From Candidatus Zambryskibacteria bacterium RIFCSPLOWO2_02_FULL_39_26 (lineage in GTDB: Bacteria; Patescibacteriota; Minisyncoccia; Phycocordibacterales; DATDWN01), in contig MHWN01000005.1 in assembly GCA_001825395.1 (NCBI GenBank), positions 1 to 55,859 of the forward strand: a stretch of DNA of 55,859 nucleotides, in the 5' to 3' direction. Below, one piece after another: positions 1 through 55,859 of the stretch (positions within the stretch are counted from its first letter, which is position 1; every line of letters starts with the position of its first letter). The notes beneath the pieces are model-generated. The model saw only the letters and a list, made by a program, of their open reading frames with translations. It was not told the DNA's origin and did no database searches. A program made the position numbers and the translations under genes.

Positions 1-71
1 TACCGATTTTGAAAATAGGTTCGGATTTGGTACAATAGACACACCAAAATTTTTACAAAAAATTCTAATGG

Positions 72-425
72 TTGTATAATACTTTCATGGTCATTACTCG
101 TAAAAGCACATTTTTTCTTGGGATTTTTATTTTTCTCATCCCGTTTTTAGGTGTGCCGACTTCTTGGAAAACAGTTTTTGTGGTCCTATCGGGTCTTTTC
201 CTTATATTTTTGTCTATCAAGATTGTCTTACCGAAAAAAAATATAAAAATAGTAAAACGCAAAGACAAAACACCCACAGTTTTTACAGAAATTCCACAAG
301 CTTCATACGTACCGCCGACCCCGCCTCCTATACCAGACAGTGTCGTTCCTAACGCAGGAGCGTTTGTGGACATCCAACCGAAACCACGTCGAAAACCTGC
401 TCCAAAGAAAACAGAAATAGTATGA
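72..425 (+). CDS. small membrane protein with Pro/Lys-rich tail (hypothetical)
   Basis: 117-aa ORF. Two hydrophobic segments (FFLGIFIFLIPFLGV, VFVVLSGLFLIFLSI) followed by a PPTPPPIP...PKPRRKPAPKK tail. The stop overlaps the next ATG (ATGA at 422-425). TGGTACAAT extended -10 at 28-36. Confidence 0.45.
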   Translation: MYNTFMVITRKSTFFLGIFIFLIPFLGVPTSWKTVFVVLSGLFLIFLSIKIVLPKKNIKIVKRKDKTPTVFTEIPQASYVPPTPPPIPDSVVPNAGAFVDIQPKPRRKPAPKKTEIV

Positions 426-1672
426 GAGCTATTTTAGCGAAGAATAGACAGGCAGTATTGCTATCTGTCGTTTTACTTTTTTTCCTGGTCTTTTTTTTTA
501 TTTTATTACCCAAAGCATTAAGTGACCATTATGTTTTTAGTTTAGAAAATTCAACAAGTTCTCTTTCCGCTATAGCCCCAGAGAAAATTATTTTTACACC
601 TTCTTATGTTTCCACTCCCAAACCGGTCAAAGGCATTTATTTAACTAGCTGGACAGCTTCAAATGTCAAACTGCGGAATGATCTAGTCAAGCTCATAGAT
701 GACACAGAAATTAACGCAATTGTTATAGATATAAAAGACTATAGTGGGAAAATTGTCTTTCCGGTGGAAAATGCCGCTCTTAAACAATACGGTTCGGAAG
801 ATATCCGCAATCCCGATTTACGAGAATTTATTGAAAGTCTCCACAAAAAAAGTATTTACGTAATAGCTCGCATTGCCGTTTTTCAAGATGCATATTTCGT
901 AAAATTTCGTCCCGACCTTGCGGTCAAAAATTTGGCCGGAGAGGCAGTTTGGAAAGACTACAAGGGCATTTCTTGGATTGATCCGGGGTCACGAGAATAT
1001 TGGGATTACATAGTATTACTTTCCAAAGAAGCTCGCAAAATCGGTTTTGATGAAATTAATTTTGACTATATTCGTTTTCCGTCTGATGGAAATATGCAAG
1101 ATATTTCTTATCCATGGAGTTCAACCACGCCGAAAACTCTAGTAATGAAGAGTTTTTTCGCGTATCTTCGCGATAGCTTAATTCCCCTAGGCGACGCCTC
1201 GGGGGAAGAGAGGTTGAAAATTTCGGCAGATTTATTTGGCATGACTACTTCAGCTAAAGATGATATGGGTATCGGACAGTTATTGGAAAATACCTTCCCT
1301 TATTTTGATTATGTTTCTCCAATGGTCTATCCATCCCATTACTCGTCGAATTTTCAAGGTTTTCAGAATCCGGCCAAGTACCCGTATGAGGTTGTTCATT
1401 TTTCAATGATGTCAGCTGTGGATCGTGCCAGTAAAATGAATATGGTTACGACAACAACAGAAATAATAAACGACACAACCACTAAAGTTAGTCATATTGA
1501 GGATTTAAATTATAAAGAAAAACTCCGTCCATGGCTTCAGGATTTTAATTTGGGCGCGGATTATGGGTCGGCAGAAGTCCGGGCAGAAATAAAAGCCACT
1601 TATGACGCCGGCCTTGATTCCTGGATGCTATGGTCTGCATCAAATAAATACACCAGCGACGCTTTAGAGTAA
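422..1672 (+). CDS. membrane-anchored putative glycoside-hydrolase-like protein (COG1306/DUF4015-type)
   Basis: 416-aa ORF with an N-terminal TM anchor. The KGIYLTSWTA...INAIVIDIKDYSGKIVF...FDEINFDYIRFP pattern is recalled from the COG1306 family. The family call is from memory only. Confidence 0.5.
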   Translation: MRAILAKNRQAVLLSVVLLFFLVFFFILLPKALSDHYVFSLENSTSSLSAIAPEKIIFTPSYVSTPKPVKGIYLTSWTASNVKLRNDLVKLIDDTEINAIVIDIKDYSGKIVFPVENAALKQYGSEDIRNPDLREFIESLHKKSIYVIARIAVFQDAYFVKFRPDLAVKNLAGEAVWKDYKGISWIDPGSREYWDYIVLLSKEARKIGFDEINFDYIRFPSDGNMQDISYPWSSTTPKTLVMKSFFAYLRDSLIPLGDASGEERLKISADLFGMTTSAKDDMGIGQLLENTFPYFDYVSPMVYPSHYSSNFQGFQNPAKYPYEVVHFSMMSAVDRASKMNMVTTTTEIINDTTTKVSHIEDLNYKEKLRPWLQDFNLGADYGSAEVRAEIKATYDAGLDSWMLWSASNKYTSDALE

Positions 1673-1737
1673 AGCTTCCAAATCTGGTGAATTTTTCGTT
1701 GCCGATTGGAAAATGCTGACATAACGAAATTTTTTGT

Positions 1738-1781
1738 CACATACGTTAAAAATATGCTATAGCATATTTTTAACGTATGTG
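1738..1781. repeat. 44-bp perfect palindrome (22-nt arms, no loop)
   Basis: CACATACGTTAAAAATATGCTA|TAGCATATTTTTAACGTATGTG, checked base by base. No T-tract follows. Confidence 0.9.
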
Positions 1782-1935
1782 TAGCTTGAAAATACTTAAA
1801 CATTTAAACATTGAAAATTATTTAAAAATTATCATCCCTTTAGGAGATTTTCCATGGGGAGATAAATTAAAAATTGGAAATTAAGGTCAGAATTGGAAAA
1901 GCAAGTGCTGAAAATACTGCCACTATAAAAAATGA

Positions 1936-3717
1936 ATGATTTGTTATATAATCATGTCAATTATGGATCCCAATCTAGTTACATATTTTGCTGAAACGGA
2001 CGCCAGAAACAAGAAGATAATGTTTGGTATTAAGGCCAAAGACAGACTAAAACACGTTTATGTTATCGGAAAAACCGGAATGGGTAAGTCAACACTTCTG
2101 GAAAATATGGCCATCCAAGACATCCAGAACGGCAACGGCATAGCTTTTATTGACCCGCACGGAGGTTCGGCTGAAAGACTTTTAGACTATGTGCCGGAAA
2201 GTCGCATAAAAGATGTTTTGTATTTTGCTCCGTTTGATTTGGAACACCCGGTCTCCTTCAATGTTATGGAAGATATCGGTGTGGACAAGCGACACTTGGT
2301 GGTCAACGGCCTGATGTCCGCCTTTGAAAAAATTTGGGTTGATGCCTGGTCTGCCAGAATGGCCTATATTTTAAACAATACTCTTCTGGCTCTTCTTGAA
2401 TTTCCGGGAGCCACTCTTTTAGGTGTAAACAGGATGCTTTCTGATAAGGATTACCGAAAAAAAGTGGTGGACAATGTTAAAGATCCGTCAGTCCGATCTT
2501 TTTGGGTTGATGAGTTTGCAAAATACACAGAGCGTTTTGCTGCTGAAGCCACTCCGGCCATTCAAAACAAAGTCGGACAGTTTACCTCAAATCCATTGGT
2601 CAGAAACATCATCGGCCAGTCATTGTCCAGTTTTGATGTCAGAAAGTTCATGGATCAGAAAAAAATTCTAATTATTAACCTTTCCAAGGGCAAAGTTGGA
2701 GAAGGAAACGCCAATCTTCTTGGCTCTTTGCTTATCACCAAAATTTATCTGGCGGCTATGTCTCGAGCCGATGCCAGCGATTCCGAGCTTGCAAAATTGC
2801 CCAATTTTTATCTTTATGTGGATGAGTTCCAGTCTTTTGCCAATAAATCCTTCGCTGATATTTTGTCTGAAGCTAGAAAATATAAACTCAACCTGACTAT
2901 CGCCCACCAATACATTGAGCAGATGGAAGAAGAGGTCAGGGATGCGGTTTTTGGAAACGTCGGAACGATGGTTACATTTCGTGTCGGAGCTTTTGATGCC
3001 GAAGTTTTGGAGAAGGAATTTGCTCCGACTTTCACAGCGGAAGACTTGGTCAATCTTGGTTTTGCTCAAATTTATCTGAAACTGATGATAGACGGAGTTT
3101 CCAGCCAGCCCTTTTCTGCCACCACATTACCCCTTCTTTCGCCTCCGGATAAAAGTTTCAGGACGGAAGTCATAAAAAATTCGCGAGAGCAATTTGCCAA
3201 ACCTAGAGCAGTTGTTGAAAAAAATATCGTAGATTGGCACGCTCCCAACATCGTATTGAGAGAAGCCAGAATGGTTGGTGAAAAACCGGTAATGCAAAAT
3301 AGCAATTCTTCAAATTCATTTTCAAAATCTATAGAAACCCAAAAAGAACTGAATGACAATAAGACGGCCTTTCTAAGAGTGGCAGAGGAATTGAAACAGA
3401 AAGAAAGGATTAAAAAAGAAAAAGATAAGCAAAATGCGGATAGAAATGCTTTAATCGAGGCAGAAAGAAAAAAACAAGAATTGATGCGTTCAAGCAAAAA
3501 AAACCCTTCTCAAGAAAATATGTCAGGCCTAAAAAGCGCCTTAGCCGGAGTTTTAAATAAAAAGTCTGAAAAACCAGCTGAAATAAAAACAGAAAAAAAT
3601 ACATCTAGTATTTCGCCGGAACGAAGTGAAGGCAATAAATCATATAAGGCAACAGCTACGACTGAAGTGCCGGAGGATGTTTTGAGAAGTATCCTCAAAA
3701 TGGATGATCAAAAATAA
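1936..3717 (+). CDS. type IV coupling protein-like P-loop ATPase (TraD/VirD4/DUF87-like) with a K/E-rich disordered C-terminal tail
   Basis: Walker A GKTGMGKST, Walker B-like FYLYVDEFQSF, and a TIAHQYIEQ motif. The last ~170 aa are low complexity (KEKDKQNADRNALIEAERKKQE...). The start is uncertain (ATG at 1936, 1954 or 1963). A TATAAT at 1947-1952 favours a near-leaderless start at 1963. Confidence 0.6.
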   Translation: MICYIIMSIMDPNLVTYFAETDARNKKIMFGIKAKDRLKHVYVIGKTGMGKSTLLENMAIQDIQNGNGIAFIDPHGGSAERLLDYVPESRIKDVLYFAPFDLEHPVSFNVMEDIGVDKRHLVVNGLMSAFEKIWVDAWSARMAYILNNTLLALLEFPGATLLGVNRMLSDKDYRKKVVDNVKDPSVRSFWVDEFAKYTERFAAEATPAIQNKVGQFTSNPLVRNIIGQSLSSFDVRKFMDQKKILIINLSKGKVGEGNANLLGSLLITKIYLAAMSRADASDSELAKLPNFYLYVDEFQSFANKSFADILSEARKYKLNLTIAHQYIEQMEEEVRDAVFGNVGTMVTFRVGAFDAEVLEKEFAPTFTAEDLVNLGFAQIYLKLMIDGVSSQPFSATTLPLLSPPDKSFRTEVIKNSREQFAKPRAVVEKNIVDWHAPNIVLREARMVGEKPVMQNSNSSNSFSKSIETQKELNDNKTAFLRVAEELKQKERIKKEKDKQNADRNALIEAERKKQELMRSSKKNPSQENMSGLKSALAGVLNKKSEKPAEIKTEKNTSSISPERSEGNKSYKATATTEVPEDVLRSILKMDDQK

Positions 3718-3748
3718 ATTTTAAATTTAAAATTTTAAATTTAAAATT
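3717..3748. repeat. 32-bp A/T-only perfect palindrome carrying the recurrent motif ATTTAAAATTTTAAATTTAAAA
   Basis: Symmetric about 3732/3733. Lies directly after the stop at 3717. The same 22-mer occurs at 22600-22621 and a 17-mer at 45329-45345, each just after a + strand stop codon. Confidence 0.8.
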
Positions 3749-3771
3749 AAATTTCACTAATACTGTGACTC

Positions 3772-4959
3772 GTGATACAAACTAAAATGGCCACAAATAA
3801 TTCAAAACGACGAATTCTCATTTTCTCTACCGCATATTATCCGTTTGTTGGCGGGGCGGAAGTGGCCATAAAAGAAATAACAGATAGGTTGGGTAACGAC
3901 TTTGACTTTGATTTAATAACCGCGAGATTACAAAAAAACTCACCAGAATTTGAAAAAATTGGAAATGTAAATGTTTATAGAACAGGTGTTGGCAGAGTTG
4001 TTTTAGATAAGTTGATTTTACCTTTTGTCGGGGTTCGGCTTGTTTCAAAGCTCTACAAACAAAATAATTATTTTTGTTTTTGGGCCATGATGGTAACTTT
4101 TGGGAGTGGTGCAGGTTTTTTATATAACATCTTTCGAAAATTATCAGGAAGAAAAAAGATACCAATCATTTTGACTTTGCAAGAAGGGGATTCGGAAAGT
4201 CACCTTAAATACAAATGGGCAGGTCTTATCGCTCTGTCTTGGAAACTGGCCCTTTGGCAGACAGATTTTTTAACAGGTATTAGTAACTTTTTATTAAATA
4301 AGGCAAAGAGAAATGGTTATAAGAAGAAAGTTTTTTTGGTACCGAACGGCGTGGATGTTAGAATTTTTTCTCAAAAGATTGAGGACAAAACCAAAATAGA
4401 AATAAAAAAAAGTTTGGCCAAAAAAGAAGGTGATGTTTTTCTGGTAACATCGGGCCGTTTAGCCAGAAAGAATGCCATTGATGATATTATTTCGGCTCTG
4501 ACTCTTTTACCTGAAAATATTTCTCTTTTAATAATCGGCAAAGGAGATGAAGGGCCGAATTTACAAAAACAAGCCAAAGAACTTAAAGTTTCAGACAGAG
4601 TAAAATTTCTGGGCTTTCTGCCGTACAAAGATATTCCTAAATATCTTTCTGTTTGCGACATTTTTATAAGGCCAAGTCGGTCTGAAGGTTTTGGCAATTC
4701 GTTTATTGAGGCCATGGCCGCGGGTTTGCCGGTTATTGCCACTCCGGTTGGAGGTATTCCGGATTTTGTAGACGACAAAGAAACTGGTTTTTTTGCCTCG
4801 CCAGATAACCCCCAAAGTATTAAAGTGGCTGTTATGACCCTGCTAAACGACAAGACTTTAAGGGATAATATCGTCCAAAAGGCCCAAAATCGCGTATTAG
4901 GGGGCTATTCCTGGGATCGCATAGCAAATCAAATGGGAGCTGTTTTTGACCGAATTTAA
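3772..4959 (+). CDS. glycosyltransferase family 4
   Basis: E-x7-E motif SEGFGNSFIEAMAAGLPVIATPVGG. Typical GT-B length. Confidence 0.85.
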   Translation: MIQTKMATNNSKRRILIFSTAYYPFVGGAEVAIKEITDRLGNDFDFDLITARLQKNSPEFEKIGNVNVYRTGVGRVVLDKLILPFVGVRLVSKLYKQNNYFCFWAMMVTFGSGAGFLYNIFRKLSGRKKIPIILTLQEGDSESHLKYKWAGLIALSWKLALWQTDFLTGISNFLLNKAKRNGYKKKVFLVPNGVDVRIFSQKIEDKTKIEIKKSLAKKEGDVFLVTSGRLARKNAIDDIISALTLLPENISLLIIGKGDEGPNLQKQAKELKVSDRVKFLGFLPYKDIPKYLSVCDIFIRPSRSEGFGNSFIEAMAAGLPVIATPVGGIPDFVDDKETGFFASPDNPQSIKVAVMTLLNDKTLRDNIVQKAQNRVLGGYSWDRIANQMGAVFDRI

Positions 4960-4967
4960 GCAATAAT

Positions 4968-5978
4968 ATGGCTAAAATCCTTATTACAACAGGCATATAT
5001 CCGCCAAAAATTGGCGGACCAGCTCAATATGCAAAGAATCTCAAATTAGCTTTTGAAAGTCAGGGAAATACTATTGCAGTTAAAACCTACAATCTGGAGA
5101 ATTATTTACCTACCGGGTTCCGTCATGCTTATTTTTTTCTAAAAATTATTCCAAAAATTCTTTCCTCTGATTGGGTTCTAGCCCTAGATACGTTTTCTGT
5201 CGGCTTGCCGACCGTTTTGGCTTCAAAGATTTTTAGAAAAAAATGCCTTATACGAACGGGAGGAGATTTTCTTTGGGAACAATACGTGGAAAGAACCGGC
5301 AAAAAAATTATGTTTCGAAATTTCTATAAAGAAGAACTAGAACGTCTCTCAATCAAAGAAAAAATAATCTTTAACTTGACCCAATGGACACTCAACAAGG
5401 CGGACGGTATTGTTTTCTCAACTGACTGGCAGAGAGAAATTTTTATCTCGGCTTACAACTTGAAAGAAGACAAAACTTTTGTTGTGGAAAATTATTATGG
5501 TTCAAAAGAGGGAATTTTTGAGCCAAATTCAAAAGTTTTCGTGGCTTCAACTAGAATATTAAAATGGAAAAATCTTGATACCATAAAAAAAGTTTGGAAC
5601 AGAATTAAGACCTCTTATCCTGACGCTGAATTGTTTACCAAAAACCTGCCATACCCGAAATTTATGGAAAAAATAAAACACTCTTACGCCATAGTCCAAG
5701 TGTCATTGGGTGATATAAGCCCGAACATGATACTTGATGCCATTCGCTACAACAAACCATTTATTTGTACCAAGGAAATTGGAATTTATGACAGAATTAG
5801 AGATATTGGAATTTTTGTCAATCCACTAAACGAAGAAGAAATAGAAAATGCCATATTGAAACTTCTGGATCCAGAGGAATATAAACGAGTAATTGACAAG
5901 ATAAAACAGTTTAACTTTACTCATACTTGGCAGGAAATGGCTGGAAAATTTATAGATATTTATAAAAATCTTAAATAA
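4968..5978 (+). CDS. glycosyltransferase (divergent GT-B, GT1/GT4-like)
   Basis: N-terminus MAKILITTGIYPPKIGGPAQY is typical of GT-B enzymes. The C-terminal nucleotide-sugar motif is degenerate. Confidence 0.55.
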   Translation: MAKILITTGIYPPKIGGPAQYAKNLKLAFESQGNTIAVKTYNLENYLPTGFRHAYFFLKIIPKILSSDWVLALDTFSVGLPTVLASKIFRKKCLIRTGGDFLWEQYVERTGKKIMFRNFYKEELERLSIKEKIIFNLTQWTLNKADGIVFSTDWQREIFISAYNLKEDKTFVVENYYGSKEGIFEPNSKVFVASTRILKWKNLDTIKKVWNRIKTSYPDAELFTKNLPYPKFMEKIKHSYAIVQVSLGDISPNMILDAIRYNKPFICTKEIGIYDRIRDIGIFVNPLNEEEIENAILKLLDPEEYKRVIDKIKQFNFTHTWQEMAGKFIDIYKNLK

Positions 5979-5979
5979 C

Positions 5980-7137
5980 ATGAAAGTTTTATCCATAAGC
6001 ACAGATAGAAAATTATTTGAGGATGGAAGCACAGTACTTTCCAGATCTCTTGAATATGCTAAAAAGATGGACGAGTTACATATAGTCGTTTTCACGACAA
6101 GTCAAAAGTCTAAAGCCGAAAGTAAAAAAGTTGGAAGTAATTTATTTCTTTATCCCACTAACTCAATTAGTAAGTTGTTCTATATTTTTGATGCTATAAA
6201 GATCGGGAGCCAAATTATTGGAAATTGGAAATTGAAAATTGGAAATTTAAGTGATGCCGTTTTGTCTACTCAAGATCCCTTTGAGACAGGTTTTGTCGGG
6301 ACGAGACTAAAAAAAAGGTTTGGTCTGCCCCTTCAAATCCAAATTCATACCGATTTTTTCAGTTCACATTTTAAAAACTCAATTTTAAATCTTGCTCGCA
6401 TATTTTTGTCAAAAATTGTTATTGCAAAAGCAGATGGTATAAGAGTAGTAGCCGATTTTCTAAAGGAATCTCTAGTCAAACATTTTCCAAAAACAAAAAA
6501 CATAATAGAGATATTGCCCGTTTTTGTTGATATAGAAAAAATATCAAACACTTTGCCTAAAAGAGGTTTAAATCAGGAATTTCCCAAATTCAAATTTATT
6601 ATTCTGATGGCTTCCAGACTAGCAAAGGAGAAAAGAATAGATATTGCTCTAAAAGCTTTTAAAAATGTTTTAATAAAATTTCCTCATAGTGGTTTAGTGA
6701 TTGCTGGTTCTGGGGAACAGAAACGCGCTCTGGAAAATATGGTCATTAAGTTGAGGTTGGAGAACAATGTTGTTTTTGTTGGCTGGCAGAAGGATCTGGT
6801 GCCGCTCTATAAATCGGCCGACCTTTTTTTGGTTACTTCCGAATACGAAGGTTATGGAATGACCCTTATGGAAGCTGGAGCTAGCGGCTGTCCCATAGTT
6901 ACAACTTCTGTTGGCATTGCCAAGACCGGTCTTTTTATAAATGGCCAGAACTCCTTAGTCTGCAGGATTTGTGACACTGGATGCATATCGGCCGGTATTT
7001 TGGATATTATTTCCGATAATAGTAAAAGAGAGTTGTTTAAACATAAAATGCAGGATAGTATTAAAAGTATAGCGATATCAAAAGAAAAATACGCGGAAAA
7101 ATATGTTAGTTTGCTTAAAAAATTGCTAAATGATTGA
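5980..7137 (+). CDS. glycosyltransferase family 4
   Basis: SEYEGYGMTLMEAGASGCPIVTT (E-x7-E). Contains four in-frame tandem heptamers at 6221-6248. Confidence 0.85.
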   Translation: MKVLSISTDRKLFEDGSTVLSRSLEYAKKMDELHIVVFTTSQKSKAESKKVGSNLFLYPTNSISKLFYIFDAIKIGSQIIGNWKLKIGNLSDAVLSTQDPFETGFVGTRLKKRFGLPLQIQIHTDFFSSHFKNSILNLARIFLSKIVIAKADGIRVVADFLKESLVKHFPKTKNIIEILPVFVDIEKISNTLPKRGLNQEFPKFKFIILMASRLAKEKRIDIALKAFKNVLIKFPHSGLVIAGSGEQKRALENMVIKLRLENNVVFVGWQKDLVPLYKSADLFLVTSEYEGYGMTLMEAGASGCPIVTTSVGIAKTGLFINGQNSLVCRICDTGCISAGILDIISDNSKRELFKHKMQDSIKSIAISKEKYAEKYVSLLKKLLND

Positions 7138-7588
7138 AAAATTCATAAACTGGGGGTTTGAATTACTTCGCAAGCATGTTGTTCTACGCTATCTAATATC
7201 TGGTGGTTCTGCTGGAGTGACAGACTTAATCGTATTATATTTGTTGCACAATATTTTTGGTATCCACTATCTTCTTTCGGCTATCATCGCTTTTATTTTA
7301 GCTTTTATTGTTAGTTTTACTTTGCATAAATTCTGGACATTTAAAAGTCATGAACAACGGACGCACAAACAAGTGGTGATGTATCTTGGCACTTCGCTTT
7401 TGGGTCTTAGTCTCAACACTCTTCTCATGTACATTTTTGTTGACTTCATCCATGTTCAAGTTATTTTGTCTCAAATTATAGTTGGACTTCTTGTTGCCTG
7501 CTGTACTTTTTTCATTTCTCGGAATATAGTTTTCAAATATAATAAAGCCAAATATGAAAATTATAATAATTACCCAGAAAATAGATAA
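7130..7588 (+). CDS. GtrA family membrane protein (polyprenol-P-sugar translocation)
   Basis: 152 aa with four hydrophobic segments and the GtrA-like N-terminus LRYLISGGSAGVTDLIVLYLL. Overlaps the stop of the upstream gene. Confidence 0.75.
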   Translation: MIEKFINWGFELLRKHVVLRYLISGGSAGVTDLIVLYLLHNIFGIHYLLSAIIAFILAFIVSFTLHKFWTFKSHEQRTHKQVVMYLGTSLLGLSLNTLLMYIFVDFIHVQVILSQIIVGLLVACCTFFISRNIVFKYNKAKYENYNNYPENR

Positions 7589-8576
7589 AAATGACACTGT
7601 CCTTGGTTTTTTCCATACTTGGCTAACAGAGTTATCTACTAAGTTCGAATCTGTAGAAGTGATTTGTTTAGAAAAAGGAAAATTTGATTTACCCAAAAAT
7701 GTTACTGTTTATTCGCTTGGCAAGGAAAGAGGAGTTTCAAAAATTAGCTTTGTAAAAAACTTATATAAATATCTTTTTTTGATTAGCGGAACATATGACA
7801 GAGTCTTTGTGCATATGAACGAGGAGTACGTTTTGCTTGCTGGGCTATATTGGAAATTGAAAGGCATCCCCGTTTATCTCTGGAGAAATCATCCAAAAGG
7901 TAGCTTGAAGACAAGATTAGCTGTTGCTATGTCTACAAAAGTATTTTGCACATCAAAATCATCTTTTACTGCAAAGTTTTCTAAAACTGTTATTATGCCG
8001 GCTGGTATTAATACAAAGATTTTCAAACCAGTCCCAGGAGTAGTTCGTCAAAAATATTCCGTTTGTATGGTTGGCAGGATTTCTCCAGTAAAACGGATAG
8101 AAGTCGCACTTCATGCGATAAAGATTTTGAGTTCTCATGGAATACAAGTTTCTTTGAGCGTTATCGGTCCAGTCGTCACCAAAGACTTACAATATTTTGA
8201 AAATCTAAAAAAATATGTTTTGGATAATAATTTATCCAAAACTATTTCTTGGAAAGAGGCAGTGAGCCCAGAAAAACTTCCAGAAATTTATAGCGGTTAT
8301 GAAATTTGTTTAAATCTGACTCCCTCTGGTTCTTTCGATAAAACAATAGTTGAGGCAAGTGCTTGCGGGACAGTGCCTTTGGTCTCAAATTCTTCACTAT
8401 CGGATTTCTTGCCGACAATCTGCATTACTGGCACTTCACCGGATGAGGTAGCGGAATCTATCCAAAGACTGTTAAAGCCAAAGGAGCAAGTCAAAATCCA
8501 AGATGAACTTAAATCTTTTATTGAGTCGCAGAGCTTAAAAGAGCTAGTTGATAGACTTGTAGTGGAAATTAAATAG
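7554..8576 (+). CDS. glycosyltransferase (GT4-like)
   Basis: MKIIIITQKID... GT-B N-terminus. C-terminal PSGSFDKTIVEASACGTVPLVSN. Confidence 0.6.
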   Translation: MKIIIITQKIDKNDTVLGFFHTWLTELSTKFESVEVICLEKGKFDLPKNVTVYSLGKERGVSKISFVKNLYKYLFLISGTYDRVFVHMNEEYVLLAGLYWKLKGIPVYLWRNHPKGSLKTRLAVAMSTKVFCTSKSSFTAKFSKTVIMPAGINTKIFKPVPGVVRQKYSVCMVGRISPVKRIEVALHAIKILSSHGIQVSLSVIGPVVTKDLQYFENLKKYVLDNNLSKTISWKEAVSPEKLPEIYSGYEICLNLTPSGSFDKTIVEASACGTVPLVSNSSLSDFLPTICITGTSPDEVAESIQRLLKPKEQVKIQDELKSFIESQSLKELVDRLVVEIK

Positions 8577-8586
8577 TATTAATAAA

Positions 8587-9300
8587 ATGTATAAAAGCAA
8601 AAAAGTTAGTGTGGTTATCGGAACATATAATGAAGCAGGCTCAATTAGGTCTGTCATCCAAGGTTTTTTTGCTACCGGAGTGGTAGATGAAGTTGTAGTA
8701 GTTGATAACAACGCCCTCGGCAATACCAGAGAAGAAATTGAAAAAACTAAAGCCAAAAGGATAGTTGAGAAAAAGCAAGGCTACGGTTTTGCTTATATGC
8801 GGGGGCTGTCCGAGGTAACTGGAGATTTGATTGTTATGACAGAAGCAGACGGAACTTTTGAGCCAGAAGATATTCATAAGTTTCTTTTATATAGCGACGA
8901 CTTTTCGGTAGTTTTTGGCACGAGAACCTCACGAGCTATTATATGGTCAGATGCGTTTATGCCATTTCCTGTGCGTTTTGGAAATTGGGCTGTGGCCAAA
9001 TTTTTGGAAGTAATACATAACGGCCCGACTCTAACTGATGTAGGATGTACATATAAACTCATAAACAGAGAAGTTTTAGAAAAAATAAAACCGCTCTTTC
9101 ATTTATCAGAAGGTGGGGGGAAATGGTCTCCAGAACTTATGATTTGGACTATAAAAAAAGGATTTACTCCAATAGAAATTCCAGTAATGTTTAAACCTCG
9201 CGTTGGTTCATCAATGTATACCGGAAGTATTTGGAAAGCAGCCAAACTAGGATTTAAGATGCTCCCACTCATATTTAAATACAGATTTAAAAATTTATAA
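8587..9300 (+). CDS. glycosyltransferase family 2 (polyprenol-phosphate sugar synthase-like, GtrB/Dpm1-type)
   Basis: VSVVIGTYNEAGSI, VVVDNNALGNT and TEADGTF motifs. 237 aa and soluble-sized. Confidence 0.75.
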   Translation: MYKSKKVSVVIGTYNEAGSIRSVIQGFFATGVVDEVVVVDNNALGNTREEIEKTKAKRIVEKKQGYGFAYMRGLSEVTGDLIVMTEADGTFEPEDIHKFLLYSDDFSVVFGTRTSRAIIWSDAFMPFPVRFGNWAVAKFLEVIHNGPTLTDVGCTYKLINREVLEKIKPLFHLSEGGGKWSPELMIWTIKKGFTPIEIPVMFKPRVGSSMYTGSIWKAAKLGFKMLPLIFKYRFKNL

Positions 9301-9308
9301 AAAAACCA

Positions 9309-9332
9309 GCTCGCACCACTTGTGATGCGAGC
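9309..9332 (-). terminator. intrinsic terminator for the minus-strand DUF218 gene
   Basis: GCTCGCA/TGCGAGC stem. On the minus strand it is followed by TGGTTTTTTTATAAATTTTT. Confidence 0.7.
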
Positions 9333-9336
9333 CGTG

Positions 9337-9921
9337 TCATGACGTTGGCTGATGAAAGTTCCACCGAGCCATTCGAGGGATTCCGACTGTTTTGAAAACT
9401 ACCCAACCGACAATGTTTGCAACAAACCAGATTCTCCAATTGCGTTGCAATATCATTGGGTTCTCAGGATCCTCAGCTTCTCGGGCGGGGATGGAGTGGA
9501 AGCAAATCTCTGAATTCTTGAAGAAGTATTTCCATACCATCCTACATCTGCGTGAGTGGCATTCTTCCGCCACAATCACAATAGAACTTGAATCCGAGTT
9601 TGTTTGAGCGATCAATCGTTTGATCGCCAAACATTCATCCGTTGTACTGGTGACCTTCCCAATATAGAAACTTTGCTCGGCAGGGAATATTCCCTGCTTT
9701 TCCGAAATCTCTATTGTATGGGATGGACCGTGTGCAAAGCTCCCCCAAAAAATCTTGGCATCTGGGAATCTTTGGGAGACAAGCAATACTTGCTTTACCA
9801 CTTCTTCAGATGCGTTTGTTAGGCCTGTTTTCGTGGCTCCGTAGGAGACAGCCACGATAGCCGTTACTTTCTCCGGGAGTGGGTCGTGGATTGCCCACTT
9901 CTTCAAAATCCATCCAAACAT
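9337..9921 (-). CDS. YdcF/DUF218 (ElyC/SanA-like) family protein
   Basis: GKVTSTTDECLAIKRLI...IVIVAEECHSRRCRMVW resembles the DUF218 T-x-T...H-x-x-R pattern. The strand is opposite to its neighbours. GC is visibly higher (43% in one hand-counted line). Confidence 0.6.
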   Translation of the reverse strand: MFGWILKKWAIHDPLPEKVTAIVAVSYGATKTGLTNASEEVVKQVLLVSQRFPDAKIFWGSFAHGPSHTIEISEKQGIFPAEQSFYIGKVTSTTDECLAIKRLIAQTNSDSSSIVIVAEECHSRRCRMVWKYFFKNSEICFHSIPAREAEDPENPMILQRNWRIWFVANIVGWVVFKTVGIPRMARWNFHQPTS

Positions 9922-10029
9922 TCCTCACCTTCCTCTGGTAGCATTATATCACACCCTATAAAAAAATCAATATCGGTTTCATTTAAAAATAAGCAGATTT
10001 TTTGTTATAGTTTAAAGGAAGATACAAAT

Positions 10030-11712
10030 ATGACGCTATCTCGAAAAGAACTTTTGATTTTTACAGTGATATTTTTGCTGTTTGTGGCGATACATATCCT
10101 CGCTATTCATTTCCCCTATCATCAGGATGAATATAAATGGGTGCTTTATTCTCATCCGGAAATTATCACTCCGGGAACTGTCCCTCATCCGCCACTAACT
10201 GAATTTATTTACACCAAAATTGGCCCGGTTTTTGGAGATATGAATTTTCGGTTCATACCGTTTATTTTTGGCATGTTGAATTTTTTCCTACTCTTTTATT
10301 TATCCAAAACTATTTTCAGTAAAAAGGTGGCCCTCTGGACGATTTTTCTCTTTACAATTTCTTTTTATTCACTTTTGGCAACGCTTATGGTTGATGTTGA
10401 CGGGGCGGTAATGCCGATGCTCTTTTTAATAATGTCTATTGGTTATTTTAAATGGAAAGAATCTCTTCCCAACAATGCCTCAAATTGGAAGTGGTTGGCT
10501 CTTATAATAATTGGTGCAATCGGAGGTTTTCTTATAAAAGTCAGTGCAATTTTGCCAATTATTACAATATTTCTAGATTTTTTGGTGGAAAAGCAGGTTT
10601 TCAGAGATAAAAAGAAAATTCTTAAATATTTGTTATATGCTGTTGGTGGCGGCACCATCTTGGTTTTCGTTCTTTTATTGGCCAAGTTTATTTTTCCTTT
10701 CTTCAATCTTTCTTATGCGCTTAAGTATTGGGAACATTTTGCTGTATTTGCCGGCAGGGGATGGATGCAGACATTCATACAGTTTTTCAAATCAATCCTT
10801 TATACCTCACCGCTTTTGATACTTCCGGCTTTCCTTGCCGGCAAGGAAATATTTAGAAAAACCAGAGTATTTTATCTTTTTATTTTTGTTGGAATTTTCT
10901 TTTATATTTTTGCTTTTGATTTTTCCATAGGCGCACTGGATAGATATTTTCAATTTTTAATCATACCGCTTTGCTTGATTTCCGGTGCAGTTTTTGCCGG
11001 AGCTTTTGAGAAGTTTTTTGAAAACATCAAAAAAAGCCATATTATTAGTCTTATTTTACTTATTGCTTTTCTTGTTCTAATCCAATTTATTCCACATACC
11101 GTGCCGTCTTTACACCCAAAAGCCGAATGGGTTGGAAGGATTTTATCTCTTAAATGGAATTTTCTCTATCCATTCACTGGAGGCTCCGGTCCTTTGGGTT
11201 TTTATGTTTCATTTCTTTTTATCGGTCTAGTCTGGATTATTTCTTCTATTTTTTTTCTGATTGCATGGTTTAAAATAAGTTTGAGAAATATTTTATTAAT
11301 ATCGATTTTCGCACTCGGTTTTTTATATAATGGCGTCTTTAGGGAGGAATATCTTTTTGGATGGATAAACGGTTCTGCTCCAAAGGTTTTGGCCGGCGCA
11401 GTGGAGTATATAAAAAACAACAATGATATAAAGTCTGTTACTGTGTATAACGATAATGGTGGGTATGATATTCAAAATATAGGCAAATATCACAAAAGGC
11501 TTTATACTGACCCAAAGTTTGGAGTTGAAGAAAAGATGGTAAACCTTAACTTATATAAAGAACATTATTTAGAAGTGAATATTCCAAGGATAGATCCTAA
11601 TAGTTTTTACAGACGATATCTAGATTCTTGCGAAGTTATTTATAAAAAGACTGACAAGAGTATTTCAGCCATAGTCTATAACTGTGAGTCAGCACCTGAT
11701 GTAAAACTATGA
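10030..11712 (+). CDS. GT-C fold membrane glycosyltransferase (GT39/ArnT/PMT-like)
   Basis: More than 10 hydrophobic segments plus a C-terminal soluble domain. Start moved to the ATG at 10030, which has an AAGGAAG RBS 8 nt upstream and a TGTTATAGT -10. The upstream extension to 9886 overlaps the DUF218 gene. Confidence 0.6.
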   Translation: MTLSRKELLIFTVIFLLFVAIHILAIHFPYHQDEYKWVLYSHPEIITPGTVPHPPLTEFIYTKIGPVFGDMNFRFIPFIFGMLNFFLLFYLSKTIFSKKVALWTIFLFTISFYSLLATLMVDVDGAVMPMLFLIMSIGYFKWKESLPNNASNWKWLALIIIGAIGGFLIKVSAILPIITIFLDFLVEKQVFRDKKKILKYLLYAVGGGTILVFVLLLAKFIFPFFNLSYALKYWEHFAVFAGRGWMQTFIQFFKSILYTSPLLILPAFLAGKEIFRKTRVFYLFIFVGIFFYIFAFDFSIGALDRYFQFLIIPLCLISGAVFAGAFEKFFENIKKSHIISLILLIAFLVLIQFIPHTVPSLHPKAEWVGRILSLKWNFLYPFTGGSGPLGFYVSFLFIGLVWIISSIFFLIAWFKISLRNILLISIFALGFLYNGVFREEYLFGWINGSAPKVLAGAVEYIKNNNDIKSVTVYNDNGGYDIQNIGKYHKRLYTDPKFGVEEKMVNLNLYKEHYLEVNIPRIDPNSFYRRYLDSCEVIYKKTDKSISAIVYNCESAPDVKL

Positions 11713-13175
11713 TTCTGGAAAATCTTACAGCAAAAACAAAAAATATAATTCTTGTAGTAGTTTTTACTTTGGCTATTTTTCTAATAACATTTGACTTTAA
11801 AAACACTCCAAAAGTTTGGGTTGACGAAGGGGTGTTTACTGAAACAGCAAAAAACTTGGCGACTCACGGTGTACTCGGATTACAGACGTCGACTGGTGAG
11901 TTTTTCTCTATGAGGAATTTTCTGCTATCCACTAGTTACCCAGTAATTCTCCCTGTGGCATTAAGTTTCAAAATTTTGGGTACTGGTATTGTCCAAGCTA
12001 GGTTACCTATGATTTTATACATGTTCGCATTGGTAATGATTTTTTATTTATTTGCAAAAAAAAGATATAGTTTTTATCCGGCAATTTTGTCTGTGCTAAT
12101 GCTTCTATCATTCTCTCCTTTTTATGGAAATGGTCGGCCCGTACAGGGTGAAGTTCCTGGACTGGTCTTTTTGGTTTTAGGTGCTTTATTTTTGCTTTAT
12201 TTGGAGGAAAGCGGCTTTAATGATAAAAAATGGGCTGTACTTAGCGGTTTAGCTTTCGGTTTAGCTGCTTCCACTAAGCCAATTTTTCTTGTGCTAATCC
12301 CCTTAGCACTTGTAATAACTCTATTTTTTTGGATTAAAAAAATAGAGAATCGTAAAATTTTATTATTTCTTCTTACTGGATTAATAATTCCTATTCTTAT
12401 TTGGTGTTATATTCACATCTCAACAGCGGCATTGTTCATAACGTTCATTTCTAAAAGTTTTTTTCTCGCAAGTAATCATGATATGTCTTCTATTTCATTT
12501 ATTCAAAATATTCTTAATAATATTATAAGATTTTCAACAGAATCCACTCCGATACTGTTTATATTGATGTTTGGGATTGTTGCCCTAACTTTTTTAATTA
12601 AATTTAGAAATAAAATTAGTCAAACATTAAGTAGTTCAGAATTTATAATTTTCTCATTTATAATTTTAAACTGGATAACTTACTTAACTGGGACAGGGTG
12701 GTATCGTTATTTTTTTCCTGCGCATGTCTTGCTTTACTTATTATTCCCTGCTTATATTTTAGCTCTATCACAAATTATAAATAAAAGATTTTATAAAAAA
12801 GTACTAATTCTTATCCCAATAATGCTAATTATCTTTCAGTTTTATCATTTGATTTTTCTTTCCGATACGTCATTTGTAGTTGAAAGAACTAGGAATACTG
12901 ATTTAAAGATGGCTCTATCAGAGATTGACACTTCCCAAAAAATACTATTCTATAATACCATAGAGACTTCAATTTTTTTAAGAGGTGATAATTATTCACA
13001 ATATTTATCAATGGGTGATTTTTTGGAAGCTGGAAATAAAAATGTGACCAGCGATTCTAATTTTGACTACATTTTAACTAACAATCTTACGAATATTAAT
13101 TTTAATCAGTCTTGTTACATCTCAAATCCGGTTGATCAGTACACTCTTTTAAAAAAAATAAAAGATTGTAAATAA
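11709..13175 (+). CDS. GT-C fold membrane glycosyltransferase (GT39/ArnT-like)
   Basis: Polytopic 488-aa protein. Start overlaps the previous stop. Sits next to a Dpm1-like GT2. Confidence 0.55.
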   Translation: MILENLTAKTKNIILVVVFTLAIFLITFDFKNTPKVWVDEGVFTETAKNLATHGVLGLQTSTGEFFSMRNFLLSTSYPVILPVALSFKILGTGIVQARLPMILYMFALVMIFYLFAKKRYSFYPAILSVLMLLSFSPFYGNGRPVQGEVPGLVFLVLGALFLLYLEESGFNDKKWAVLSGLAFGLAASTKPIFLVLIPLALVITLFFWIKKIENRKILLFLLTGLIIPILIWCYIHISTAALFITFISKSFFLASNHDMSSISFIQNILNNIIRFSTESTPILFILMFGIVALTFLIKFRNKISQTLSSSEFIIFSFIILNWITYLTGTGWYRYFFPAHVLLYLLFPAYILALSQIINKRFYKKVLILIPIMLIIFQFYHLIFLSDTSFVVERTRNTDLKMALSEIDTSQKILFYNTIETSIFLRGDNYSQYLSMGDFLEAGNKNVTSDSNFDYILTNNLTNINFNQSCYISNPVDQYTLLKKIKDCK

Positions 13176-13178
13176 TTT

Positions 13179-13886
13179 ATGAAAAACGTAATTATTATTC
13201 CCACTTATAATGAAAGGGAAAATATTAAAATTTTAGTACCTATTATTTTTAATATTATTCCCGACATCTCAATTCTTGTAGTAGATGATAACTCACCAGA
13301 TGGTACATCTACAGTTGTTAAGGAAATGCAAACACATTATACAAGACTCTCTCTCCTTTCCAGATCAAATAAAAACGGATTGGGTCCGGCTTACATAAAT
13401 GCATTTAAGGAAGTAATAAAAGATCCAGAAGTAAAAAGTGTAATAATGATGGATGCAGATCTTTCTCATGACCCGAAATCTCTTAACGAAATGATACAGA
13501 AAAGTGATAAATTTAGTGTGATAATTGGTTCACGTTATATACAAGGAGGAAATACAATTGGGTGGGAGTATTGGCGTCGAGCACTAAGTTTCTGGGGCAA
13601 TCTTTATTGCAGAATGATAACCCGAATGCCCATACACGATTGCACTGGTGGTTTCAATGTAATATCTGCCAAACTCTTGCGAAAAATTGATTTTTCAAAA
13701 ATGGATATGGGGGGCTATGCTTTTATTATGCAACTTAAGTATTTTTTATATAAAGAAGGTGGCACTTTCTTTGAAGTTCCAATTACCTTTGTAAATCGCA
13801 CTGGAGGTGAGTCAAAAATTTCTAGCCATATAATCAATGAGGGTATTCTTGCGCCATGGGAAATGATCATGAGAAGATATAAATGA
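13179..13886 (+). CDS. polyprenol monophosphomannose/glucose synthase (GT2, Dpm1-like)
   Basis: IIIPTYNERENI, VVDDNSPDGT and MDADLSHDP are the classic Dpm1/Ppm1 signature. Confidence 0.8.
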   Translation: MKNVIIIPTYNERENIKILVPIIFNIIPDISILVVDDNSPDGTSTVVKEMQTHYTRLSLLSRSNKNGLGPAYINAFKEVIKDPEVKSVIMMDADLSHDPKSLNEMIQKSDKFSVIIGSRYIQGGNTIGWEYWRRALSFWGNLYCRMITRMPIHDCTGGFNVISAKLLRKIDFSKMDMGGYAFIMQLKYFLYKEGGTFFEVPITFVNRTGGESKISSHIINEGILAPWEMIMRRYK

Positions 13887-13939
13887 TTTTTGACAGATGT
13901 TTATTAAAATGGTAAGGTCGCCTATATTGTTGTAAGGAA

Positions 13940-15103
13940 ATGATAAAACTAATCAAGTCAACTTTTTATAATGAAAAACTGACAAAGAAACAGCTTTGCG
14001 ATTTTATTCTAAAGACGGAACAGCTTTCTATTGGTAAGCATTGCGCTCAATTTGAAAAAGACTTTTCTAAATGGCAGGGCAGGAAATTTGGATTGATGTT
14101 CAACAGTGGAAGCTCTGCTAACCTCGCTCTTATACAGGTTTTGATAAATCTTAAGAAAATAAAAGCAGGGGACTGTGTTGGTTTTTCTGCTGTGACTTGG
14201 GCTACAAATGTTATGCCTCTTATCACCATGAATTTGAAGCCGGTGCCGATTGACATAGAATTAGAGACTTTAAATATTTCTTCTAAAAAAGTAGAAGAAT
14301 CTTATAAAAAACATAAGTTTCAGTGCTTATTTATAACAAATCTACTGGGTTATTGTAGTGATTTGGATAAGATAAGAAATTTTTGCAACAATAATAAAAT
14401 TCTTTTGATAGAGGATAATTGTGAATCTCTGGGTTCTGTTTACAAAGGGACCAAACTTGGTAATTTTAGTTTTGCTTCAACATTTTCTTTTTATGTTGGG
14501 CATCATTTATCTACCATAGAAGGTGGTATGGTTTGTACTAATGATAGAGAGATTGACACAATGCTTCGGATTGTCCGTTCTCACGGCTGGGATCGTCATC
14601 TTACACCCTTTGAACAAAAAAAATTTAGGAAGAAATATAAAGTGGATGAGTTTTATGGTAAATACACTTTTTATGACATCGGTTACAACTTTAGACCGAC
14701 CGAGATACAGGGATTTCTTGGCTCGAACCAGTTAAAATATTTGAATACAATGGTGAACAAACGGGAGAGTAATTATAAACAATTTGAGAAAATCTATTCC
14801 AATCCAGATTTTGTGAAGATGAACACAAAAGGTTTGACAAAAATCTCAAATTTTGCCCTTCCTCTAATTTGTAAAGATAAATCTACCAGAGATAAGTATA
14901 TAAAGAAAGCAGAGAAAGTAGGTATTGAGACTAGACCGATAGTTGCCGGTAATATAAACAACCAAGCTTTTTTCTCGAAATATGTTAATAAAAAGTTTTC
15001 TTTGAAAAATGCTGAAAGAATTCACCACACCGGGTTTTATTTTGGTAATAACCCAGATATGACCGAAAAGGAAGTCAGATTTTTAGTAAAAACTTTCCAA
15101 TGA
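13940..15103 (+). CDS. colD: GDP-4-keto-6-deoxy-D-mannose 3-dehydratase (ColD-type, DegT/AHBA-synthase fold)
   Basis: 387 aa. IEDNCESLG, FSFYVGHHLSTIEGG and RSHGWDR match E. coli ColD as I recall it. The Schiff-base Lys is replaced by His (codons 188-189 = CAT CAT at 14501-14506). Adjacent to gmd and fcl. Confidence 0.8.
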   Translation: MIKLIKSTFYNEKLTKKQLCDFILKTEQLSIGKHCAQFEKDFSKWQGRKFGLMFNSGSSANLALIQVLINLKKIKAGDCVGFSAVTWATNVMPLITMNLKPVPIDIELETLNISSKKVEESYKKHKFQCLFITNLLGYCSDLDKIRNFCNNNKILLIEDNCESLGSVYKGTKLGNFSFASTFSFYVGHHLSTIEGGMVCTNDREIDTMLRIVRSHGWDRHLTPFEQKKFRKKYKVDEFYGKYTFYDIGYNFRPTEIQGFLGSNQLKYLNTMVNKRESNYKQFEKIYSNPDFVKMNTKGLTKISNFALPLICKDKSTRDKYIKKAEKVGIETRPIVAGNINNQAFFSKYVNKKFSLKNAERIHHTGFYFGNNPDMTEKEVRFLVKTFQ

Positions 15104-15530
15104 AATTAACAGAAAAAGATTTTAGAGAAATATATGAGAAAGTTCCAAGACTTTGTGTTGATATTATTATCAAAAGCGAAGATGGGATTTTGTTACCCTT
15201 GCGTTCAATTGAGCCATATGAAGGGAAGTGGCATATTCCTGGGGGACAGTATATAAAGGAGAAAGACTAGAAGAAGCGACAAGAAGGATTGTAAAAAAAG
15301 AGACTGGCCTTGAGGTAGATTTAATTAAACATGTTGGTTATATTGAATATTTGAATGAAAAAAGATTTGGTAGAGATACTCATTCAATTAGTCTAATATT
15401 TGAGGCTGTCCCTAAAGGAGGAGAGCTTAATCATGATAATAACGCAACGGAATTGAAATATTTTAAAGAATTACCAAACGACCTTATTGAAGAACAAAGA
15501 GAATTTATTAAGACACTAAATTTTTCCTAA
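15100..15530 (+). pseudogene. GDP-mannose mannosyl hydrolase-like Nudix gene (gmm/nudD-like) interrupted by a frameshift
   Basis: The frame from the ATG at 15100 (ATGA overlap with colD) reads MKLTEKDFREIYEKVPRLCVDIII...EGKWHIPGG and stops at 15268-15270. The Nudix box continues one frame over (TVYKGERLEEATRRIVKKETGL). The junction is the G5 run at 15241-15245, and one extra base there restores a ~143-aa ORF. Confidence 0.7.
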
Positions 15531-16498
15531 TCTTTTGGGCGATTTTTGATAAACCAATCAATAGTTTTTTTAAGTCCTGTTTTAAAATCTACTTTTGAAA
15601 CAAAACCAAATTCCTTCTTAGCTTTTGAGACATCGAGTTTTCTACGAAGCTGACCGTCGGGCTTGGTGGTGTCCCAAACAATTTTACCCTTATAATTAAC
15701 AATTTTGGTGATAAGTTTAACTAAATCTTTTATTTTTATTTCAAAACCACTACCAATATTTATTGGATTTACATTACTGTATTTCATTGTGGCGAGAACG
15801 ATGGCTCGAGCCGCATCATCTACATACAAAAATTCTCGTCTAGCGCGACCTGTGCCCCACACTACAACTTCAGGTTTATTCTTCTCTTTCGTCTCAATGA
15901 ATTTTCGTACTAGTGCGATGAGAACATGAGAGTTGGCTGGATCAGAATGGTCTCTAGGACCGTACAGATTAACTAAGATTGGATTAATACCATTGAAACC
16001 GTATTGTTCTTTGTAAGCTTGAAGTTGAACCAAAAGTATTTTTTTTGCCAAACCGTACGGGGCGTTTGTTTCTTCTGGATAGCCTAACCACAAATCCTCT
16101 TCTTTAAACGGAATTCTTGGTGGAACTTTTGGATAAGAGCAGACGGAGCCAATCTGAACAAACTTTTTTACTCCTGCTTTACGAGCTTCTTCTATAAGAT
16201 TTATCCCTATTGAGGCATTATTATAAAAAGCAGTTCCTGGAAATTTTTTATTGAAACCTATACCGCCGACAGTAGCTGCTAGGTTTATAACAATGCCCAT
16301 TCCTTTCACTGCTTTTGCACAGTTTTTTGCAATTCTCAAATCTAAGTTTTTGCTCCTTGGTCGAAAAATATTTTTTTCCTTGGCTCCATTACGAATGAGC
16401 TCATTAAATACAGGTTGTCCTAAAAAACCGTATCCTCCTGTTAGTAATATTTTTTTATTTTTTAAGTCCAAATCAATTTTGCTCTTTTTCATGATCAT
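15527..16498 (-). CDS. fcl: GDP-L-fucose synthase family 3,5-epimerase/4-reductase (Fcl, or GDP-L-colitose synthase ColC)
   Basis: [11 protein letters not shown] Rossmann motif. [18 protein letters not shown]...GSVCSYPK...[11 protein letters not shown]...[13 protein letters not shown] aligns with E. coli Fcl as I recall it. Confidence 0.8.
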
Positions 16499-17550
16499 GT
16501 CTTGAGATTTACTTTTCTTCTCTCTTCTTTGAGGTCATACTCAACCATTATTTTCACCAACTCTTTAAACTTAACCTTTGGTTTCCAGCCTAATTTTTTC
16601 CTGGCTTTACTATAGTCGCCCATAAGAACATCCACTTCCGCTGGTCTGAAATATACCGGGTCAATCTCAATTATTACTTTACCTGTTTTCTTATCAACAC
16701 CTTTCTCTTTCACTCCTTTTCCTTTCCATTGTATATTCATACCTAGTATTTTCGCAGCTTCTTCGACAAATTCTCTGACAGCATGAGTTTCATTTGTTGC
16801 CAAGACATAATCATCAGGTTTTTTAGCTTGAAGCATGCGCCACATACCTTCTACATAGTCTTTTGCATACCCCCAATCTCTTTTAGCTTCCAGATTCCCT
16901 AAGTATAATTTTTTGTCAATACCAAGTTTTATTCGAGACAGACCCCTCGTGATTTTTCTCGTGACAAATGTTTCTCCGCGACGAGGAGATTCATGATTGA
17001 AAAGTATTCCGTTCACCGCAAACAAACCATAACTTTCTCTATAATTTTTGGTAATCCAATAAGCATAGACTTTTGCCACTCCATAAGGTGAACGTGGGTG
17101 AAACGGGCTAGTTTCTTTTAGAGAGGTTTCTTTTGTTTTTCCAAACATCTCGCTTGATGAAGCCTGATAAAATTTTGTTTTATTTAAACCAACTTCTCGC
17201 ATCGCGTCAAGAATTCTAAGTGTTCCTAGCCCAGTAACGTCTCCAGTGTATTCTGGCATATCAAAACTTACACGCACATGGCTTTGAGCGCCTAGATGAT
17301 AAATCTCATCTGGCCTCACTTTTTGGAGTATTCGGTTTATATTACTTCCGTCCGATAGATCTCCATAATAGAAATGGAGGTTATTGTCTTTTTTAATATG
17401 TGGATCCTTGAGTATATGGTCTACTCTCTTGGTGTTAAGAGAGCTTGAACGACGAATAATACCGTGCACTTCATAGCCCTTTTCCAAAAGTAGTTCAGCT
17501 AAATATGACCCGTCTTGGCCAGTGATACCAGTTATTAGGGCTTTTTTCAT
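16495..17550 (-). CDS. gmd: GDP-mannose 4,6-dehydratase
   Basis: [36 protein letters not shown]...[12 protein letters not shown]...[18 protein letters not shown] is the canonical Gmd pattern. Confidence 0.95.
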
Positions 17551-17649
17551 AAGAACACCATAGCAGATTAACGAATGTTTTTCTAGTGTTTATAAGTAAT
17601 ACTAGGTTTAGGTTTTCGCAATTTTTTGTTATAGTTTAACTATAATTCC

Positions 17650-19065
17650 ATGTTATTAATTATAAAGTTGAAGCAGGAGATACATCAGTTTTCTAAATGG
17701 TTTAAAGTTTTATTTTTTGTAATGATTGCAATCTATATATTACTTTGGCTTTTTACCATATATCTTTCTCGTGTACAAATTGAGAGGGGAATTGAACCTG
17801 TTTTACCCGGGGCTTCAAAAGATAGTATAGAGTACATTGCTCTTTCGGAGTCTTTAATTAATAACAGTGGATTAAATTTTAACGGAAGGGTAGAAACATT
17901 AAGATTGCCGGGCTACCCTTTGTTTGCTGCCTCTATTAAAACTATAGCAGGGTCTTATTTCGCTGTAACTTTAGTTCAAATAATACTTGTTTTCGCTTCG
18001 GCTATTATCATTCGCAGAATCGGCATTTTCTTTTCTTCAAAAAATGTGGGGGAAATTGCTGCGACTTTATTTATAATAAACCCAGTAACCGCCACATTGT
18101 CCCTTTTTGTTCTGACAGACGTTCTTTTCCTTTTTTTGTTTATAATCGGGTTTTATTTGGCGATAAAGATAAACAACCAGAAAATTTTCTGGAGGATTTT
18201 TTTGGTTTCCGTATTTTTTATCTTGGCAATTTATGTAAGAGGAATGGGAATTTTCGCTTTGCCGATTTTCATTGTCCCGTTATTAGTAGCTAGAGTTCCT
18301 TTTAAACAACAATTACGTCTGATTGGCATTATTTTGCTTTTTATTGCTATTTCGGTTACGCCGTGGATTATTAGAAATTATGTCAAAGTTGGAGTTGCTA
18401 GTTTCAATTCATTCGAGTCGGTCAATATGTCCTGGTCTATTCCAAAGTTTTTAGCTGTTATAAACGGAACGAACGAAGGTGATGAAATTATAGCTTTTCA
18501 AAAAGCTACGGGCGTTCCTGATTCTGCTTGGCAAGATTTGTCCTGGCACGATATCCGATATTCAAAACAAATAAGCGCTATTGGGCGAAAGGCGATTCTG
18601 GATCATCCTTTTTCCTATCTCGAGTTTCACCTAATCACTTCTACTCCTTTTCTTTTTCCATCATCAATCCTTTTCGCCCGAGACGCTTATGATTCGGTCA
18701 TTCAAAATGAAAGACCTTTTGTTTACGGATCTATCAATTCCTTAACCACCGGTGATTGGAAGGGATTTTTCCAAGGTATTTTGAAAGACTGGTGGAAGTT
18801 GGCCGAGAGGATAGGCTGGCTCATAGCCCTTATTATCGCTTTTTATGGCATTTGGAGGGACAGGCGGAACCATTTAGTTTGGGTCTTTGTCTTCATTGTA
18901 GGGTACTTAATGCTTCTTTCCGGGCCTGCCGCCGGTCCGCGACTTTCTTTTCAAGCCTGGCCATTTATATTCATCCTTTTTGCTTCAGGGGGAGTGAGTA
19001 TAATTAAAAAATTAAAAATTCAAATTCAACAGTCGAAAATACAAGTTAAAAGTAAAAATTTATAA
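17650..19065 (+). CDS. GT-C-like polytopic membrane glycosyltransferase (hypothetical)
   Basis: 471 aa with about 11 hydrophobic segments and an RLPGYPLF loop motif, as in ArnT/PMT_2 proteins. Has the same 19-nt promoter-like motif as the 10030 gene. Confidence 0.5.
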   Translation: MLLIIKLKQEIHQFSKWFKVLFFVMIAIYILLWLFTIYLSRVQIERGIEPVLPGASKDSIEYIALSESLINNSGLNFNGRVETLRLPGYPLFAASIKTIAGSYFAVTLVQIILVFASAIIIRRIGIFFSSKNVGEIAATLFIINPVTATLSLFVLTDVLFLFLFIIGFYLAIKINNQKIFWRIFLVSVFFILAIYVRGMGIFALPIFIVPLLVARVPFKQQLRLIGIILLFIAISVTPWIIRNYVKVGVASFNSFESVNMSWSIPKFLAVINGTNEGDEIIAFQKATGVPDSAWQDLSWHDIRYSKQISAIGRKAILDHPFSYLEFHLITSTPFLFPSSILFARDAYDSVIQNERPFVYGSINSLTTGDWKGFFQGILKDWWKLAERIGWLIALIIAFYGIWRDRRNHLVWVFVFIVGYLMLLSGPAAGPRLSFQAWPFIFILFASGGVSIIKKLKIQIQQSKIQVKSKNL

Positions 19066-19095
19066 AAATATTAAACACCGAGTGTTTAATATTTT
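19065..19095. repeat. REP-like hairpin copy 1 (14-bp stem, CGA loop)
   Basis: AAAATATTAAACAC-CGA-GTGTTTAATATTTT lies between the convergent genes. Core ACACCGAGTGT is shared with 19586-19596 and 19794-19804. Confidence 0.85.
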
Positions 19096-19772
19096 TATAA
19101 ATCTGCAAGGTAAGAATTATCCAAATTCTCCTTTAGTTCTTTCGCCGTACTGGATTTTACAAAATTATCATATTCTTCCTTGTTTGAAAATTGACCAAGA
19201 ATTATATCTTGAACGAGTAACACACCCCATCGATTATTTGTGACATAATCTTGATAACTTGACCACGGATAGAGATGTTCTTTGCCTTTCCATTTTGAAA
19301 TTTCTCTGGGATTTCGGTGTATATATGTAGAAAGGTATAATAATTGATTGTTATTTTTTATATGAATTGCTTTGTATGGACCTTGAAATAAATGTCCAGA
19401 TTTTTTATGTTTTGTGTTGAAATATTTTGTATATGCATTAAGAACTCTTTGCATATAATTTGATATTCCATTTTCCTCGATTTCTTTAATAGTAATATGA
19501 AAATGATTTGGTTCTAGGGTGAAAACGATAAGCTCCACGCTTCTGTTTCTTATCATTTTTTCCAGCATTTTTCCAGAAATATTAAACACCGAGTGTCTAA
19601 TAAAGTAGGTGATAAAAGAACCAATATTATATATTGAAATGTTCGACTGAAAGTAAATTAATAAAAATAAAAATCTTGCGTAGTCTCTGTTGTCTAAAAA
19701 TATTAATTGTTTATTGTTTCCTCTATTAAGTACATGGTAGTACTCTTCCGGGACTATTTTGATTCTTCTCAT
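19095..19772 (-). CDS. REP-associated tyrosine transposase (RAYT) / IS200-like Y1 transposase
   Basis: YHVLNRGNNKQLIF N-terminus, HUH motif EPNHFHI, and catalytic Tyr region YLSTYIHRNP. Confidence 0.75.
   Translation of the reverse strand: MRRIKIVPEEYYHVLNRGNNKQLIFLDNRDYARFLFLLIYFQSNISIYNIGSFITYFIRHSVFNISGKMLEKMIRNRSVELIVFTLEPNHFHITIKEIEENGISNYMQRVLNAYTKYFNTKHKKSGHLFQGPYKAIHIKNNNQLLYLSTYIHRNPREISKWKGKEHLYPWSSYQDYVTNNRWGVLLVQDIILGQFSNKEEYDNFVKSSTAKELKENLDNSYLADL
19581..19601. repeat. REP-like hairpin copy 2, imperfect, inside the RAYT coding sequence
   Basis: ATTAAACAC-CGA-GTGTCTAAT. The left arm equals the copy-1 arm and the right arm equals the copy-3 arm. It encodes FIRHSVFNI. Confidence 0.8.
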
Positions 19773-19781
19773 ATCTTGATC

Positions 19782-19816
19782 ATAATATATTAGACACCGA
19801 GTGTCTAATATATTAT
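19782..19816. repeat. REP-like hairpin copy 3 (16-bp stem, CGA loop)
   Basis: ATAATATATTAGACAC-CGA-GTGTCTAATATATTAT, 10 nt upstream of the RAYT start codon. Confidence 0.85.
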
Positions 19817-19849
19817 GTACTTTCTCTTTTTGCTACTGTGGTTTAATAC

Positions 19850-20713
19850 TTATTTGAGAAATTTTCTCGGGGAAATTTTGAGGTCAATTAGAACATTTTG
19901 ACTTAGAGGTTCTTTTTTTGAGAGCATTCTTTGCATCTGGTCGGGAGCAAGTATTTTTATAATTTTAGAAAAGAAGAAAAAAATAATTTTAGCTAAAAAA
20001 GTTGGTATAGGTATGAGTATTTTTCTGGTTTTATTTTTATTTAATACTCGGGACAAAACTTCTTTAGTGGATAATATTTCTGGTCCATTCAGTGTGTAAG
20101 TTTTAAAAATGGTTTCTTTATTGTCTACTGTAGCTATTATACTGTTTACCACGTCATCTTTATGGATTGGTGAAAATTTAATGTTATTGTCTGTCAAATA
20201 AGGCAAGATCGGACTTTTTCTGGCTAATTTTACCAAACTTGCCAAACCTTCTTTTCCTTCAAAATTATCACTATAGGACGGCCCAACGCGCAAAATGGTA
20301 TATGGTACTTTACTTCTTTTTAAAATTACCTCGGCTTCCATTTTGGATTTTCCGTAGGCTCCGCAGTTTTTGCCAACTGCTGAAGTTGAGATAAATATAA
20401 ATTGTTTTACCCTATATTTTTCTGACACTGAAACTAAGGCAGATGTCCCGTCCGTATTTATCTTTTTATACAAGCCAATGTTTTTAGGATGCGTTACCCC
20501 AGCCAAGTGAATTATTATATCTGTTTCAAATATGGCTTTTCCCCACTCTTCCACATTTTCTAAACTGCCCTGAACAATTTTTATCTCATCACCATCTTTA
20601 GAATAGAGCGCTTTTTTGTGTTCCAGTAAAGTAATGTCGTATCTATTTTTTAAAATATCAACTAGACTACCACTTAAAAAACTACTTGCACCGGTAATGA
20701 ATATTTTTTTCAT
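19850..20713 (-). CDS. NAD(P)-dependent epimerase/dehydratase family protein (SDR)
   Basis: MKKIFITGASSFLSGSL Rossmann motif. Start set at 20713, where ATGA overlaps the stop of the upstream GT2. Confidence 0.7.
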   Translation of the reverse strand: MKKIFITGASSFLSGSLVDILKNRYDITLLEHKKALYSKDGDEIKIVQGSLENVEEWGKAIFETDIIIHLAGVTHPKNIGLYKKINTDGTSALVSVSEKYRVKQFIFISTSAVGKNCGAYGKSKMEAEVILKRSKVPYTILRVGPSYSDNFEGKEGLASLVKLARKSPILPYLTDNNIKFSPIHKDDVVNSIIATVDNKETIFKTYTLNGPEILSTKEVLSRVLNKNKTRKILIPIPTFLAKIIFFFFSKIIKILAPDQMQRMLSKKEPLSQNVLIDLKISPRKFLK

Positions 20714-21438
20714 CTTTTGAACTCCTTTATACGCCACCGAATAATATTTTTGACAAATTCAAAATTAGCCTTGAAAGAAATAAAAGATTGTCTCTCGGGA
20801 TTTTTGTGAAAATCAGTCATGATAGTACCAATCCTTATATTCATCTTTCTGACTTTTATCATTATTTCTGCATCAATAAACCAGTCGTTGGATTCAAGTT
20901 TCAGCTTGTCATAAACAGCTCGAGTGAAAAGCTTTGGTTTGCCGTTTATGTCACCCTCAATTCCAAAAAACAATATTCGCATTATGAGGTTGAATGCTCG
21001 TGATATGAATTTTCTGTACAATCCATCACCTCTTGATTTTCTTACAGCCTTGCACAAATCCAGCTCTTTTTCTTTCATGGTTCTAAACAATCGAGGAATA
21101 TCTTCCGGGGGCATTTGTCCATCGCCGTCAATAACAGTGATTGTTTTTCCGTTAGCTACCTCTAGTCCGGATCTCATATCCCAGCCCATTGCTTCTTCTG
21201 GACAAGTTTTTTCTTTGATAACAGCCTTAACTCGCGGATTTGAAGATGCAATTTCTTTGATCACTTCCGGTGTTTTATCACCAGTATTCGGTCGATAATT
21301 TCCGACCAAGACTATTTCATAATCCAAATTATTTTTAGCCAAGACATCAGAAACTCGTTTGTAAAAAATCCGGGCGAATTGACCTGATTTATAACATAGA
21401 ATTACCACTGAAATTTCAGGCAAAATGAATTTTTTCAT
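20710..21438 (-). CDS. glycosyltransferase family 2
   Basis: ISVVILCYKSG...VIDGDGQMPPED. Confidence 0.75.
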   Translation of the reverse strand: MKKFILPEISVVILCYKSGQFARIFYKRVSDVLAKNNLDYEIVLVGNYRPNTGDKTPEVIKEIASSNPRVKAVIKEKTCPEEAMGWDMRSGLEVANGKTITVIDGDGQMPPEDIPRLFRTMKEKELDLCKAVRKSRGDGLYRKFISRAFNLIMRILFFGIEGDINGKPKLFTRAVYDKLKLESNDWFIDAEIMIKVRKMNIRIGTIMTDFHKNPERQSFISFKANFEFVKNIIRWRIKEFKR

Positions 21439-21511
21439 TTGAGAATTTTAGCACAAATGACCGGTTTTTCCAACGTTACATCCTGCTTGTAATATGTTAG
21501 TATTCGCCATT

Positions 21512-22585
21512 ATGAAGATTCTTTTTTGTATAAACAACCTTGGTGTTGGTGGAGCTGAACGACTTGTTGTTGATGATATAAATGAAATGTTAAATCGGGG
21601 TTATCACGTCAGACTTCTTACTCTCAAAAATGAGCCGAAATTTTCGTTATTAGATGAATTAAAACTTCCAAAAAAGTATCGGCAAACCGTTTCTTTTAGT
21701 AGTTTTTTTAATATTTTTAATTGGATAAAAGTTTTCAATTATCTTAGAAGAGAAAAACCCAACATAGTCTTAACTCACTTATGGTTTTCCAACACCATTG
21801 TCCGAATTGTATGCAAGATGGCACGAATTAATAATGTTTTTTGCTTTGAGCACAATATTTACGATACATTAAAATCAGAAAAAATGTATAAGATCGATAG
21901 GTTTCTACAAGAATGGTCTAAGAAAATAATAGCCGTCTCCTCGGCAGTTAGAAGGTCTCTTTTGAAACACGGGATAAAAGAGAAAAATATAATCACTATT
22001 AATAACGGAATCGTCATTTCAAAATACGAAAAAAGCCAGGATATATTAACTAGAGAAAAACTCGGAATACCTAAAGACACTTTTGTATTTTTAACTATCG
22101 GCAGATTAGTTTATCAAAAAGGGATCGACATACTTCTAAAAGCTTTTGCTGAAGTTAATCATAAATCTACCCTGCTTATTGTTGGTCATGGCAAGGAAGA
22201 ATACAACTTAAAAAAATTAACAACGAAACTTAATATTGATAATACAGTTCATTTTTTAGGCACTCGATCCGATATACCGAAAATTTTATCAATCTGTGAT
22301 TGTTTTGTTTTAGCCTCCAGATTTGAAGGTTTGGGCATTGTTATTCTTGAAGCTATGGCCTCAAAGAAACCGATAATTATATCTGATTTCGAAGCCGGAG
22401 AAGATATAATAAAAAATGGAGTAGAAGGTTTGGTGGTCCCGAAAGAAAATGTTGAATCATTGAAAAATGCTATAACTAGACTTAAAAGTGATCCAAATCT
22501 AATGAAGAAACTGGCTCAATCGGCTTATGAAAAAGTCCAGGACTTTTCTATACAAAATCACGTAAATAAGATACTGAATCTATGA
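21512..22585 (+). CDS. glycosyltransferase family 4
   Basis: MKILFCINNLGVGGAERL N-terminus and SRFEGLGIVILEAMASKKPIIIS. The ORF is open from 21494. Confidence 0.85.
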   Translation: MKILFCINNLGVGGAERLVVDDINEMLNRGYHVRLLTLKNEPKFSLLDELKLPKKYRQTVSFSSFFNIFNWIKVFNYLRREKPNIVLTHLWFSNTIVRIVCKMARINNVFCFEHNIYDTLKSEKMYKIDRFLQEWSKKIIAVSSAVRRSLLKHGIKEKNIITINNGIVISKYEKSQDILTREKLGIPKDTFVFLTIGRLVYQKGIDILLKAFAEVNHKSTLLIVGHGKEEYNLKKLTTKLNIDNTVHFLGTRSDIPKILSICDCFVLASRFEGLGIVILEAMASKKPIIISDFEAGEDIIKNGVEGLVVPKENVESLKNAITRLKSDPNLMKKLAQSAYEKVQDFSIQNHVNKILNL

Positions 22586-22628
22586 TAGAATCATAGATAA
22601 TTTAAAATTTTAAATTTAAAAATAATCC

Positions 22629-23417
22629 ATGTCGTTCTCAATAGAAAAAGTAGCAAAAGATTATGTTTACAGGCGTTTTACTCGGGCCTCAACAGCCGAA
22701 AAAGAAAAAATTATTAATGATTGGGTGAACAAAATTAATGATTCCCAAGCTCTTGTAGAAGATTTTAAAGATCGGGTGGGAAATCCTGCCGGCAAAAAAA
22801 TTCTTGACGTTGGATCCGGTTCTGGAGGTGTCAGCATCGCTTTCGTTTTGGCTGGTGCAAATATGACTGGCATTGATATTGAAAAAGAGCTGTATGAAAT
22901 TGCCAAACTTCATGCTGAAAATTGCAAAGTCAAAGTAAATTTTTTTCTCTATGATGGCAATAAGCTTCCATTTTCAGATAACACATTTGACTACGCCGTA
23001 TCAGTCAGCGTGTTGGAACATACCACCTCGCCAGAAAATTATCTGTCGGAAATACTTAGAGTAGTTAAGCTGGGAGGAAAGTGTTATCTGGCTTTTCCAA
23101 ACAAATTTTGGCCGAAAGAAACCCACACAGGAATATGGGGTTTGACTTATTCCCCGGCATTTATGAGGTCGATAATTATTAAAATTTTAAGAAAGAATCC
23201 GCTGGAAGAAAATAATCTGCATTTTTACACTTATTTTGACCTAATGCGAATGATAAAAACAGTAAAGACTGGAGAATTTTCTTGGTATCTTATTCCGGAG
23301 CAAGGCAAGGCCAAATCCGGTATCAAAAAAATAATAAAAGATCTTCTATCTATCTTTGGCTTATCTTATAAAGTCTTTCTTTCTCACGTTTTAGTTATTT
23401 TGGAAAAGAGAAGTTAA
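22629..23417 (+). CDS. class I SAM-dependent methyltransferase (Methyltransf_11-like)
   Basis: Motif I ILDVGSGSGG. SVLEHTTSPENYLSEILRVVKLGGKCYL. Confidence 0.8.
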   Translation: MSFSIEKVAKDYVYRRFTRASTAEKEKIINDWVNKINDSQALVEDFKDRVGNPAGKKILDVGSGSGGVSIAFVLAGANMTGIDIEKELYEIAKLHAENCKVKVNFFLYDGNKLPFSDNTFDYAVSVSVLEHTTSPENYLSEILRVVKLGGKCYLAFPNKFWPKETHTGIWGLTYSPAFMRSIIIKILRKNPLEENNLHFYTYFDLMRMIKTVKTGEFSWYLIPEQGKAKSGIKKIIKDLLSIFGLSYKVFLSHVLVILEKRS

Positions 23418-23421
23418 TTTT

Positions 23422-24552
23422 ATGATTAGTATTAGACCAAAAGTTGCGTTAATGAGTTATGCTATGGATAATCGATCGGCCAAGGGCATTGCTCTATATA
23501 CCCGGAAACTTATAGAAGGACTGGTTTCTTCAAATGAAATTGATTTTTATTTAGTTCATTATGATGAAGTGATGGATCCCCTTTATAAAAAAGCTCATGA
23601 AATAATAATGCCCAAAGTCAGACTGCCGTACGGTTCACGATTTATTTCCCAACTTTTATTCTTTTGGAAATACAGGAAACAGCCATTTGATGTTGTGCAC
23701 TGGTTTCATCCGAGAGTTTATCCATTCTATTGGCTTGTTCCAGCAAAAAAAATTATTGTTACTGTTCACGGGGCGGGAGACATAACAGCTCCAACATATT
23801 TTGTATTTTCACGTTCGGTTTTCAATTTTATTTTAAAACATTTTCACAAATCAATAGATACAGTTATCGTTGATTCAAATTTTGCCAAGGCAGAAGTTGT
23901 TGAGCACTACGGGTTTCCAGAGGAAAAAGTCAAAGTTATTTATCTGGGAGGTGGTGAAATATACAAGTCCTTAGATAAAACCGAGTCACTAAGCGCTGTT
24001 TGGGAAAGATATGGATTCAGTGGGAATTATATTCTTGATATCTCCCGTCTTCAGCCACACAAAAATGTTTCATCCTTAATTAGAGCCTACTCTGAAATGA
24101 GGTCCAAATATTCCGAACACAACCAAAAACTCCTAATTGTGGGTGGTGGAGCTTATAAGAAAGTTTATGAATATGCCGTAGCCGATAATTCTCCATTTAA
24201 AAATGATATTATTTTTATTGAATTTGCCAAAAAAGAAGATTTGAATTTTATATATTCAGGCAGTGATCTTTTTGTTTTTCCTTCTTTAAATGAGGGTTTC
24301 GGTCTTCCAGTTTTAGAAGCAATGGCTAGCGGGGTTCCTGTTATTACCTCCAACGTAACATCCATGCCAGAAATTGGTGGAAATGCAGTTTTAACTCTTG
24401 ATCCGTTAGATGTTGCAGGATTAGCTCGTTCTATGCGGAAAGTGCTTTTAGATGGGGAACTTAGAGAGAAAATGGTAAGATTAGGGTTAGAACAAGCAAA
24501 GAAATTCACCTGGCAGTCTACGGTGGAGGAAACAAAAAAATTATACTTATAA
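23422..24552 (+). CDS. glycosyltransferase family 4
   Basis: PSLNEGFGLPVLEAMASGVPVITS. Confidence 0.85.
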   Translation: MISIRPKVALMSYAMDNRSAKGIALYTRKLIEGLVSSNEIDFYLVHYDEVMDPLYKKAHEIIMPKVRLPYGSRFISQLLFFWKYRKQPFDVVHWFHPRVYPFYWLVPAKKIIVTVHGAGDITAPTYFVFSRSVFNFILKHFHKSIDTVIVDSNFAKAEVVEHYGFPEEKVKVIYLGGGEIYKSLDKTESLSAVWERYGFSGNYILDISRLQPHKNVSSLIRAYSEMRSKYSEHNQKLLIVGGGAYKKVYEYAVADNSPFKNDIIFIEFAKKEDLNFIYSGSDLFVFPSLNEGFGLPVLEAMASGVPVITSNVTSMPEIGGNAVLTLDPLDVAGLARSMRKVLLDGELREKMVRLGLEQAKKFTWQSTVEETKKLYL

Positions 24553-24553
24553 A

Positions 24554-25408
24554 ATGCAAGATTCCTTTAATTCAAAAATGGATACACTAATTCATAATCC
24601 TCTACAAAAGACGGCTTTTCAGAAGTTGATTTTTAAAAAAGATTTGCAGATTTTCAATGTCAAAGACAAAGTTATTTACTGTGTGGAGGAATTAGGGGCA
24701 AGTTTTGATAAAAAAAGTAACGATGCTTTTGTAAATAAGATAAAAGTTTTTATTAAAAAAAGCCCGAAGATTTTTAGTTTTATTTACAACTTAATGAATC
24801 CTTCCTTTGCTAAAACAAATGCAAAAACGGTCGTAAATGATATTCCAGTGGGTAAAGTGATTCTAAATTTGGGTTCCGGAGCGACTTCCATACGTCCAGA
24901 TGTTATAAATATAGATTTTTATCCGTTTGAAAATGTTAATTTCGTGGCTGATATCGCCGATCTGCCGTTTGAAGATAAAGTTGCGGATGTTGTTATTTCT
25001 GAATGTGTCTTGGAACATACACCCGATCCAGAAAAGGTAGTAAGTGAGATCTACCGAGTTTTAAAACCAAAAGGCTTGGTTTATTTAGTGGTGCCATTTG
25101 TCTTTAGTTTTCATTCTTCTCCATATGATTTTTATAGATGGAGCAAGATGGGTCTTGAGGAACAGTTTAAGGATTTTAGAAAGATTGACTCTGGTATACA
25201 TTTTGGTTCAGGCAACGCTCTAAACTGGATTTTGGCAGAATATTTTGCCACCCTTTTCTCTTTTGGTTTTAATATGTTACATCAAATATTTTATATATTT
25301 TTTATGATTCTTTTTGTGCCACTAGGTTATTTGGATTTTTTCTTGAATAAAATAAAAACTAGTGAAAACATTGCTAGCCATATTTATTTCTTGGGACAGA
25401 AGAGGTAA
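24554..25408 (+). CDS. class I SAM-dependent methyltransferase with hydrophobic C-terminus
   Basis: ILNLGSGATS. CVLEHTPDPEKVVSEIYRVLKPKGLVYL. Confidence 0.75.
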   Translation: MQDSFNSKMDTLIHNPLQKTAFQKLIFKKDLQIFNVKDKVIYCVEELGASFDKKSNDAFVNKIKVFIKKSPKIFSFIYNLMNPSFAKTNAKTVVNDIPVGKVILNLGSGATSIRPDVINIDFYPFENVNFVADIADLPFEDKVADVVISECVLEHTPDPEKVVSEIYRVLKPKGLVYLVVPFVFSFHSSPYDFYRWSKMGLEEQFKDFRKIDSGIHFGSGNALNWILAEYFATLFSFGFNMLHQIFYIFFMILFVPLGYLDFFLNKIKTSENIASHIYFLGQKR

Positions 25409-25446
25409 TTTTCAATTTTCAATTTCTAATTTCTAAACAATTTTCA

Positions 25447-27210
25447 ATGATTAAATTTTTAATTAAAAACCATTGGAGAGCCTTGGTTCTGGCTTTTTGT
25501 GTTGGGATCATAATTTTGTTGCCAACTTTGCTTTCAATTCAAAAAATCGGATTGGATAATTTCAAAGGAATTTATCCGATGTTAAGCGATGACGAAGACC
25601 ATTATATGGCCGAAGTCAAAGAGGCCTATGACGGACATTTCAGTATGGGTAATCCGTATATCAAGGAATATAAGGAGACGCTCTATACCCAACCCCCGGT
25701 AGGGCCCGCATATTATGCTATATTTGCCAAAGTATTTAATGTTTCTGTGGGAACGGCTACCACCATAAATGATTTTATTTTGCCGTTTATCGCGGTTTTG
25801 CTTTTGTACAGCTTATTTTTTTTAATAACAAAATCAAGAAAGATATCTTTAATTTTTTCCGCAATATTTTTTATTTCCTTTACATCTTCTTTTAATCGCC
25901 TAGTTAATCCGCAACTAAGTTTTATCTTTCTTCTGTCCGGTCTCTGCCTTATATGGCTTATCGTGGATAAAAAGCATTCGAAAAAAGAATTGATTAAATA
26001 TAATTTATTATTATCGGTTATTTTCGGCATTTTAGTTTATATTTATCCATTTTATTGGATGACCATCGGAGTTGTTTATGTTTTATTAACTTCTTTCAGA
26101 GCACTAATAGAAAAGGACTTTAAATATTGTTTGCAAAATTGGATTTATTTTTTTATCCCGGCCATTCTCTGGTCCGTGCCTTTTTTGCTTCACGCCCAAA
26201 AACTTTTTATCAGTCCGCTATTTGACGAAACCAATCTGCGTAATGGGTTCATTAACACCCACATACCAGGTTCTTTCGTAAACATTGCTATTATGATTAT
26301 TTGTTTGCCTCTGGTTTATTTGATTTGGAAATTGGCAAAAAGAGAAAGATCATGGCCTGAAACAAAACTGGTCTTTCTGGGAATCTCGCTTGTTCTCGGT
26401 GGCATTATTTTGAATTGGCAAAATATTATTACCGGAAAAATTATTCAATTTGCTCCGCACTTTTATCCGATTGAGATTTTGTTTGTTTGCATTATTCTGG
26501 TCATATCAAGCTTATTTATTGATATAAAAAAACTTTCCAAATACAGTTTGGCTTTACTCTGTCTCGTGGTTATTTTTACGAGCGGAATTTTTTACAAGCA
26601 AAGAGGTGAGATTTTATACGCTCTGAAAATCATTGTTTCACCAAAAGATATTGGGACTACTCAAAATCTTGGAGATGTGACAACTTGGCTTAACGACAAT
26701 ACTCCGGGAGATTCCGTTGCCTATGTATTGGGCAAGGATTATATATGGGCTATTCCTATCTATACCCGCAACAATCTTTATTTTAACAGTAACGCCGGAC
26801 TTTCTCTCATGTCCGACACCGAACTTGAAAATAGATGGGTTATTTCTCGTTTTTTTGAGAATATAGACGAGAATGCGGTTCGGAAAGCCAGTAGAGAAAT
26901 ATGGACAAATAAATTCATTGAAACCTACCAAAGCAAGGAATCAAGAAGAAAAATTTTAAAGTTGATTATCGGCAATGCATACCCAGAGACGCCATCGGGA
27001 GATCAAAGTTATATTGATAAAGTTTTAAACGCTTACAATAAATATAAAAACATCGGTTTTGAAAAAGCGATTAAAACTTATGAAGTTGATTACATAGTTT
27101 TGGATAAATCCTATGAGAAATATCCAGAGGTTGTGGAAAAATTTAAATTTTATAGATTTTTGACTTTTTTGACACAAATTGGCGATACCTCCATTTACAA
27201 AGTAAATTAG
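25447..27210 (+). CDS. large polytopic membrane protein with C-terminal soluble domain (hypothetical; possible GT-C/polymerase-like)
   Basis: 587 aa. More than 10 hydrophobic segments in the first ~400 aa. No motif I recognise. Confidence 0.45.
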   Translation: MIKFLIKNHWRALVLAFCVGIIILLPTLLSIQKIGLDNFKGIYPMLSDDEDHYMAEVKEAYDGHFSMGNPYIKEYKETLYTQPPVGPAYYAIFAKVFNVSVGTATTINDFILPFIAVLLLYSLFFLITKSRKISLIFSAIFFISFTSSFNRLVNPQLSFIFLLSGLCLIWLIVDKKHSKKELIKYNLLLSVIFGILVYIYPFYWMTIGVVYVLLTSFRALIEKDFKYCLQNWIYFFIPAILWSVPFLLHAQKLFISPLFDETNLRNGFINTHIPGSFVNIAIMIICLPLVYLIWKLAKRERSWPETKLVFLGISLVLGGIILNWQNIITGKIIQFAPHFYPIEILFVCIILVISSLFIDIKKLSKYSLALLCLVVIFTSGIFYKQRGEILYALKIIVSPKDIGTTQNLGDVTTWLNDNTPGDSVAYVLGKDYIWAIPIYTRNNLYFNSNAGLSLMSDTELENRWVISRFFENIDENAVRKASREIWTNKFIETYQSKESRRKILKLIIGNAYPETPSGDQSYIDKVLNAYNKYKNIGFEKAIKTYEVDYIVLDKSYEKYPEVVEKFKFYRFLTFLTQIGDTSIYKVN

Positions 27211-27249
27211 AGTGTTTATGATTTGTGATATTTTGCTTTCCTGGTATTA

Positions 27250-27990
27250 TTGGATGATTGTATGAAACTTATTAATACTCTTCTTTCAAGACAGTTTCTT
27301 TCCAGGATGCGACTTTGGAGGCTTGGGCCTCTTTTTCCGTTAATGGCTAAATATATGAAAGGGGATGTATTGGATATAGGTGGCAGGGATTTTTTCTTAT
27401 TTGCCCAAAACAATAAAAAAATATCTTTCAATTCCTGGACTTCGCTGGACCTGAAGGAAAGCGCAACAAACTTTTCCGATTCTCGTTACAAATTGGTTGT
27501 GGGTGACGGAGAAAAAGCGCCGTTTGGAGATAAAAGTTTTCAAACAATTCTAAATATTCAAGTTATGGAACACACTCTTCATCCAGAGCAGATGCTTAAA
27601 GAAATTAGACGCTTACTAAAAGATGGGGGAGTGGCAATAATAGTTGTTCCTCAAAACGCCGCCATGCACGAAATACCAACCCACTACTATAATTTCACAC
27701 GCTATTGGGCGGAGAGGGTATTTTCAGAAACCGGTCTCGTTATAAAAGATTTTATCCCAATAGGTGGTAAATGGAGTACGCATGCTTCTCATATGTTTGA
27801 TTTTTTTCTGAAAGCTTTCAGGTGGGATTGGTCTTCTTCTCCGGAATACAAGCGAAATTTTCTTTTTTACCTTCTTTTTCCATTTATGTGTATTTACGCA
27901 TTCTTGGGTATAGTAATAGGACTTATTTTTTCCTTCGGTGATTTAACTGAAGACCCAAATAATCTCATTATTGTTGCTACAAATAAATAA
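27250..27990 (+). CDS. SAM-dependent methyltransferase (Methyltransf_11-like) with C-terminal TM segment
   Basis: VLDIGGRDF. QVMEHTLHPEQMLKEIRRLLKDGGVAII. The start could be the internal ATG at 27262. Confidence 0.65.
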   Translation: MDDCMKLINTLLSRQFLSRMRLWRLGPLFPLMAKYMKGDVLDIGGRDFFLFAQNNKKISFNSWTSLDLKESATNFSDSRYKLVVGDGEKAPFGDKSFQTILNIQVMEHTLHPEQMLKEIRRLLKDGGVAIIVVPQNAAMHEIPTHYYNFTRYWAERVFSETGLVIKDFIPIGGKWSTHASHMFDFFLKAFRWDWSSSPEYKRNFLFYLLFPFMCIYAFLGIVIGLIFSFGDLTEDPNNLIIVATNK

Positions 27991-28039
27991 TAAATCTATA
28001 CTCGGCGTGACTCGTTTTTTGTGTTAATATAGGCCTATT

Positions 28040-28654
28040 ATGGCTCCTTGGGACCAGTTTTTCAGAGAAAAAGTGACAAAAATACTGAACGAAAAGAGCA
28101 GAGTTATTGATATTGGCGGGGGACTGCGAGTTTCAAAAAAGAAAGGTAATCGCTTTGACCCAGAAAGAAGCTGGATTCTGCCGATGCTAGAAAAAGTGAA
28201 TTATCTTATTATGGATTCGGTTCCTGATTTTAGTCCAGATATCGTTGGCGATATACATAAAATGCCTTTTGCTGACAATTCCGAGAAGGCCATAATCTGC
28301 TTGGCTGTTCTTGAGCACGTTGAAAATCCTTGGAAGGCAAGTGAAGAAATGCATCGTGTCTTAAAACCGGGAGGTTACTGCTTTATTTATGTGCCGTTTC
28401 TCTACTACTATCACGCCGAAAAAACATACTACAAAGATTATTGGCGCTTTACCAAAGATTCTTTACCAGTCCTGTTTAAAAACTTTTCCAAAATGGAAAT
28501 ATCTCCAGTCCGTGGAGCGGTCGGGACACTCATAAGACTCTCTCCTTTGGGCAGGTTTAAACTTTTTGAAAATCTGGGATATTTTTTAGATAAAGTTTCC
28601 GGAAAACTAAAAACTAATCAAGTCAGTGGATACTATATTTTCTTGATTAAATAA
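28040..28654 (+). CDS. SAM-dependent methyltransferase (Methyltransf_11-like)
   Basis: VIDIGGGLR. AVLEHVENPWKASEEMHRVLKPGGYCFI. Confidence 0.75.
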   Translation: MAPWDQFFREKVTKILNEKSRVIDIGGGLRVSKKKGNRFDPERSWILPMLEKVNYLIMDSVPDFSPDIVGDIHKMPFADNSEKAIICLAVLEHVENPWKASEEMHRVLKPGGYCFIYVPFLYYYHAEKTYYKDYWRFTKDSLPVLFKNFSKMEISPVRGAVGTLIRLSPLGRFKLFENLGYFLDKVSGKLKTNQVSGYYIFLIK

Positions 28655-28655
28655 T

Positions 28656-29780
28656 ATGAAACTCGTCTACATTTCCAATAGTCGAATGCCAAGCGAATAT
28701 GCCCACGGCTTACAAGTGATGCAGATGTGCGAGGCTTTTGTTCAAAATGGATGTGATGTGGAGTTAATCGTTCCCAAAAGAGTTAATAAAATAAAAAAAG
28801 ATCCTTTTTCTTACTATAGTATTAAGAAAAGTTTCTCCATCAAAAAACTACTCAATTTAGATTTTATTTTTCTTAACAATGCTGGTATATTTTTCTGGAT
28901 CCAGACATTGACGTTTTTGTTATCTGTAAAAATTTACCTTTTATTTAAAAAATATAATGTTTTATATACTCGTGAGCAGTTGGTTGGGTTTTTTTTCAAG
29001 AATTTTGTTTTAGAAATTCACTCTTTACCCAAAAATATAAAATCTTTTCATTTATATATTTGGAAAAAAGCCGACCGTTTAGTTGTGCTGACTCCTTTTA
29101 TTAAAAAACGTTTAATTGATCTGGGAATTTCCGAAGATAAAATTTTAGTTGCGCCGGATGGGGTCGATCTTCAAAGGTTTGATCTAAATCTACCTAAAAA
29201 TGAAGCCAGAGTCAGACTCAATCTTCCTAAGGATAAAAAATTAATAGGTTATGTTGGAGCTTTTAGAACTTTAGGTATGGAAAAGGGTCTGGATGTTGCC
29301 ATCCTAGCCATGAAGGCGCTTCCAATAGATGCTATATTGGTTCTGGTGGGGGGTCATCTCCAAGACATTGAGTATTATAAGAATTTGAGTCACAAAATAG
29401 GTGTGGAGAAAAAAATAATTCTCATAGGTAGAGTTGATTACAAACTAGTGCCTATATATTTACAAGCCTTTGATGTTTTGATTGCCCCTTTTCCAGAAAC
29501 GGAGCATTATAATTACTATATGTCTCCAATGAAGATTTTTGAATATATGGCTGCTAAAAGACCCATTATTTCGACTAAATTGCCCTCTTTAGTGGCTATA
29601 ATTGGCGGTGGTGAGGCTTTTTTGGTGGCCCCGGGGAGTAGTAAGGATTTGGCAGAAGGTATGGCCAAAATCCTTCAAGATGAGCCTTTTGGCCAAAAAC
29701 TAATAGAAAGAGCAAACGAGAAGATAAAGGATCTAACCTGGGCAAAAAGAGTCCAAAAGATAATTGAGTTTATAAAATGA
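28656..29780 (+). CDS. glycosyltransferase family 4
   Basis: GT-B layout. LIGYVGAFRTLGMEKG...SPMKIFEYMAAKRPIIST. Confidence 0.75.
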   Translation: MKLVYISNSRMPSEYAHGLQVMQMCEAFVQNGCDVELIVPKRVNKIKKDPFSYYSIKKSFSIKKLLNLDFIFLNNAGIFFWIQTLTFLLSVKIYLLFKKYNVLYTREQLVGFFFKNFVLEIHSLPKNIKSFHLYIWKKADRLVVLTPFIKKRLIDLGISEDKILVAPDGVDLQRFDLNLPKNEARVRLNLPKDKKLIGYVGAFRTLGMEKGLDVAILAMKALPIDAILVLVGGHLQDIEYYKNLSHKIGVEKKIILIGRVDYKLVPIYLQAFDVLIAPFPETEHYNYYMSPMKIFEYMAAKRPIISTKLPSLVAIIGGGEAFLVAPGSSKDLAEGMAKILQDEPFGQKLIERANEKIKDLTWAKRVQKIIEFIK

Positions 29781-30727
29781 AAAAATTAATCAAAAAAGGA
29801 ATAAAACATGTTGTGGTCAATACAGCGTATCATTCCGGCTTAGCCAAACTGTTTGGTAGTTTTCATGGACAAAAAGTTTTTTGCGTAGGCTATCACAGTA
29901 TAAGGGATGATAAGAATGAAGAAAAACTAGATACTTCTCTCTATCACAATATTTCTGTAAAAAAGAAAGATTTTGAAGACCAGTTAGTTTTTATGAAAAA
30001 AAACGGACACACCTTCTTAACCTTCAAGGATTTGGAAAGGAAAGATTTAGAAAAAATAAAAAAACCGACAATAATTTTTTTTGACGACGGCTTCAAAGAT
30101 GTTTTACTTAATGCTCTGCCTGTTTTGAAAAAACATAAAATACCTGCCACTCTTTTTGTTACTGTGGGACTTTTGGACAGGACTCATATTCTTTGGACAA
30201 TCAAACTTCGATATCTTTTGAAGAAGGCGGGATTGAACCACAAACACATAGAGGAGCATATTATGAAATTAAAGGGGTTAGATAGGGAAAAAAGAAATTC
30301 AGAAATAGAGAAAATCGAAACGAAATACAAAGTAAAACTTGATTCGCACTGCCTTGACATTTTTCTCAATTGGCAAGAAGTTCTTCAGCTTAAAAAGGAT
30401 GGATTTGAAATAGGATCGCATGGCATTCAGCATGAAAAATTTTCTGAATTAGATCCAGCTAACCTTCACAAGGAGATAAACGACTCGAAATCTATTATTG
30501 AAGGGAAAATCGGTAAAATTGTTGCTATCTCGTATCCTTATGGAAGAACCAATGAAAAAATCAAGAATATGTCCAAACAAGCTGGATACTCATATGGGCT
30601 TGGCACGGGTCACGGATACAATAAATTGCATGATATTTTAACGGGTCCATTTGATTTGAAAAGAATTACTCCGGGACCGGGGGATTCACTTAGCAGATTT
30701 GCTGTGGAGCTTTATATGAATATTTGA
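29777..30727 (+). CDS. polysaccharide deacetylase (NodB-homology, CE4)
   Basis: IIFFDDGFKDV (TFDDG-type motif) and GSHGIQHEKF His motif. Confidence 0.75.
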   Translation: MKKLIKKGIKHVVVNTAYHSGLAKLFGSFHGQKVFCVGYHSIRDDKNEEKLDTSLYHNISVKKKDFEDQLVFMKKNGHTFLTFKDLERKDLEKIKKPTIIFFDDGFKDVLLNALPVLKKHKIPATLFVTVGLLDRTHILWTIKLRYLLKKAGLNHKHIEEHIMKLKGLDREKRNSEIEKIETKYKVKLDSHCLDIFLNWQEVLQLKKDGFEIGSHGIQHEKFSELDPANLHKEINDSKSIIEGKIGKIVAISYPYGRTNEKIKNMSKQAGYSYGLGTGHGYNKLHDILTGPFDLKRITPGPGDSLSRFAVELYMNI

Positions 30728-30732
30728 CCCTC

Positions 30733-31518
30733 ATGATTTTAGAAACAAAAAAATTATTTTTTAGAAAAACATTTGTTTTTTCCAGTCCAGATGTTTTTAT
30801 AGATTTATGTAAAAGTGGCAGATATTCTTCTGTGGTTGCTCTTTGTTATGATAAACTGCCAGAAGATTTCGTAAAAATGTATTCAGCGAAAAATTTAAAG
30901 ATTAGAAAAAAGAAACTGACGTATATTGATATCAAACTAAACGAGGAAGAGATTTTTGATAAATTTAACGATACCACTAAAAAACACGTTAAAAGAACAT
31001 TTAAAAACAGCGATTTAATTTTTAAACATACTCAAAACCCAACAATTAATTCATATAAGGTTTATGCTAATTTTGAATATTCTCAAGGGCGAGTACCTAT
31101 TTCATTTGATGAATTCAAAAAATATAGGTTGTTTAGCGCAGAATACAGAGGTCAAGAAATATCGGGCATATCACTGATTGAAGACAAACCAAACATTAAA
31201 ACTATCACTATCTACTCAAAAAGGGTTGTAACAGAAGACAAGGAAACATATAAAATCATCGCTCAAGCTACTAGAAGAATAGTTTGGGAAATATGTTTAT
31301 GGGCCAAAAAAGAAGGATTTAGACTTTTTGATCTGGGTTCAATTAATTTGGATGACCCAGTAAAAGCCGGAGTAACCGAATTTAAACTTTCTTTCGGTGG
31401 GGAAGTTATTCCCGAATACACTTTCATTTATAAATCAATACACTTCGCATTTTTTGAAAATTTAGTTAGTATAAAAGTTCTATTTAAAAAAATACTTTTT
31501 ATTCTTAAACTGGCGTAA
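30733..31518 (+). CDS. hypothetical protein, possibly FemAB/GNAT-fold acyl- or aminoacyl-transferase
   Basis: The C-terminal GVTEFKLSFGGEV resembles the FemAB-family tail. The assignment is weak. ATG at 30733 is preferred over TTG at 30724. Confidence 0.35.
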   Translation: MILETKKLFFRKTFVFSSPDVFIDLCKSGRYSSVVALCYDKLPEDFVKMYSAKNLKIRKKKLTYIDIKLNEEEIFDKFNDTTKKHVKRTFKNSDLIFKHTQNPTINSYKVYANFEYSQGRVPISFDEFKKYRLFSAEYRGQEISGISLIEDKPNIKTITIYSKRVVTEDKETYKIIAQATRRIVWEICLWAKKEGFRLFDLGSINLDDPVKAGVTEFKLSFGGEVIPEYTFIYKSIHFAFFENLVSIKVLFKKILFILKLA

Positions 31519-32511
31519 TACGGGAGATATTTTTGTGATTAATTTCGGGGCTATAACCATACTTAAAAATTGTAGATTTTCTGGGAAATAAAATAGGTTT
31601 TTGCTCAGAGTAATCCATGCGAAATTTCTTATATCTTTGCCGTGAAGTGTATCTAACATCAATCCGCCCATAGTAAAAGCGGCATAGAGCTTTTTATAAT
31701 TTTTGTATTCACTTGGTATGTATTCTTTTATAACATTAGCCACTTCTTCATTATCAAATATATTAAAAAATACAATACTTCTACTATCCTGTGTCCAGCT
31801 CGTCTCATTTTTACGGTGAAGTACAAAAGGTTTTGCAATAATTAGAAATCGTCCATACTTACTAATTCCTATTAAAACTTGTGCTTGCCATAGGTACAGG
31901 TTTTCTGATCGTAGGTGTTTTTTTGCAGAAGCTTCTTCTTCTAAAAATAGATCTTTTCTAAAAATTACAGATGGAAGAAGGTTTGTTAAATACATCCAAT
32001 TATTTATATTACTCAGCATTTTATAATCTCTCTGAAAATCTTCTACAAAAACATCTTTACTAATATTTAGACGATTTTCCAGAACAATTTTGAAGTTATG
32101 ATTGGCGTCATCTAGAGAAATCATATTCGATGTGTTAACCAGGATAAAATTAGGGTTTTTTTCTTTTATGCATTTTATGAAATATTCTATAGCTCCTTCG
32201 CGTAATAAGTCATCATCTCCACAAATAAGGATATGTTCACTAAGAGCTTCCTTTAACAGGGATTCGATATTTTTAGAGAGTCCAAGGTTTTTTTGATGAT
32301 TGAAACCGCGGACAAATTTATATTGTTTTTTGATTTCATCTATGTAATTGTCTGTCTGATCTCTTGAGGCGTCGTTTCCAATGATGATCTCGACAGCTTC
32401 CTCTAAACCACCTTTTTTAATTTGGTTGATTAAACAAGTGACCATTGTTTCTAGAAACAATGGTCTTTTATATGTAGGTAAAAGTATGCTTAGTAATTTT
32501 TTTTCATTCAT
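31480..32511 (-). CDS. glycosyltransferase family 2
   Basis: LSILLPTYKRP, IIGNDASRD and CGDDDLL. The start MNEKK at 32511 overlaps the upstream stop by 8 nt. The ORF is open to 32538. Confidence 0.75.
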   Translation of the reverse strand: MNEKKLLSILLPTYKRPLFLETMVTCLINQIKKGGLEEAVEIIIGNDASRDQTDNYIDEIKKQYKFVRGFNHQKNLGLSKNIESLLKEALSEHILICGDDDLLREGAIEYFIKCIKEKNPNFILVNTSNMISLDDANHNFKIVLENRLNISKDVFVEDFQRDYKMLSNINNWMYLTNLLPSVIFRKDLFLEEEASAKKHLRSENLYLWQAQVLIGISKYGRFLIIAKPFVLHRKNETSWTQDSRSIVFFNIFDNEEVANVIKEYIPSEYKNYKKLYAAFTMGGLMLDTLHGKDIRNFAWITLSKNLFYFPENLQFLSMVIAPKLITKISPVLRQFKNKKYFFK

Positions 32512-33730
32512 TTCCAGTTTTTTCTTTGAAGAAATCATCGAATATCTTTACAACATATTCTCTGTCTTTTTGGTCCATCCGAGGATGAACTCCTATCCAA
32601 AAACTATGACTAAGAATGTAATTTGCATCATCTAATTTGGAGCCGATTCTGTACTTTACGTTTTTATAGGCGGGGTGTCTGGTTATATTACCAGCAAACA
32701 TAGAACGTGTTTCTATACCATTTTTTTCTAAGTGTGCCACTAATTTACCCCTATCTCCATCATAAGTTAAAGGAAAAGCAAACCAACAAATATCTGCTCC
32801 ATCTACAGATTTAGGAAGTATCATAGGATATTTACCTAAATGTTTATATAAGTAATCAAAATTAGTTTTTCTCAACTTTCTTATTTTATCCGCTTTTCTC
32901 AATTGAATCCTACCCATAGCTGCCTGAAGTTCTAGTATCTGGAAGTTATAGCCCATTTTATCGTATACAAAACGAGGATTGTAATCTTTTGGAAGAGTCT
33001 TCACATTGTGAGGTCTATCGGTGTTAGATTGTCTGCCCCAGTCTCGGTACATTCTGACATTTTGAGCCAACTCTTTGTTGTTTGTAAATATTCCACCCCC
33101 CACTCCCATAGAAACAATATGTGCAGCGTGAAATGAGGTGATTGAAATATCCCCAAATGAACCGAGCATCTTTCCATTTATTGAACCTCCCCAAGTATCA
33201 CATCCGTCTTCTATGACTTTGATCTTGTGTTTGTGGGCAACTTTCATAAGTCTTGGCATATCTACTGGGTTCCCCACTGGGTGTATAGCGATGATGGCTT
33301 TGGTTTTTTTAGATATAGCTTTTTCGACTTCGTCCACGTCAAAGGTGTATGTGCCAATTTTTGCATCAACTACGACAGGGATAAGGCCACATTGAATTAT
33401 GATATTGAATATAGTGGGAAAGGTGCAGGCAGATATGATAACCTCCGAACTCTTTGGTAGTTCCAAGGCTGAAAGGGCAAGAAGTCCAGCAGACGAGCCT
33501 GAGTTAGTCAGTATTCCGTATTTCACACCCAGGAATTTAGCTGCTTCCTCTTCCATCTTTGCCCCTTCCTCGCCTTGTTGCCAATTACCCCTATCTTTAT
33601 TGATTGTTTTAATAATAGCGTTAACTTCTTCGTCTCCAATCATCGCGCCCCCATATCTGATTTTGTGTTTTTTCATTTGTTTATTGTTTTCTTTTACTTT
33701 GTACAATATCATATTTGAGCTTAATGACAA
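32504..33730 (-). CDS. E1/RfbH-like NDP-4-keto-6-deoxyhexose 3-dehydrase (DegT/DnrJ/EryC1 fold, Lys-to-His variant)
   Basis: SFHAAHIVSMGVGGG has His where aminotransferases carry the PLP Lys. YRDWGRQ resembles the RfbH RDWGRD pattern. The start is probably the internal MKKHKIRYGG at 33676. Confidence 0.7.
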   Translation of the reverse strand: MSLSSNMILYKVKENNKQMKKHKIRYGGAMIGDEEVNAIIKTINKDRGNWQQGEEGAKMEEEAAKFLGVKYGILTNSGSSAGLLALSALELPKSSEVIISACTFPTIFNIIIQCGLIPVVVDAKIGTYTFDVDEVEKAISKKTKAIIAIHPVGNPVDMPRLMKVAHKHKIKVIEDGCDTWGGSINGKMLGSFGDISITSFHAAHIVSMGVGGGIFTNNKELAQNVRMYRDWGRQSNTDRPHNVKTLPKDYNPRFVYDKMGYNFQILELQAAMGRIQLRKADKIRKLRKTNFDYLYKHLGKYPMILPKSVDGADICWFAFPLTYDGDRGKLVAHLEKNGIETRSMFAGNITRHPAYKNVKYRIGSKLDDANYILSHSFWIGVHPRMDQKDREYVVKIFDDFFKEKTGNE

Positions 33731-33766
33731 GGTTTTATTCGCTTTCTGAATACAGTAAAATTATTT

Positions 33767-34165
33767 TTAAATTCCTAATTCTGACACTATTTTGATGGCA
33801 TTCAGTTTAGATGGCCAGCGAACAGTAATTAACACTGAATCCTCAATCGCTTTCCAAGTGTGTGGAATTTCTGCGGGATAAATTAAGTAATCTCCTTCGG
33901 TCTCCATTAAGCATTCGCCAATTTCTGGAAAAATATTTACGAATTTTCCTTTTACCAAGATTGTCAAGGTTTTAGCCTCAACACTTTTAGTCCAACCATC
34001 TTTTTTATCTCCAGCGCTATGTATGGACCACATAACTTCAACTGTCGAATCCTTTCGTAATCCTTTTGATTCATCAATGAAAGATCCAATCAACCACTGA
34101 CGTTTGTTTCTGTCCTTATAAGCATTTCCTTTTATAACCTGGTCACTTATTTTTTTTACAGCCAT
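33767..34165 (-). CDS. cupin-domain protein (possible sugar isomerase/epimerase)
   Basis: 132 aa. GDYLIYPAEIPHTWKA is a cupin-like strand pattern. Overlaps the stop of the 4,6-dehydratase. Confidence 0.5.
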   Translation of the reverse strand: MAVKKISDQVIKGNAYKDRNKRQWLIGSFIDESKGLRKDSTVEVMWSIHSAGDKKDGWTKSVEAKTLTILVKGKFVNIFPEIGECLMETEGDYLIYPAEIPHTWKAIEDSVLITVRWPSKLNAIKIVSELGI

Positions 34166-35229
34166 TTGTTATTTTTCTTTTGCCACTCGATCGTATCTTT
34201 TAAAGATTTTTCAAACGACACGGGTGATTTCCATCCTTTCTTTTTTAATTTTGAATCATCGAGTCCATAATGCTTATCATGTCCTGGTCGTGTAAATTGA
34301 GAACTTTTCAGTTCGTATTTAAGTTTTTTGCCCATCAATTTGGCAATAAGTTGTGATAATTGCAAGTTATCCAATTGCTTGTCGCCAGCAATATTGTATC
34401 TGTCAGGTTTGTCTATTGTGTCCGGTATGTGTAGGTATGGAGGAAGATTTTTAATAATAAACAAAATTGCATCTGCCGAATTTCTTGAATGAATATATGA
34501 ACGTGAACCGATATCACCCTTCTTGCCATGAATTATAACTGTCTGGTCATTTTCAACTAATTTCTGAATCATAACAGGGAATTTTGATCCTTGTTGCATT
34601 TCTCCAAAATTATTCATCGTATTAGTAATAATGATCGGTACATTGTATGTTCTCCAGTAGGAAATTGCGATTGCTTCCTGGCATGCTTTTGAGGCAGCAT
34701 AAGGATTGGAGGGAACAATAGGTGCCCATTCTTTAAACCCTGTTACACCGTTTGATGGTCCGTATACTTCATCAGTAGAAAATTGAATAAACGTTTCTGG
34801 CTTAACTTCACGAGCGTATTCTAGGATGTTTAAGGTCAACCATACATTGTTTTGGAAATAGGTTACTGGGTCATGTATGCTTGCTTCAACATCAGACAGA
34901 GCTGCAAGGTTGATAATATAATCGATTCTTCCCATTTTTTTCTTTGTTACCTCAGAAAATGGGCCAATCAAATCATGAGTGATCATAGTCAGTCTTTCTT
35001 GCCATTCTGGATTGCCTTCAATTATATGAGCAATTCTATCTGACCAACCTCTGTGTCTGAAACTAGCAACACCTATGACATGCCAGTTTGTATTGTGCAT
35101 TATGTGGGCATAAAAATGACAACCAATACTTCCTCCTATTCCAGTTAAGAGGACCCTCTTAACTTCCCCCTTATTGTTCGTTTCTTTATCGATTTTTTGT
35201 CTAGCCATAAAATTGTAAAAAAGACTCAC
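34156..35229 (-). CDS. NDP-hexose 4,6-dehydratase (extended SDR, RmlB-like)
   Basis: VLLTGIGGSIGCH, FSTDEVYG and the PYAASKACQE YxxxK motif. Confidence 0.75.
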   Translation of the reverse strand: MSLFYNFMARQKIDKETNNKGEVKRVLLTGIGGSIGCHFYAHIMHNTNWHVIGVASFRHRGWSDRIAHIIEGNPEWQERLTMITHDLIGPFSEVTKKKMGRIDYIINLAALSDVEASIHDPVTYFQNNVWLTLNILEYAREVKPETFIQFSTDEVYGPSNGVTGFKEWAPIVPSNPYAASKACQEAIAISYWRTYNVPIIITNTMNNFGEMQQGSKFPVMIQKLVENDQTVIIHGKKGDIGSRSYIHSRNSADAILFIIKNLPPYLHIPDTIDKPDRYNIAGDKQLDNLQLSQLIAKLMGKKLKYELKSSQFTRPGHDKHYGLDDSKLKKKGWKSPVSFEKSLKDTIEWQKKNNKWL

Positions 35230-35284
35230 ATTTTTGGTAAATGAATATCAATAAAATTAGCATACAATATCATAAAAGTCACCC

Positions 35285-36397
35285 TTATATTTTTCTTGGA
35301 ATAAAATGTTTCTCGTCTCTCCATTCTAGAATAAAAAGACGTTTAGCTTCAGCGTGTAGGGATATATCCCAGTTTATTTCTCCAGTTTCATCTTTAATAC
35401 CCGGTATATTGTTTTTTTGACATATTACCCGAACATTGTCGTGCCATTTTTTCTCATTTCCTCCTGTCATATTATTAAGGTGATCACAAGCTGTCCCTAT
35501 TGAAGCTAGTGTGTAACCTGCTTCTAACATTCGACAACTCATTATTCTGTCGTAGTGATAATATAAAAGCGGAGGATAATTAGGTTCTTTTAGATTTTCC
35601 CATGCGCTTCGACGAAGTGCCATAACGCATCCATCTATAACAACACATTGTGTTAATCCATCATAACGTTGTCCATGAAGAGACGCAGGAGTGCCAGTCC
35701 ATGATTCATCTTTATATGAGTATGTCTTACCTAGAAAATTGGAAGTCGTTCCCCATAACCGACTGCCATTTTCTGCCATTTCATCAGAACCAACAAATCC
35801 AACCATTCCTAATCTATTATCCTTTTCAAATATGTATCGCAGTAGAACATCAAAACCATTCTCTTCTATCATAATATCGTTATGTATGAATAAAAGGATA
35901 TCTCCGGTAGTATTTTCCATCCAAAATTTAAAATTAGGATAACCTCCCTTGTCTGTAACCACTTTTATATTTATAGGTTTGTCTGGCAAATCTCCTTTTT
36001 CAATGACAAAATCACCACCACCATCCATAACAACTATCTCCATCTTTCCTATTGAAGAGGAAACAAGTTTGGATAAGCAAAGTTTGGATAATTCATGCTG
36101 ACCGAGCACGGTAACTATGACGGAAAGTTTTGGCAATTTTCTTTCCGCCAGATAATATTTATAAGCCTCTTCTCTTAGTTTTTCTCCTGCCTGTGAATTA
36201 AAAATTCTCCGGAGTAATGCTCGTCCTTTGTAATACAATAGGCGTCTTATTTTATACAAAAAAGCTCTAAAACCTTCTTTGAATATCATTTCCCAAGCAT
36301 TTCTAGCTTTCATTACTAAAGTTGGCTTTTCAATATTTACGGTTTTATTGAAGGATATAGGTAGAGCTTCTTTAGAAAAAGATTTTTGATTGTCCAT
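35285..36397 (-). CDS. GT-A fold glycosyltransferase-like protein (hypothetical)
   Basis: LSVIVTVLGQHEL...IVVMDGGGD...LLFIHNDIMIEE is a GT2-like N-terminal pattern. Confidence 0.45.
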   Translation of the reverse strand: MDNQKSFSKEALPISFNKTVNIEKPTLVMKARNAWEMIFKEGFRAFLYKIRRLLYYKGRALLRRIFNSQAGEKLREEAYKYYLAERKLPKLSVIVTVLGQHELSKLCLSKLVSSSIGKMEIVVMDGGGDFVIEKGDLPDKPINIKVVTDKGGYPNFKFWMENTTGDILLFIHNDIMIEENGFDVLLRYIFEKDNRLGMVGFVGSDEMAENGSRLWGTTSNFLGKTYSYKDESWTGTPASLHGQRYDGLTQCVVIDGCVMALRRSAWENLKEPNYPPLLYYHYDRIMSCRMLEAGYTLASIGTACDHLNNMTGGNEKKWHDNVRVICQKNNIPGIKDETGEINWDISLHAEAKRLFILEWRDEKHFIPRKI

Positions 36398-36562
36398 CTA
36401 TAATTTTAAATTAAGAATTATTTAATATCCGAATATTATCATAACCTCTTAAAAAAGAGTAATTTTCAATATTTATTTGATTAATCCATAAAATAGTGTA
36501 TTCTTTTAAACAGATAAGGGTTCTTTGATAGACCCAAAAAATTCAGAAAAGGGAAGGTTGAA

Positions 36563-38503
36563 ATGAACAGAAAACGCAATGTCCAGCTGGTTCAGGTAAA
36601 CTACCAGTATGGGCAAAACGTTTTTGTCCCATACTCCGTCGGCTCGCTTCAAGCATACGCCGAAACTGTTCCAGAAATTAGGAACAGTTTCAACTTTCAG
36701 GAACCACTTTTCTTACGAGAAGATCCTGTGAGTGTCGTCCGAAACATGAAAAATCCGACGGTTGTCGGTTTCTCGTGCTACCTCTGGAACTGGGAGTACA
36801 ACACGACTCTAGCCAGAGCTGTGAGGGAAGCCTTTCCCAAAGCACTCATTGTTTTTGGAGGAACGCAGGTGCCAAACGCCTCGGATGGATTTTTCGAAAA
36901 GTATCCATGCGTGGATATTTTAGTCCATCATGAGGGTGAGTTGCCGTTCGCTGATATCCTTCAGGAGTCGCTTTCGGCAAGTCCGGACTATACCAGCATA
37001 ACGGGGTTGAGTGTCAGAGTAGAAGGGGTGGAAACCCTGAAGACTTTGTCGCGCGAGAGGGTGAAAGACTTGTCGATCTTGCCTTCGCCGTACCTTGCTG
37101 GGATCTTTGACTTTATGTTGGGACGAGGATTTTCGCTCAATGTCAGTCAGGAGACCAATCGTGGTTGCCCGTACTCTTGCACGTTCTGTGACTGGGGCGG
37201 AGCCACTTACTCCAAAATGTTTTCTATTGACATAGATCGGATTCTCGCAGAGTTCGACTGGTTCGGTAGAAACAAGGCGGAGTACTTGTTCAATTGTGAT
37301 GCCAACTATGGCATCTTGCCTCGTGATCACGATCTCACCATGAAAATGGTGGAGACTCGCGCGAGGTACAATGGATATCCGAAGAGATTTCGGATGTGCA
37401 CTGCAAAAAACAGCAACGACAAGATCTTTGAAATCGTCAAGATTCTGTCGGATGTTGGAATGAACAAGGGCGCCACGTTGTCGTTTCAGTCCATGGACGA
37501 GGGGACGCTCACGATTGTCAAGAGAAGGAACATCAAGATTACGCAGTTCTCTCACTTGATGGATCGGTACAGGGAAGCGGGGATTGCCACCTACACCGAA
37601 CTTATCTTGGCCATGCCGGGAGAATCTTACCAAAGCACCAAGGATGGCATTGACACTCTGATTGATGGCCAAGACGACAACGTCAACATCTACGTCTATC
37701 CTTGTACAGCGTTACCCAACTCGGAGATGAGTGATCCGAGATACGTTGAGGTGCACCAGATAAAGTCGGTGCGTATGCCGATTCTTCTGGCACACTCAAC
37801 CCCAGAACCGGAGTCACTAACTGAGTACAGCGAGGCGATTGTGGAGACGTCAACCATGTCCCGAGAGGACTGGTGTTGGGCGTACATGTTTTACTGGGCA
37901 GTTCAGGGGTTTCATTGTCTTGGACTGACTCAACACATCGCTATCTTCTTCCACAAGTTTTTCGGTTTGAAGTATAGCGATTTCTACGAGAAGCTTGTTA
38001 ATTACTTCACCGAGAACAAGGAAACGTTTATCGGTGAAGAAGTCGCTCTGACTTGGAACATCGTCAGAGCAGCGCAAGGCGGTGGGCGTCTAGACCGGAT
38101 TCTTCCGCGATTCGGGAATATTTACTGGCCACTGGAGGAGGCCACGTTTCTGAATCTGATTACCTACAAGGAGAAGTCTTACGGAGAGATCCGTGGATTT
38201 CTGAATGTGCTGGTGCGTGATTTGGGTCTGGGCGAGATTGATCCGGTTTTACTCGACGATGTCGTCTTGTACGCATCGTCGAGGATTATTGGTCCGAATC
38301 TTCCGCCAGTATCGATCGAGCTCCATTACAACCTGCATGAGTACTTGAGTAGGTTGCGGGATCCGTCGGTTAGGCTAGAAAAAATGCCGATGAGTCTCAC
38401 TATCAAAGCCGAGACAGATTTTGGTGGAGATCTTGAACGCTACGCTAAGGAAGTTGTGTGGTACGGCAGGAAAGGTGGAAAGTTCCACCATCCTGTTGTC
38501 TAA
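36563..38503 (+). CDS. B12-binding-domain radical SAM enzyme (class B rSAM)
   Basis: N-terminal cobalamin-domain pattern VVGFSCYLWNW...LIVFGGTQVP...HHEGELPFADIL. CX3CX2C cluster motif RGCPYSCTFCDWG. RBS GGGAAGG. About 52% GC in a hand-counted line, against 18-37% in flanking lines. Confidence 0.85.
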   Translation: MNRKRNVQLVQVNYQYGQNVFVPYSVGSLQAYAETVPEIRNSFNFQEPLFLREDPVSVVRNMKNPTVVGFSCYLWNWEYNTTLARAVREAFPKALIVFGGTQVPNASDGFFEKYPCVDILVHHEGELPFADILQESLSASPDYTSITGLSVRVEGVETLKTLSRERVKDLSILPSPYLAGIFDFMLGRGFSLNVSQETNRGCPYSCTFCDWGGATYSKMFSIDIDRILAEFDWFGRNKAEYLFNCDANYGILPRDHDLTMKMVETRARYNGYPKRFRMCTAKNSNDKIFEIVKILSDVGMNKGATLSFQSMDEGTLTIVKRRNIKITQFSHLMDRYREAGIATYTELILAMPGESYQSTKDGIDTLIDGQDDNVNIYVYPCTALPNSEMSDPRYVEVHQIKSVRMPILLAHSTPEPESLTEYSEAIVETSTMSREDWCWAYMFYWAVQGFHCLGLTQHIAIFFHKFFGLKYSDFYEKLVNYFTENKETFIGEEVALTWNIVRAAQGGGRLDRILPRFGNIYWPLEEATFLNLITYKEKSYGEIRGFLNVLVRDLGLGEIDPVLLDDVVLYASSRIIGPNLPPVSIELHYNLHEYLSRLRDPSVRLEKMPMSLTIKAETDFGGDLERYAKEVVWYGRKGGKFHHPVV

Positions 38504-38516
38504 GAGCAACAGGTCC

Positions 38517-39623
38517 TCAAACGTCTAGGTGGGTCACTCCATCTAGACGTTTTTCTAATTCCTTAAACCAAAACAAAGTATATGATGTTTTGGTGGGGTA
38601 TATTATATTACCCAAAATAATTCCTAATTTCTGTTTCCATTTGGGAAGATGAAAAGAAGGGGTAATTTTTATGTCAGGATAAGCAGATAGCAGATCCTTT
38701 TTTGAGGAAAAATTTTCTACTTTTTTTACTACACGTTCAAATGTTTGAATACCCACTTTCTCTAAAGAGATTCTAAAAAGTCTATATACTATCTTATGTC
38801 CTGGTTTTATTTCATCTAATCCAAGAAGATCCATGTCAAGTTTGCAATCATAATTTTTCTCTCCAATGGCAAGTTTTTTATAATTCTCTACTTGAATCGG
38901 TTTAGACATAAAAACATGGACAGTTCCATCATAGACAGGATATTTATGCATAAATTCTGTAAAATTATCAAATTTTTGCTGAAAGACCTCTTTGTATTCG
39001 GGGTTTTTTTCAAACCATTTTGACATATCAGTTGATCTTTGGCCATGCCATCCAAATTGGCCATTCCATACCACACCTCTGTTATTTCCCTCGATGCTGA
39101 ATCTTGAAGCAATTTCAATTGGGGCAAAAACCATGCCCTCTTTTTCTAAATATGGACGAGCAATTTCGCAAACCCACAAGTCTTCAGGATGATAAGAACC
39201 CCCAATTTTTTTGTAATTTTTTACATAATAATCTAGTAATCGTTTACTTCTTATGCTAAAACCACCACTTCCTATCATTGGCTTTCCAAATTGGTACCAT
39301 GGCGCACCGATATAATCATATTTTAGAAAATCTGGATCCCAAGCGGCAGGATTGGCGATGAATGCGTCTGGATGAAAAAATAAAGCATATTTAGTATCAA
39401 CAAATTTACCAACCTCGGAAATGTAATATAAGGAATATTTCTGCCAATCATTAAGTAGTTCTGGCACAGGAACTACTCTCGGATCGTCTGATGGAATTGA
39501 AGAAAGAATCTTCACTGCGCCGAAAGAAAATTCTCTTTCACAGATGTCAGCTGCAACTAAAGTTTGTTTTAGATTGACACAGTCAAAAGTGATCAGGGTT
39601 ACATTCGGTAAATGTTTTTTCAT
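38517..39623 (-). CDS. hypothetical protein (possibly DUF5672-like nucleotide-sugar transferase fold)
   Basis: 368-aa ORF. N-terminus NVTLITFDCVNL...ICEREFSFGAVKILSS. The family call is from memory only. The C-terminal 12 codons are read out of the foreign terminator. Confidence 0.4.
   Translation of the reverse strand: MKKHLPNVTLITFDCVNLKQTLVAADICEREFSFGAVKILSSIPSDDPRVVPVPELLNDWQKYSLYYISEVGKFVDTKYALFFHPDAFIANPAAWDPDFLKYDYIGAPWYQFGKPMIGSGGFSIRSKRLLDYYVKNYKKIGGSYHPEDLWVCEIARPYLEKEGMVFAPIEIASRFSIEGNNRGVVWNGQFGWHGQRSTDMSKWFEKNPEYKEVFQQKFDNFTEFMHKYPVYDGTVHVFMSKPIQVENYKKLAIGEKNYDCKLDMDLLGLDEIKPGHKIVYRLFRISLEKVGIQTFERVVKKVENFSSKKDLLSAYPDIKITPSFHLPKWKQKLGIILGNIIYPTKTSYTLFWFKELEKRLDGVTHLDV
38519..38554 (+). 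terminator. intrinsic terminator of the radical SAM gene
   Basis: AAACGTCTAG-(14 nt)-CTAGACGTTT followed by TT. Overlaps the last codons of the convergent ORF. Confidence 0.7.
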
Positions 39624-39632
39624 TTTATTAAT

Positions 39633-40898
39633 TTATGTCGTCTCTCGAGACGCTCGATTATAGAGAAGGATATTTGTTGTGCTCCAACATATTTTTGTGA
39701 TTACTCGAGCCAGGACTAATCCAATAAGTCCCCAATATAGTATACCGACAAATAGTAAAACAATTTGTATTATTGTACCTAAAATAGTTCCTATATATTG
39801 TTCCTTAATTCTTTCTCTTATTATCAGATAAACTTCAGCGGGGGAAGATATCATACCCAAAAAGTAAAAAACAAATATTTGAGAATAAAAAATAGAATCA
39901 GTATATTTTGGAAATAAAATATGGAAAATGTATGGAGCCAGCACAATGTAAGTTATTATTATAACAATACTGGAAATAAAAAGTAAAAAATATTTATTTT
40001 TCATACCGTGTCGGATTTCTTTATCACTGCGCTCGGCGAATTTCGGAAAAATTAAACTGGCCAAACCTTTCATAGGTCCTTTTATTTGGTTGGGGATAGC
40101 GATGGCAAAGTTGTATATTGCCAGTTGAGCAGGTCCAATATAGTGAAAAACTAGTACTTGATCTATATTATCTACAATTGTTCCTAAAATATTTATTATA
40201 CTTAAATGTTTACTATAACCAAGGGCTCCCGAGTCCACTTTGTCGTTTGGTTTATAAATTTTTAAGACTCTTAAATAAAGAATTAGCCCAATCAATGTGT
40301 TGGAAGTAAAATAAACAGCCACAAACCATATAGGTTTGTTAGTTATGAGCATTGTTATAAAAAGGCAAAATGCGGGAAAAACATTTCCTATAAGATTAAA
40401 ATAAATTGAACTTCGCTTGAAATCCTTTTTTGCTACGAGGAAAGAGTTGTATAAGTTAGTACTGGCTATAAATGGTGAGAAAGATCCGACCACTAGCATT
40501 GATATAGCCAAAGAGATATTTTCATTTACAAAATAATAAATTGAAATACCAAGAATTACCAAAAAAAACAAAACACTCCACTTTATATTTTTCCAAAAGA
40601 TATCGTTTAACGTTCCTTCAAAACCACCTGTCACGGATTTCATAACTGCCGTACCAAGTCCAGTCAGAGTGAACACTCCAAGAATGTTTGCCAGTGATAG
40701 TATAAATTTATACTGACCATAAGTTTCTTTTGAAATAAAATAAGCGAATGCCATTGCCAGGAGGAGGGTGGAAACGGTAACAATTATCTGGCTGAAAATA
40801 GACCAAAAACCACCCTTAACTAGATAAACCATGTCGGTTTTGGTGTAGCGTTCCAAATATCTCAGGCCATTTATACCCTTATTTTTTAATACCTCCAT
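39633..40898 (-). CDS. Wzx-type oligosaccharide flippase (MOP superfamily)
   Basis: 421 aa with about 12 TM segments, the usual polysaccharide-biosynthesis-protein layout. Confidence 0.7.
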   Translation of the reverse strand: MEVLKNKGINGLRYLERYTKTDMVYLVKGGFWSIFSQIIVTVSTLLLAMAFAYFISKETYGQYKFILSLANILGVFTLTGLGTAVMKSVTGGFEGTLNDIFWKNIKWSVLFFLVILGISIYYFVNENISLAISMLVVGSFSPFIASTNLYNSFLVAKKDFKRSSIYFNLIGNVFPAFCLFITMLITNKPIWFVAVYFTSNTLIGLILYLRVLKIYKPNDKVDSGALGYSKHLSIINILGTIVDNIDQVLVFHYIGPAQLAIYNFAIAIPNQIKGPMKGLASLIFPKFAERSDKEIRHGMKNKYFLLFISSIVIIITYIVLAPYIFHILFPKYTDSIFYSQIFVFYFLGMISSPAEVYLIIRERIKEQYIGTILGTIIQIVLLFVGILYWGLIGLVLARVITKICWSTTNILLYNRASRETT

Positions 40899-41021
40899 AA
40901 TCGTGTGTATGATATCACAAGGGCGGTATTTTACTAGAATATTAATGATTTGAAGATACTAGTAGTTACTTATATCCAAGGATTTGGTTAATTAATCAGG
41001 TAATGCTAATATGATTCAATT

Positions 41022-41879
41022 ATGCATGATAATTCTCGGGAAATCCTATCCAAGGTTTTGATTACTGGTGCAAATGGCGTTGTTGGAAGTTATATAGATT
41101 TTGGTATTAAATTGGACCATCGCTCGCTTGATATTACTGATTTAAATGAGGTACTTTCCGTGGTTTCTAAACATTCCCCGAAGTTTATTGTTCATTTGGC
41201 TGCTGAAACCGACGTTGAACGTTGTGAAAGGGATCCACAGCACGCCTACATTGTCAATTCAATTGGAACTTATAATATTGCTTTAGCCGCCAAAAGTGTC
41301 GGAGCCAAAATGATTTACATTTCAACCTCGGCAGTTTTTGACGGGTTAGATGGTCCTTATACAGAAAATGATGCGTGTAATCCTCAAAGTTATTACGCAA
41401 AATCAAAGTTTCTAGGAGAATTGATTGTTCAGGGTGTTTTAGATGACTATGTTATCGGTCGAGCATGCTGGATGTTTGGTGGGGGGAGCAAACTTGATAA
41501 AAAATTTATCTCAGCAATTATTCAGAAAATGAGAGAACCAGAAATAAAAGTTGTAAAAAAAAGATTTGGCTCACCAACTTATGCCAAAGATTTGGCGGGA
41601 GCCATAAAAAAAATGATTCTAAATAACGATAAGGGAATTTTTCACATTTCTAATGGAGGTAATCCATCAAGGGTGGATATTACCAAGGAAATTGTTAAAA
41701 TAACAGGCTCGGCTACAAAAATTACTGAAGTTGAGCCAAGTTTTTTTAGTCACGTTTATTCAGACCAGAAGGAAAATAATGAAGGCATGCTATCAAAAGT
41801 TAAAATTATGAGGTCATGGCAAGATGCTTTGAAAGATTATATAAAAGAAGAATGGTCAGATTATATAATGAAAAGATAA
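41022..41879 (+). CDS. dTDP-4-dehydrorhamnose reductase-like NDP-sugar 4-ketoreductase (RmlD family)
   Basis: VLITGANGVVGSY...LDITD...IVHLAAETDVERCERDP...YAKSK. Confidence 0.7.
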   Translation: MHDNSREILSKVLITGANGVVGSYIDFGIKLDHRSLDITDLNEVLSVVSKHSPKFIVHLAAETDVERCERDPQHAYIVNSIGTYNIALAAKSVGAKMIYISTSAVFDGLDGPYTENDACNPQSYYAKSKFLGELIVQGVLDDYVIGRACWMFGGGSKLDKKFISAIIQKMREPEIKVVKKRFGSPTYAKDLAGAIKKMILNNDKGIFHISNGGNPSRVDITKEIVKITGSATKITEVEPSFFSHVYSDQKENNEGMLSKVKIMRSWQDALKDYIKEEWSDYIMKR

Positions 41880-43108
41880 TGAAAATTTACTATCGCAGAA
41901 ATAATTGCCGTGTTTGCAATTCAACAAACTTAACCAAGGTTCTGGATTTAAATAAAACTCCTCTAGCAAATGCATTCGTAAGCAAGGAAAACTTGAAAAA
42001 GAAAGAAAAAACTTTCCCCCTTTCAGTTTATTTTTGTAACAACTGCTCGCTTGTTCAGATTCCTGATGTGGTTAATCCCGAGATATTGTTTAGCGATTAT
42101 TATTTCATAACAGCATCAAGCTCGCCACTGATAGACCATTTTAAAAAATATGGAGAAGAAATTATTAAAAAATTTATTAAGTCAAAGAGCGATCTTGTTA
42201 TAGATATTGGGGGAAATGATGCAACGTTACTTAACGAATTAAAAAATGACTGCAAAGTGTTAAATATCGAACCGGCAAAAAATATCGCGGAAATCTCGAA
42301 AAAGAGGGGAATTGAAACAATAAACCAATTTTTTTCAAAAAAAGTCGCAAAAGGTATTATAAAAAAATACGGGCATGCAACAGTGGTGACTGCAAACAAT
42401 ATCATTGCTCATACAGACACTGTCAGGGAATTATTTGAAGGAGTGGGGGATATTATCGGTGATAAAGGTGTATTTATATTTGAAGCTCATTGGGTTAAAA
42501 ATCTTCTTGTAGAGGGTTGTTTTGATCAGATTTATCATGAACACCTTTGCTACTATTCTCTTCATGCAATCAAATATTTAGCAAATTCCGTTGGTCTGTC
42601 TATTTTTGATGTAAAGACAGTTCCGACCCAAGGGCAATCACTTAGAGTATATGTGGCAAAAAATAAAAAACCCTTACCTTCTGTTTCTAAGTTTATAAAA
42701 ATTGAGCAAAAAAATGGTCTACATGAGGTAAAAACATTTGCAGATTTTTCCAAAAATGTAATTAAAAATAAAGCTAATACGGTAAAGTTGTTAAACGATT
42801 TAAAATCAAAAAACAAAAAAATAGTCGGTTACGGGGCTCCGGCAAAAGGCACTACACTTTTAAATTTTTATGAAGTTGGTCCGAAAATAATCGACTATAT
42901 TATTGATACTACTCCCATAAAGCAAGGCTTATATGTGCCCGGTGTTCATATTCCCATTTATCATCCAGAAAAACTCTACCAATCCAAACCTGATTACATA
43001 CTGCTTCTGGCCTGGAATTATGCCGATACTATTCTTGAAAAAGAAAAGGACCTAAGGGAAATGGGAGTGAAGTTTATCATCCCGGTTCCAGAAGTAAAAA
43101 TTGTCTAA
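41879..43108 (+). CDS. NDP-hexose C-methyltransferase (TylC3-like: Zn-ribbon + class I MTase + C-methyltransferase C-terminal domain)
   Basis: CRVCNS...CNNCSLVQ zinc motif and a VIDIGGNDATLL SAM motif. The start ATG overlaps the RmlD-like stop (TAATG). Confidence 0.7.
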   Translation: MKIYYRRNNCRVCNSTNLTKVLDLNKTPLANAFVSKENLKKKEKTFPLSVYFCNNCSLVQIPDVVNPEILFSDYYFITASSSPLIDHFKKYGEEIIKKFIKSKSDLVIDIGGNDATLLNELKNDCKVLNIEPAKNIAEISKKRGIETINQFFSKKVAKGIIKKYGHATVVTANNIIAHTDTVRELFEGVGDIIGDKGVFIFEAHWVKNLLVEGCFDQIYHEHLCYYSLHAIKYLANSVGLSIFDVKTVPTQGQSLRVYVAKNKKPLPSVSKFIKIEQKNGLHEVKTFADFSKNVIKNKANTVKLLNDLKSKNKKIVGYGAPAKGTTLLNFYEVGPKIIDYIIDTTPIKQGLYVPGVHIPIYHPEKLYQSKPDYILLLAWNYADTILEKEKDLREMGVKFIIPVPEVKIV

Positions 43109-43152
43109 TTTTTTAACTGGCGCAGATAAAAGTCATTTGTTATACTGTTCAA

Positions 43153-45321
43153 ATGACAAAAAAAATTCTTAATTATTCCGTGCTCACTGGTTTGTTTTTG
43201 ATCCCTTTTATCGGTTTTATTGTCCCCGGCGCAATGTTCTTCCCGTTTATATCTGGCAAAGGTTTTACCTTTAGAATTTTGGTTGAAATAATTTTTGGTC
43301 TGTGGATTATTCTAGCCTTTCTTGACGCCCAGTATCGGCCGAAAATGTCTTGGATTACCAAATCAGTTTTGTTTTTTGTCGTGGCCATTTTTGTTTCAGA
43401 TCTTTTAAGCGCCAATCCTTACAAGAGTTTTTGGAGCAATTACGAGCGAATGGAAGGCTTTGTCCTGATCATTCACTTGGTTGCCTATTATTTTGTGGCT
43501 TCTTCTGTCTTAATAAAACAAAACTGGAATCGATTGTTTAATGCGACCATCTTAGCCAGTGTATTGATGTCTTTCTATGGCCTATTTCAACTTTTCGGTT
43601 GGGCTACGATCAATCAAGGTGGAGTTCGGGTTGATGCCACTTTCGGCAATTCCACATATTTCGCCATTTATCTTGTTTTCCATATTTTTCTATGCCTTTT
43701 TATGTTCCTCAAAGAGGCCAGAAGTTGGCAAAAATGGCTTTATGGTTCAGTGGCTCTTTTTGAAATTATAATTCTCTATTTTACAGCCACTCGAGGGGCC
43801 ATCCTAGGCTTTCTAGGCGGACTTTTTATCGTCAGTCTTTTCTTGGCCTGGAGAGAGCGAGAAAATAAAACTTTGCGCAAAATTTCCTACGGAATTATAA
43901 GCGGTTTTATCATTTTAATTGTCGGATTTATTTCTTTGCGTAATACAACTTTGGTTCAAAACAGTCCGGTTTTGTCTCGTTTTTCTCATTTGGGTTTGTC
44001 AGAATTTCAATCTCAAGGAAGATATTTTGTTTGGCCGATGGCTATAAAAGGTTTTGCCGAACGTCCCTTGCTCGGTTGGGGGCAGGAGAGTTTTAACTTC
44101 GTTTTTAACAAATATTACGACCCCGGACTTTATGGTCAGGAAGAATGGTTTGATCGCACTCACGACATTTTTCTGGATTGGCTGATTGCCGGCGGGATTG
44201 TGGGCTTTTTGGCCTATGCCAGCATGTATTTGACCCTTTTCTACTACATCTGGAGAAAAAATAGTATTTTGCAATTTTCCGAGAAAAGTGTTCTGACCGC
44301 CATGATGGTAGCTTATATTTTTCATAACATTTTCGTTTTTGACAATCTCATAAGCTATATTCTTTTCTTCACTTTTTTGGCTTATGTCCATTCTATAAGT
44401 GTGGAAAAGGCAGAAACTAATTCCAAATTCTACACCAAAATATTTAGAAACAACATCTCTAATTTTATAATCACTCCTATAGTGATTATTCTTACCGCAA
44501 TGACAATATATTACGTTAATATTCCAGCCATAAAAGCCAACAAAACTTTAATCCAAGCCATCAATATTAACGGATTGGCAGAATTAGAAAAGCATCTGGA
44601 ATTATTTAAAAAAGTTTTTGCTTACAATAGTTTTGGCAGTAGTGAGGCCTTGGAGCAATTAGCCCAATTCACTTCAAATGTATTTTCTTCTCAAGCTCCG
44701 GACAATATAAAACAGCAATTTTACGATTTCACCAGGGGAAAAATTGAAGAAAAAGTGGCAAAAACTCCAAAAGACGCCAGATATCTTGTTTTTGCCGGCA
44801 GTTTTTTCAATCGCTTCGGCCAATACGACCAAGCTGTAAAATATTTAGAAAGAGCGCTGCAAGAATCTCCCAAAAAACAGTCAATTTATTTTGAACTGGG
44901 GACTTCGTATATAGGTCAGGGCAATAACCAAAAAATGTTTGAACTTTTCAAACAAGCTTATGAATTAAACCCGCAATCAAAAGAATCAAGAATTATTTAC
45001 ACTATCGGAGCGATTTACACAAAAAACTCCGCAGTCTTGAAGGAAATGGCTACTTTCATAGACCAAGATACCATTATTTTTGACAACAGGTTTTTAACTA
45101 CTTACGTCAGAATAGGCGATTATAACAGCGTTATAAACATTTTATCCGCCAGGATTCAAAAGGATCCAAACAATAAACAAAACAAATTAGATCTTGCCTC
45201 AACTTACGTCAATTTAGGCCAAAAACAACAAGCCATAGACATAATCAGTCAAATGATAAAAGACGATCCTAGCTTTAAGGCCGAGGGGGAGGGTTACATC
45301 AAGCAAATCCAGAATAGTTGA
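43153..45321 (+). CDS. O-antigen ligase/polymerase (Wzy_C) domain membrane protein fused to C-terminal TPR repeats
   Basis: Polytopic N-terminal half containing YFTATRGAILGFLGG. C-terminal TPR-like AVKYLERALQESPKKQSIYFELGTSY... Confidence 0.75.
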   Translation: MTKKILNYSVLTGLFLIPFIGFIVPGAMFFPFISGKGFTFRILVEIIFGLWIILAFLDAQYRPKMSWITKSVLFFVVAIFVSDLLSANPYKSFWSNYERMEGFVLIIHLVAYYFVASSVLIKQNWNRLFNATILASVLMSFYGLFQLFGWATINQGGVRVDATFGNSTYFAIYLVFHIFLCLFMFLKEARSWQKWLYGSVALFEIIILYFTATRGAILGFLGGLFIVSLFLAWRERENKTLRKISYGIISGFIILIVGFISLRNTTLVQNSPVLSRFSHLGLSEFQSQGRYFVWPMAIKGFAERPLLGWGQESFNFVFNKYYDPGLYGQEEWFDRTHDIFLDWLIAGGIVGFLAYASMYLTLFYYIWRKNSILQFSEKSVLTAMMVAYIFHNIFVFDNLISYILFFTFLAYVHSISVEKAETNSKFYTKIFRNNISNFIITPIVIILTAMTIYYVNIPAIKANKTLIQAININGLAELEKHLELFKKVFAYNSFGSSEALEQLAQFTSNVFSSQAPDNIKQQFYDFTRGKIEEKVAKTPKDARYLVFAGSFFNRFGQYDQAVKYLERALQESPKKQSIYFELGTSYIGQGNNQKMFELFKQAYELNPQSKESRIIYTIGAIYTKNSAVLKEMATFIDQDTIIFDNRFLTTYVRIGDYNSVINILSARIQKDPNNKQNKLDLASTYVNLGQKQQAIDIISQMIKDDPSFKAEGEGYIKQIQNS

Positions 45322-45433
45322 TTTTTAGATTTAAAATTTTAAATTATACCATTTACCAACGATCGCGGTTTAATGGTATGATTTAAAATTAACTAGGTTT
45401 GCATTTAATGTAAACCTATGGTATGATACCCAT

Positions 45434-45520
45434 GTGGGTGCGTTTTATAGGATTGCTTTGCAATAATGTGGGCGTATCAACAACGAATGTTAGGAAGAGG
45501 GCCACTTCGGTGGCCTTTTT
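45434..45520 (+). ncRNA. candidate ~87-nt small RNA (promoter TGGTATGAT at 45419-45427, terminator 45500-45520)
   Basis: Extended -10 followed ~75 nt later by GGCCAC-TTCG-GTGGCC-TTTTT. Internal ATTGC-TTT-GCAAT hairpin. Repeated ATGTGGG(T/C)G. No RBS. Confidence 0.35.
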
Positions 45521-45568
45521 CCGTACTTGATTTTTAACCATATAAGTCTAAAATTAAATTGTTGTTCT

Positions 45569-45636
45569 GATGGTTGGTTAGCGGTTCGCACTCACGTATT
45601 CATTCGTTGGAGGTTCGCTTCCGCTAACCAACCATC
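45569..45636 (+). other. 68-nt hairpin with a perfect 16-bp stem and a 36-nt loop
   Basis: GATGGTTGGTTAGCGG...CCGCTAACCAACCATC. The loop carries two GGTTCGC motifs. Confidence 0.8.
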
Positions 45637-45646
45637 GGCGCAAATA

Positions 45647-45672
45647 AAAATTCTGTTAAACGCAGAATTTTT
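45647..45672 (+). terminator. terminator-like hairpin abutting the secA promoter
   Basis: AAAATTCTG-TTAAACG-CAGAATTTT followed by TG. Confidence 0.5.
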
Positions 45673-45692
45673 GTGTTATAATCCAGCTTATC

Positions 45693-48209
45693 ATGTCGTT
45701 TTTAAGCCAGTTATTTGGCGATGATTCATCCAAAATTTTGAAAGAGCTTAGTCCAATAATTGCTAAAATTAACTCTCTGGAGAATGATCTTTCAGTTCTG
45801 CCTAACGATGTCTTGAAAGCCAAAACTGCCGAATTTAAAAATCGTTTTAAAGCCGGGGAGAACCTGGATGATTTATTGCCGGAGGCTTTTGCTGTTGTTC
45901 GTGAAGCCTCCAAGAGGTGCCGAGGCGAACGGCATTTTGATGTTCAGCTTATGGGAGGGATTATCTTACACCGCGGGGGCATTTCCGAAATGAAAACCGG
46001 AGAAGGAAAAACGCTGGTAGCCACTTTGCCGGCTTATCTTAATTCTCTGACAGGTCTTGGCGTTCACGTTGTAACGGTCAATGATTATCTTTCCAGGCGT
46101 GACGCCGTTTGGATGGGAGAAATTTATTCTTTTTTGGGAGTTTCAGTCGGGGTTTTAAATCACGAGGAATCTTTTTTATACGACCCGGCTCATACAAGCG
46201 AGCTTGATAAAGAAAGAGACAAAGTGGCCTCGTTTAAAGTAGTCAATGAATTTTTACGACCTTGCACTCGCCGCGAAGCCTATCGTGCCGATATTACTTA
46301 TGGGACAAACAATGAATATGGTTTTGACTATTTAAGAGACAATCTTGAGTATGAAGAACAAAATTTGCGACAAAAAGAGCCGAATTACGCCATTGTTGAT
46401 GAAATAGATTCCATCTTAATTGACGAAGCTCGCACCCCGCTCATTATTTCCGCTCCGACAACCGATTCGGAGGATTTGTATAATCGTTTTGCTGACATCG
46501 CTATGAAACTTGAGAAGGGTCAGCATTACACCGTTGATGAGAAATTTAAATCAATAGCCTTGACTGATTCTGGAATAAGCAAGGCCGAGGAACTTTTGGA
46601 TGTGGAAAATATTTACACAGAAAAAGGTATTAAATATGTTCATCACTTGGAAACGGCCGTTCGGGCCAGGGCCTTGTTTAAAAAAGATAAAGATTATGTG
46701 GTCAAAGACGGGGAAGTGGTGATTGTGGACGAATTTACCGGACGGCTTCAGCCCGGACGACGCTGGTCCGAGGGCTTACATCAAGCCATTGAAGCCAAAG
46801 AACATGTTTCAATACAAAAAGAATCCAAAACTTTTGCTTCCATCACCTTTCAAAATTATTTCCGGCTTTACAAAAAACTTTCCGGCATGACCGGCACAGC
46901 CATGACTTCCAAGGAAGAGTTTTACAAAGTCTATGGTTTAAATGTCGTGGCTATTCCCACTAATATGTCAAATGCCAGGCTAGATCAAAATGATCTTATT
47001 TTTCAAACCGAAGTCGGAAAATTTAGGGCCATTTCTCGGGAAGTCAAAGAACGTCACAACAAAGGCCAGCCAATTTTAATCGGCACGGTTTCCATTGAGA
47101 AAAACGAAATGTTGTCTGAATTTTTGAAAGCCGAAGGAGTGCCACACGAAATTTTAAATGCCAAAAATCACGGACGAGAAGGTGAAATTATCGCTCAAGC
47201 CGGGCGTCCTTCTGCCGTAACTATTGCCACTAATATGGCCGGAAGAGGAGTGGATATAAAACTAGGTGGCAATCCAGGAAGCAAGGAAGATTATGAGAAA
47301 GTCAAATCATTTGGTGGACTTTTCGTTCTTGGAACTGAACGACATGATGCTAGACGAATTGACAACCAATTGCGGGGACGATCTGGACGACAAGGCGATC
47401 CGGGTCAGACCCAATTTTTTGTGTCGCTTGATGACCATTTGATGCGGGTTTTCGGCGGAGATTCCATAAAAAATATGATGGGTAAGGTTGGTATCAAAGA
47501 AGACGAACCGATTGAAAACCGAATGATTACTCGCTCACTTGAGAGCGCCCAGCAAAAAATAGAAGGGTTTAATTTTGACGCCAGAAAACATGTTCTGGAA
47601 TTTGACGATGTTTTGAATTATCAGCGAAAAATTTTTTACGGAAGAAGGCGAGATATTTTACTTGGGAGTGAAGACAAGGTCAAATCATACATTGGAGACA
47701 TTTTAGTTGGTTCACCTGATTCAGAAAAAGAGTTAATCGAAAAAAAAATATCCGAGGCAAACGAGGGTTATATTTTAATATTACGCAGAGTTATTTTACA
47801 GGCCATGGATATGTATTGGGTGGAACATTTGGAAGTGATGGATTATATGAGGTCTAGCGTCAATCTCCGAGCTTACGGCCAGAGAGATCCTCTAGTTGAG
47901 TACAAAAAGGAAGGTTTGATACTTTTCAAAAATATGGAATTTTCTATCAGGCAGGAGATTTTGAAACTTATTCCACAAATTCAATCTGCAGTTAAGTTTT
48001 ATAACGCGCCGGTCAAGTTGATCGAAACTCGGGAAAATGCCGAAGAAATAACCGCCCAATCTAAAAATATTTCTCAAGTTATCCATAAAACTCCAAGCGG
48101 TCAAAAAATCGGTAGAAACGACCCATGTTTCTGCGGTTCCGAAAAAAAGTACAAGAAGTGTGGTGAACTTAATACGGAAGAGCATCAGAGGTTCTTGGCA
48201 AATAAATAA
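45693..48209 (+). CDS. secA: preprotein translocase ATPase SecA
   Basis: 838 aa. MKTGEGKTLVATLPAYLN, DEIDSILIDEARTPLIIS, TNMAGRGVDIKLGG and the C-terminal Zn motif CFCGSEKKYKKCG. Confidence 0.97.
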   Translation: MSFLSQLFGDDSSKILKELSPIIAKINSLENDLSVLPNDVLKAKTAEFKNRFKAGENLDDLLPEAFAVVREASKRCRGERHFDVQLMGGIILHRGGISEMKTGEGKTLVATLPAYLNSLTGLGVHVVTVNDYLSRRDAVWMGEIYSFLGVSVGVLNHEESFLYDPAHTSELDKERDKVASFKVVNEFLRPCTRREAYRADITYGTNNEYGFDYLRDNLEYEEQNLRQKEPNYAIVDEIDSILIDEARTPLIISAPTTDSEDLYNRFADIAMKLEKGQHYTVDEKFKSIALTDSGISKAEELLDVENIYTEKGIKYVHHLETAVRARALFKKDKDYVVKDGEVVIVDEFTGRLQPGRRWSEGLHQAIEAKEHVSIQKESKTFASITFQNYFRLYKKLSGMTGTAMTSKEEFYKVYGLNVVAIPTNMSNARLDQNDLIFQTEVGKFRAISREVKERHNKGQPILIGTVSIEKNEMLSEFLKAEGVPHEILNAKNHGREGEIIAQAGRPSAVTIATNMAGRGVDIKLGGNPGSKEDYEKVKSFGGLFVLGTERHDARRIDNQLRGRSGRQGDPGQTQFFVSLDDHLMRVFGGDSIKNMMGKVGIKEDEPIENRMITRSLESAQQKIEGFNFDARKHVLEFDDVLNYQRKIFYGRRRDILLGSEDKVKSYIGDILVGSPDSEKELIEKKISEANEGYILILRRVILQAMDMYWVEHLEVMDYMRSSVNLRAYGQRDPLVEYKKEGLILFKNMEFSIRQEILKLIPQIQSAVKFYNAPVKLIETRENAEEITAQSKNISQVIHKTPSGQKIGRNDPCFCGSEKKYKKCGELNTEEHQRFLANK

Positions 48210-48216
48210 ATAGTAT

Positions 48217-48675
48217 ATGGAGCATGTGGCAATAATGAGAAAATCGTGGAGATTAACACAGAAGATTTTGAGTGGCCAAAAAAAGATCGAATCTCGTTGG
48301 TATTCAGTAAAATATAGACCGTGGGATTGTATTAAGAAGGGTGAGACAATTTACTTTAAGGATTCTGGTGAACCAGTAAAAATAAGAACAAAGGTAAGAA
48401 AGGTCATACAATTATCCGACCTTACACCGAAAAAGGTTAGAAAACTATTAAATAAATATGGAAAAAATGATGGGCTAGAAAAAGAAAAAATTGTGGAATT
48501 TTTTGAGAGATTTAAAGATAAAAAATATTGTATACTTATTTTTCTAAAAAATCCGCAGAAAATTAAGCCGTTTGATCTTGATAAGACAGGATTTGGCGCA
48601 ATGTCAGCTTGGCTAACGATTGATGATGTCTCAAAAATAAAAATAACTTCACTAAAGCACGGTAAAAATCAGTAA
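48217..48675 (+). CDS. hypothetical protein, possibly ASCH-domain
   Basis: KILSGQKKIESRW resembles the ASCH G-x-K-x-x-E-x-R motif. Weak. Confidence 0.4.
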   Translation: MEHVAIMRKSWRLTQKILSGQKKIESRWYSVKYRPWDCIKKGETIYFKDSGEPVKIRTKVRKVIQLSDLTPKKVRKLLNKYGKNDGLEKEKIVEFFERFKDKKYCILIFLKNPQKIKPFDLDKTGFGAMSAWLTIDDVSKIKITSLKHGKNQ

Positions 48676-48763
48676 AAATTAACCAATAGAATACTTACAA
48701 ATAAAATATTTACAAAATACTAATATACTCATACTACTTTATATACTACAATATACTCATACT

Positions 48764-48807
48764 ACTTTAGCACAAAATGAGACGATCGTCTCATTTTGTG
48801 CTAAAGT
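48764..48807. promoter_or_regulatory. 44-bp perfect palindrome (putative operator) preceded by 19-bp direct repeats
   Basis: ACTTTAGCACAAAATGAGACGA|TCGTCTCATTTTGTGCTAAAGT. Direct repeats ATATACTCATACTACTTTA at 48723-48741 and 48751-48769. TGTATATAAT -10 follows immediately. Confidence 0.7.
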
Positions 48808-48825
48808 GTATATAATACATATATA

Positions 48826-49395
48826 ATGCATATGAATAATATGAATAGCAAGATAAATAATAAGGTTGATTTAAAAAAGGTTATTTTAAAAACAGTTGCT
48901 ACTGCAGGTGTCCTAGCCATGGCAATACTTGCGCCAAACGCAATTCAGATATTAAGGCCGTTTATAAAAAATAAGAGAAAATATAATTCAAAGTACTATT
49001 TAAATAAAAAAGCGAAAAAATTGATAGATGGCGGCTTTATTAAAATAGACATAAAAAATGGTAAGAGATTTCTTTCATTAACAGATAGAGGGGAAAGAGA
49101 ATTACTCTACTATCAAATAACAGAAAAGAAAAAATCAAAATGGGATGGCAAATGGAGAGTGGTAATTTTTGACGTTTGGGAAAATACCAGATATAAGAGA
49201 AATTTATTGCGAAACGAAATAAAAGATTTTGGGTTCGTCCAACTTCAACGCAGTGTCTGGATTTATCCGTATGAATGCGCCGATTTTATTGAATTACTCA
49301 AAACGGATTTATCATTTGGAAATAATATAAGATATATGGTTGTAGAAAAACTTGATCACGATGAAAATTTAAGGAAACGCTTTGGTATAAAGTAA
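48826..49395 (+). CDS. PaaX-like / Cas2-fold putative transcriptional regulator with N-terminal TM segment
   Basis: WDGKWRVVIFDVWENTRYKRNLLRNEIKDFGFVQLQRSVWIYP matches the PaaX-type (Cas2-like ferredoxin fold) core as I recall it. Confidence 0.5.
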   Translation: MHMNNMNSKINNKVDLKKVILKTVATAGVLAMAILAPNAIQILRPFIKNKRKYNSKYYLNKKAKKLIDGGFIKIDIKNGKRFLSLTDRGERELLYYQITEKKKSKWDGKWRVVIFDVWENTRYKRNLLRNEIKDFGFVQLQRSVWIYPYECADFIELLKTDLSFGNNIRYMVVEKLDHDENLRKRFGIK

Positions 49396-49523
49396 GTTGA
49401 TATAAGTAAATAAAGTAAATTCATCACATGCTACAAAATAGTGCGGTCGTCTTGTTTTGTGCTAATTATAAATTTATGATATTTATGATATTATTTAATA
49501 TATAAAAATAATATAAAAATATT

Positions 49524-49670
49524 GTGAAGAGTAAAAGTAAAAAATCCACTGAAATTCTAAATCATTTCAAATGCCGATATTGTAAAAAATGGTGGACCAT
49601 CAGTGATGCGCCAAAAGCTAAAAAAAGATGGTTTTGCACTTGGTGTGGTAAGGAAAATAAGTTTAGATAA
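49524..49670 (+). CDS. possible 48-aa zinc-ribbon protein (below the ORF-track cutoff)
   Basis: GTG-initiated ORF VKSKSKKSTEILNHFKCRYCKKWWTISDAPKAKKRWFCTWCGKENKFR with CxxC-x17-CxxC. No clear RBS. Confidence 0.3.
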   Translation: MKSKSKKSTEILNHFKCRYCKKWWTISDAPKAKKRWFCTWCGKENKFR

Positions 49671-49749
49671 AAAAATCTTGTATTAAATTGACTTGGTTTG
49701 ATTTTTGTACTAATATGATTTAAGAATTGCAATAGGAAAGGAGGCGGGA

Positions 49750-50250
49750 GTGGAGGATGAAAAGGCCCTGCTAATTGGCAGGAAGTTTGAAACCGAGCTT
49801 TTCGGTGAGATGCCTGTCCGGTCCCAAGTTCGGCCTGGGTATCTATCGCTTGAAAGAAGTATCCAGCAACAAGTCAAAAGCAATTGGAAGAGGTTTGGTA
49901 GGGCTATTGCGTCAGGCAGAGTAGACCACAATCCCTATGAGCCAGCTACCGGTAAACTGGACCTTGTATGGAAGGCTGTCAAAAGGGCCATTGAAAGGAA
50001 ATGGCCCAAGGATGATTACTGGCCAGTCCTTCTTTACACGGCGATCGGCACGAATTCTCTTGATTGGCATCACGGGGTTGATGCTTTCGTTTGGTGGAAC
50101 GGCGTCTTTGTTACCATTGACGCTTCCACTTATTACAAGGGGGAGAAAAAGGCTGATTTCATTTTGACTGCCGCTGAATTGCGCAAACCCAACCTTTCTT
50201 ATTTCGGACAGAGGGTGGCAAACCTTCTTATACGGAGAACTCAAGAATGA
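49750..50250 (+). CDS. hypothetical protein in a GC-rich orphan cassette
   Basis: GTG start 6 nt after a strong SD (GGAAAGGAGG). Promoter TTGACT-17-TAATAT at 49689-49717. About 53% GC in a hand-counted line. No family recognised. Confidence 0.5.
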   Translation: MEDEKALLIGRKFETELFGEMPVRSQVRPGYLSLERSIQQQVKSNWKRFGRAIASGRVDHNPYEPATGKLDLVWKAVKRAIERKWPKDDYWPVLLYTAIGTNSLDWHHGVDAFVWWNGVFVTIDASTYYKGEKKADFILTAAELRKPNLSYFGQRVANLLIRRTQE

Positions 50251-50270
50251 AAGTGAAACGGTAACCAATT

Positions 50271-50309
50271 TCCGGATTGAAACCTAAAAACTTCAATCCG
50301 GATTTTCTT
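50271..50309 (+). terminator. intrinsic terminator of the GC-rich cassette
   Basis: TCCGGATTGAA-(10 nt)-TTCAATCCGGA-TTTTCTT. Confidence 0.75.
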
Positions 50310-50365
50310 ATGGAATTATTTATTTTTTTGTGATAATCTAAAATATCAATAATAATTTAACACAA

Positions 50366-50746
50366 ATGAAAAAATACATTTATATCTTGATAATTTTAGC
50401 GGTTCTAGGGGGGATAATTTGGCTTGTTATGACCCCAGGTACTCCAGGGAAACTTGACGATTTTGCAAAGTGTCTAGGAGACAAAGGAGCGATATTTTAC
50501 GGTGCCTTCTGGTGTCCTCATTGTCAAGCCCAAAAAGCTCTATTTGGTAAATCTGCCAAGCTGCTACCTTATATTGAATGTTCCACACCGGACGGCAAAA
50601 GTCAGTTGCCGCTCTGTGTTGATAAAAATGTTACAAATTATCCAACTTGGCATTTTGCTACCACATCGGCCACACCGGACATCCTAACAGGGGAAATTCC
50701 ACTTGAAACTTTAGCCGAAAAAACCGGTTGCGTCCTACCACAATAA
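50366..50746 (+). CDS. membrane-anchored thioredoxin-like oxidoreductase (VKOR-associated Trx-type)
   Basis: N-terminal TM. YGAFWCPHCQAQKALFG CxxC motif resembling cyanobacterial VKOR Trx domains. Confidence 0.65.
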   Translation: MKKYIYILIILAVLGGIIWLVMTPGTPGKLDDFAKCLGDKGAIFYGAFWCPHCQAQKALFGKSAKLLPYIECSTPDGKSQLPLCVDKNVTNYPTWHFATTSATPDILTGEIPLETLAEKTGCVLPQ

Positions 50747-50759
50747 ATAAAACAAAAAT

Positions 50760-51320
50760 ATGGTCTTTTTCATTCAATCTTATGCAACGCCAATCATTGG
50801 ATTTTTGACACTTTTATCTAATATTATTTTTATTGTGGTTCTTCTGGTTATTTTGGCTCATGCCGGCTCCAAAGCAAAACTTTACCACTTTGTCCACAAA
50901 TACATCCTTGAATTGCTTTTCTTCGGCATTTTGTCCGCGGTAGTGGGTAGTCTTGTCTATTCCAATATCGTCGGGTTTCCTCCCTGCGATTTGTGCTGGT
51001 GGCAAAGAATTTTCATGTATCCTCAATTAATCATCGTGGCTTTGGCATATTACAGAAAAGATAAAGCGGTTATTGATTATCTCGTGCCGTTGTCCGTAAT
51101 CGGCGCAGTTGTAGCTCTCTATCAATCATTTGTGCAGTGGGGATTCTCGTTTGGTGTGGGGGGTGGTTGCATCGCTGTCGGTGGCGAATGTGCCAAAGTT
51201 TACTTCATGCAATACTCCTACATTACCATACCATTTATGTCTTTCACCGTGTTTGTTTACATAATAGCCATGAAATACATTTATTACAGCAGAAGCAAAC
51301 AAATCAGAAATGGCAAGTAG
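50760..51320 (+). CDS. disulfide bond formation protein B (DsbB/BdbC family)
   Basis: PPCDLCWWQRIFMYP and a second Cys pair GGGCIAVGGECAKV. Four TM segments. Confidence 0.8.
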   Translation: MVFFIQSYATPIIGFLTLLSNIIFIVVLLVILAHAGSKAKLYHFVHKYILELLFFGILSAVVGSLVYSNIVGFPPCDLCWWQRIFMYPQLIIVALAYYRKDKAVIDYLVPLSVIGAVVALYQSFVQWGFSFGVGGGCIAVGGECAKVYFMQYSYITIPFMSFTVFVYIIAMKYIYYSRSKQIRNGK

Positions 51321-52209
51321 AAAAAAAATTACAATAGTCACCCATAGTTCCAGTTTTCACACAGACGATATTTTTGCCGTTGCCACGCTATTATTAGTTT
51401 TGGAAAAAAACAATGATGTCACCGTGAAAAGATCTCGGGATGAACAAATAATCAATTCAGCTGATTATGTTGTTGATGTTGGGGGTGTTTATGACCCTGT
51501 TACAAACCGTTTCGATCATCATCAGGAAGGTGGAGCAGGTAAAAGAGAAAATGGAGTTCCGTACGCCTCCTTCGGATTAGTTTGGAAAAAGTTTGGGGAC
51601 AAGCTCTCGGGCAGTAAAGAAATAGCTGAAAAAATTGACCTTCAGATGGTTCAACCCGTCGATGCTCCCGACAATGGTTTCCAATTTTTAAAAAGTTCTA
51701 TTCCGGATTTATTTGCTCTTGATATTGGTTTTTTAACCAATATATTTACACCAACATGGAAAGAAAAAGAAAGAAATATTGACGAGGTTTTTATGAAATT
51801 GGTTTCTTATGCCCAAACAATATTGGATAGGGGAATTACCGTGGAGAAAAATGGACTTATAGCCAAGGAAATACTATTAGATACTTATAATAAAACCGAA
51901 GACAAAAGGATTATTTTTGTAGATGATAGTTATCCTTGGGAAGAAATGTTATCCAAATTTCCGGAACCTCTTTTTGTTGTTTATAAAAGCAGGGATAAAA
52001 ATTGGTCCATAAAAGGCATTAGAGATGATCGCCACTCTTTTAAACTTAGAAAAAAATTGCCGGAGGGCTGGGCAGGGAAGGAAAAAGAAGAACTTGAAAA
52101 AGTAACCGGCGTACCCGGTTCAATGTTCTGCCATAATAACTTATTTATGGCGGTGAACAAAACCAAAGAAGGTATTCTCAAAATGGCAGAGATTGCACTG
52201 AATTCCTAA
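51310..52209 (+). CDS. MYG1/UPF0160 family metal-dependent hydrolase
   Basis: ITIVTHSSSFHTDDIFAVA...RFDHHQ. Confidence 0.75.
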   Translation: MASRKKITIVTHSSSFHTDDIFAVATLLLVLEKNNDVTVKRSRDEQIINSADYVVDVGGVYDPVTNRFDHHQEGGAGKRENGVPYASFGLVWKKFGDKLSGSKEIAEKIDLQMVQPVDAPDNGFQFLKSSIPDLFALDIGFLTNIFTPTWKEKERNIDEVFMKLVSYAQTILDRGITVEKNGLIAKEILLDTYNKTEDKRIIFVDDSYPWEEMLSKFPEPLFVVYKSRDKNWSIKGIRDDRHSFKLRKKLPEGWAGKEKEELEKVTGVPGSMFCHNNLFMAVNKTKEGILKMAEIALNS

Positions 52210-52404
52210 ATAAATAGGCCAGGGATATAGAGAATAACCATGCTAATTATTATTAGCACGCAAATTATCCCCCAGAAGATTTTGAAGGCTTTTTTGTTTT
52301 TTTGTTGGAATAACATGGTAGAATTAGGTGAAAGTTAAAAGTCCATAAAGTCTGTAAAGTAAAATGCAATCGAGTCCTCTTTATAGACTTTCGACTTATT
52401 TATC

Positions 52405-52779
52405 ATGCTTGATTTTCAGCAAAAACGCAAGGTCAAGAGTTTTATGTATAACCGAGTAACTTTGGCAGTACTTTTGGTTGTCGTTTTATTTGTTCTGAAC
52501 TCTACTTGGTCAGTATATCAAAAAAAACGTGAAAGTGAGCGACTGAAAAATGTGGCTTTGGGGAATGTTGAAAATCTGCGAGGAAGAAACAGCGAACTTC
52601 AGGTAAAAATTGAGAGACTTGGCACAGAAGTGGGAATTGAGGAGGAAATAAGATCCAAATTCAATGTGGCTAAGCAAGAGGAGAACGCGGTCATTATTGT
52701 TCCAAAATCAGAAACAAACGCCACCTCAACCAATTCAAGCAGTTTTTGGCAAAAGGTTAAAAAATTTTTTGGGATGTAA
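52405..52779 (+). CDS. septum formation initiator family protein (FtsB/DivIC-like)
   Basis: One TM followed by a coiled coil, then GIEEEIRSKFNVAKQEENAVIIV. Confidence 0.6.
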   Translation: MLDFQQKRKVKSFMYNRVTLAVLLVVVLFVLNSTWSVYQKKRESERLKNVALGNVENLRGRNSELQVKIERLGTEVGIEEEIRSKFNVAKQEENAVIIVPKSETNATSTNSSSFWQKVKKFFGM

Positions 52780-52848
52780 TTTGGAGTTGCTCATAAAATT
52801 ATTTTTGGTATACTGATTTGACTAACATTAATTAAAATCCGTATCCAA

Positions 52849-53094
52849 ATGGTTAGTGCAAAAAAAGTCACCATGTATTCCACCCCGACCTGTCACTACT
52901 GCGCCCTAGCCAGAGAATTTTTTGATGCCAATAAAATTAAATACGAATCATATGACGTGGCCTCTAACATAGAGAAAAGGCGTGAAATGATGGAAAAATC
53001 AGGCCAGCTCGGAGTGCCGGTCATCACCATAAACGACAAAGTTGTTGTCGGTTTCAACAGGCCGCTTTTAGCGGAATTGTTAGAGATAAAATAA
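52849..53094 (+). CDS. glutaredoxin-like protein (NrdH/YruB-type)
   Basis: 81 aa. YSTPTCHYCALAREFF...GVPVITINDKVVVGFN. Confidence 0.8.
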   Translation: MVSAKKVTMYSTPTCHYCALAREFFDANKIKYESYDVASNIEKRREMMEKSGQLGVPVITINDKVVVGFNRPLLAELLEIK

Positions 53095-53167
53095 ACACAG
53101 TGTCATGTTTGTGAATAAAGCGATGCTGAACTAGTATTTTTTTACACTATCCATTATAATTTAGTGA

Positions 53168-53791
53168 ATGGGTATTCCACCACTAACCAAGTCTGAGATT
53201 GAAGAAATTAAAAAATTAAGAGAAACTGGACATTCACTTCCAGAAATAAAGAGAATTTTAAATAGAGGATACGGAACCATTTTTCGCTATATTAAAGATG
53301 TTCCAATACTTCCTGAATATCATGAGATTTGGAAAATAAAAAGAGGTGGAAGCAAGGCTAGATCTGCAAAACTATGGTCGGAGGCAAAAGTGAGAGCAAG
53401 TGAATTAATTGGCCCCATAGGTTTTAAGGAAAGATTACTTATACTATCTTCTTTATATTGGGGAGAAGGAAATAAAGCTGAATTGAATTTGATAAACAGC
53501 GATCCTAATCTGGTAAGAGTAATTGTTATGTGCCTAAAAGATCTGGGAATACAGCAAAACGAATTAAAGATAAGTTTGAGGCTGTTTGAAGATATTGATA
53601 TAAAAAAAGCCATATCTTTCTGGTCGAAAACACTTTATCTTCCAAGAGGATTTATTACAAAAATAGATATTAAAAAGGGCAAAAAAGTTGGTAAGTTAAG
53701 ATATGGGATGTGCAGAGTCAGAGTGAAAAAAGCTGGCAAGAATTTTAAATTGATTATGAGTATGATAGATTTAATTAAGTCAGGGATATAA
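53168..53791 (+). CDS. HTH-domain protein, possible LAGLIDADG-like endonuclease relative
   Basis: N-terminal LRETGHSLPEIKRIL HTH. SLYWGEGNKAELNLINSDPNLVRVIVMCLKDLGI loosely resembles a LAGLIDADG core. The stop lies 3 nt before tRNA-Arg. Confidence 0.3.
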   Translation: MGIPPLTKSEIEEIKKLRETGHSLPEIKRILNRGYGTIFRYIKDVPILPEYHEIWKIKRGGSKARSAKLWSEAKVRASELIGPIGFKERLLILSSLYWGEGNKAELNLINSDPNLVRVIVMCLKDLGIQQNELKISLRLFEDIDIKKAISFWSKTLYLPRGFITKIDIKKGKKVGKLRYGMCRVRVKKAGKNFKLIMSMIDLIKSGI

Positions 53792-53793
53792 AC

Positions 53794-53868
53794 GCTGCCG
53801 TAGTTCAATGGATAGAACAAGAAGTTCCTAATTTCTAAATGTAGGTCCGATTCCTACCGGTGGCACCA
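53794..53868 (+). tRNA. tRNA-Arg (anticodon CCT)
   Basis: Manual cloverleaf: acceptor GCTGCCG/CGGTGGC (two G-U pairs), D arm GTTC-AATGGATA-GAAC, anticodon arm AGAAG-TTCCTAA-TTTCT (CCT at 53827-53829), 4-nt variable loop, T arm GTAGG-TCCGATT-CCTAC, A73, encoded CCA. Confidence 0.85.
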
Positions 53869-54064
53869 AAATCTGACTTTCAGAAAATTGACCGACTTTT
53901 TCGTTGGCGGCGCACAGCGCCGCCCAAGCGTTTCCCCCCGACAAATCCTCTCCGTACAATAAATCCACAAAATTTGGCTTTTTTAGGAATATGGTATAAT
54001 CGCAGGAACGTTGATCTATAACAGTCGAATAGGTCAAATTATTCATTATATTTAATATAATATT

Positions 54065-54313
54065 ATGGGAAAAGAAATAGGCAAAATAACTCATTGGTAC
54101 GACAAAATAAATGTTGCCGTTATAAAATTAACCGGTGGAATAAAAAAGGGAGATAAAATAAAAATAAAGAAGGGAACGGAAGAAACCGAAGCCACCGTTG
54201 AGTCCCTCCAGATTGACCGAGTGGATGTTGAAAAAGGCAAGAAAAATGACGAGGTTGCCATAAAACTTTCACAAAAAGCAAAAGAGGGATCAACAGTGTA
54301 TAAAGTTGAATAG
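54065..54313 (+). CDS. translation elongation factor-like small beta-barrel protein
   Basis: 82 aa. IGKITHWYDKINVAVIKLTGGIKKGDKIKIKK... resembles EF-Tu domain 2-like stand-alone proteins. TATAAT lies 4 nt upstream of the ATG and there is no SD. Confidence 0.5.
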   Translation: MGKEIGKITHWYDKINVAVIKLTGGIKKGDKIKIKKGTEETEATVESLQIDRVDVEKGKKNDEVAIKLSQKAKEGSTVYKVE

Positions 54314-54321
54314 ATTATCTT

Positions 54322-54350
54322 TTGATTTTTTGGCTAAATTTTGCTATGAT
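54322..54350 (+). promoter_or_regulatory. sigma70-type promoter TTGATT-17-TATGAT (TGC-extended)
   Basis: -35 at 54322-54327 and -10 at 54345-54350. Drives a ~180-nt leader. Confidence 0.6.
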
Positions 54351-54536
54351 AAGCAGACCTCATTTTGAAAATAATGAGTAATATAAACTGCGAAATTTTG
54401 AGTAAGAAATAGAGAATGAGACAGGAGACGTACGCTAGTACGAGCGACTGGTGAAACTCTATTTTTTAGCGAAATTTTGGTGTTTAGATACTCAAGAAAT
54501 TCATTATTATTAATTTATTTTCAAGATGAGGTCTAT

Positions 54537-54770
54537 ATGTCACCGGAAGAAAAAGAGCTCTTGAAAAGGAGCGTGGCTTTAGCGGAAGAGAACAACGATA
54601 TGTTGCGTCGGATGCAACGCTCACTGCGCATATCGCGCTTTATAAGCATTTTATACTGGGTCTTTATTATTGGCTCTGCTGTGGGGGCATATTACCTTAT
54701 CCAGCCTTATCTGGAGTCTCTGGCGGGGGTTTATGGTAGCGCCAGTGACATCATAAATTCGTATAGGTAG
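54537..54770 (+). CDS. small single-TM membrane protein (hypothetical)
   Basis: 77 aa starting at an ATG preceded by a GAGG RBS. MSPEEKELLKRS... followed by the TM segment FISILYWVFIIGSAVGAYYLI. The ORF track extends it to 54477. Confidence 0.5.
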   Translation: MSPEEKELLKRSVALAEENNDMLRRMQRSLRISRFISILYWVFIIGSAVGAYYLIQPYLESLAGVYGSASDIINSYR

Positions 54771-54858
54771 AAAGGAAGACGTGTCAAAATGAAAAACAGC
54801 GGTTAAACCGCTGGAAGAGTGTGGAGGGAATGATAAAAGATGGTTTAATAAAAATCAT

Positions 54859-54934
54859 GCCAAGGTAACTCAGTTAGCAGAGTGCTTCCCTGAAGAGGAA
54901 GAAGTCGCCAGTGCAACTCTGGCCCTTGGCACCA
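54859..54934 (+). tRNA. tRNA-Phe (anticodon GAA)
   Basis: Manual cloverleaf: acceptor GCCAAGG/CCTTGGC, D arm ACTC-AGTTAGCA-GAGT, anticodon arm CTTCC-CTGAAGA-GGAAG (GAA at 54892-54894), variable AAGTC, T arm GCCAG-TGCAACT-CTGGC, A73, encoded CCA. Confidence 0.85.
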
Positions 54935-54935
54935 T

Positions 54936-54970
54936 AAAAACAAAACCGCTCGATGAGCGGTTTTGTTTTT
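54936..54970. terminator. bidirectional intrinsic terminator
   Basis: AAAAACAAAACCGCTC-GAT-GAGCGGTTTTGTTTTT is symmetric, with an A-tract and a T-tract. Confidence 0.85.
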
Positions 54971-55036
54971 ATGGTGTGTCTTTACGACTTCGCTAGAACC
55001 TATTTTATCAAAAATTCGTAATTGAATCCAATGTCG

Positions 55037-55199
55037 CACGCGCGGAGCGCGTGGTGGCTCTAAATTGAATTGTACGCTCCACGACGAACTCCGTCACGGC
55101 ACAGCATCCGCTCCACCAGACTGTCGGATACGACAGCCTGCTTCCGCTTCTGCTGTTCCGTGTCCGCCCTCGCTTCGCCACCACGCATTCTGTTTTGTT
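55037..55199 (+). ncRNA. candidate structured RNA module 1 (rod-like, family unassigned, strand uncertain)
   Basis: About 62% GC in a hand-counted line and no credible ORF. 10-bp long-range stem GCGTGGTGGC (55049-58) / GCCACCACGC (55177-86). Inner stems ACAGCA/TGCTGT and CAG-CTGTCG-GATA-CGACAG-CTG. U-rich tail at 55187-55200. Confidence 0.4.
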
Positions 55200-55238
55200 T
55201 GGCGGGGATTTTCTCTTTTTTTATTTTGTATGGTGGTG

Positions 55239-55421
55239 GCGGGCGAGGTCGGGTTTCTCCAAAGGAGAAACTGACGGAATTCTAAGTAGCCATTCGATGG
55301 ACTCGGTTTTGCCAAAACTATTTTTCTGGGGATTTTGATTTGGCAAAACCGAGACTGCATTTCCCGCCCGCAGAAAGGGGTCTGGGGAATGAATGCGGGC
55401 GGGGGTTTCTGTCTTGTTTTT
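55239..55421 (+). ncRNA. candidate structured RNA module 2 (multi-branched, ends in a terminator, family unassigned)
   Basis: Hairpins GTTTCTCC-AAA-GGAGAAAC (55253-71), CCAT-TCG-ATGG, and a 15-bp CTCGGTTTTGCCAAA/TTTGGCAAAACCGAG stem (55302-16/55339-53). Terminator CCCGCCCGCA/TGCGGGCGGG (55363-72/55394-403) followed by GGTTTCTGTCTTGTTTTT. Confidence 0.45.
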
Positions 55422-55482
55422 AGCGAGGTTACTAGAAAAAACCTTTTTGAGATTGAAAAATTACATAAAAAGAACTCGGGTA

Positions 55483-55859
55483 TTAAGAAATTATGTGAAT
55501 AAATTTTATATCTTTTGGATCAATAAGATTTTCAGGCAGAGCATTTATTTTATGCCATTTCCACTCTTTAAATTTTTCCGGCTCCATTAAGCAAGGTTCC
55601 TCAAAAATTTCACATTCTATAAAGTAAACTTTATCTCCAACTTTTACACCATCTTTCTGCCCAACCATTCTTATAAAATTTAATTTACTTACACCTATTT
55701 CTTCCGCTATTTCTCGCTTCAAAGTTTCAATCATTGTTTCATTAGGCTGACCACGCCCACCAGGATATGTCCACACGGGATTTCCCTTTTTGTATTCACG
55801 AAGTCCCATGAGAATCTTGTCATCTTTTTTAATCAAAGCGAAAAAACACAATTGGTCTG
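55483..55859 (-). CDS. Nudix hydrolase (MutT-like), possibly truncated by the window edge
   Basis: Canonical Nudix box GGRGQPNETMIETLKREIAEEIGV. The reading frame is still open at 55859. The only in-window start is TTG at 55851. Confidence 0.8.
   Translation of the reverse strand, partial: DQLCFFALIKKDDKILMGLREYKKGNPVWTYPGGRGQPNETMIETLKREIAEEIGVSKLNFIRMVGQKDGVKVGDKVYFIECEIFEEPCLMEPEKFKEWKWHKINALPENLIDPKDIKFIHIIS

What the first reader, a model, noticed from the sequence alone, without database searches (positions are those of the whole stretch)
36563..38554. Compositionally foreign B12-binding radical SAM gene in the middle of the glycan locus
A 646-aa ORF carries an N-terminal cobalamin-binding-type domain and the CX3CX2C motif (RGCPYSCTFCDWG). 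It is the only gene of this kind in the window. It is far more GC-rich than its surroundings: 52% in one hand-counted 60-nt line, against 18% in the upstream spacer and 37% in the downstream gene. The shift begins at the start codon and ends in the gene's own terminator at 38519-38554. The convergent native-looking ORF reads its last ~12 codons out of that terminator, which suggests an inserted cassette that re-made the neighbour's 3' end. Class B rSAM enzymes methylate or rearrange unactivated carbons, including sugars (the GenK/Fom3-type precedent). Here the gene sits between GT, flippase and deoxysugar genes. That makes it a candidate for an undescribed radical modification of a surface glycan, in an organism type that normally cannot make cobalamin.
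Basis: partly seen in the sequence, partly recalled or inferred. Interest (0 to 1): 0.75.

Follow-up and report, generated by a model that had tools for sequence, protein, structure and literature searches.

The report
Transferred TokK-like B12 methylase in glycan locus
A vitamin-B12-dependent radical methylating enzyme, whose closest studied relatives build branched alkyl groups on antibiotics, has been horizontally acquired as a self-contained single-gene unit inside the surface-sugar gene cluster of a tiny Parcubacteria (CPR) bacterium, where it most likely adds methyl groups to a cell-surface sugar; its actual substrate is unknown.

Summary
ORF 36563-38503 (646 aa) is a three-domain cobalamin-type radical SAM enzyme. 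It is the strongest compositional outlier in the window: GC 0.49 and GC3 0.59 against gene means of 0.36 and 0.32, tetranucleotide z 6.3, codon-usage z 4.9. It is not an assembly chimera, because the same arrangement recurs in at least 22 contigs from several assemblies. Its nearest characterised relatives are TokK and CysS, iterative sp3-carbon methylases, not GenK or Fom3. The evidence is phmmer E 9e-108, a predicted-fold TM-score of 0.89 over the full length, and the presence of every signature motif of that cluster. The mobile unit is promoter-like leader + ORF + hairpin terminator. Three diverged low-GC Parcubacteria share it with different neighbours. A close relative (L231) lacks the whole 7.06-kb block 31480-38555. 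The neighbouring DUF5672 ORF does read a unique 14-codon tail through the hairpin. Relatives at ≥44% identity lie among glycan genes in about 32 of 34 informative loci, but no partner gene is fixed and DUF5672 is not one. The function is inferred: radical C-methylation, possibly iterative, of a surface-glycan sugar or substituent. This is a new member of a known enzyme kind. Substrate and cobalamin supply are untested.

The parts
31480..38555 (.). 7.06-kb block absent from the closely related locus L231. It holds GT2 (31480-32538), a DegT aminotransferase (32504-33730), a 132-aa ORF (33767-34165), an NDP-sugar 4,6-dehydratase-like gene (34156-35229), GT2_5 (35285-36397) and the rSAM unit. Only the rSAM unit is GC-rich.
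   Evidence: L231 is collinear with window 24349-31497 and 38556-45679 and has nothing in between.
36477..36562 (+). AT-rich leader that travels with the gene. It has a promoter-like -35 TTGATT (36477-36482), a 16-nt spacer ending in TG, a -10 TATTCT (36499-36504), a small leader hairpin GGGT...ACCC (36518-35), and an RBS-like GGGAAGG (36551-36557).
   Evidence: It aligns with the regions upstream of the L008 and L009/L010 copies, and homology is lost further upstream (A2). Promoter and RBS are assigned by consensus only. There is no Rfam match.
36563..38503 (+). 646-aa TokK/CysS-type cobalamin-dependent radical SAM methylase gene.
36719..36958 (+). Core of the N-terminal cobalamin-binding Rossmann domain (aa 53-132). 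It includes W75 (equivalent to TokK W76, under the cobalt), G99-G100, and E124-G125-E126.
   Evidence: Pfam PF02310 scores 31.2 bits. W75 and E126 are conserved in 70 of 70 family members. G99, G100 and G125 are invariant in the 44-sequence alignment A1. The motifs are defined in PMC9204698.
37166..37195 (+). [4Fe-4S] cluster loop C202-X3-C206-X2-C209-D-W211. W211 is equivalent to TokK W215.
   Evidence: The sequence is. All four residues are conserved in 70 of 70 members.
37850..38500 (+). C-terminal helical domain (aa 430-646) of the TokK type. In TokK this domain forms part of the substrate channel.
   Evidence: The Foldseek match to TokK runs the full length with TM 0.89. Sequence similarity to TokK fades after residue 493. 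The domain matches 446 clusters at 50% identity.
38519..38552 (.). Hairpin terminator between the convergent genes (15-bp stem, then TTTTTCT).
   Evidence: A hairpin with different stem bases on both arms occupies the same position in L008 and L009 (A3).
38517..38561 (-). Lineage-specific 14-codon tail plus stop codon of the DUF5672 ORF, read through the hairpin.
   Evidence: The L008 homologue stops at ...SYTLFWFK*. In 21 homologues the protein ends 0-10 residues after this motif with unrelated sequences.
38517..39623 (-). DUF5672-family gene. It belongs to the conserved arm of the locus (Wzy_C, C-methyltransferase, RmlD, Wzx, DUF5672) and is not a partner of the rSAM.

Best explanation
The gene encodes a cobalamin-dependent (class B) radical SAM methylase of the TokK/ThnK/CysS architecture. 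It sits in the variable part of a roughly 40-kb surface-glycan assembly locus of a low-GC Parcubacteria (probably Zambryskibacteria) bacterium. It arrived by horizontal transfer from a GC-richer relative as a self-contained transcription unit of promoter-like leader, ORF and terminator.

Inferred mechanism, by homology with TokK: the reduced [4Fe-4S] cluster on C202/C206/C209 cleaves SAM to give a 5'-deoxyadenosyl radical. That radical abstracts a hydrogen from an unactivated sp3 carbon of the substrate. The substrate radical takes the methyl group from methylcobalamin held on the N-terminal Rossmann domain, with W75 beneath the cobalt and W211 between the two cofactors. A second SAM then re-methylates cob(I)alamin.

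The most likely substrate is a sugar, or an O-methyl, C-methyl or N-acyl substituent of a sugar, of the surface glycan. It could be acted on at the nucleotide-sugar or the lipid-linked stage. Methylation may be repeated, as in this clade's characterised members.

Shown here: the ORF, the motifs, the predicted fold, the composition anomaly, the empty site, the unit's boundaries, and the conserved glycan context. Inferred: methylase activity, cobalamin use, and the glycan substrate.
For: Enzyme class:
- phmmer gives TokK E 8.7e-108 over residues 18-492 and CysS E 5e-62.
- The AlphaFold2 model has pLDDT 92.4. It matches TokK with TM 0.89 over the full length and CysS with 0.75, against about 0.5 for TsrM and OxsB.
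- The signature features of the cluster are all present: W under the cobalt, C-X3-C-X2-C-X-W, D-A-N, GG and GE. The catalytic residues checked are 100% conserved in 70 diverse members.
- R277, equivalent to TokK's substrate-binding R280, is invariant in the close subfamily.

Transfer:
- GC3 z is 4.6, tetranucleotide z 6.3 and codon-usage z 4.9.
- Homologues elsewhere track their host's GC, which ranges from 0.28 to 0.65, so nothing intrinsic forces high GC.
- The nearest outgroup sits in a host of 63% GC.
- The unit is shared by the window, L008 and L009/P0121 with different flanks.
- L231, L232 and L233 lack the gene.
- dS between the window and L008 is 0.93 for the rSAM and about 2.7 for the adjacent DUF5672 gene. 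Nucleotide identity steps from about 0.80 to about 0.69 at the junction.

The gene is kept functional: dN/dS is about 0.11.

Glycan role:
- 30 of 34 informative close-subfamily loci carry annotated glycan families within five genes. Two more do after a further check.
- Distant members sit with a GHMP kinase, an NTP-transferase fused to a HAD phosphatase, and epimerases.
Against: - No biochemical data exist for any glycan-locus member.
- The characterised relatives all act on natural-product intermediates, two of them pantetheine-linked.
- No single neighbour is conserved, so the substrate cannot be deduced.
- The NCBIfam KedN5-family score (290.9) is far below its cut-off of 700, and the match covers only residues 22-404.
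- The C-terminal, substrate-binding domain is too diverged from TokK to map contact residues.
- No integrase, transposase or flanking repeats explain how the unit moved.
- Two diverged copies (window and L008, dS about 0.9) both keep GC3 of about 0.59 in hosts of about 0.36 GC. That fits a single old transfer poorly, and it means the history is only partly resolved.
- No cobalamin uptake or salvage gene is visible in the window.
Confidence: 0.6

Rival explanations
1. The enzyme is a genuine TokK-like methylase, but its substrate is not the glycan. It could be a small metabolite, a lipid or a carrier-bound intermediate. On this view the gene merely landed in a recombination-tolerant variable locus.
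For: All characterised clade members (TokK, ThnK, CysS, KedN5) act on natural-product intermediates. No neighbour is conserved. The unit has its own promoter-like leader and terminator, so it needs no operon partners. The Streptomyces member L014 has no glycan neighbours. L005 carries carrier-protein and MaoC/SDR genes downstream.
Against: Glycan genes lie within five genes in about 32 of 34 informative loci, spanning CPR, Saccharibacteria, Alphaproteobacteria and Chloroflexi, and distant Firmicutes members show a sugar-activation context too. Chance insertion would not repeat this across phyla. CPR genomes have few other pathways that could supply a substrate (my own knowledge).
Confidence: 0.2
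2. It is a cobalamin-type radical SAM enzyme that performs chemistry other than methylation, such as rearrangement, ring contraction, cyclisation or thioether formation, as OxsB, BchE, HpnJ or ThnL do.
For: Class B enzymes are chemically diverse, and function is hard to predict from sequence (PMC9204698). The substrate-binding C-terminal domain has diverged.
Against: The fold and sequence are far closer to the methylases TokK and CysS (TM 0.89 and 0.75) than to OxsB (about 0.5). HpnJ and BchE score only 50 and 41 bits, against 291 for KedN5. All TokK-cluster signature residues are retained.
Confidence: 0.1
3. The high GC is native. On this view it reflects amino-acid composition, or selection on codon usage or mRNA structure, and the gene was inherited vertically.
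For: Three related low-GC lineages all carry GC-richer copies. The gene lies at the same chromosomal locus, next to Wzy_C and SecA, in the window and on the P0121 contig.
Against: The excess is mainly at third codon positions (GC3 z 4.6, against 1.6 for GC1 and 1.3 for GC2). Homologues in other low-GC hosts are fully equilibrated: L015 0.33, L094 0.36, L116 0.34 and SAR11 0.28. Closer relatives of the host, judged by DUF5672 identity, lack the gene. dS differs about three-fold across the junction.
Confidence: 0.05
4. The GC step is an assembly chimera that joins two organisms.
For: Sharp composition boundaries occur at both ends of a single gene in a metagenome-derived sequence.
Against: The same gene order occurs in at least 22 contigs from several independent assemblies. 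L001 is 99.97% identical to the window over 13.1 kb across both junctions. The diverged lineage L008 has the same 3' junction at 80% nucleotide identity.
Confidence: 0.02

Closest known systems
TokK / ThnK (carbapenem C6 alkylation; PDB 7KDX, 7KDY)
   Same: It has the same three-domain architecture, including the C-terminal domain once described as distinct to TokK (TM 0.89). Identity to TokK is 39% over 470 residues. It keeps W76, W215, D250-A-N252, the GG and GE motifs, and the substrate-carboxylate Arg280, here W75, W211, D246-A-N248 and R277.
   Different: It lies in a surface-glycan locus of a CPR bacterium, not a Streptomyces beta-lactam cluster, and there are no carbapenem genes nearby. 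C-terminal domain sequence similarity is lost after residue 493. The substrate, and whether methylation is iterative, are unknown.
CysS (cystobactamid methoxy to ethoxy, isopropoxy and butoxy ethers; PDB 9N1B)
   Same: Same clade and fold (E 5e-62, TM 0.75). Both signature Trp residues are shared.
   Different: Identity is about 33%. CysS has Trp where this protein and TokK have Arg (R277). The CysS substrate is carrier- or pantetheine-bound.
KedN5 family (NCBIfam NF033712, methylcobalamin-dependent radical SAM C-methyltransferases)
   Same: It is the best NCBIfam hit (E 1.6e-86, 290.9 bits, residues 22-404).
   Different: The score is far below the family cut-off of 700, and the C-terminal third is not matched. 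By NCBI's criterion the protein is not a member.
GenK, GenD1, Fms7, Fom3 and MoeK5 (class B methylases acting on sugars or phosphonates in antibiotic pathways)
   Same: They use the same general chemistry, Cbl- and SAM-dependent radical C-methylation of sp3 carbons. They also set the precedent that sugars can be substrates (PMC9204698).
   Different: The review places them in other sequence-similarity clusters. They lack the TokK-type Trp pair. The related NCBIfam models that do hit (PhpK, HpnR, HpnJ) score 31-50 bits against 291 for KedN5.
Mosaic O-antigen and capsule loci with horizontally acquired tailoring genes
   Same: The locus is variable but sits at a fixed chromosomal position (next to Wzy_C and SecA). 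Gene content differs between close relatives, and one module has atypical GC.
   Different: Here the atypical module is a single-gene unit that is GC-richer than its host. No mobility gene is adjacent. The nearest transposase, a Y1_Tnp, is 17 kb away.

Membership tests
Radical SAM superfamily | CX3CX2C motif that binds the [4Fe-4S] cluster, within a partial TIM-barrel core | tested here: met
   C202, C206 and C209 are present. Pfam PF04055 scores 39.5 bits against a cut-off of 29.5. The cysteines are conserved in 70 of 70 relatives.
Class B (cobalamin-dependent) radical SAM | N-terminal Rossmann-type cobalamin-binding domain | tested here: met
   PF02310 scores 31.2 bits, marginally below its gathering score of 32.1. 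The predicted N-terminal domain superposes on TokK as part of a full-length TM 0.89 match. The GG and GE motifs are present.
Class B (cobalamin-dependent) radical SAM | Actual binding and use of cobalamin | not testable with these tools
   This needs purified protein, examined by UV-vis, EPR or mass spectrometry.
TokK/ThnK/CysS/Swb9/PctJ cluster | Trp beneath the cobalt (TokK W76) | tested here: met
   W75 aligns with TokK W76 and is conserved in 70 of 70 members. The feature is defined.
TokK/ThnK/CysS/Swb9/PctJ cluster | Cys loop followed by Trp: C-X3-C-X2-C-X-W (TokK W215) | tested here: met
   The sequence is CPYSCTFCDW, and W211 is conserved in 70 of 70.
TokK/ThnK/CysS/Swb9/PctJ cluster | Asp-Ala-Asn at the position of the 'GGE' motif (TokK D250-A251-N252) | tested here: met
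   D246-A247-N248 is present. D is conserved in 69 of 70 and N in 70 of 70.
TokK/ThnK/CysS/Swb9/PctJ cluster | Large C-terminal helical domain that completes the substrate channel | tested here: met
   The Foldseek alignment spans 675 columns with TM 0.89 to TokK and 0.75 to CysS. This holds at the level of predicted fold only; sequence similarity ends at about residue 493.
TokK/ThnK/CysS/Swb9/PctJ cluster | Several successive methylations on one substrate | not testable with these tools
   This requires an enzyme assay.
TokK/ThnK orthologues (carbapenem pathway) | Location in a carbapenem biosynthetic cluster, with a pantetheinylated carbapenam substrate | tested here: not met
   The neighbours are glycosyltransferases, sugar dehydratases and aminotransferases, Wzx and Wzy_C.
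NCBIfam NF033712 (KedN5 family) | Whole-protein score of at least 700 bits | tested here: not met
   The score is 290.9 bits, and only residues 22-404 match.
GenK/Fom3-type sugar or phosphonate methylases | Closest similarity to GenK, Fms7, Fom3 or MoeK5 rather than to other class B clusters | tested here: not met
   The top hits are KedN5, TokK and CysS. The review places GenK, Fms7, Fom3 and MoeK5 in different clusters. No GenK or Fom3 sequence was compared directly.
Horizontally acquired island or cassette | Atypical composition at synonymous sites | tested here: met
   GC3 z is 4.6, tetranucleotide z 6.3 and codon-usage z 4.9.
Horizontally acquired island or cassette | Empty site in a close relative | tested here: met
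   L231 lacks window 31480-38555, and L232 and L233 also lack the gene. The polarity (gain or loss) of the whole 7-kb block is not resolved.
Horizontally acquired island or cassette | Adjacent mobility gene or flanking repeats | tested here: not met
   No integrase or transposase is adjacent. The only flanking repeat is a 16-nt AT-rich inverted repeat of the kind expected by chance.

The most novel reading that the evidence does not exclude
TokK-like B12 radical methylases form a widespread, uncharacterised class of surface-glycan tailoring enzymes found in CPR bacteria, Saccharibacteria, Nanoarchaeota, gut Firmicutes and SAR11. Like their antibiotic-pathway relatives, they would build ethyl, isopropyl or longer branches step by step. 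The targets could be extended O-methyl ethers, C-methyl branches or 6-deoxy termini on cell-surface sugars. In ultra-small symbionts that cannot make cobalamin, the surface antigen would then depend on B12 scavenged from the host or community. The gene would be traded between lineages as a plug-in unit that diversifies the cell surface.
Probability: 0.25. Interest if true: 0.7.

Novelty: new member of a known kind. Interest (0 to 1): 0.45.

Why it matters
Class B radical SAM methylases are known almost entirely from antibiotic, cofactor and lipid pathways. The TokK/CysS clade is the one known for stepwise construction of branched alkyl groups. Finding this clade embedded in cell-surface glycan loci across many phyla points to a sugar modification that has not been described chemically. 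Here the gene is a recently transferred, independently transcribed unit in a CPR bacterium.

Natural presence/absence pairs (window type against L231 type) give a direct way to look for that modification. The finding also bears on what minimal symbionts do with scavenged cobalamin. It shows how their surface loci diversify by single-gene exchange.

The enzymology itself is expected from homology, so the advance would lie in the substrate and the biology, not in a new kind of catalyst.

Tried and rejected
- An Rfam scan of the leader and gene (E ≤ 1) and of the whole window (gathering threshold) found no cobalamin riboswitch or other relevant RNA, only a tRNA.
- The search for direct or inverted repeats flanking the unit found only short AT-rich matches of the kind expected by chance.
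- The viral-contig scan found 57 loci with relatives, but at 45% identity or less, so no vector for this transfer was identified.
- Mapping TokK's C-terminal contact residues (N515, Y652) failed, because sequence alignment stops at TokK residue 493.
- PDB sequence searches for the DUF5672 protein and the 132-aa ORF gave nothing significant.
- Five literature searches found no characterised glycan-locus member and nothing on cobalamin-dependent radical SAM enzymes in CPR bacteria.
- DUF5672 and Wzx were tested as functional partners and rejected.
- A recombination tract extending into DUF5672 was rejected, because identity is flat at about 0.69 right up to the junction.
- Selection for high GC was rejected, because homologues in other low-GC hosts are equilibrated.


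Full report
**1. Observation**

ORF 36563-38503 (+) encodes 646 aa and contains RGCPYSCTFCDWG at residues 200-212. Pfam finds Radical_SAM at 199-361 (39.5 bits). It finds B12-binding at 53-132 with 31.2 bits, a hair below the 32.1 cut-off. No other radical SAM gene lies in the window.

The composition anomaly is real and is concentrated at synonymous sites.
- GC is 0.489 and GC3 is 0.594, against means of 0.356 and 0.317 for the other 49 ORFs (z 3.4 and 4.6). GC1 and GC2 are only mildly raised (z 1.6 and 1.3).
- The 36501-38500 window is the strongest tetranucleotide outlier (z 6.3).
- The gene is the strongest codon-usage outlier (z 4.9, next gene 1.2).
- The upstream spacer has 15-20% GC. 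GC climbs at the ATG and drops at about 38.55 kb.

The hairpin 38519-38552 has a 15-bp stem and a T-run. Its dG is -26 kcal/mol, and none of 200 shuffles folds as well. The convergent ORF 38517-39623 ends inside it.

**2. Organism and locus**

The nearest protein with a taxon name is 98% identical and comes from a Candidatus Zambryskibacteria MAG. The next homologues are all Patescibacteria. DUF5672 homologues are likewise from Parcubacteria/Paceibacterota.

Window positions 3.7-45.3 kb form one large glycan-assembly locus. It contains:
- GT4, GT2 and GT-C (PMT_2) glycosyltransferases and GtrA;
- two DegT aminotransferases and several NDP-sugar dehydratases, epimerases and reductases;
- a NUDIX gene and a polysaccharide deacetylase;
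- five class-I methyltransferases and a TylC3-like sugar C-methyltransferase;
- Wzx and a Wzy_C-TPR protein.

SecA follows the locus.

**3. What the protein is**

Sequence searches place it with the iterative methylases.
- phmmer against PDB sequences gives TokK at E 8.7e-108 (residues 18-492) and CysS at E 5e-62, and nothing else.
- NCBIfam's best model is the KedN5 family (290.9 bits over residues 22-404, cut-off 700). HpnJ, BchE, PhpK and HpnR score 31-50 bits.

The predicted structure agrees. An AlphaFold2 model built on 44 homologues has pLDDT 92.4 and pTM 0.90. Foldseek gives TM 0.89 to TokK over 675 columns, which covers all three domains. It gives 0.75 to CysS and about 0.5 to TsrM and OxsB.

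The TokK paper and a 2022 review define the signatures of the TokK/ThnK/CysS(/Swb9/PctJ) cluster. All are present here.

| Signature in TokK | Residues here |
|---|---|
| Trp under the cobalt (W76) | W75 |
| C-X3-C-X2-C-X-W (W215) | C202...C209-D-W211 |
| D-A-N replacing 'GGE' | D246-A247-N248 |
| GG motif | G99-G100 |
| GE motif | E124-G125-E126 |

The cluster cysteines, both Trp residues, R200, E126, N248, K282 and Q309 are conserved in 70 of 70 diverse family members, including TokK and CysS.

R277 aligns with TokK R280, which binds the substrate carboxylate. It is invariant in the close subfamily. Across the wider set it is Arg in 47 of 70, Ser in 15, and Trp in CysS.

Identity to TokK is 39% over 470 residues. 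Past residue 493 only the fold, not the sequence, is recognisably shared.

**4. Is it foreign, and what moved?**

It is not a chimera. The same gene order is found in at least 22 contigs from several assemblies, and one of them is 99.97% identical over 13.1 kb.

Nothing intrinsic forces high GC. Across about 120 homologue loci, gene GC follows host GC from 0.28 to 0.65, mostly within ±0.03. Equilibrated low-GC examples include L015, L094, L116 and SAR11. A minority deviate in either direction:
- GC-richer than the flanks: L101 +0.16, L008 +0.14, L146 +0.10;
- GC-poorer than the flanks: L084 -0.15, L117 -0.12, L014 -0.11.

That pattern fits a gene that is often exchanged between hosts.

The window copy groups with L008 (82% aa; gene GC 0.50, flanks 0.36) and L009/P0121 (81% aa; gene GC 0.43, flanks 0.36). 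In an unsupported NJ tree the nearest outgroup is L005/L119, in a host of 63% GC.

The three copies share about 85-95 nt of AT-rich leader and a terminator hairpin.
- The leader has a -35 TTGAYY, a 16-nt spacer ending in TG, a -10 element, a small GGGT...ACCC hairpin and an RBS.
- The terminator stem differs on both arms between copies but still pairs.
- Homology stops beyond these limits.

The flanking genes differ in each lineage.

| Lineage | Upstream gene | Downstream gene |
|---|---|---|
| Window | GT2_5 | DUF5672 |
| L008 | CTP_transf_like | DUF5672 |
| P0121 contig | ABC-2 permease | epimerase |

The P0121 contig shows the same larger layout (... Wzy_C-TPR, SecA), but it uses Wzm/Wzt export instead of Wzx.

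Between the window and L008, the two genes have different histories.

| Gene | dS | dN | Nucleotide identity |
|---|---|---|---|
| rSAM | 0.93 | 0.105 (dN/dS about 0.11) | about 0.80 |
| DUF5672 | about 2.7 (saturated; few sites) | 0.237 | about 0.69 |

The identity step falls exactly at the junction.

L231 carries the closest DUF5672 homologue (78%). It is collinear with window 24349-31497 and 38556-45679 but lacks the 7.06 kb in between. That block holds GT2, DegT, the 132-aa ORF, the dehydratase, GT2_5 and the rSAM unit. L232 and L233 also lack the rSAM.

My reading is as follows. This is a variable glycan locus at a fixed chromosomal site. The rSAM unit is a separately mobile module, acquired from a GC-richer relative and exchanged among related lineages. 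Whether the five low-GC genes beside it came in together with it is unresolved. No mobility gene or meaningful flanking repeat was found.

**5. The neighbour's 3' end**

The L008 DUF5672 homologue ends at ...SYTLFWFK*. The window copy has lost that stop and reads ELEKRLDGVTHLDV through the hairpin. In 21 homologues the protein ends 0-10 residues after the conserved YT(L/I)FWF(E/K) motif, with unrelated tails. Database homologues cover only 96% of the window protein. The tail, however, arose after the junction existed.

**6. Context across the family**

For relatives at ≥44% identity, 30 of 34 loci with at least three neighbours carry annotated glycan families within five genes:
- NAD-dependent epimerase/dehydratase in 15 of the 39 close-subfamily loci analysed;
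- UDP-sugar 6-dehydrogenase in 11;
- Wzt in 9;
- GT11 in 8, usually directly adjacent;
- DegT in 7;
- GT2, GT4, NUDIX and AsnB in smaller numbers.

Two of the four exceptions turned out to have a GT2 or a CMP-sugar cytidylyltransferase nearby. The Streptomyces locus L014 has no glycan neighbours.

Distant members at about 35% identity, mostly from Acutalibacteraceae, sit in tandem arrays of paralogues. Their neighbours are a GHMP kinase, an NTP-transferase fused to a HAD phosphatase, epimerases and TPP enzymes.

No single partner is conserved. DUF5672 accompanies the rSAM only in the window and L008.

**7. Mechanism (inferred)**

By homology with TokK, the steps would be:
1. reductive cleavage of SAM at the [4Fe-4S] cluster;
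2. hydrogen abstraction from an sp3 carbon by the 5'-deoxyadenosyl radical;
3. methyl transfer from methylcobalamin to the substrate radical;
4. re-methylation of cob(I)alamin by a second SAM.

The clade's characterised members methylate repeatedly, so iterative extension is plausible but untested. Candidate targets in this locus are the O-methyl groups made by the five class-I methyltransferases, the C-methyl branch made by the TylC3-like enzyme, a 6-deoxy terminus, or an N-acyl group of the amino sugar. The conserved Arg at the TokK R280 position hints at an anionic group near the reaction site. This is a lead only.

**8. Cobalamin**

No uptake or salvage gene and no riboswitch lies in the window, and none appears among the conserved neighbours. 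That CPR bacteria lack cobalamin biosynthesis is general knowledge on my part and was not tested here. Purifying selection (dN/dS about 0.11) argues that the enzyme is in use.

**9. Verdict**

This is a well-supported case of a horizontally acquired, independently transcribed TokK/CysS-type B12 radical methylase in a Parcubacterial glycan locus. As an enzyme it is a new member of a known kind. Its substrate, and a possibly new class of glycan alkylation, remain open. The family defined by the C-terminal domain is moderate in size: 446 clusters at 50% identity.

**Limits of this analysis**
- The tree is NJ without support values.
- dS for DUF5672 is saturated and rests on few sites.
- Only the largest neighbour clusters were annotated.
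- All structural statements rest on a predicted model.

Noticed in passing
window 53869-55859: The window is 99.96% identical to a sister contig up to 53872, the end of tRNA-Arg, and then diverges completely. The sister contig continues with a 210-aa gene, two ThsB-like TIR genes and a ResIII helicase, which looks like a defence island. The window instead has about 2 kb with only short ORFs, GC rising to 0.45, and a tRNA-Phe called by ARAGORN but not by Rfam at its gathering score. This looks like a strain-variable island at a tRNA gene.
   Followed up: partly
window 19095-19772 (-): A Y1_Tnp (IS200/IS605-type) transposase gene sits inside the glycan locus, 17 kb from the rSAM unit.
   Followed up: no
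window 9337-9921 (-) and 49750-50250 (+): Two further ORFs are compositionally high: GC 0.46 and 0.48, GC3 0.50 and 0.50. Neither has a significant Pfam match, apart from a weak DUF218 hit for the first. They could be other foreign genes or non-coding ORFs.
   Followed up: partly
window 22629-28654: Four class-I SAM methyltransferase genes lie within a 6-kb stretch between GT4 genes, and a TylC3-like NDP-sugar C-methyltransferase lies at 41816-43108. Together they suggest a heavily methylated glycan. The arrangement is conserved in L231.
   Followed up: no
L018-L060 and other loci (Acutalibacteraceae, Oscillospiraceae and other Clostridia): Gut Firmicutes carry tandem arrays of paralogous TokK-like B12 radical SAM genes: 109 extra copies in 43 loci. 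A GHMP kinase and an NTP-transferase-HAD fusion lie beside them. This looks like an uncharacterised sugar-activation and alkylation pathway.
   Followed up: partly
L174-L230 (IMG/VR contigs): 57 contigs classed as viral, some 150-370 kb long, encode family members at 27-45% identity. At least one (87,334 bp) has the same length as a metagenome contig fetched separately, so it may be the same sequence, and some of these may be cellular.
   Followed up: no
L103 5188-6837 (-): A second B12-binding radical SAM gene of a different type (549 aa) lies three genes upstream of the family member in an Azambacteria-like locus.
   Followed up: no
window 36408-36423 and 38615-38630: A 16-nt AT-rich inverted repeat, 94% complementary, brackets the rSAM unit about 70 nt outside each end of the conserved segment. 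By a rough estimate a few such matches are expected by chance in AT-rich DNA, and the L008 flanks are not homologous there.
   Followed up: partly
window 38517-39623 (-) and homologues: JGI names some homologues of the DUF5672 protein 'ASC-1-like (ASCH) protein', and about half of the family members are short (around 230 aa) with the DUF5672 domain only. The protein therefore seems to be a two-domain fusion of unknown function. It lies in the conserved arm of Parcubacterial glycan loci, and L232 has two copies.
   Followed up: no

Follow-up and report, generated by a model that had tools for sequence, protein, structure and literature searches.

The CPR, or Patescibacteria, have tiny genomes, in which few mobile elements have been described. 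Among integrases, the targeting of tRNA 3′-ends is typical of the tyrosine, not the serine, enzymes; the characterised serine integrases act at duplex sites of ~40–50 bp that lack hairpins. The attC sites of integrons are imperfect palindromes of 57–141 nt, in direct orientation, which are used as one folded strand by the tyrosine recombinase IntI, and the C segment of phage P1 combines 0.6-kb inverted repeats with cin, in a layout similar to that of the yeast 2-micron circle. The archaeal 'suicidal' integrases of the SSV type have an attP within the integrase gene, such that integration at a tRNA gene separates part of the reading frame from the remainder (PMC7253208). Tycheposons are small integrase-driven elements with variable cargo beside tRNA genes, where they form strain-variable islands (10.1101/2020.12.28.424599).

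The locus considered here is at the end of a 55,859-nt stretch of DNA (the window, i.e. the whole of the DNA analysed), which is of ~36% GC and has gene content of the CPR/Patescibacteria type. Nucleotides 54972–55457 of the window are probably the left of two ~0.5-kb inverted repeats, forming the conserved, non-coding P′-side end module of an element that integrates gene cassettes by means of a large serine recombinase (LSR). The family to which this element belongs is previously undescribed, and inserts cassettes beside tRNA genes throughout the CPR.

A first-pass annotation, made from the window alone, had drawn attention to 55037–55421 as a GC-rich, ORF-free and densely structured region matching no recognisable RNA family, and had proposed that it marks a structural RNA. 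The underlying observation is real, whereas its interpretation as a new structural RNA is supported only in part. The region is indeed GC-rich (0.530, compared with 0.360 over the whole window), although the ~62% peak claimed for it was an overestimate, the highest value for any 100-nt stretch being 0.59. It contains only overlapping ORFs of 41–88 aa. Folding z-scores, measured for 55037–55421 against dinucleotide shuffles on both strands, are -4.55 for the plus strand and -8.27 for the minus strand, with none of 100 shuffles being as stable. A search of the window with the covariance models of Rfam 15, at curated and at permissive thresholds, returned two tRNAs only, with nothing else above noise; the best scores inside 55037–55421 were to miRNA/sRNA models and lay 30–70 bits under the cut-offs. 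The ROOL, GOLLD, HEARO and OLE families were among those searched and none matched the region, and seven other copies of the module, likewise searched against Rfam, matched no family. The tmRNA, RNase P, SRP and 6S RNAs were rejected as candidates, with ARAGORN finding no tmRNA, and the covariance models giving no match to any of the four, in the window. Conservation and covariation, which had been put forward as checks, were both found in relatives, where the region is conserved, non-coding and strongly structured, with helices maintained by compensatory changes (in subfamily A and in the terminal hairpin, below). The limits first given enclose the features described, but the left edge was set too narrowly, conservation beginning at ~54972, that is ~65 nt further left, and the repeat unit ends at 55457, beyond the earlier right limit of 55421. 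Rather than a structural RNA gene of the housekeeping type, the region is part of a multi-copy module that occurs in inverted pairs, starts with recombinase codons and edges cassettes.

Read from left to right, the locus begins with a tRNA-Phe (GAA) gene (54859–54934, plus strand; ARAGORN, Rfam tRNA score 61.6 bits), the 3′-end of which, CACCA, forms the left tip of a perfect palindrome (54930–54976) with 22-nt arms and a GAT loop; the latter was located by an inverted-repeat search, and by a terminator scan as a bidirectional terminator-type hairpin. The palindrome closes, at the element boundary, with TGGTG (54972–54976, plus strand), the reverse complement of CACCA, which is assigned as the core, or crossover, on the basis of the outer ends of repeat pairs and of alternative junctions. 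There follows the P′ arm of the attachment site, a recombinase remnant (54977–55021, plus strand) consisting of the last 14 codons plus stop, the translation of which, CLYDFARTYFIKNS followed by the stop, corresponds to the C termini of intact and partial recombinases (..ARTYFxxN, then stop). The invariant 22-mer GCACGCGCGGAGCGCGTGGTGG (55036–55057, plus strand) was defined by exact matches in metagenome contigs and genomes; within it lies hairpin H1 (55037–55053, plus strand), with a 7-bp stem and a GGA loop, which is present as first described (CACGCGC-GGA-GCGCGTG). Column conservation then distinguishes a variable linker of ~14 nt and a conserved block, (C/T)GTACGCTC (55071–55079), the two together occupying 55058–55084 on the plus strand.

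The next part of the module, from 55085 to 55298, is a fast-evolving, GC-rich hairpin array, as judged from folds, from changes relative to the closest relative, L108, and from a subtype search. By folding, it comprises a rod (55095–55162), a second rod with an AT-rich loop (55163–55251), for which there are also compensatory and wobble changes relative to L108, and an 8-bp hairpin (55253–55271). A 10-bp long-range pairing, 55049–58/55177–86, which had been interpreted as closing a rod, was recovered by the inverted-repeat search; as a rod closure, however, it competes with the invariant 5′ hairpin and with the pairing 55163–83/55231–51 of the second rod, and in L108 the second rod is backed by compensatory changes, whereas 2 of the 10 'closing' pairs are broken. 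The array is followed on the plus strand by a hairpin (55302–55353) with a 22-nt loop (..TTTCTGGGGAT..) and a perfect 15-bp stem (55302–16/55339–53) that had already been noticed and that the inverted-repeat search also finds; in relatives, the sequence of this stem is changed while the loop is still alike. Last is the terminal 'G-loop' hairpin (55363–55421 including its T-tract, plus strand), characterised by a terminator scan and by comparison of 24 versions, in which 55363–71 pairs with the downstream arm 55395–403, one of the two pairings earlier suggested for it, around a loop containing GGGGTCTGGGG, and which is followed by a T-rich tract (55406–55421). Taken as a whole, the left copy of the cassette inverted repeat, IR-L (54972–55457), has its inner end at 55457, defined by identity to inverted copies in two sister-strain contigs, L002 and L006; its outer end is inferred from the boundaries seen in the family. 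Beyond it, on the minus strand, is the 3′ part, encoding a NUDIX domain (Pfam, 1.5e-13), of a gene for a 438-aa GT2-NUDIX cargo protein (55483–55859), the full gene being present at 7392–8708 of L002.

At least 120 metagenome contigs contain an exact match to the 22-mer GCACGCGCGGAGCGCGTGGTGG, as do at least 119 species-representative genomes, which are spread across the CPR classes, the hosts including Saccharibacteria, Microgenomates, Peribacteria and many Parcubacteria lineages. In variants of the 22-mer the hairpin is retained with a changed loop; most copies have GGA as the H1 loop, and one variant has the complement, TCC. Searches of viral contigs, INPHARED phages and PLSDB plasmids gave no match, and a phage or plasmid origin was rejected on this basis. 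The ordered parts of the module recur across hundreds of loci, with between-locus identity of 73–100% confined to conserved blocks; beyond position +46 the architecture diverges between subfamilies. The subtype found in the window, i.e. its hairpin array, is common only to L108 (85% identity) and, in part, to L223, as judged by the subtype search.

Among the matches listed, 10 metagenome contigs and four further genome loci have two copies of the module. The order in these loci is plus then minus every time, around 2.1–6 kb of unrelated cargo, which includes a copper ATPase, restriction-modification genes and ABC transporters. The copies within a pair are 99–100% identical over 270–490 bp, with the identity extending from 49–107 nt before the 22-mer to 206–347 nt after it. 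A complete Moranbacteria chromosome, CP064994, holds one of the pairs (L168). Long inverted repeats are also a property of TIR transposons and MITEs, but assignment to either was rejected, since the other defining traits were not found: the element loci showed neither regular duplication of the target nor cargo-less copies arranged back to back, and their cargo contained no DDE gene.

The identity of the element follows from the genes and junctions at the outer end of the module. In related loci the gene beside this end encodes a protein of 500–580 aa with Resolvase, Recombinase and Zn_ribbon domains. Such a gene lies within 700 nt on the outer side in 31 copies among the matches listed; in ~85% of the listed copies with enough flank, no recombinase is found within that distance. 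The ~45 nt preceding the 22-mer encode the C-terminal tail of the recombinase (..[VC]xLYxxAR[TM][YH]Fxx N.., then stop), in which the Arg codon varies (CGC, CGA, CGG or AGA), a sign of selection acting on the tail peptide. On its outer side the repeat ends sharply, at a short core, TGGTG, TGGCGG or TGGAG, that is complementary to the last 5–6 bases of the tRNA.

Both un-recombined and recombined arrangements around this core are represented. In the un-recombined, P-core-P′, form (L070, L149, L229), a co-directional recombinase gene reads through the core into the tail and hairpin. In the commoner form the recombinase is tail-less, and at the core its gene runs directly into a complete tRNA gene in reverse complement, to form an attR-type junction; such fusions were recognised by eye at 12 loci, and ARAGORN confirms 9 of 18. 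The host-core-tail-hairpin arrangement is therefore the corresponding attL-type junction, and it is this arrangement (host-core-P′) that the window holds at 54972–55057, as do many other loci. The 3′-end of the recombinase gene thus has two alternative partners, the module and a tRNA 3′-end in reverse complement, and this identifies the module as the P′ side of the attachment site. The element to which it belongs is accordingly shown to be a cassette element of the serine-integrase type with tRNA 3′-ends as its targets, in which the P′ side of the attachment region is present twice, as inverted copies to either side of the cargo. The complete element has the order host DNA, core-tail-H1-array (plus), cargo, array (minus)-H1-tail-core-recombinase C-terminal remnant, promoter, recombinase, core and reverse-complement tRNA. 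Sibling samples share the same repeat with its cargo but differ beyond the outer end, where there is an intact recombinase in one and host DNA in the other (L070 versus L059); it is only by this pair that inversion isomers are hinted at. Canonical attP × attB recombination fails to explain the presence of two identical inverted copies.

The second copy corresponding to that in the window was found in sister-strain contigs, which were collected via those encoding a neighbouring 77-aa protein. Two of these, L002 and L006, are identical to the window across the region, and each ends within a perfect inverted copy: positions 11327–11425 of L002 are the 100% identical reverse complement of 55359–55457 of the window (99 nt, to the contig end) and positions 5521–5576 of L006 that of 55402–55457 (56 nt, to the contig end). 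Breakage of both contigs inside the second copy is the usual behaviour of assemblers at repeats. The inverted copy is ~3.9 kb away, directly after a GT4 glycosyltransferase gene, and the bracketed ~3.9-kb cassette has four genes, encoding the GT2-NUDIX fusion, a His-phosphatase-like protein, a NUDIX protein and the GT4. By contrast, contigs L001 and L003 match the window up to the last base of the tRNA-Phe gene (54934) and then continue into unrelated genes, with neither the island nor the terminator hairpin. Other CPR genomes contain the same four-gene cassette at 70% identity, with spacers that are short and of the ordinary kind and with no module; the possibility that the cassette always travels with the module is thereby ruled out. 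Additional copies of the module were sought in the window and none was found; the right end of the window's island was likewise sought but not found, the representative of the 98% cluster of a cargo protein being on a 1.4-kb contig. The window ends inside the cargo, and no recombinase gene adjoining the module is visible within it. Elsewhere in the window there is a second footprint, in the form of a relic of a recombinase 3′-end fused to a tRNA-Arg gene (53864–53941, minus strand); the syntenic tRNA-Arg gene of a relative carries a full element.

The palindrome between the tRNA-Phe gene and the module merits comment with respect to the choice of target. Its right arm repeats the tRNA 3′-end and trailer as their reverse complement, and so mirrors a tRNA-end attachment site. 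Long perfect palindromes are present at the boundary in 29 of 210 copies, as compared with 1 of 210 at a control position, and half of the tRNA-adjacent module copies have such a palindrome. In the same CPR genomes, 13 of 163 element-free tRNA genes have terminators of this type, into which the 3′-end of the tRNA is incorporated. Most simply read, such terminators would offer, on their right arm, a mirror image of the tRNA-end target, and it is there that the cassette in the window would sit. The alternative, that the terminator hairpin was itself made by insertion, is weakened because element-free tRNAs have similar palindromes; it retains some standing because L001 is without the hairpin. 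The lack of the hairpin in both L001 and L003 is not predicted by simple insertion into a native hairpin.

With respect to structure, covariation was analysed in 49 non-redundant copies of the commonest subfamily, A, the consensus of which consists of a long-range helix around a small hairpin, a ~25-bp rod and another hairpin; 97.3% of cells are paired, compared with 41–57% when the partners are slid, and double-sided changes occur at 13 pairs (108 cells), with none of 500 shuffles reaching the observed score. For the subtype in the window, comparison with one relative, L108, reveals in the second rod a mismatch repaired to A-T together with wobble exchanges. The 24 versions of the terminal hairpin have 19 different, perfectly complementary stems, a conserved loop (consensus GGAGGGG-N3-5-GGGGAGGAA; GAAAGGGGTCTGGGGAATGAA in the window) and a T-rich stretch downstream on the plus strand only. 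Such a combination is characteristic of an RNA hairpin that is strand-specific and terminator-like; the mention of a terminator arm in the first-pass annotation agrees with the terminator scan on the plus strand and with the polarity in relatives. Within the module, the features of an intrinsic terminator are restricted to this last hairpin (55363–55403) with its T-tract to 55421, i.e. ~60 of ~485 nt.

In the interpretation of these observations that we prefer, the un-recombined element runs from the LSR gene through the core (TGGTG, TGGCGG or TGGAG) into the 14 codons, the invariant hairpin and the GC-rich array. Following integration, the LSR gene is joined at the core to the reverse-complement tRNA, with the tail, hairpin and array at the opposite edge of the element, next to host DNA, and the cargo is bounded at its other end by the module again, in inverted form. 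In the window, the module abuts the palindromic terminator of tRNA-Phe and opens the 3.9-kb glycosyltransferase/NUDIX cassette that is absent from sister strains, and the cassette's own recombinase gene may be expected past the right-hand copy, outside the window. The module is most likely transcribed in the plus direction, as a recombinase 3′ UTR or by read-through from the flank. The polarity of the terminal G-loop hairpin and its T-tract suggests that these would stop such transcription before the cargo, and two inward-facing hairpins of this kind would insulate the cassette from transcription initiated outside. H1 and a mirror hairpin in the recombinase coding region, each ~55 bp from the crossover, on either side of it, are probably an accessory structure for recombination or its control.

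A serious rival concerns the function of the hairpins rather than the identity of the element, which would be the same: their role may be purely at the DNA level, with the GC-rich palindromes on both sides of the crossover extruding as cruciforms or folding in single-stranded DNA (e.g. in replication or uptake), and so providing structure-specific accessory sites on which the recombinase or a partner would depend. Although we regard this as possible, we consider it clearly less probable than the preferred interpretation. It is in accord with the absence of strand preference for most of the structure, in that the single mismatches in helices are unbiased (15 G.T and 22 A.C), such that wobble pairs assign no strand, and in that the two strands do not differ in fold energy over 82 copies. 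The minus strand was likewise rejected as the RNA strand, since its apparent advantage in the window (z of -8.3 versus -4.6) is not repeated across those 82 copies. Whole hairpin apexes are, moreover, inverted in some copies, e.g. L185; in the module-1 apex, 16 copies have the G-loop motif itself and 45 have its complement, and the H1 loop is found as GGA and TCC. The stems are long and perfect (15–25 bp), and a GC hairpin inside the recombinase coding region, which covaries (19 sequences among 24 flanks), lies 5′ of the core at about the distance at which H1 lies on the 3′ side. A DNA-level role is, however, less easily reconciled with the duplex, hairpin-free sites of ~40–50 bp at which the characterised serine integrases act, or with the strand-specific terminal hairpin, with its T-tract on one side only, and template-switch mutation can also keep palindromes complementary without selection. 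A related proposal, which is speculative and which we consider rather unlikely, is that the covarying hairpins flanking the crossover (that in the coding region, H1 in the 22-mer and the array with its G-rich loops) are required cofactors of recombination, with the integrase reading folded DNA or with the module serving as an RNA scaffold. If true, this would be a mode unknown for serine recombinases, and could explain the exchange of inverted-site cassettes between tRNA loci.

The physical linkage of the module, in every case, to a recombinase system, together with the strong covariation, the purine-rich conserved loops and the lack of a match to any known RNA family, might be taken to indicate a trans-acting structured ncRNA, for example a recombinase guide or scaffold comparable with the bridge RNA of IS110 or the omega RNA of IscB/TnpB. 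This appears improbable. The idea of a guide RNA was rejected on the grounds that complementarity between the variable linker and the outer flank is no better than permutation, the longest common substrings equalling those of permuted controls, and the fixed core, which matches tRNA 3′-ends, accounts for the junctions. The architecture differs between subfamilies past +46, and the lack of strand preference of most hairpins and the flipped apexes described above argue against a single defined RNA; nor does the module form the independent locus expected of an RNA gene, as recombinase tail codons always precede it, it occurs in inverted pairs and its junctions are strain-variable. At the other extreme, the module could be a functionless, decaying remnant of foreign DNA of higher GC content at a tRNA integration hot spot, as the first-pass annotation had envisaged should conservation be lacking. 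The location at an integration site is correct, and the strain-variable island beside a tRNA gene, the recombinase gene fragment and the second recombinase relic at tRNA-Arg in the window are all as such a remnant would have them. Decay is the wrong reading because the module is conserved: a 22-mer that is invariant across a super-phylum, stems kept by compensatory changes, 99–100% identity of the copies within a locus and ordered parts that recur in hundreds of loci contradict it, to the extent that we find this explanation scarcely credible.

The finding has implications for the biology of the CPR and beyond, in that it points to a single family, recognisable by its invariant 22-mer, which delivers accessory cassettes to tRNA loci throughout the radiation, with cargo that ranges over glycosyltransferases, restriction-modification systems, metal pumps and transporters. 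In annotation, the family can serve as a marker both for strain-variable islands and for breakpoints of short-read assembly. For genome engineering it provides serine integrases whose targets are all of one defined and universal type, namely tRNA 3′-ends. It also carries a lesson for screening, i.e. that a GC-rich, well-folding and Rfam-negative spacer in an AT-rich genome can be the end of a mobile element and not an RNA gene. The element further raises the question of why conserved, covarying hairpins and an inverted duplication should be found at the site of a serine recombinase.

A search of the literature did not find a tRNA-end target, a crossover within the reading frame, covarying hairpins, a 22-mer conserved across a super-phylum or an inverted duplicate module described for serine integrases. 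The enzyme and the junction logic are nevertheless those of known serine integrases. With the elements driven by LSRs, including phiC31, Bxb1, TnpX/Tn4451 and Ccr/SCCmec, the present family shares the three recombinase domains, sharp junctions at a short core and arrangements of the attP, attL and attR type. It differs from them in that the targets are tRNA 3′ (CCA) ends, that the crossover is inside the integrase's own reading frame, that covarying GC hairpins flank the site, accompanied by a 0.2–0.4-kb hairpin array, and that the cargo is bracketed by two inverted copies of the whole module.

The splitting of a reading frame on integration at a tRNA gene is a likeness to the SSV-type integrases, the last 14 codons being split off in the present case. 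Those enzymes, however, are tyrosine recombinases of archaeal viruses and plasmids, the genes of which are cut into two large pieces, whereas the serine recombinase described here loses a short tail only and is otherwise intact. The C segment of P1 and the 2-micron circle resemble the present element in having long, identical inverted repeats, a unique segment, a neighbouring recombinase and crossover sites at the edges of the repeats; the P1 system, by contrast, employs a small invertase and provides alternative gene ends, in place of a 500–580-aa enzyme of the integrase type and unrelated accessory cargo. As with the attC sites of integrons, sequence is turned over at cassette borders while a hairpin and short terminal motifs are kept; the repeat unit here is, however, 270–490 bp in length, is in inverted orientation and is associated with a serine recombinase, and identification of the module as an attC site was rejected, as no defining attC feature holds for it. 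Tycheposons use tyrosine recombinases and partial tRNA direct repeats, with no long structured inverted repeats described for them, but they are the nearest ecological analogue of the element, in that both put variable cargo at tRNA genes.

A large-serine-recombinase 3'-end relic (SGGNAWAALCAANEKVGQFSESQILV), on the minus strand at 53864-53941 of the window, adjoins tRNA-Arg (53794-53868), with TTGGTG as the point of fusion between the relic and the reverse complement of the tRNA. The relic is an attR-type junction, i.e. a recombinase 3' end fused at the crossover core to the reversed tRNA, in a decayed state; a complete element is present at the syntenic tRNA-Arg in the relative L113.

The relic retains a GC hairpin (53903-53921), the counterpart of one found within the coding region of the recombinase gene in related loci, e.g. 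L042, L070, L113 and L018. There, the codons for W[AD]AL[CR]A form a GC hairpin in every case, approximately 110 nt 5' of the invariant 22-mer of the hairpin-rich module. The stem sequence is variable, with 19 versions in 24 flanks, and the hairpin is nonetheless kept, implying covariation within the coding DNA of the recombinase. The coding-region hairpin and the invariant hairpin are about equidistant from the crossover core, the former on its 5' side and the latter on its 3' side. At the other end of the gene, a 17-bp inverted repeat (AAAAATTCTTTTTGTAT) has the recombinase start codon between its arms (L036, about 1745-1810; also in L043, L111, L113 and L070, about 150-320). It consists of the codons for KKFFLY and their upstream complement, and may act as a translational or operator hairpin.

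Inverted sequence is also evident at the tRNA 3' ends themselves. Perfect palindromes with 12-25-bp arms follow element-free CPR tRNA genes in 13 of 163 cases (tRNA genes in the fetched loci), including tRNA-Tyr in L056, tRNA-Arg in L104 and tRNA-His in L191, the left arm starting within the tRNA 3' end. In two 'solo' pairs of inverted module copies without a recombinase (L094, 3949-7560; L085, 1200-4082), each outer side carries a tRNA-terminator hairpin, which means that the inverted repeat reaches into host-like DNA. L070 and L059, from sibling samples, share the repeat and the ABC-transporter cargo, with the same end of the cargo adjoining the junction, whereas the outer side is an intact recombinase in one and host genes in the other. 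The two may be inversion isomers, or the difference may reflect assembly ambiguity across the repeat.

Individual modules also occur in variant and flipped forms. In sister strains of the window's own species, a further copy lies downstream of tsaD (L001, 19322-19387; L003, 10131-10195), followed by an HTH gene; its first hairpin is GCACGC-TCC-GCGTGC, with the loop complemented. In L185 (2351-2575) the long rod has its entire apex inverted. Across copies that include those of subfamily B (e.g. L018 888-1100), the GGGG..GGGG loop motif stands at the module-1 apex as itself in 16 and as its complement in 45, with no single copy having both.

The tRNA-Phe of the window (54859-54934) was missing from the whole-window Rfam scan at the gathering threshold; it scored 61.6 bits in a short Rfam scan and was also detected by ARAGORN. 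The window's highest-GC kilobase (37001-38000, 0.49) is within a 646-aa ORF (36563-38503). The block comprising an 82-aa gene, a 77-aa gene and tRNA-Phe (54065-54934) is 100% identical in the contigs L004, L009 and L010, and the genes upstream of it differ among contigs (peptidase S8, trypsin/SpoU and others). This block could be mobile in its own right, or sit within a recombination hot spot.
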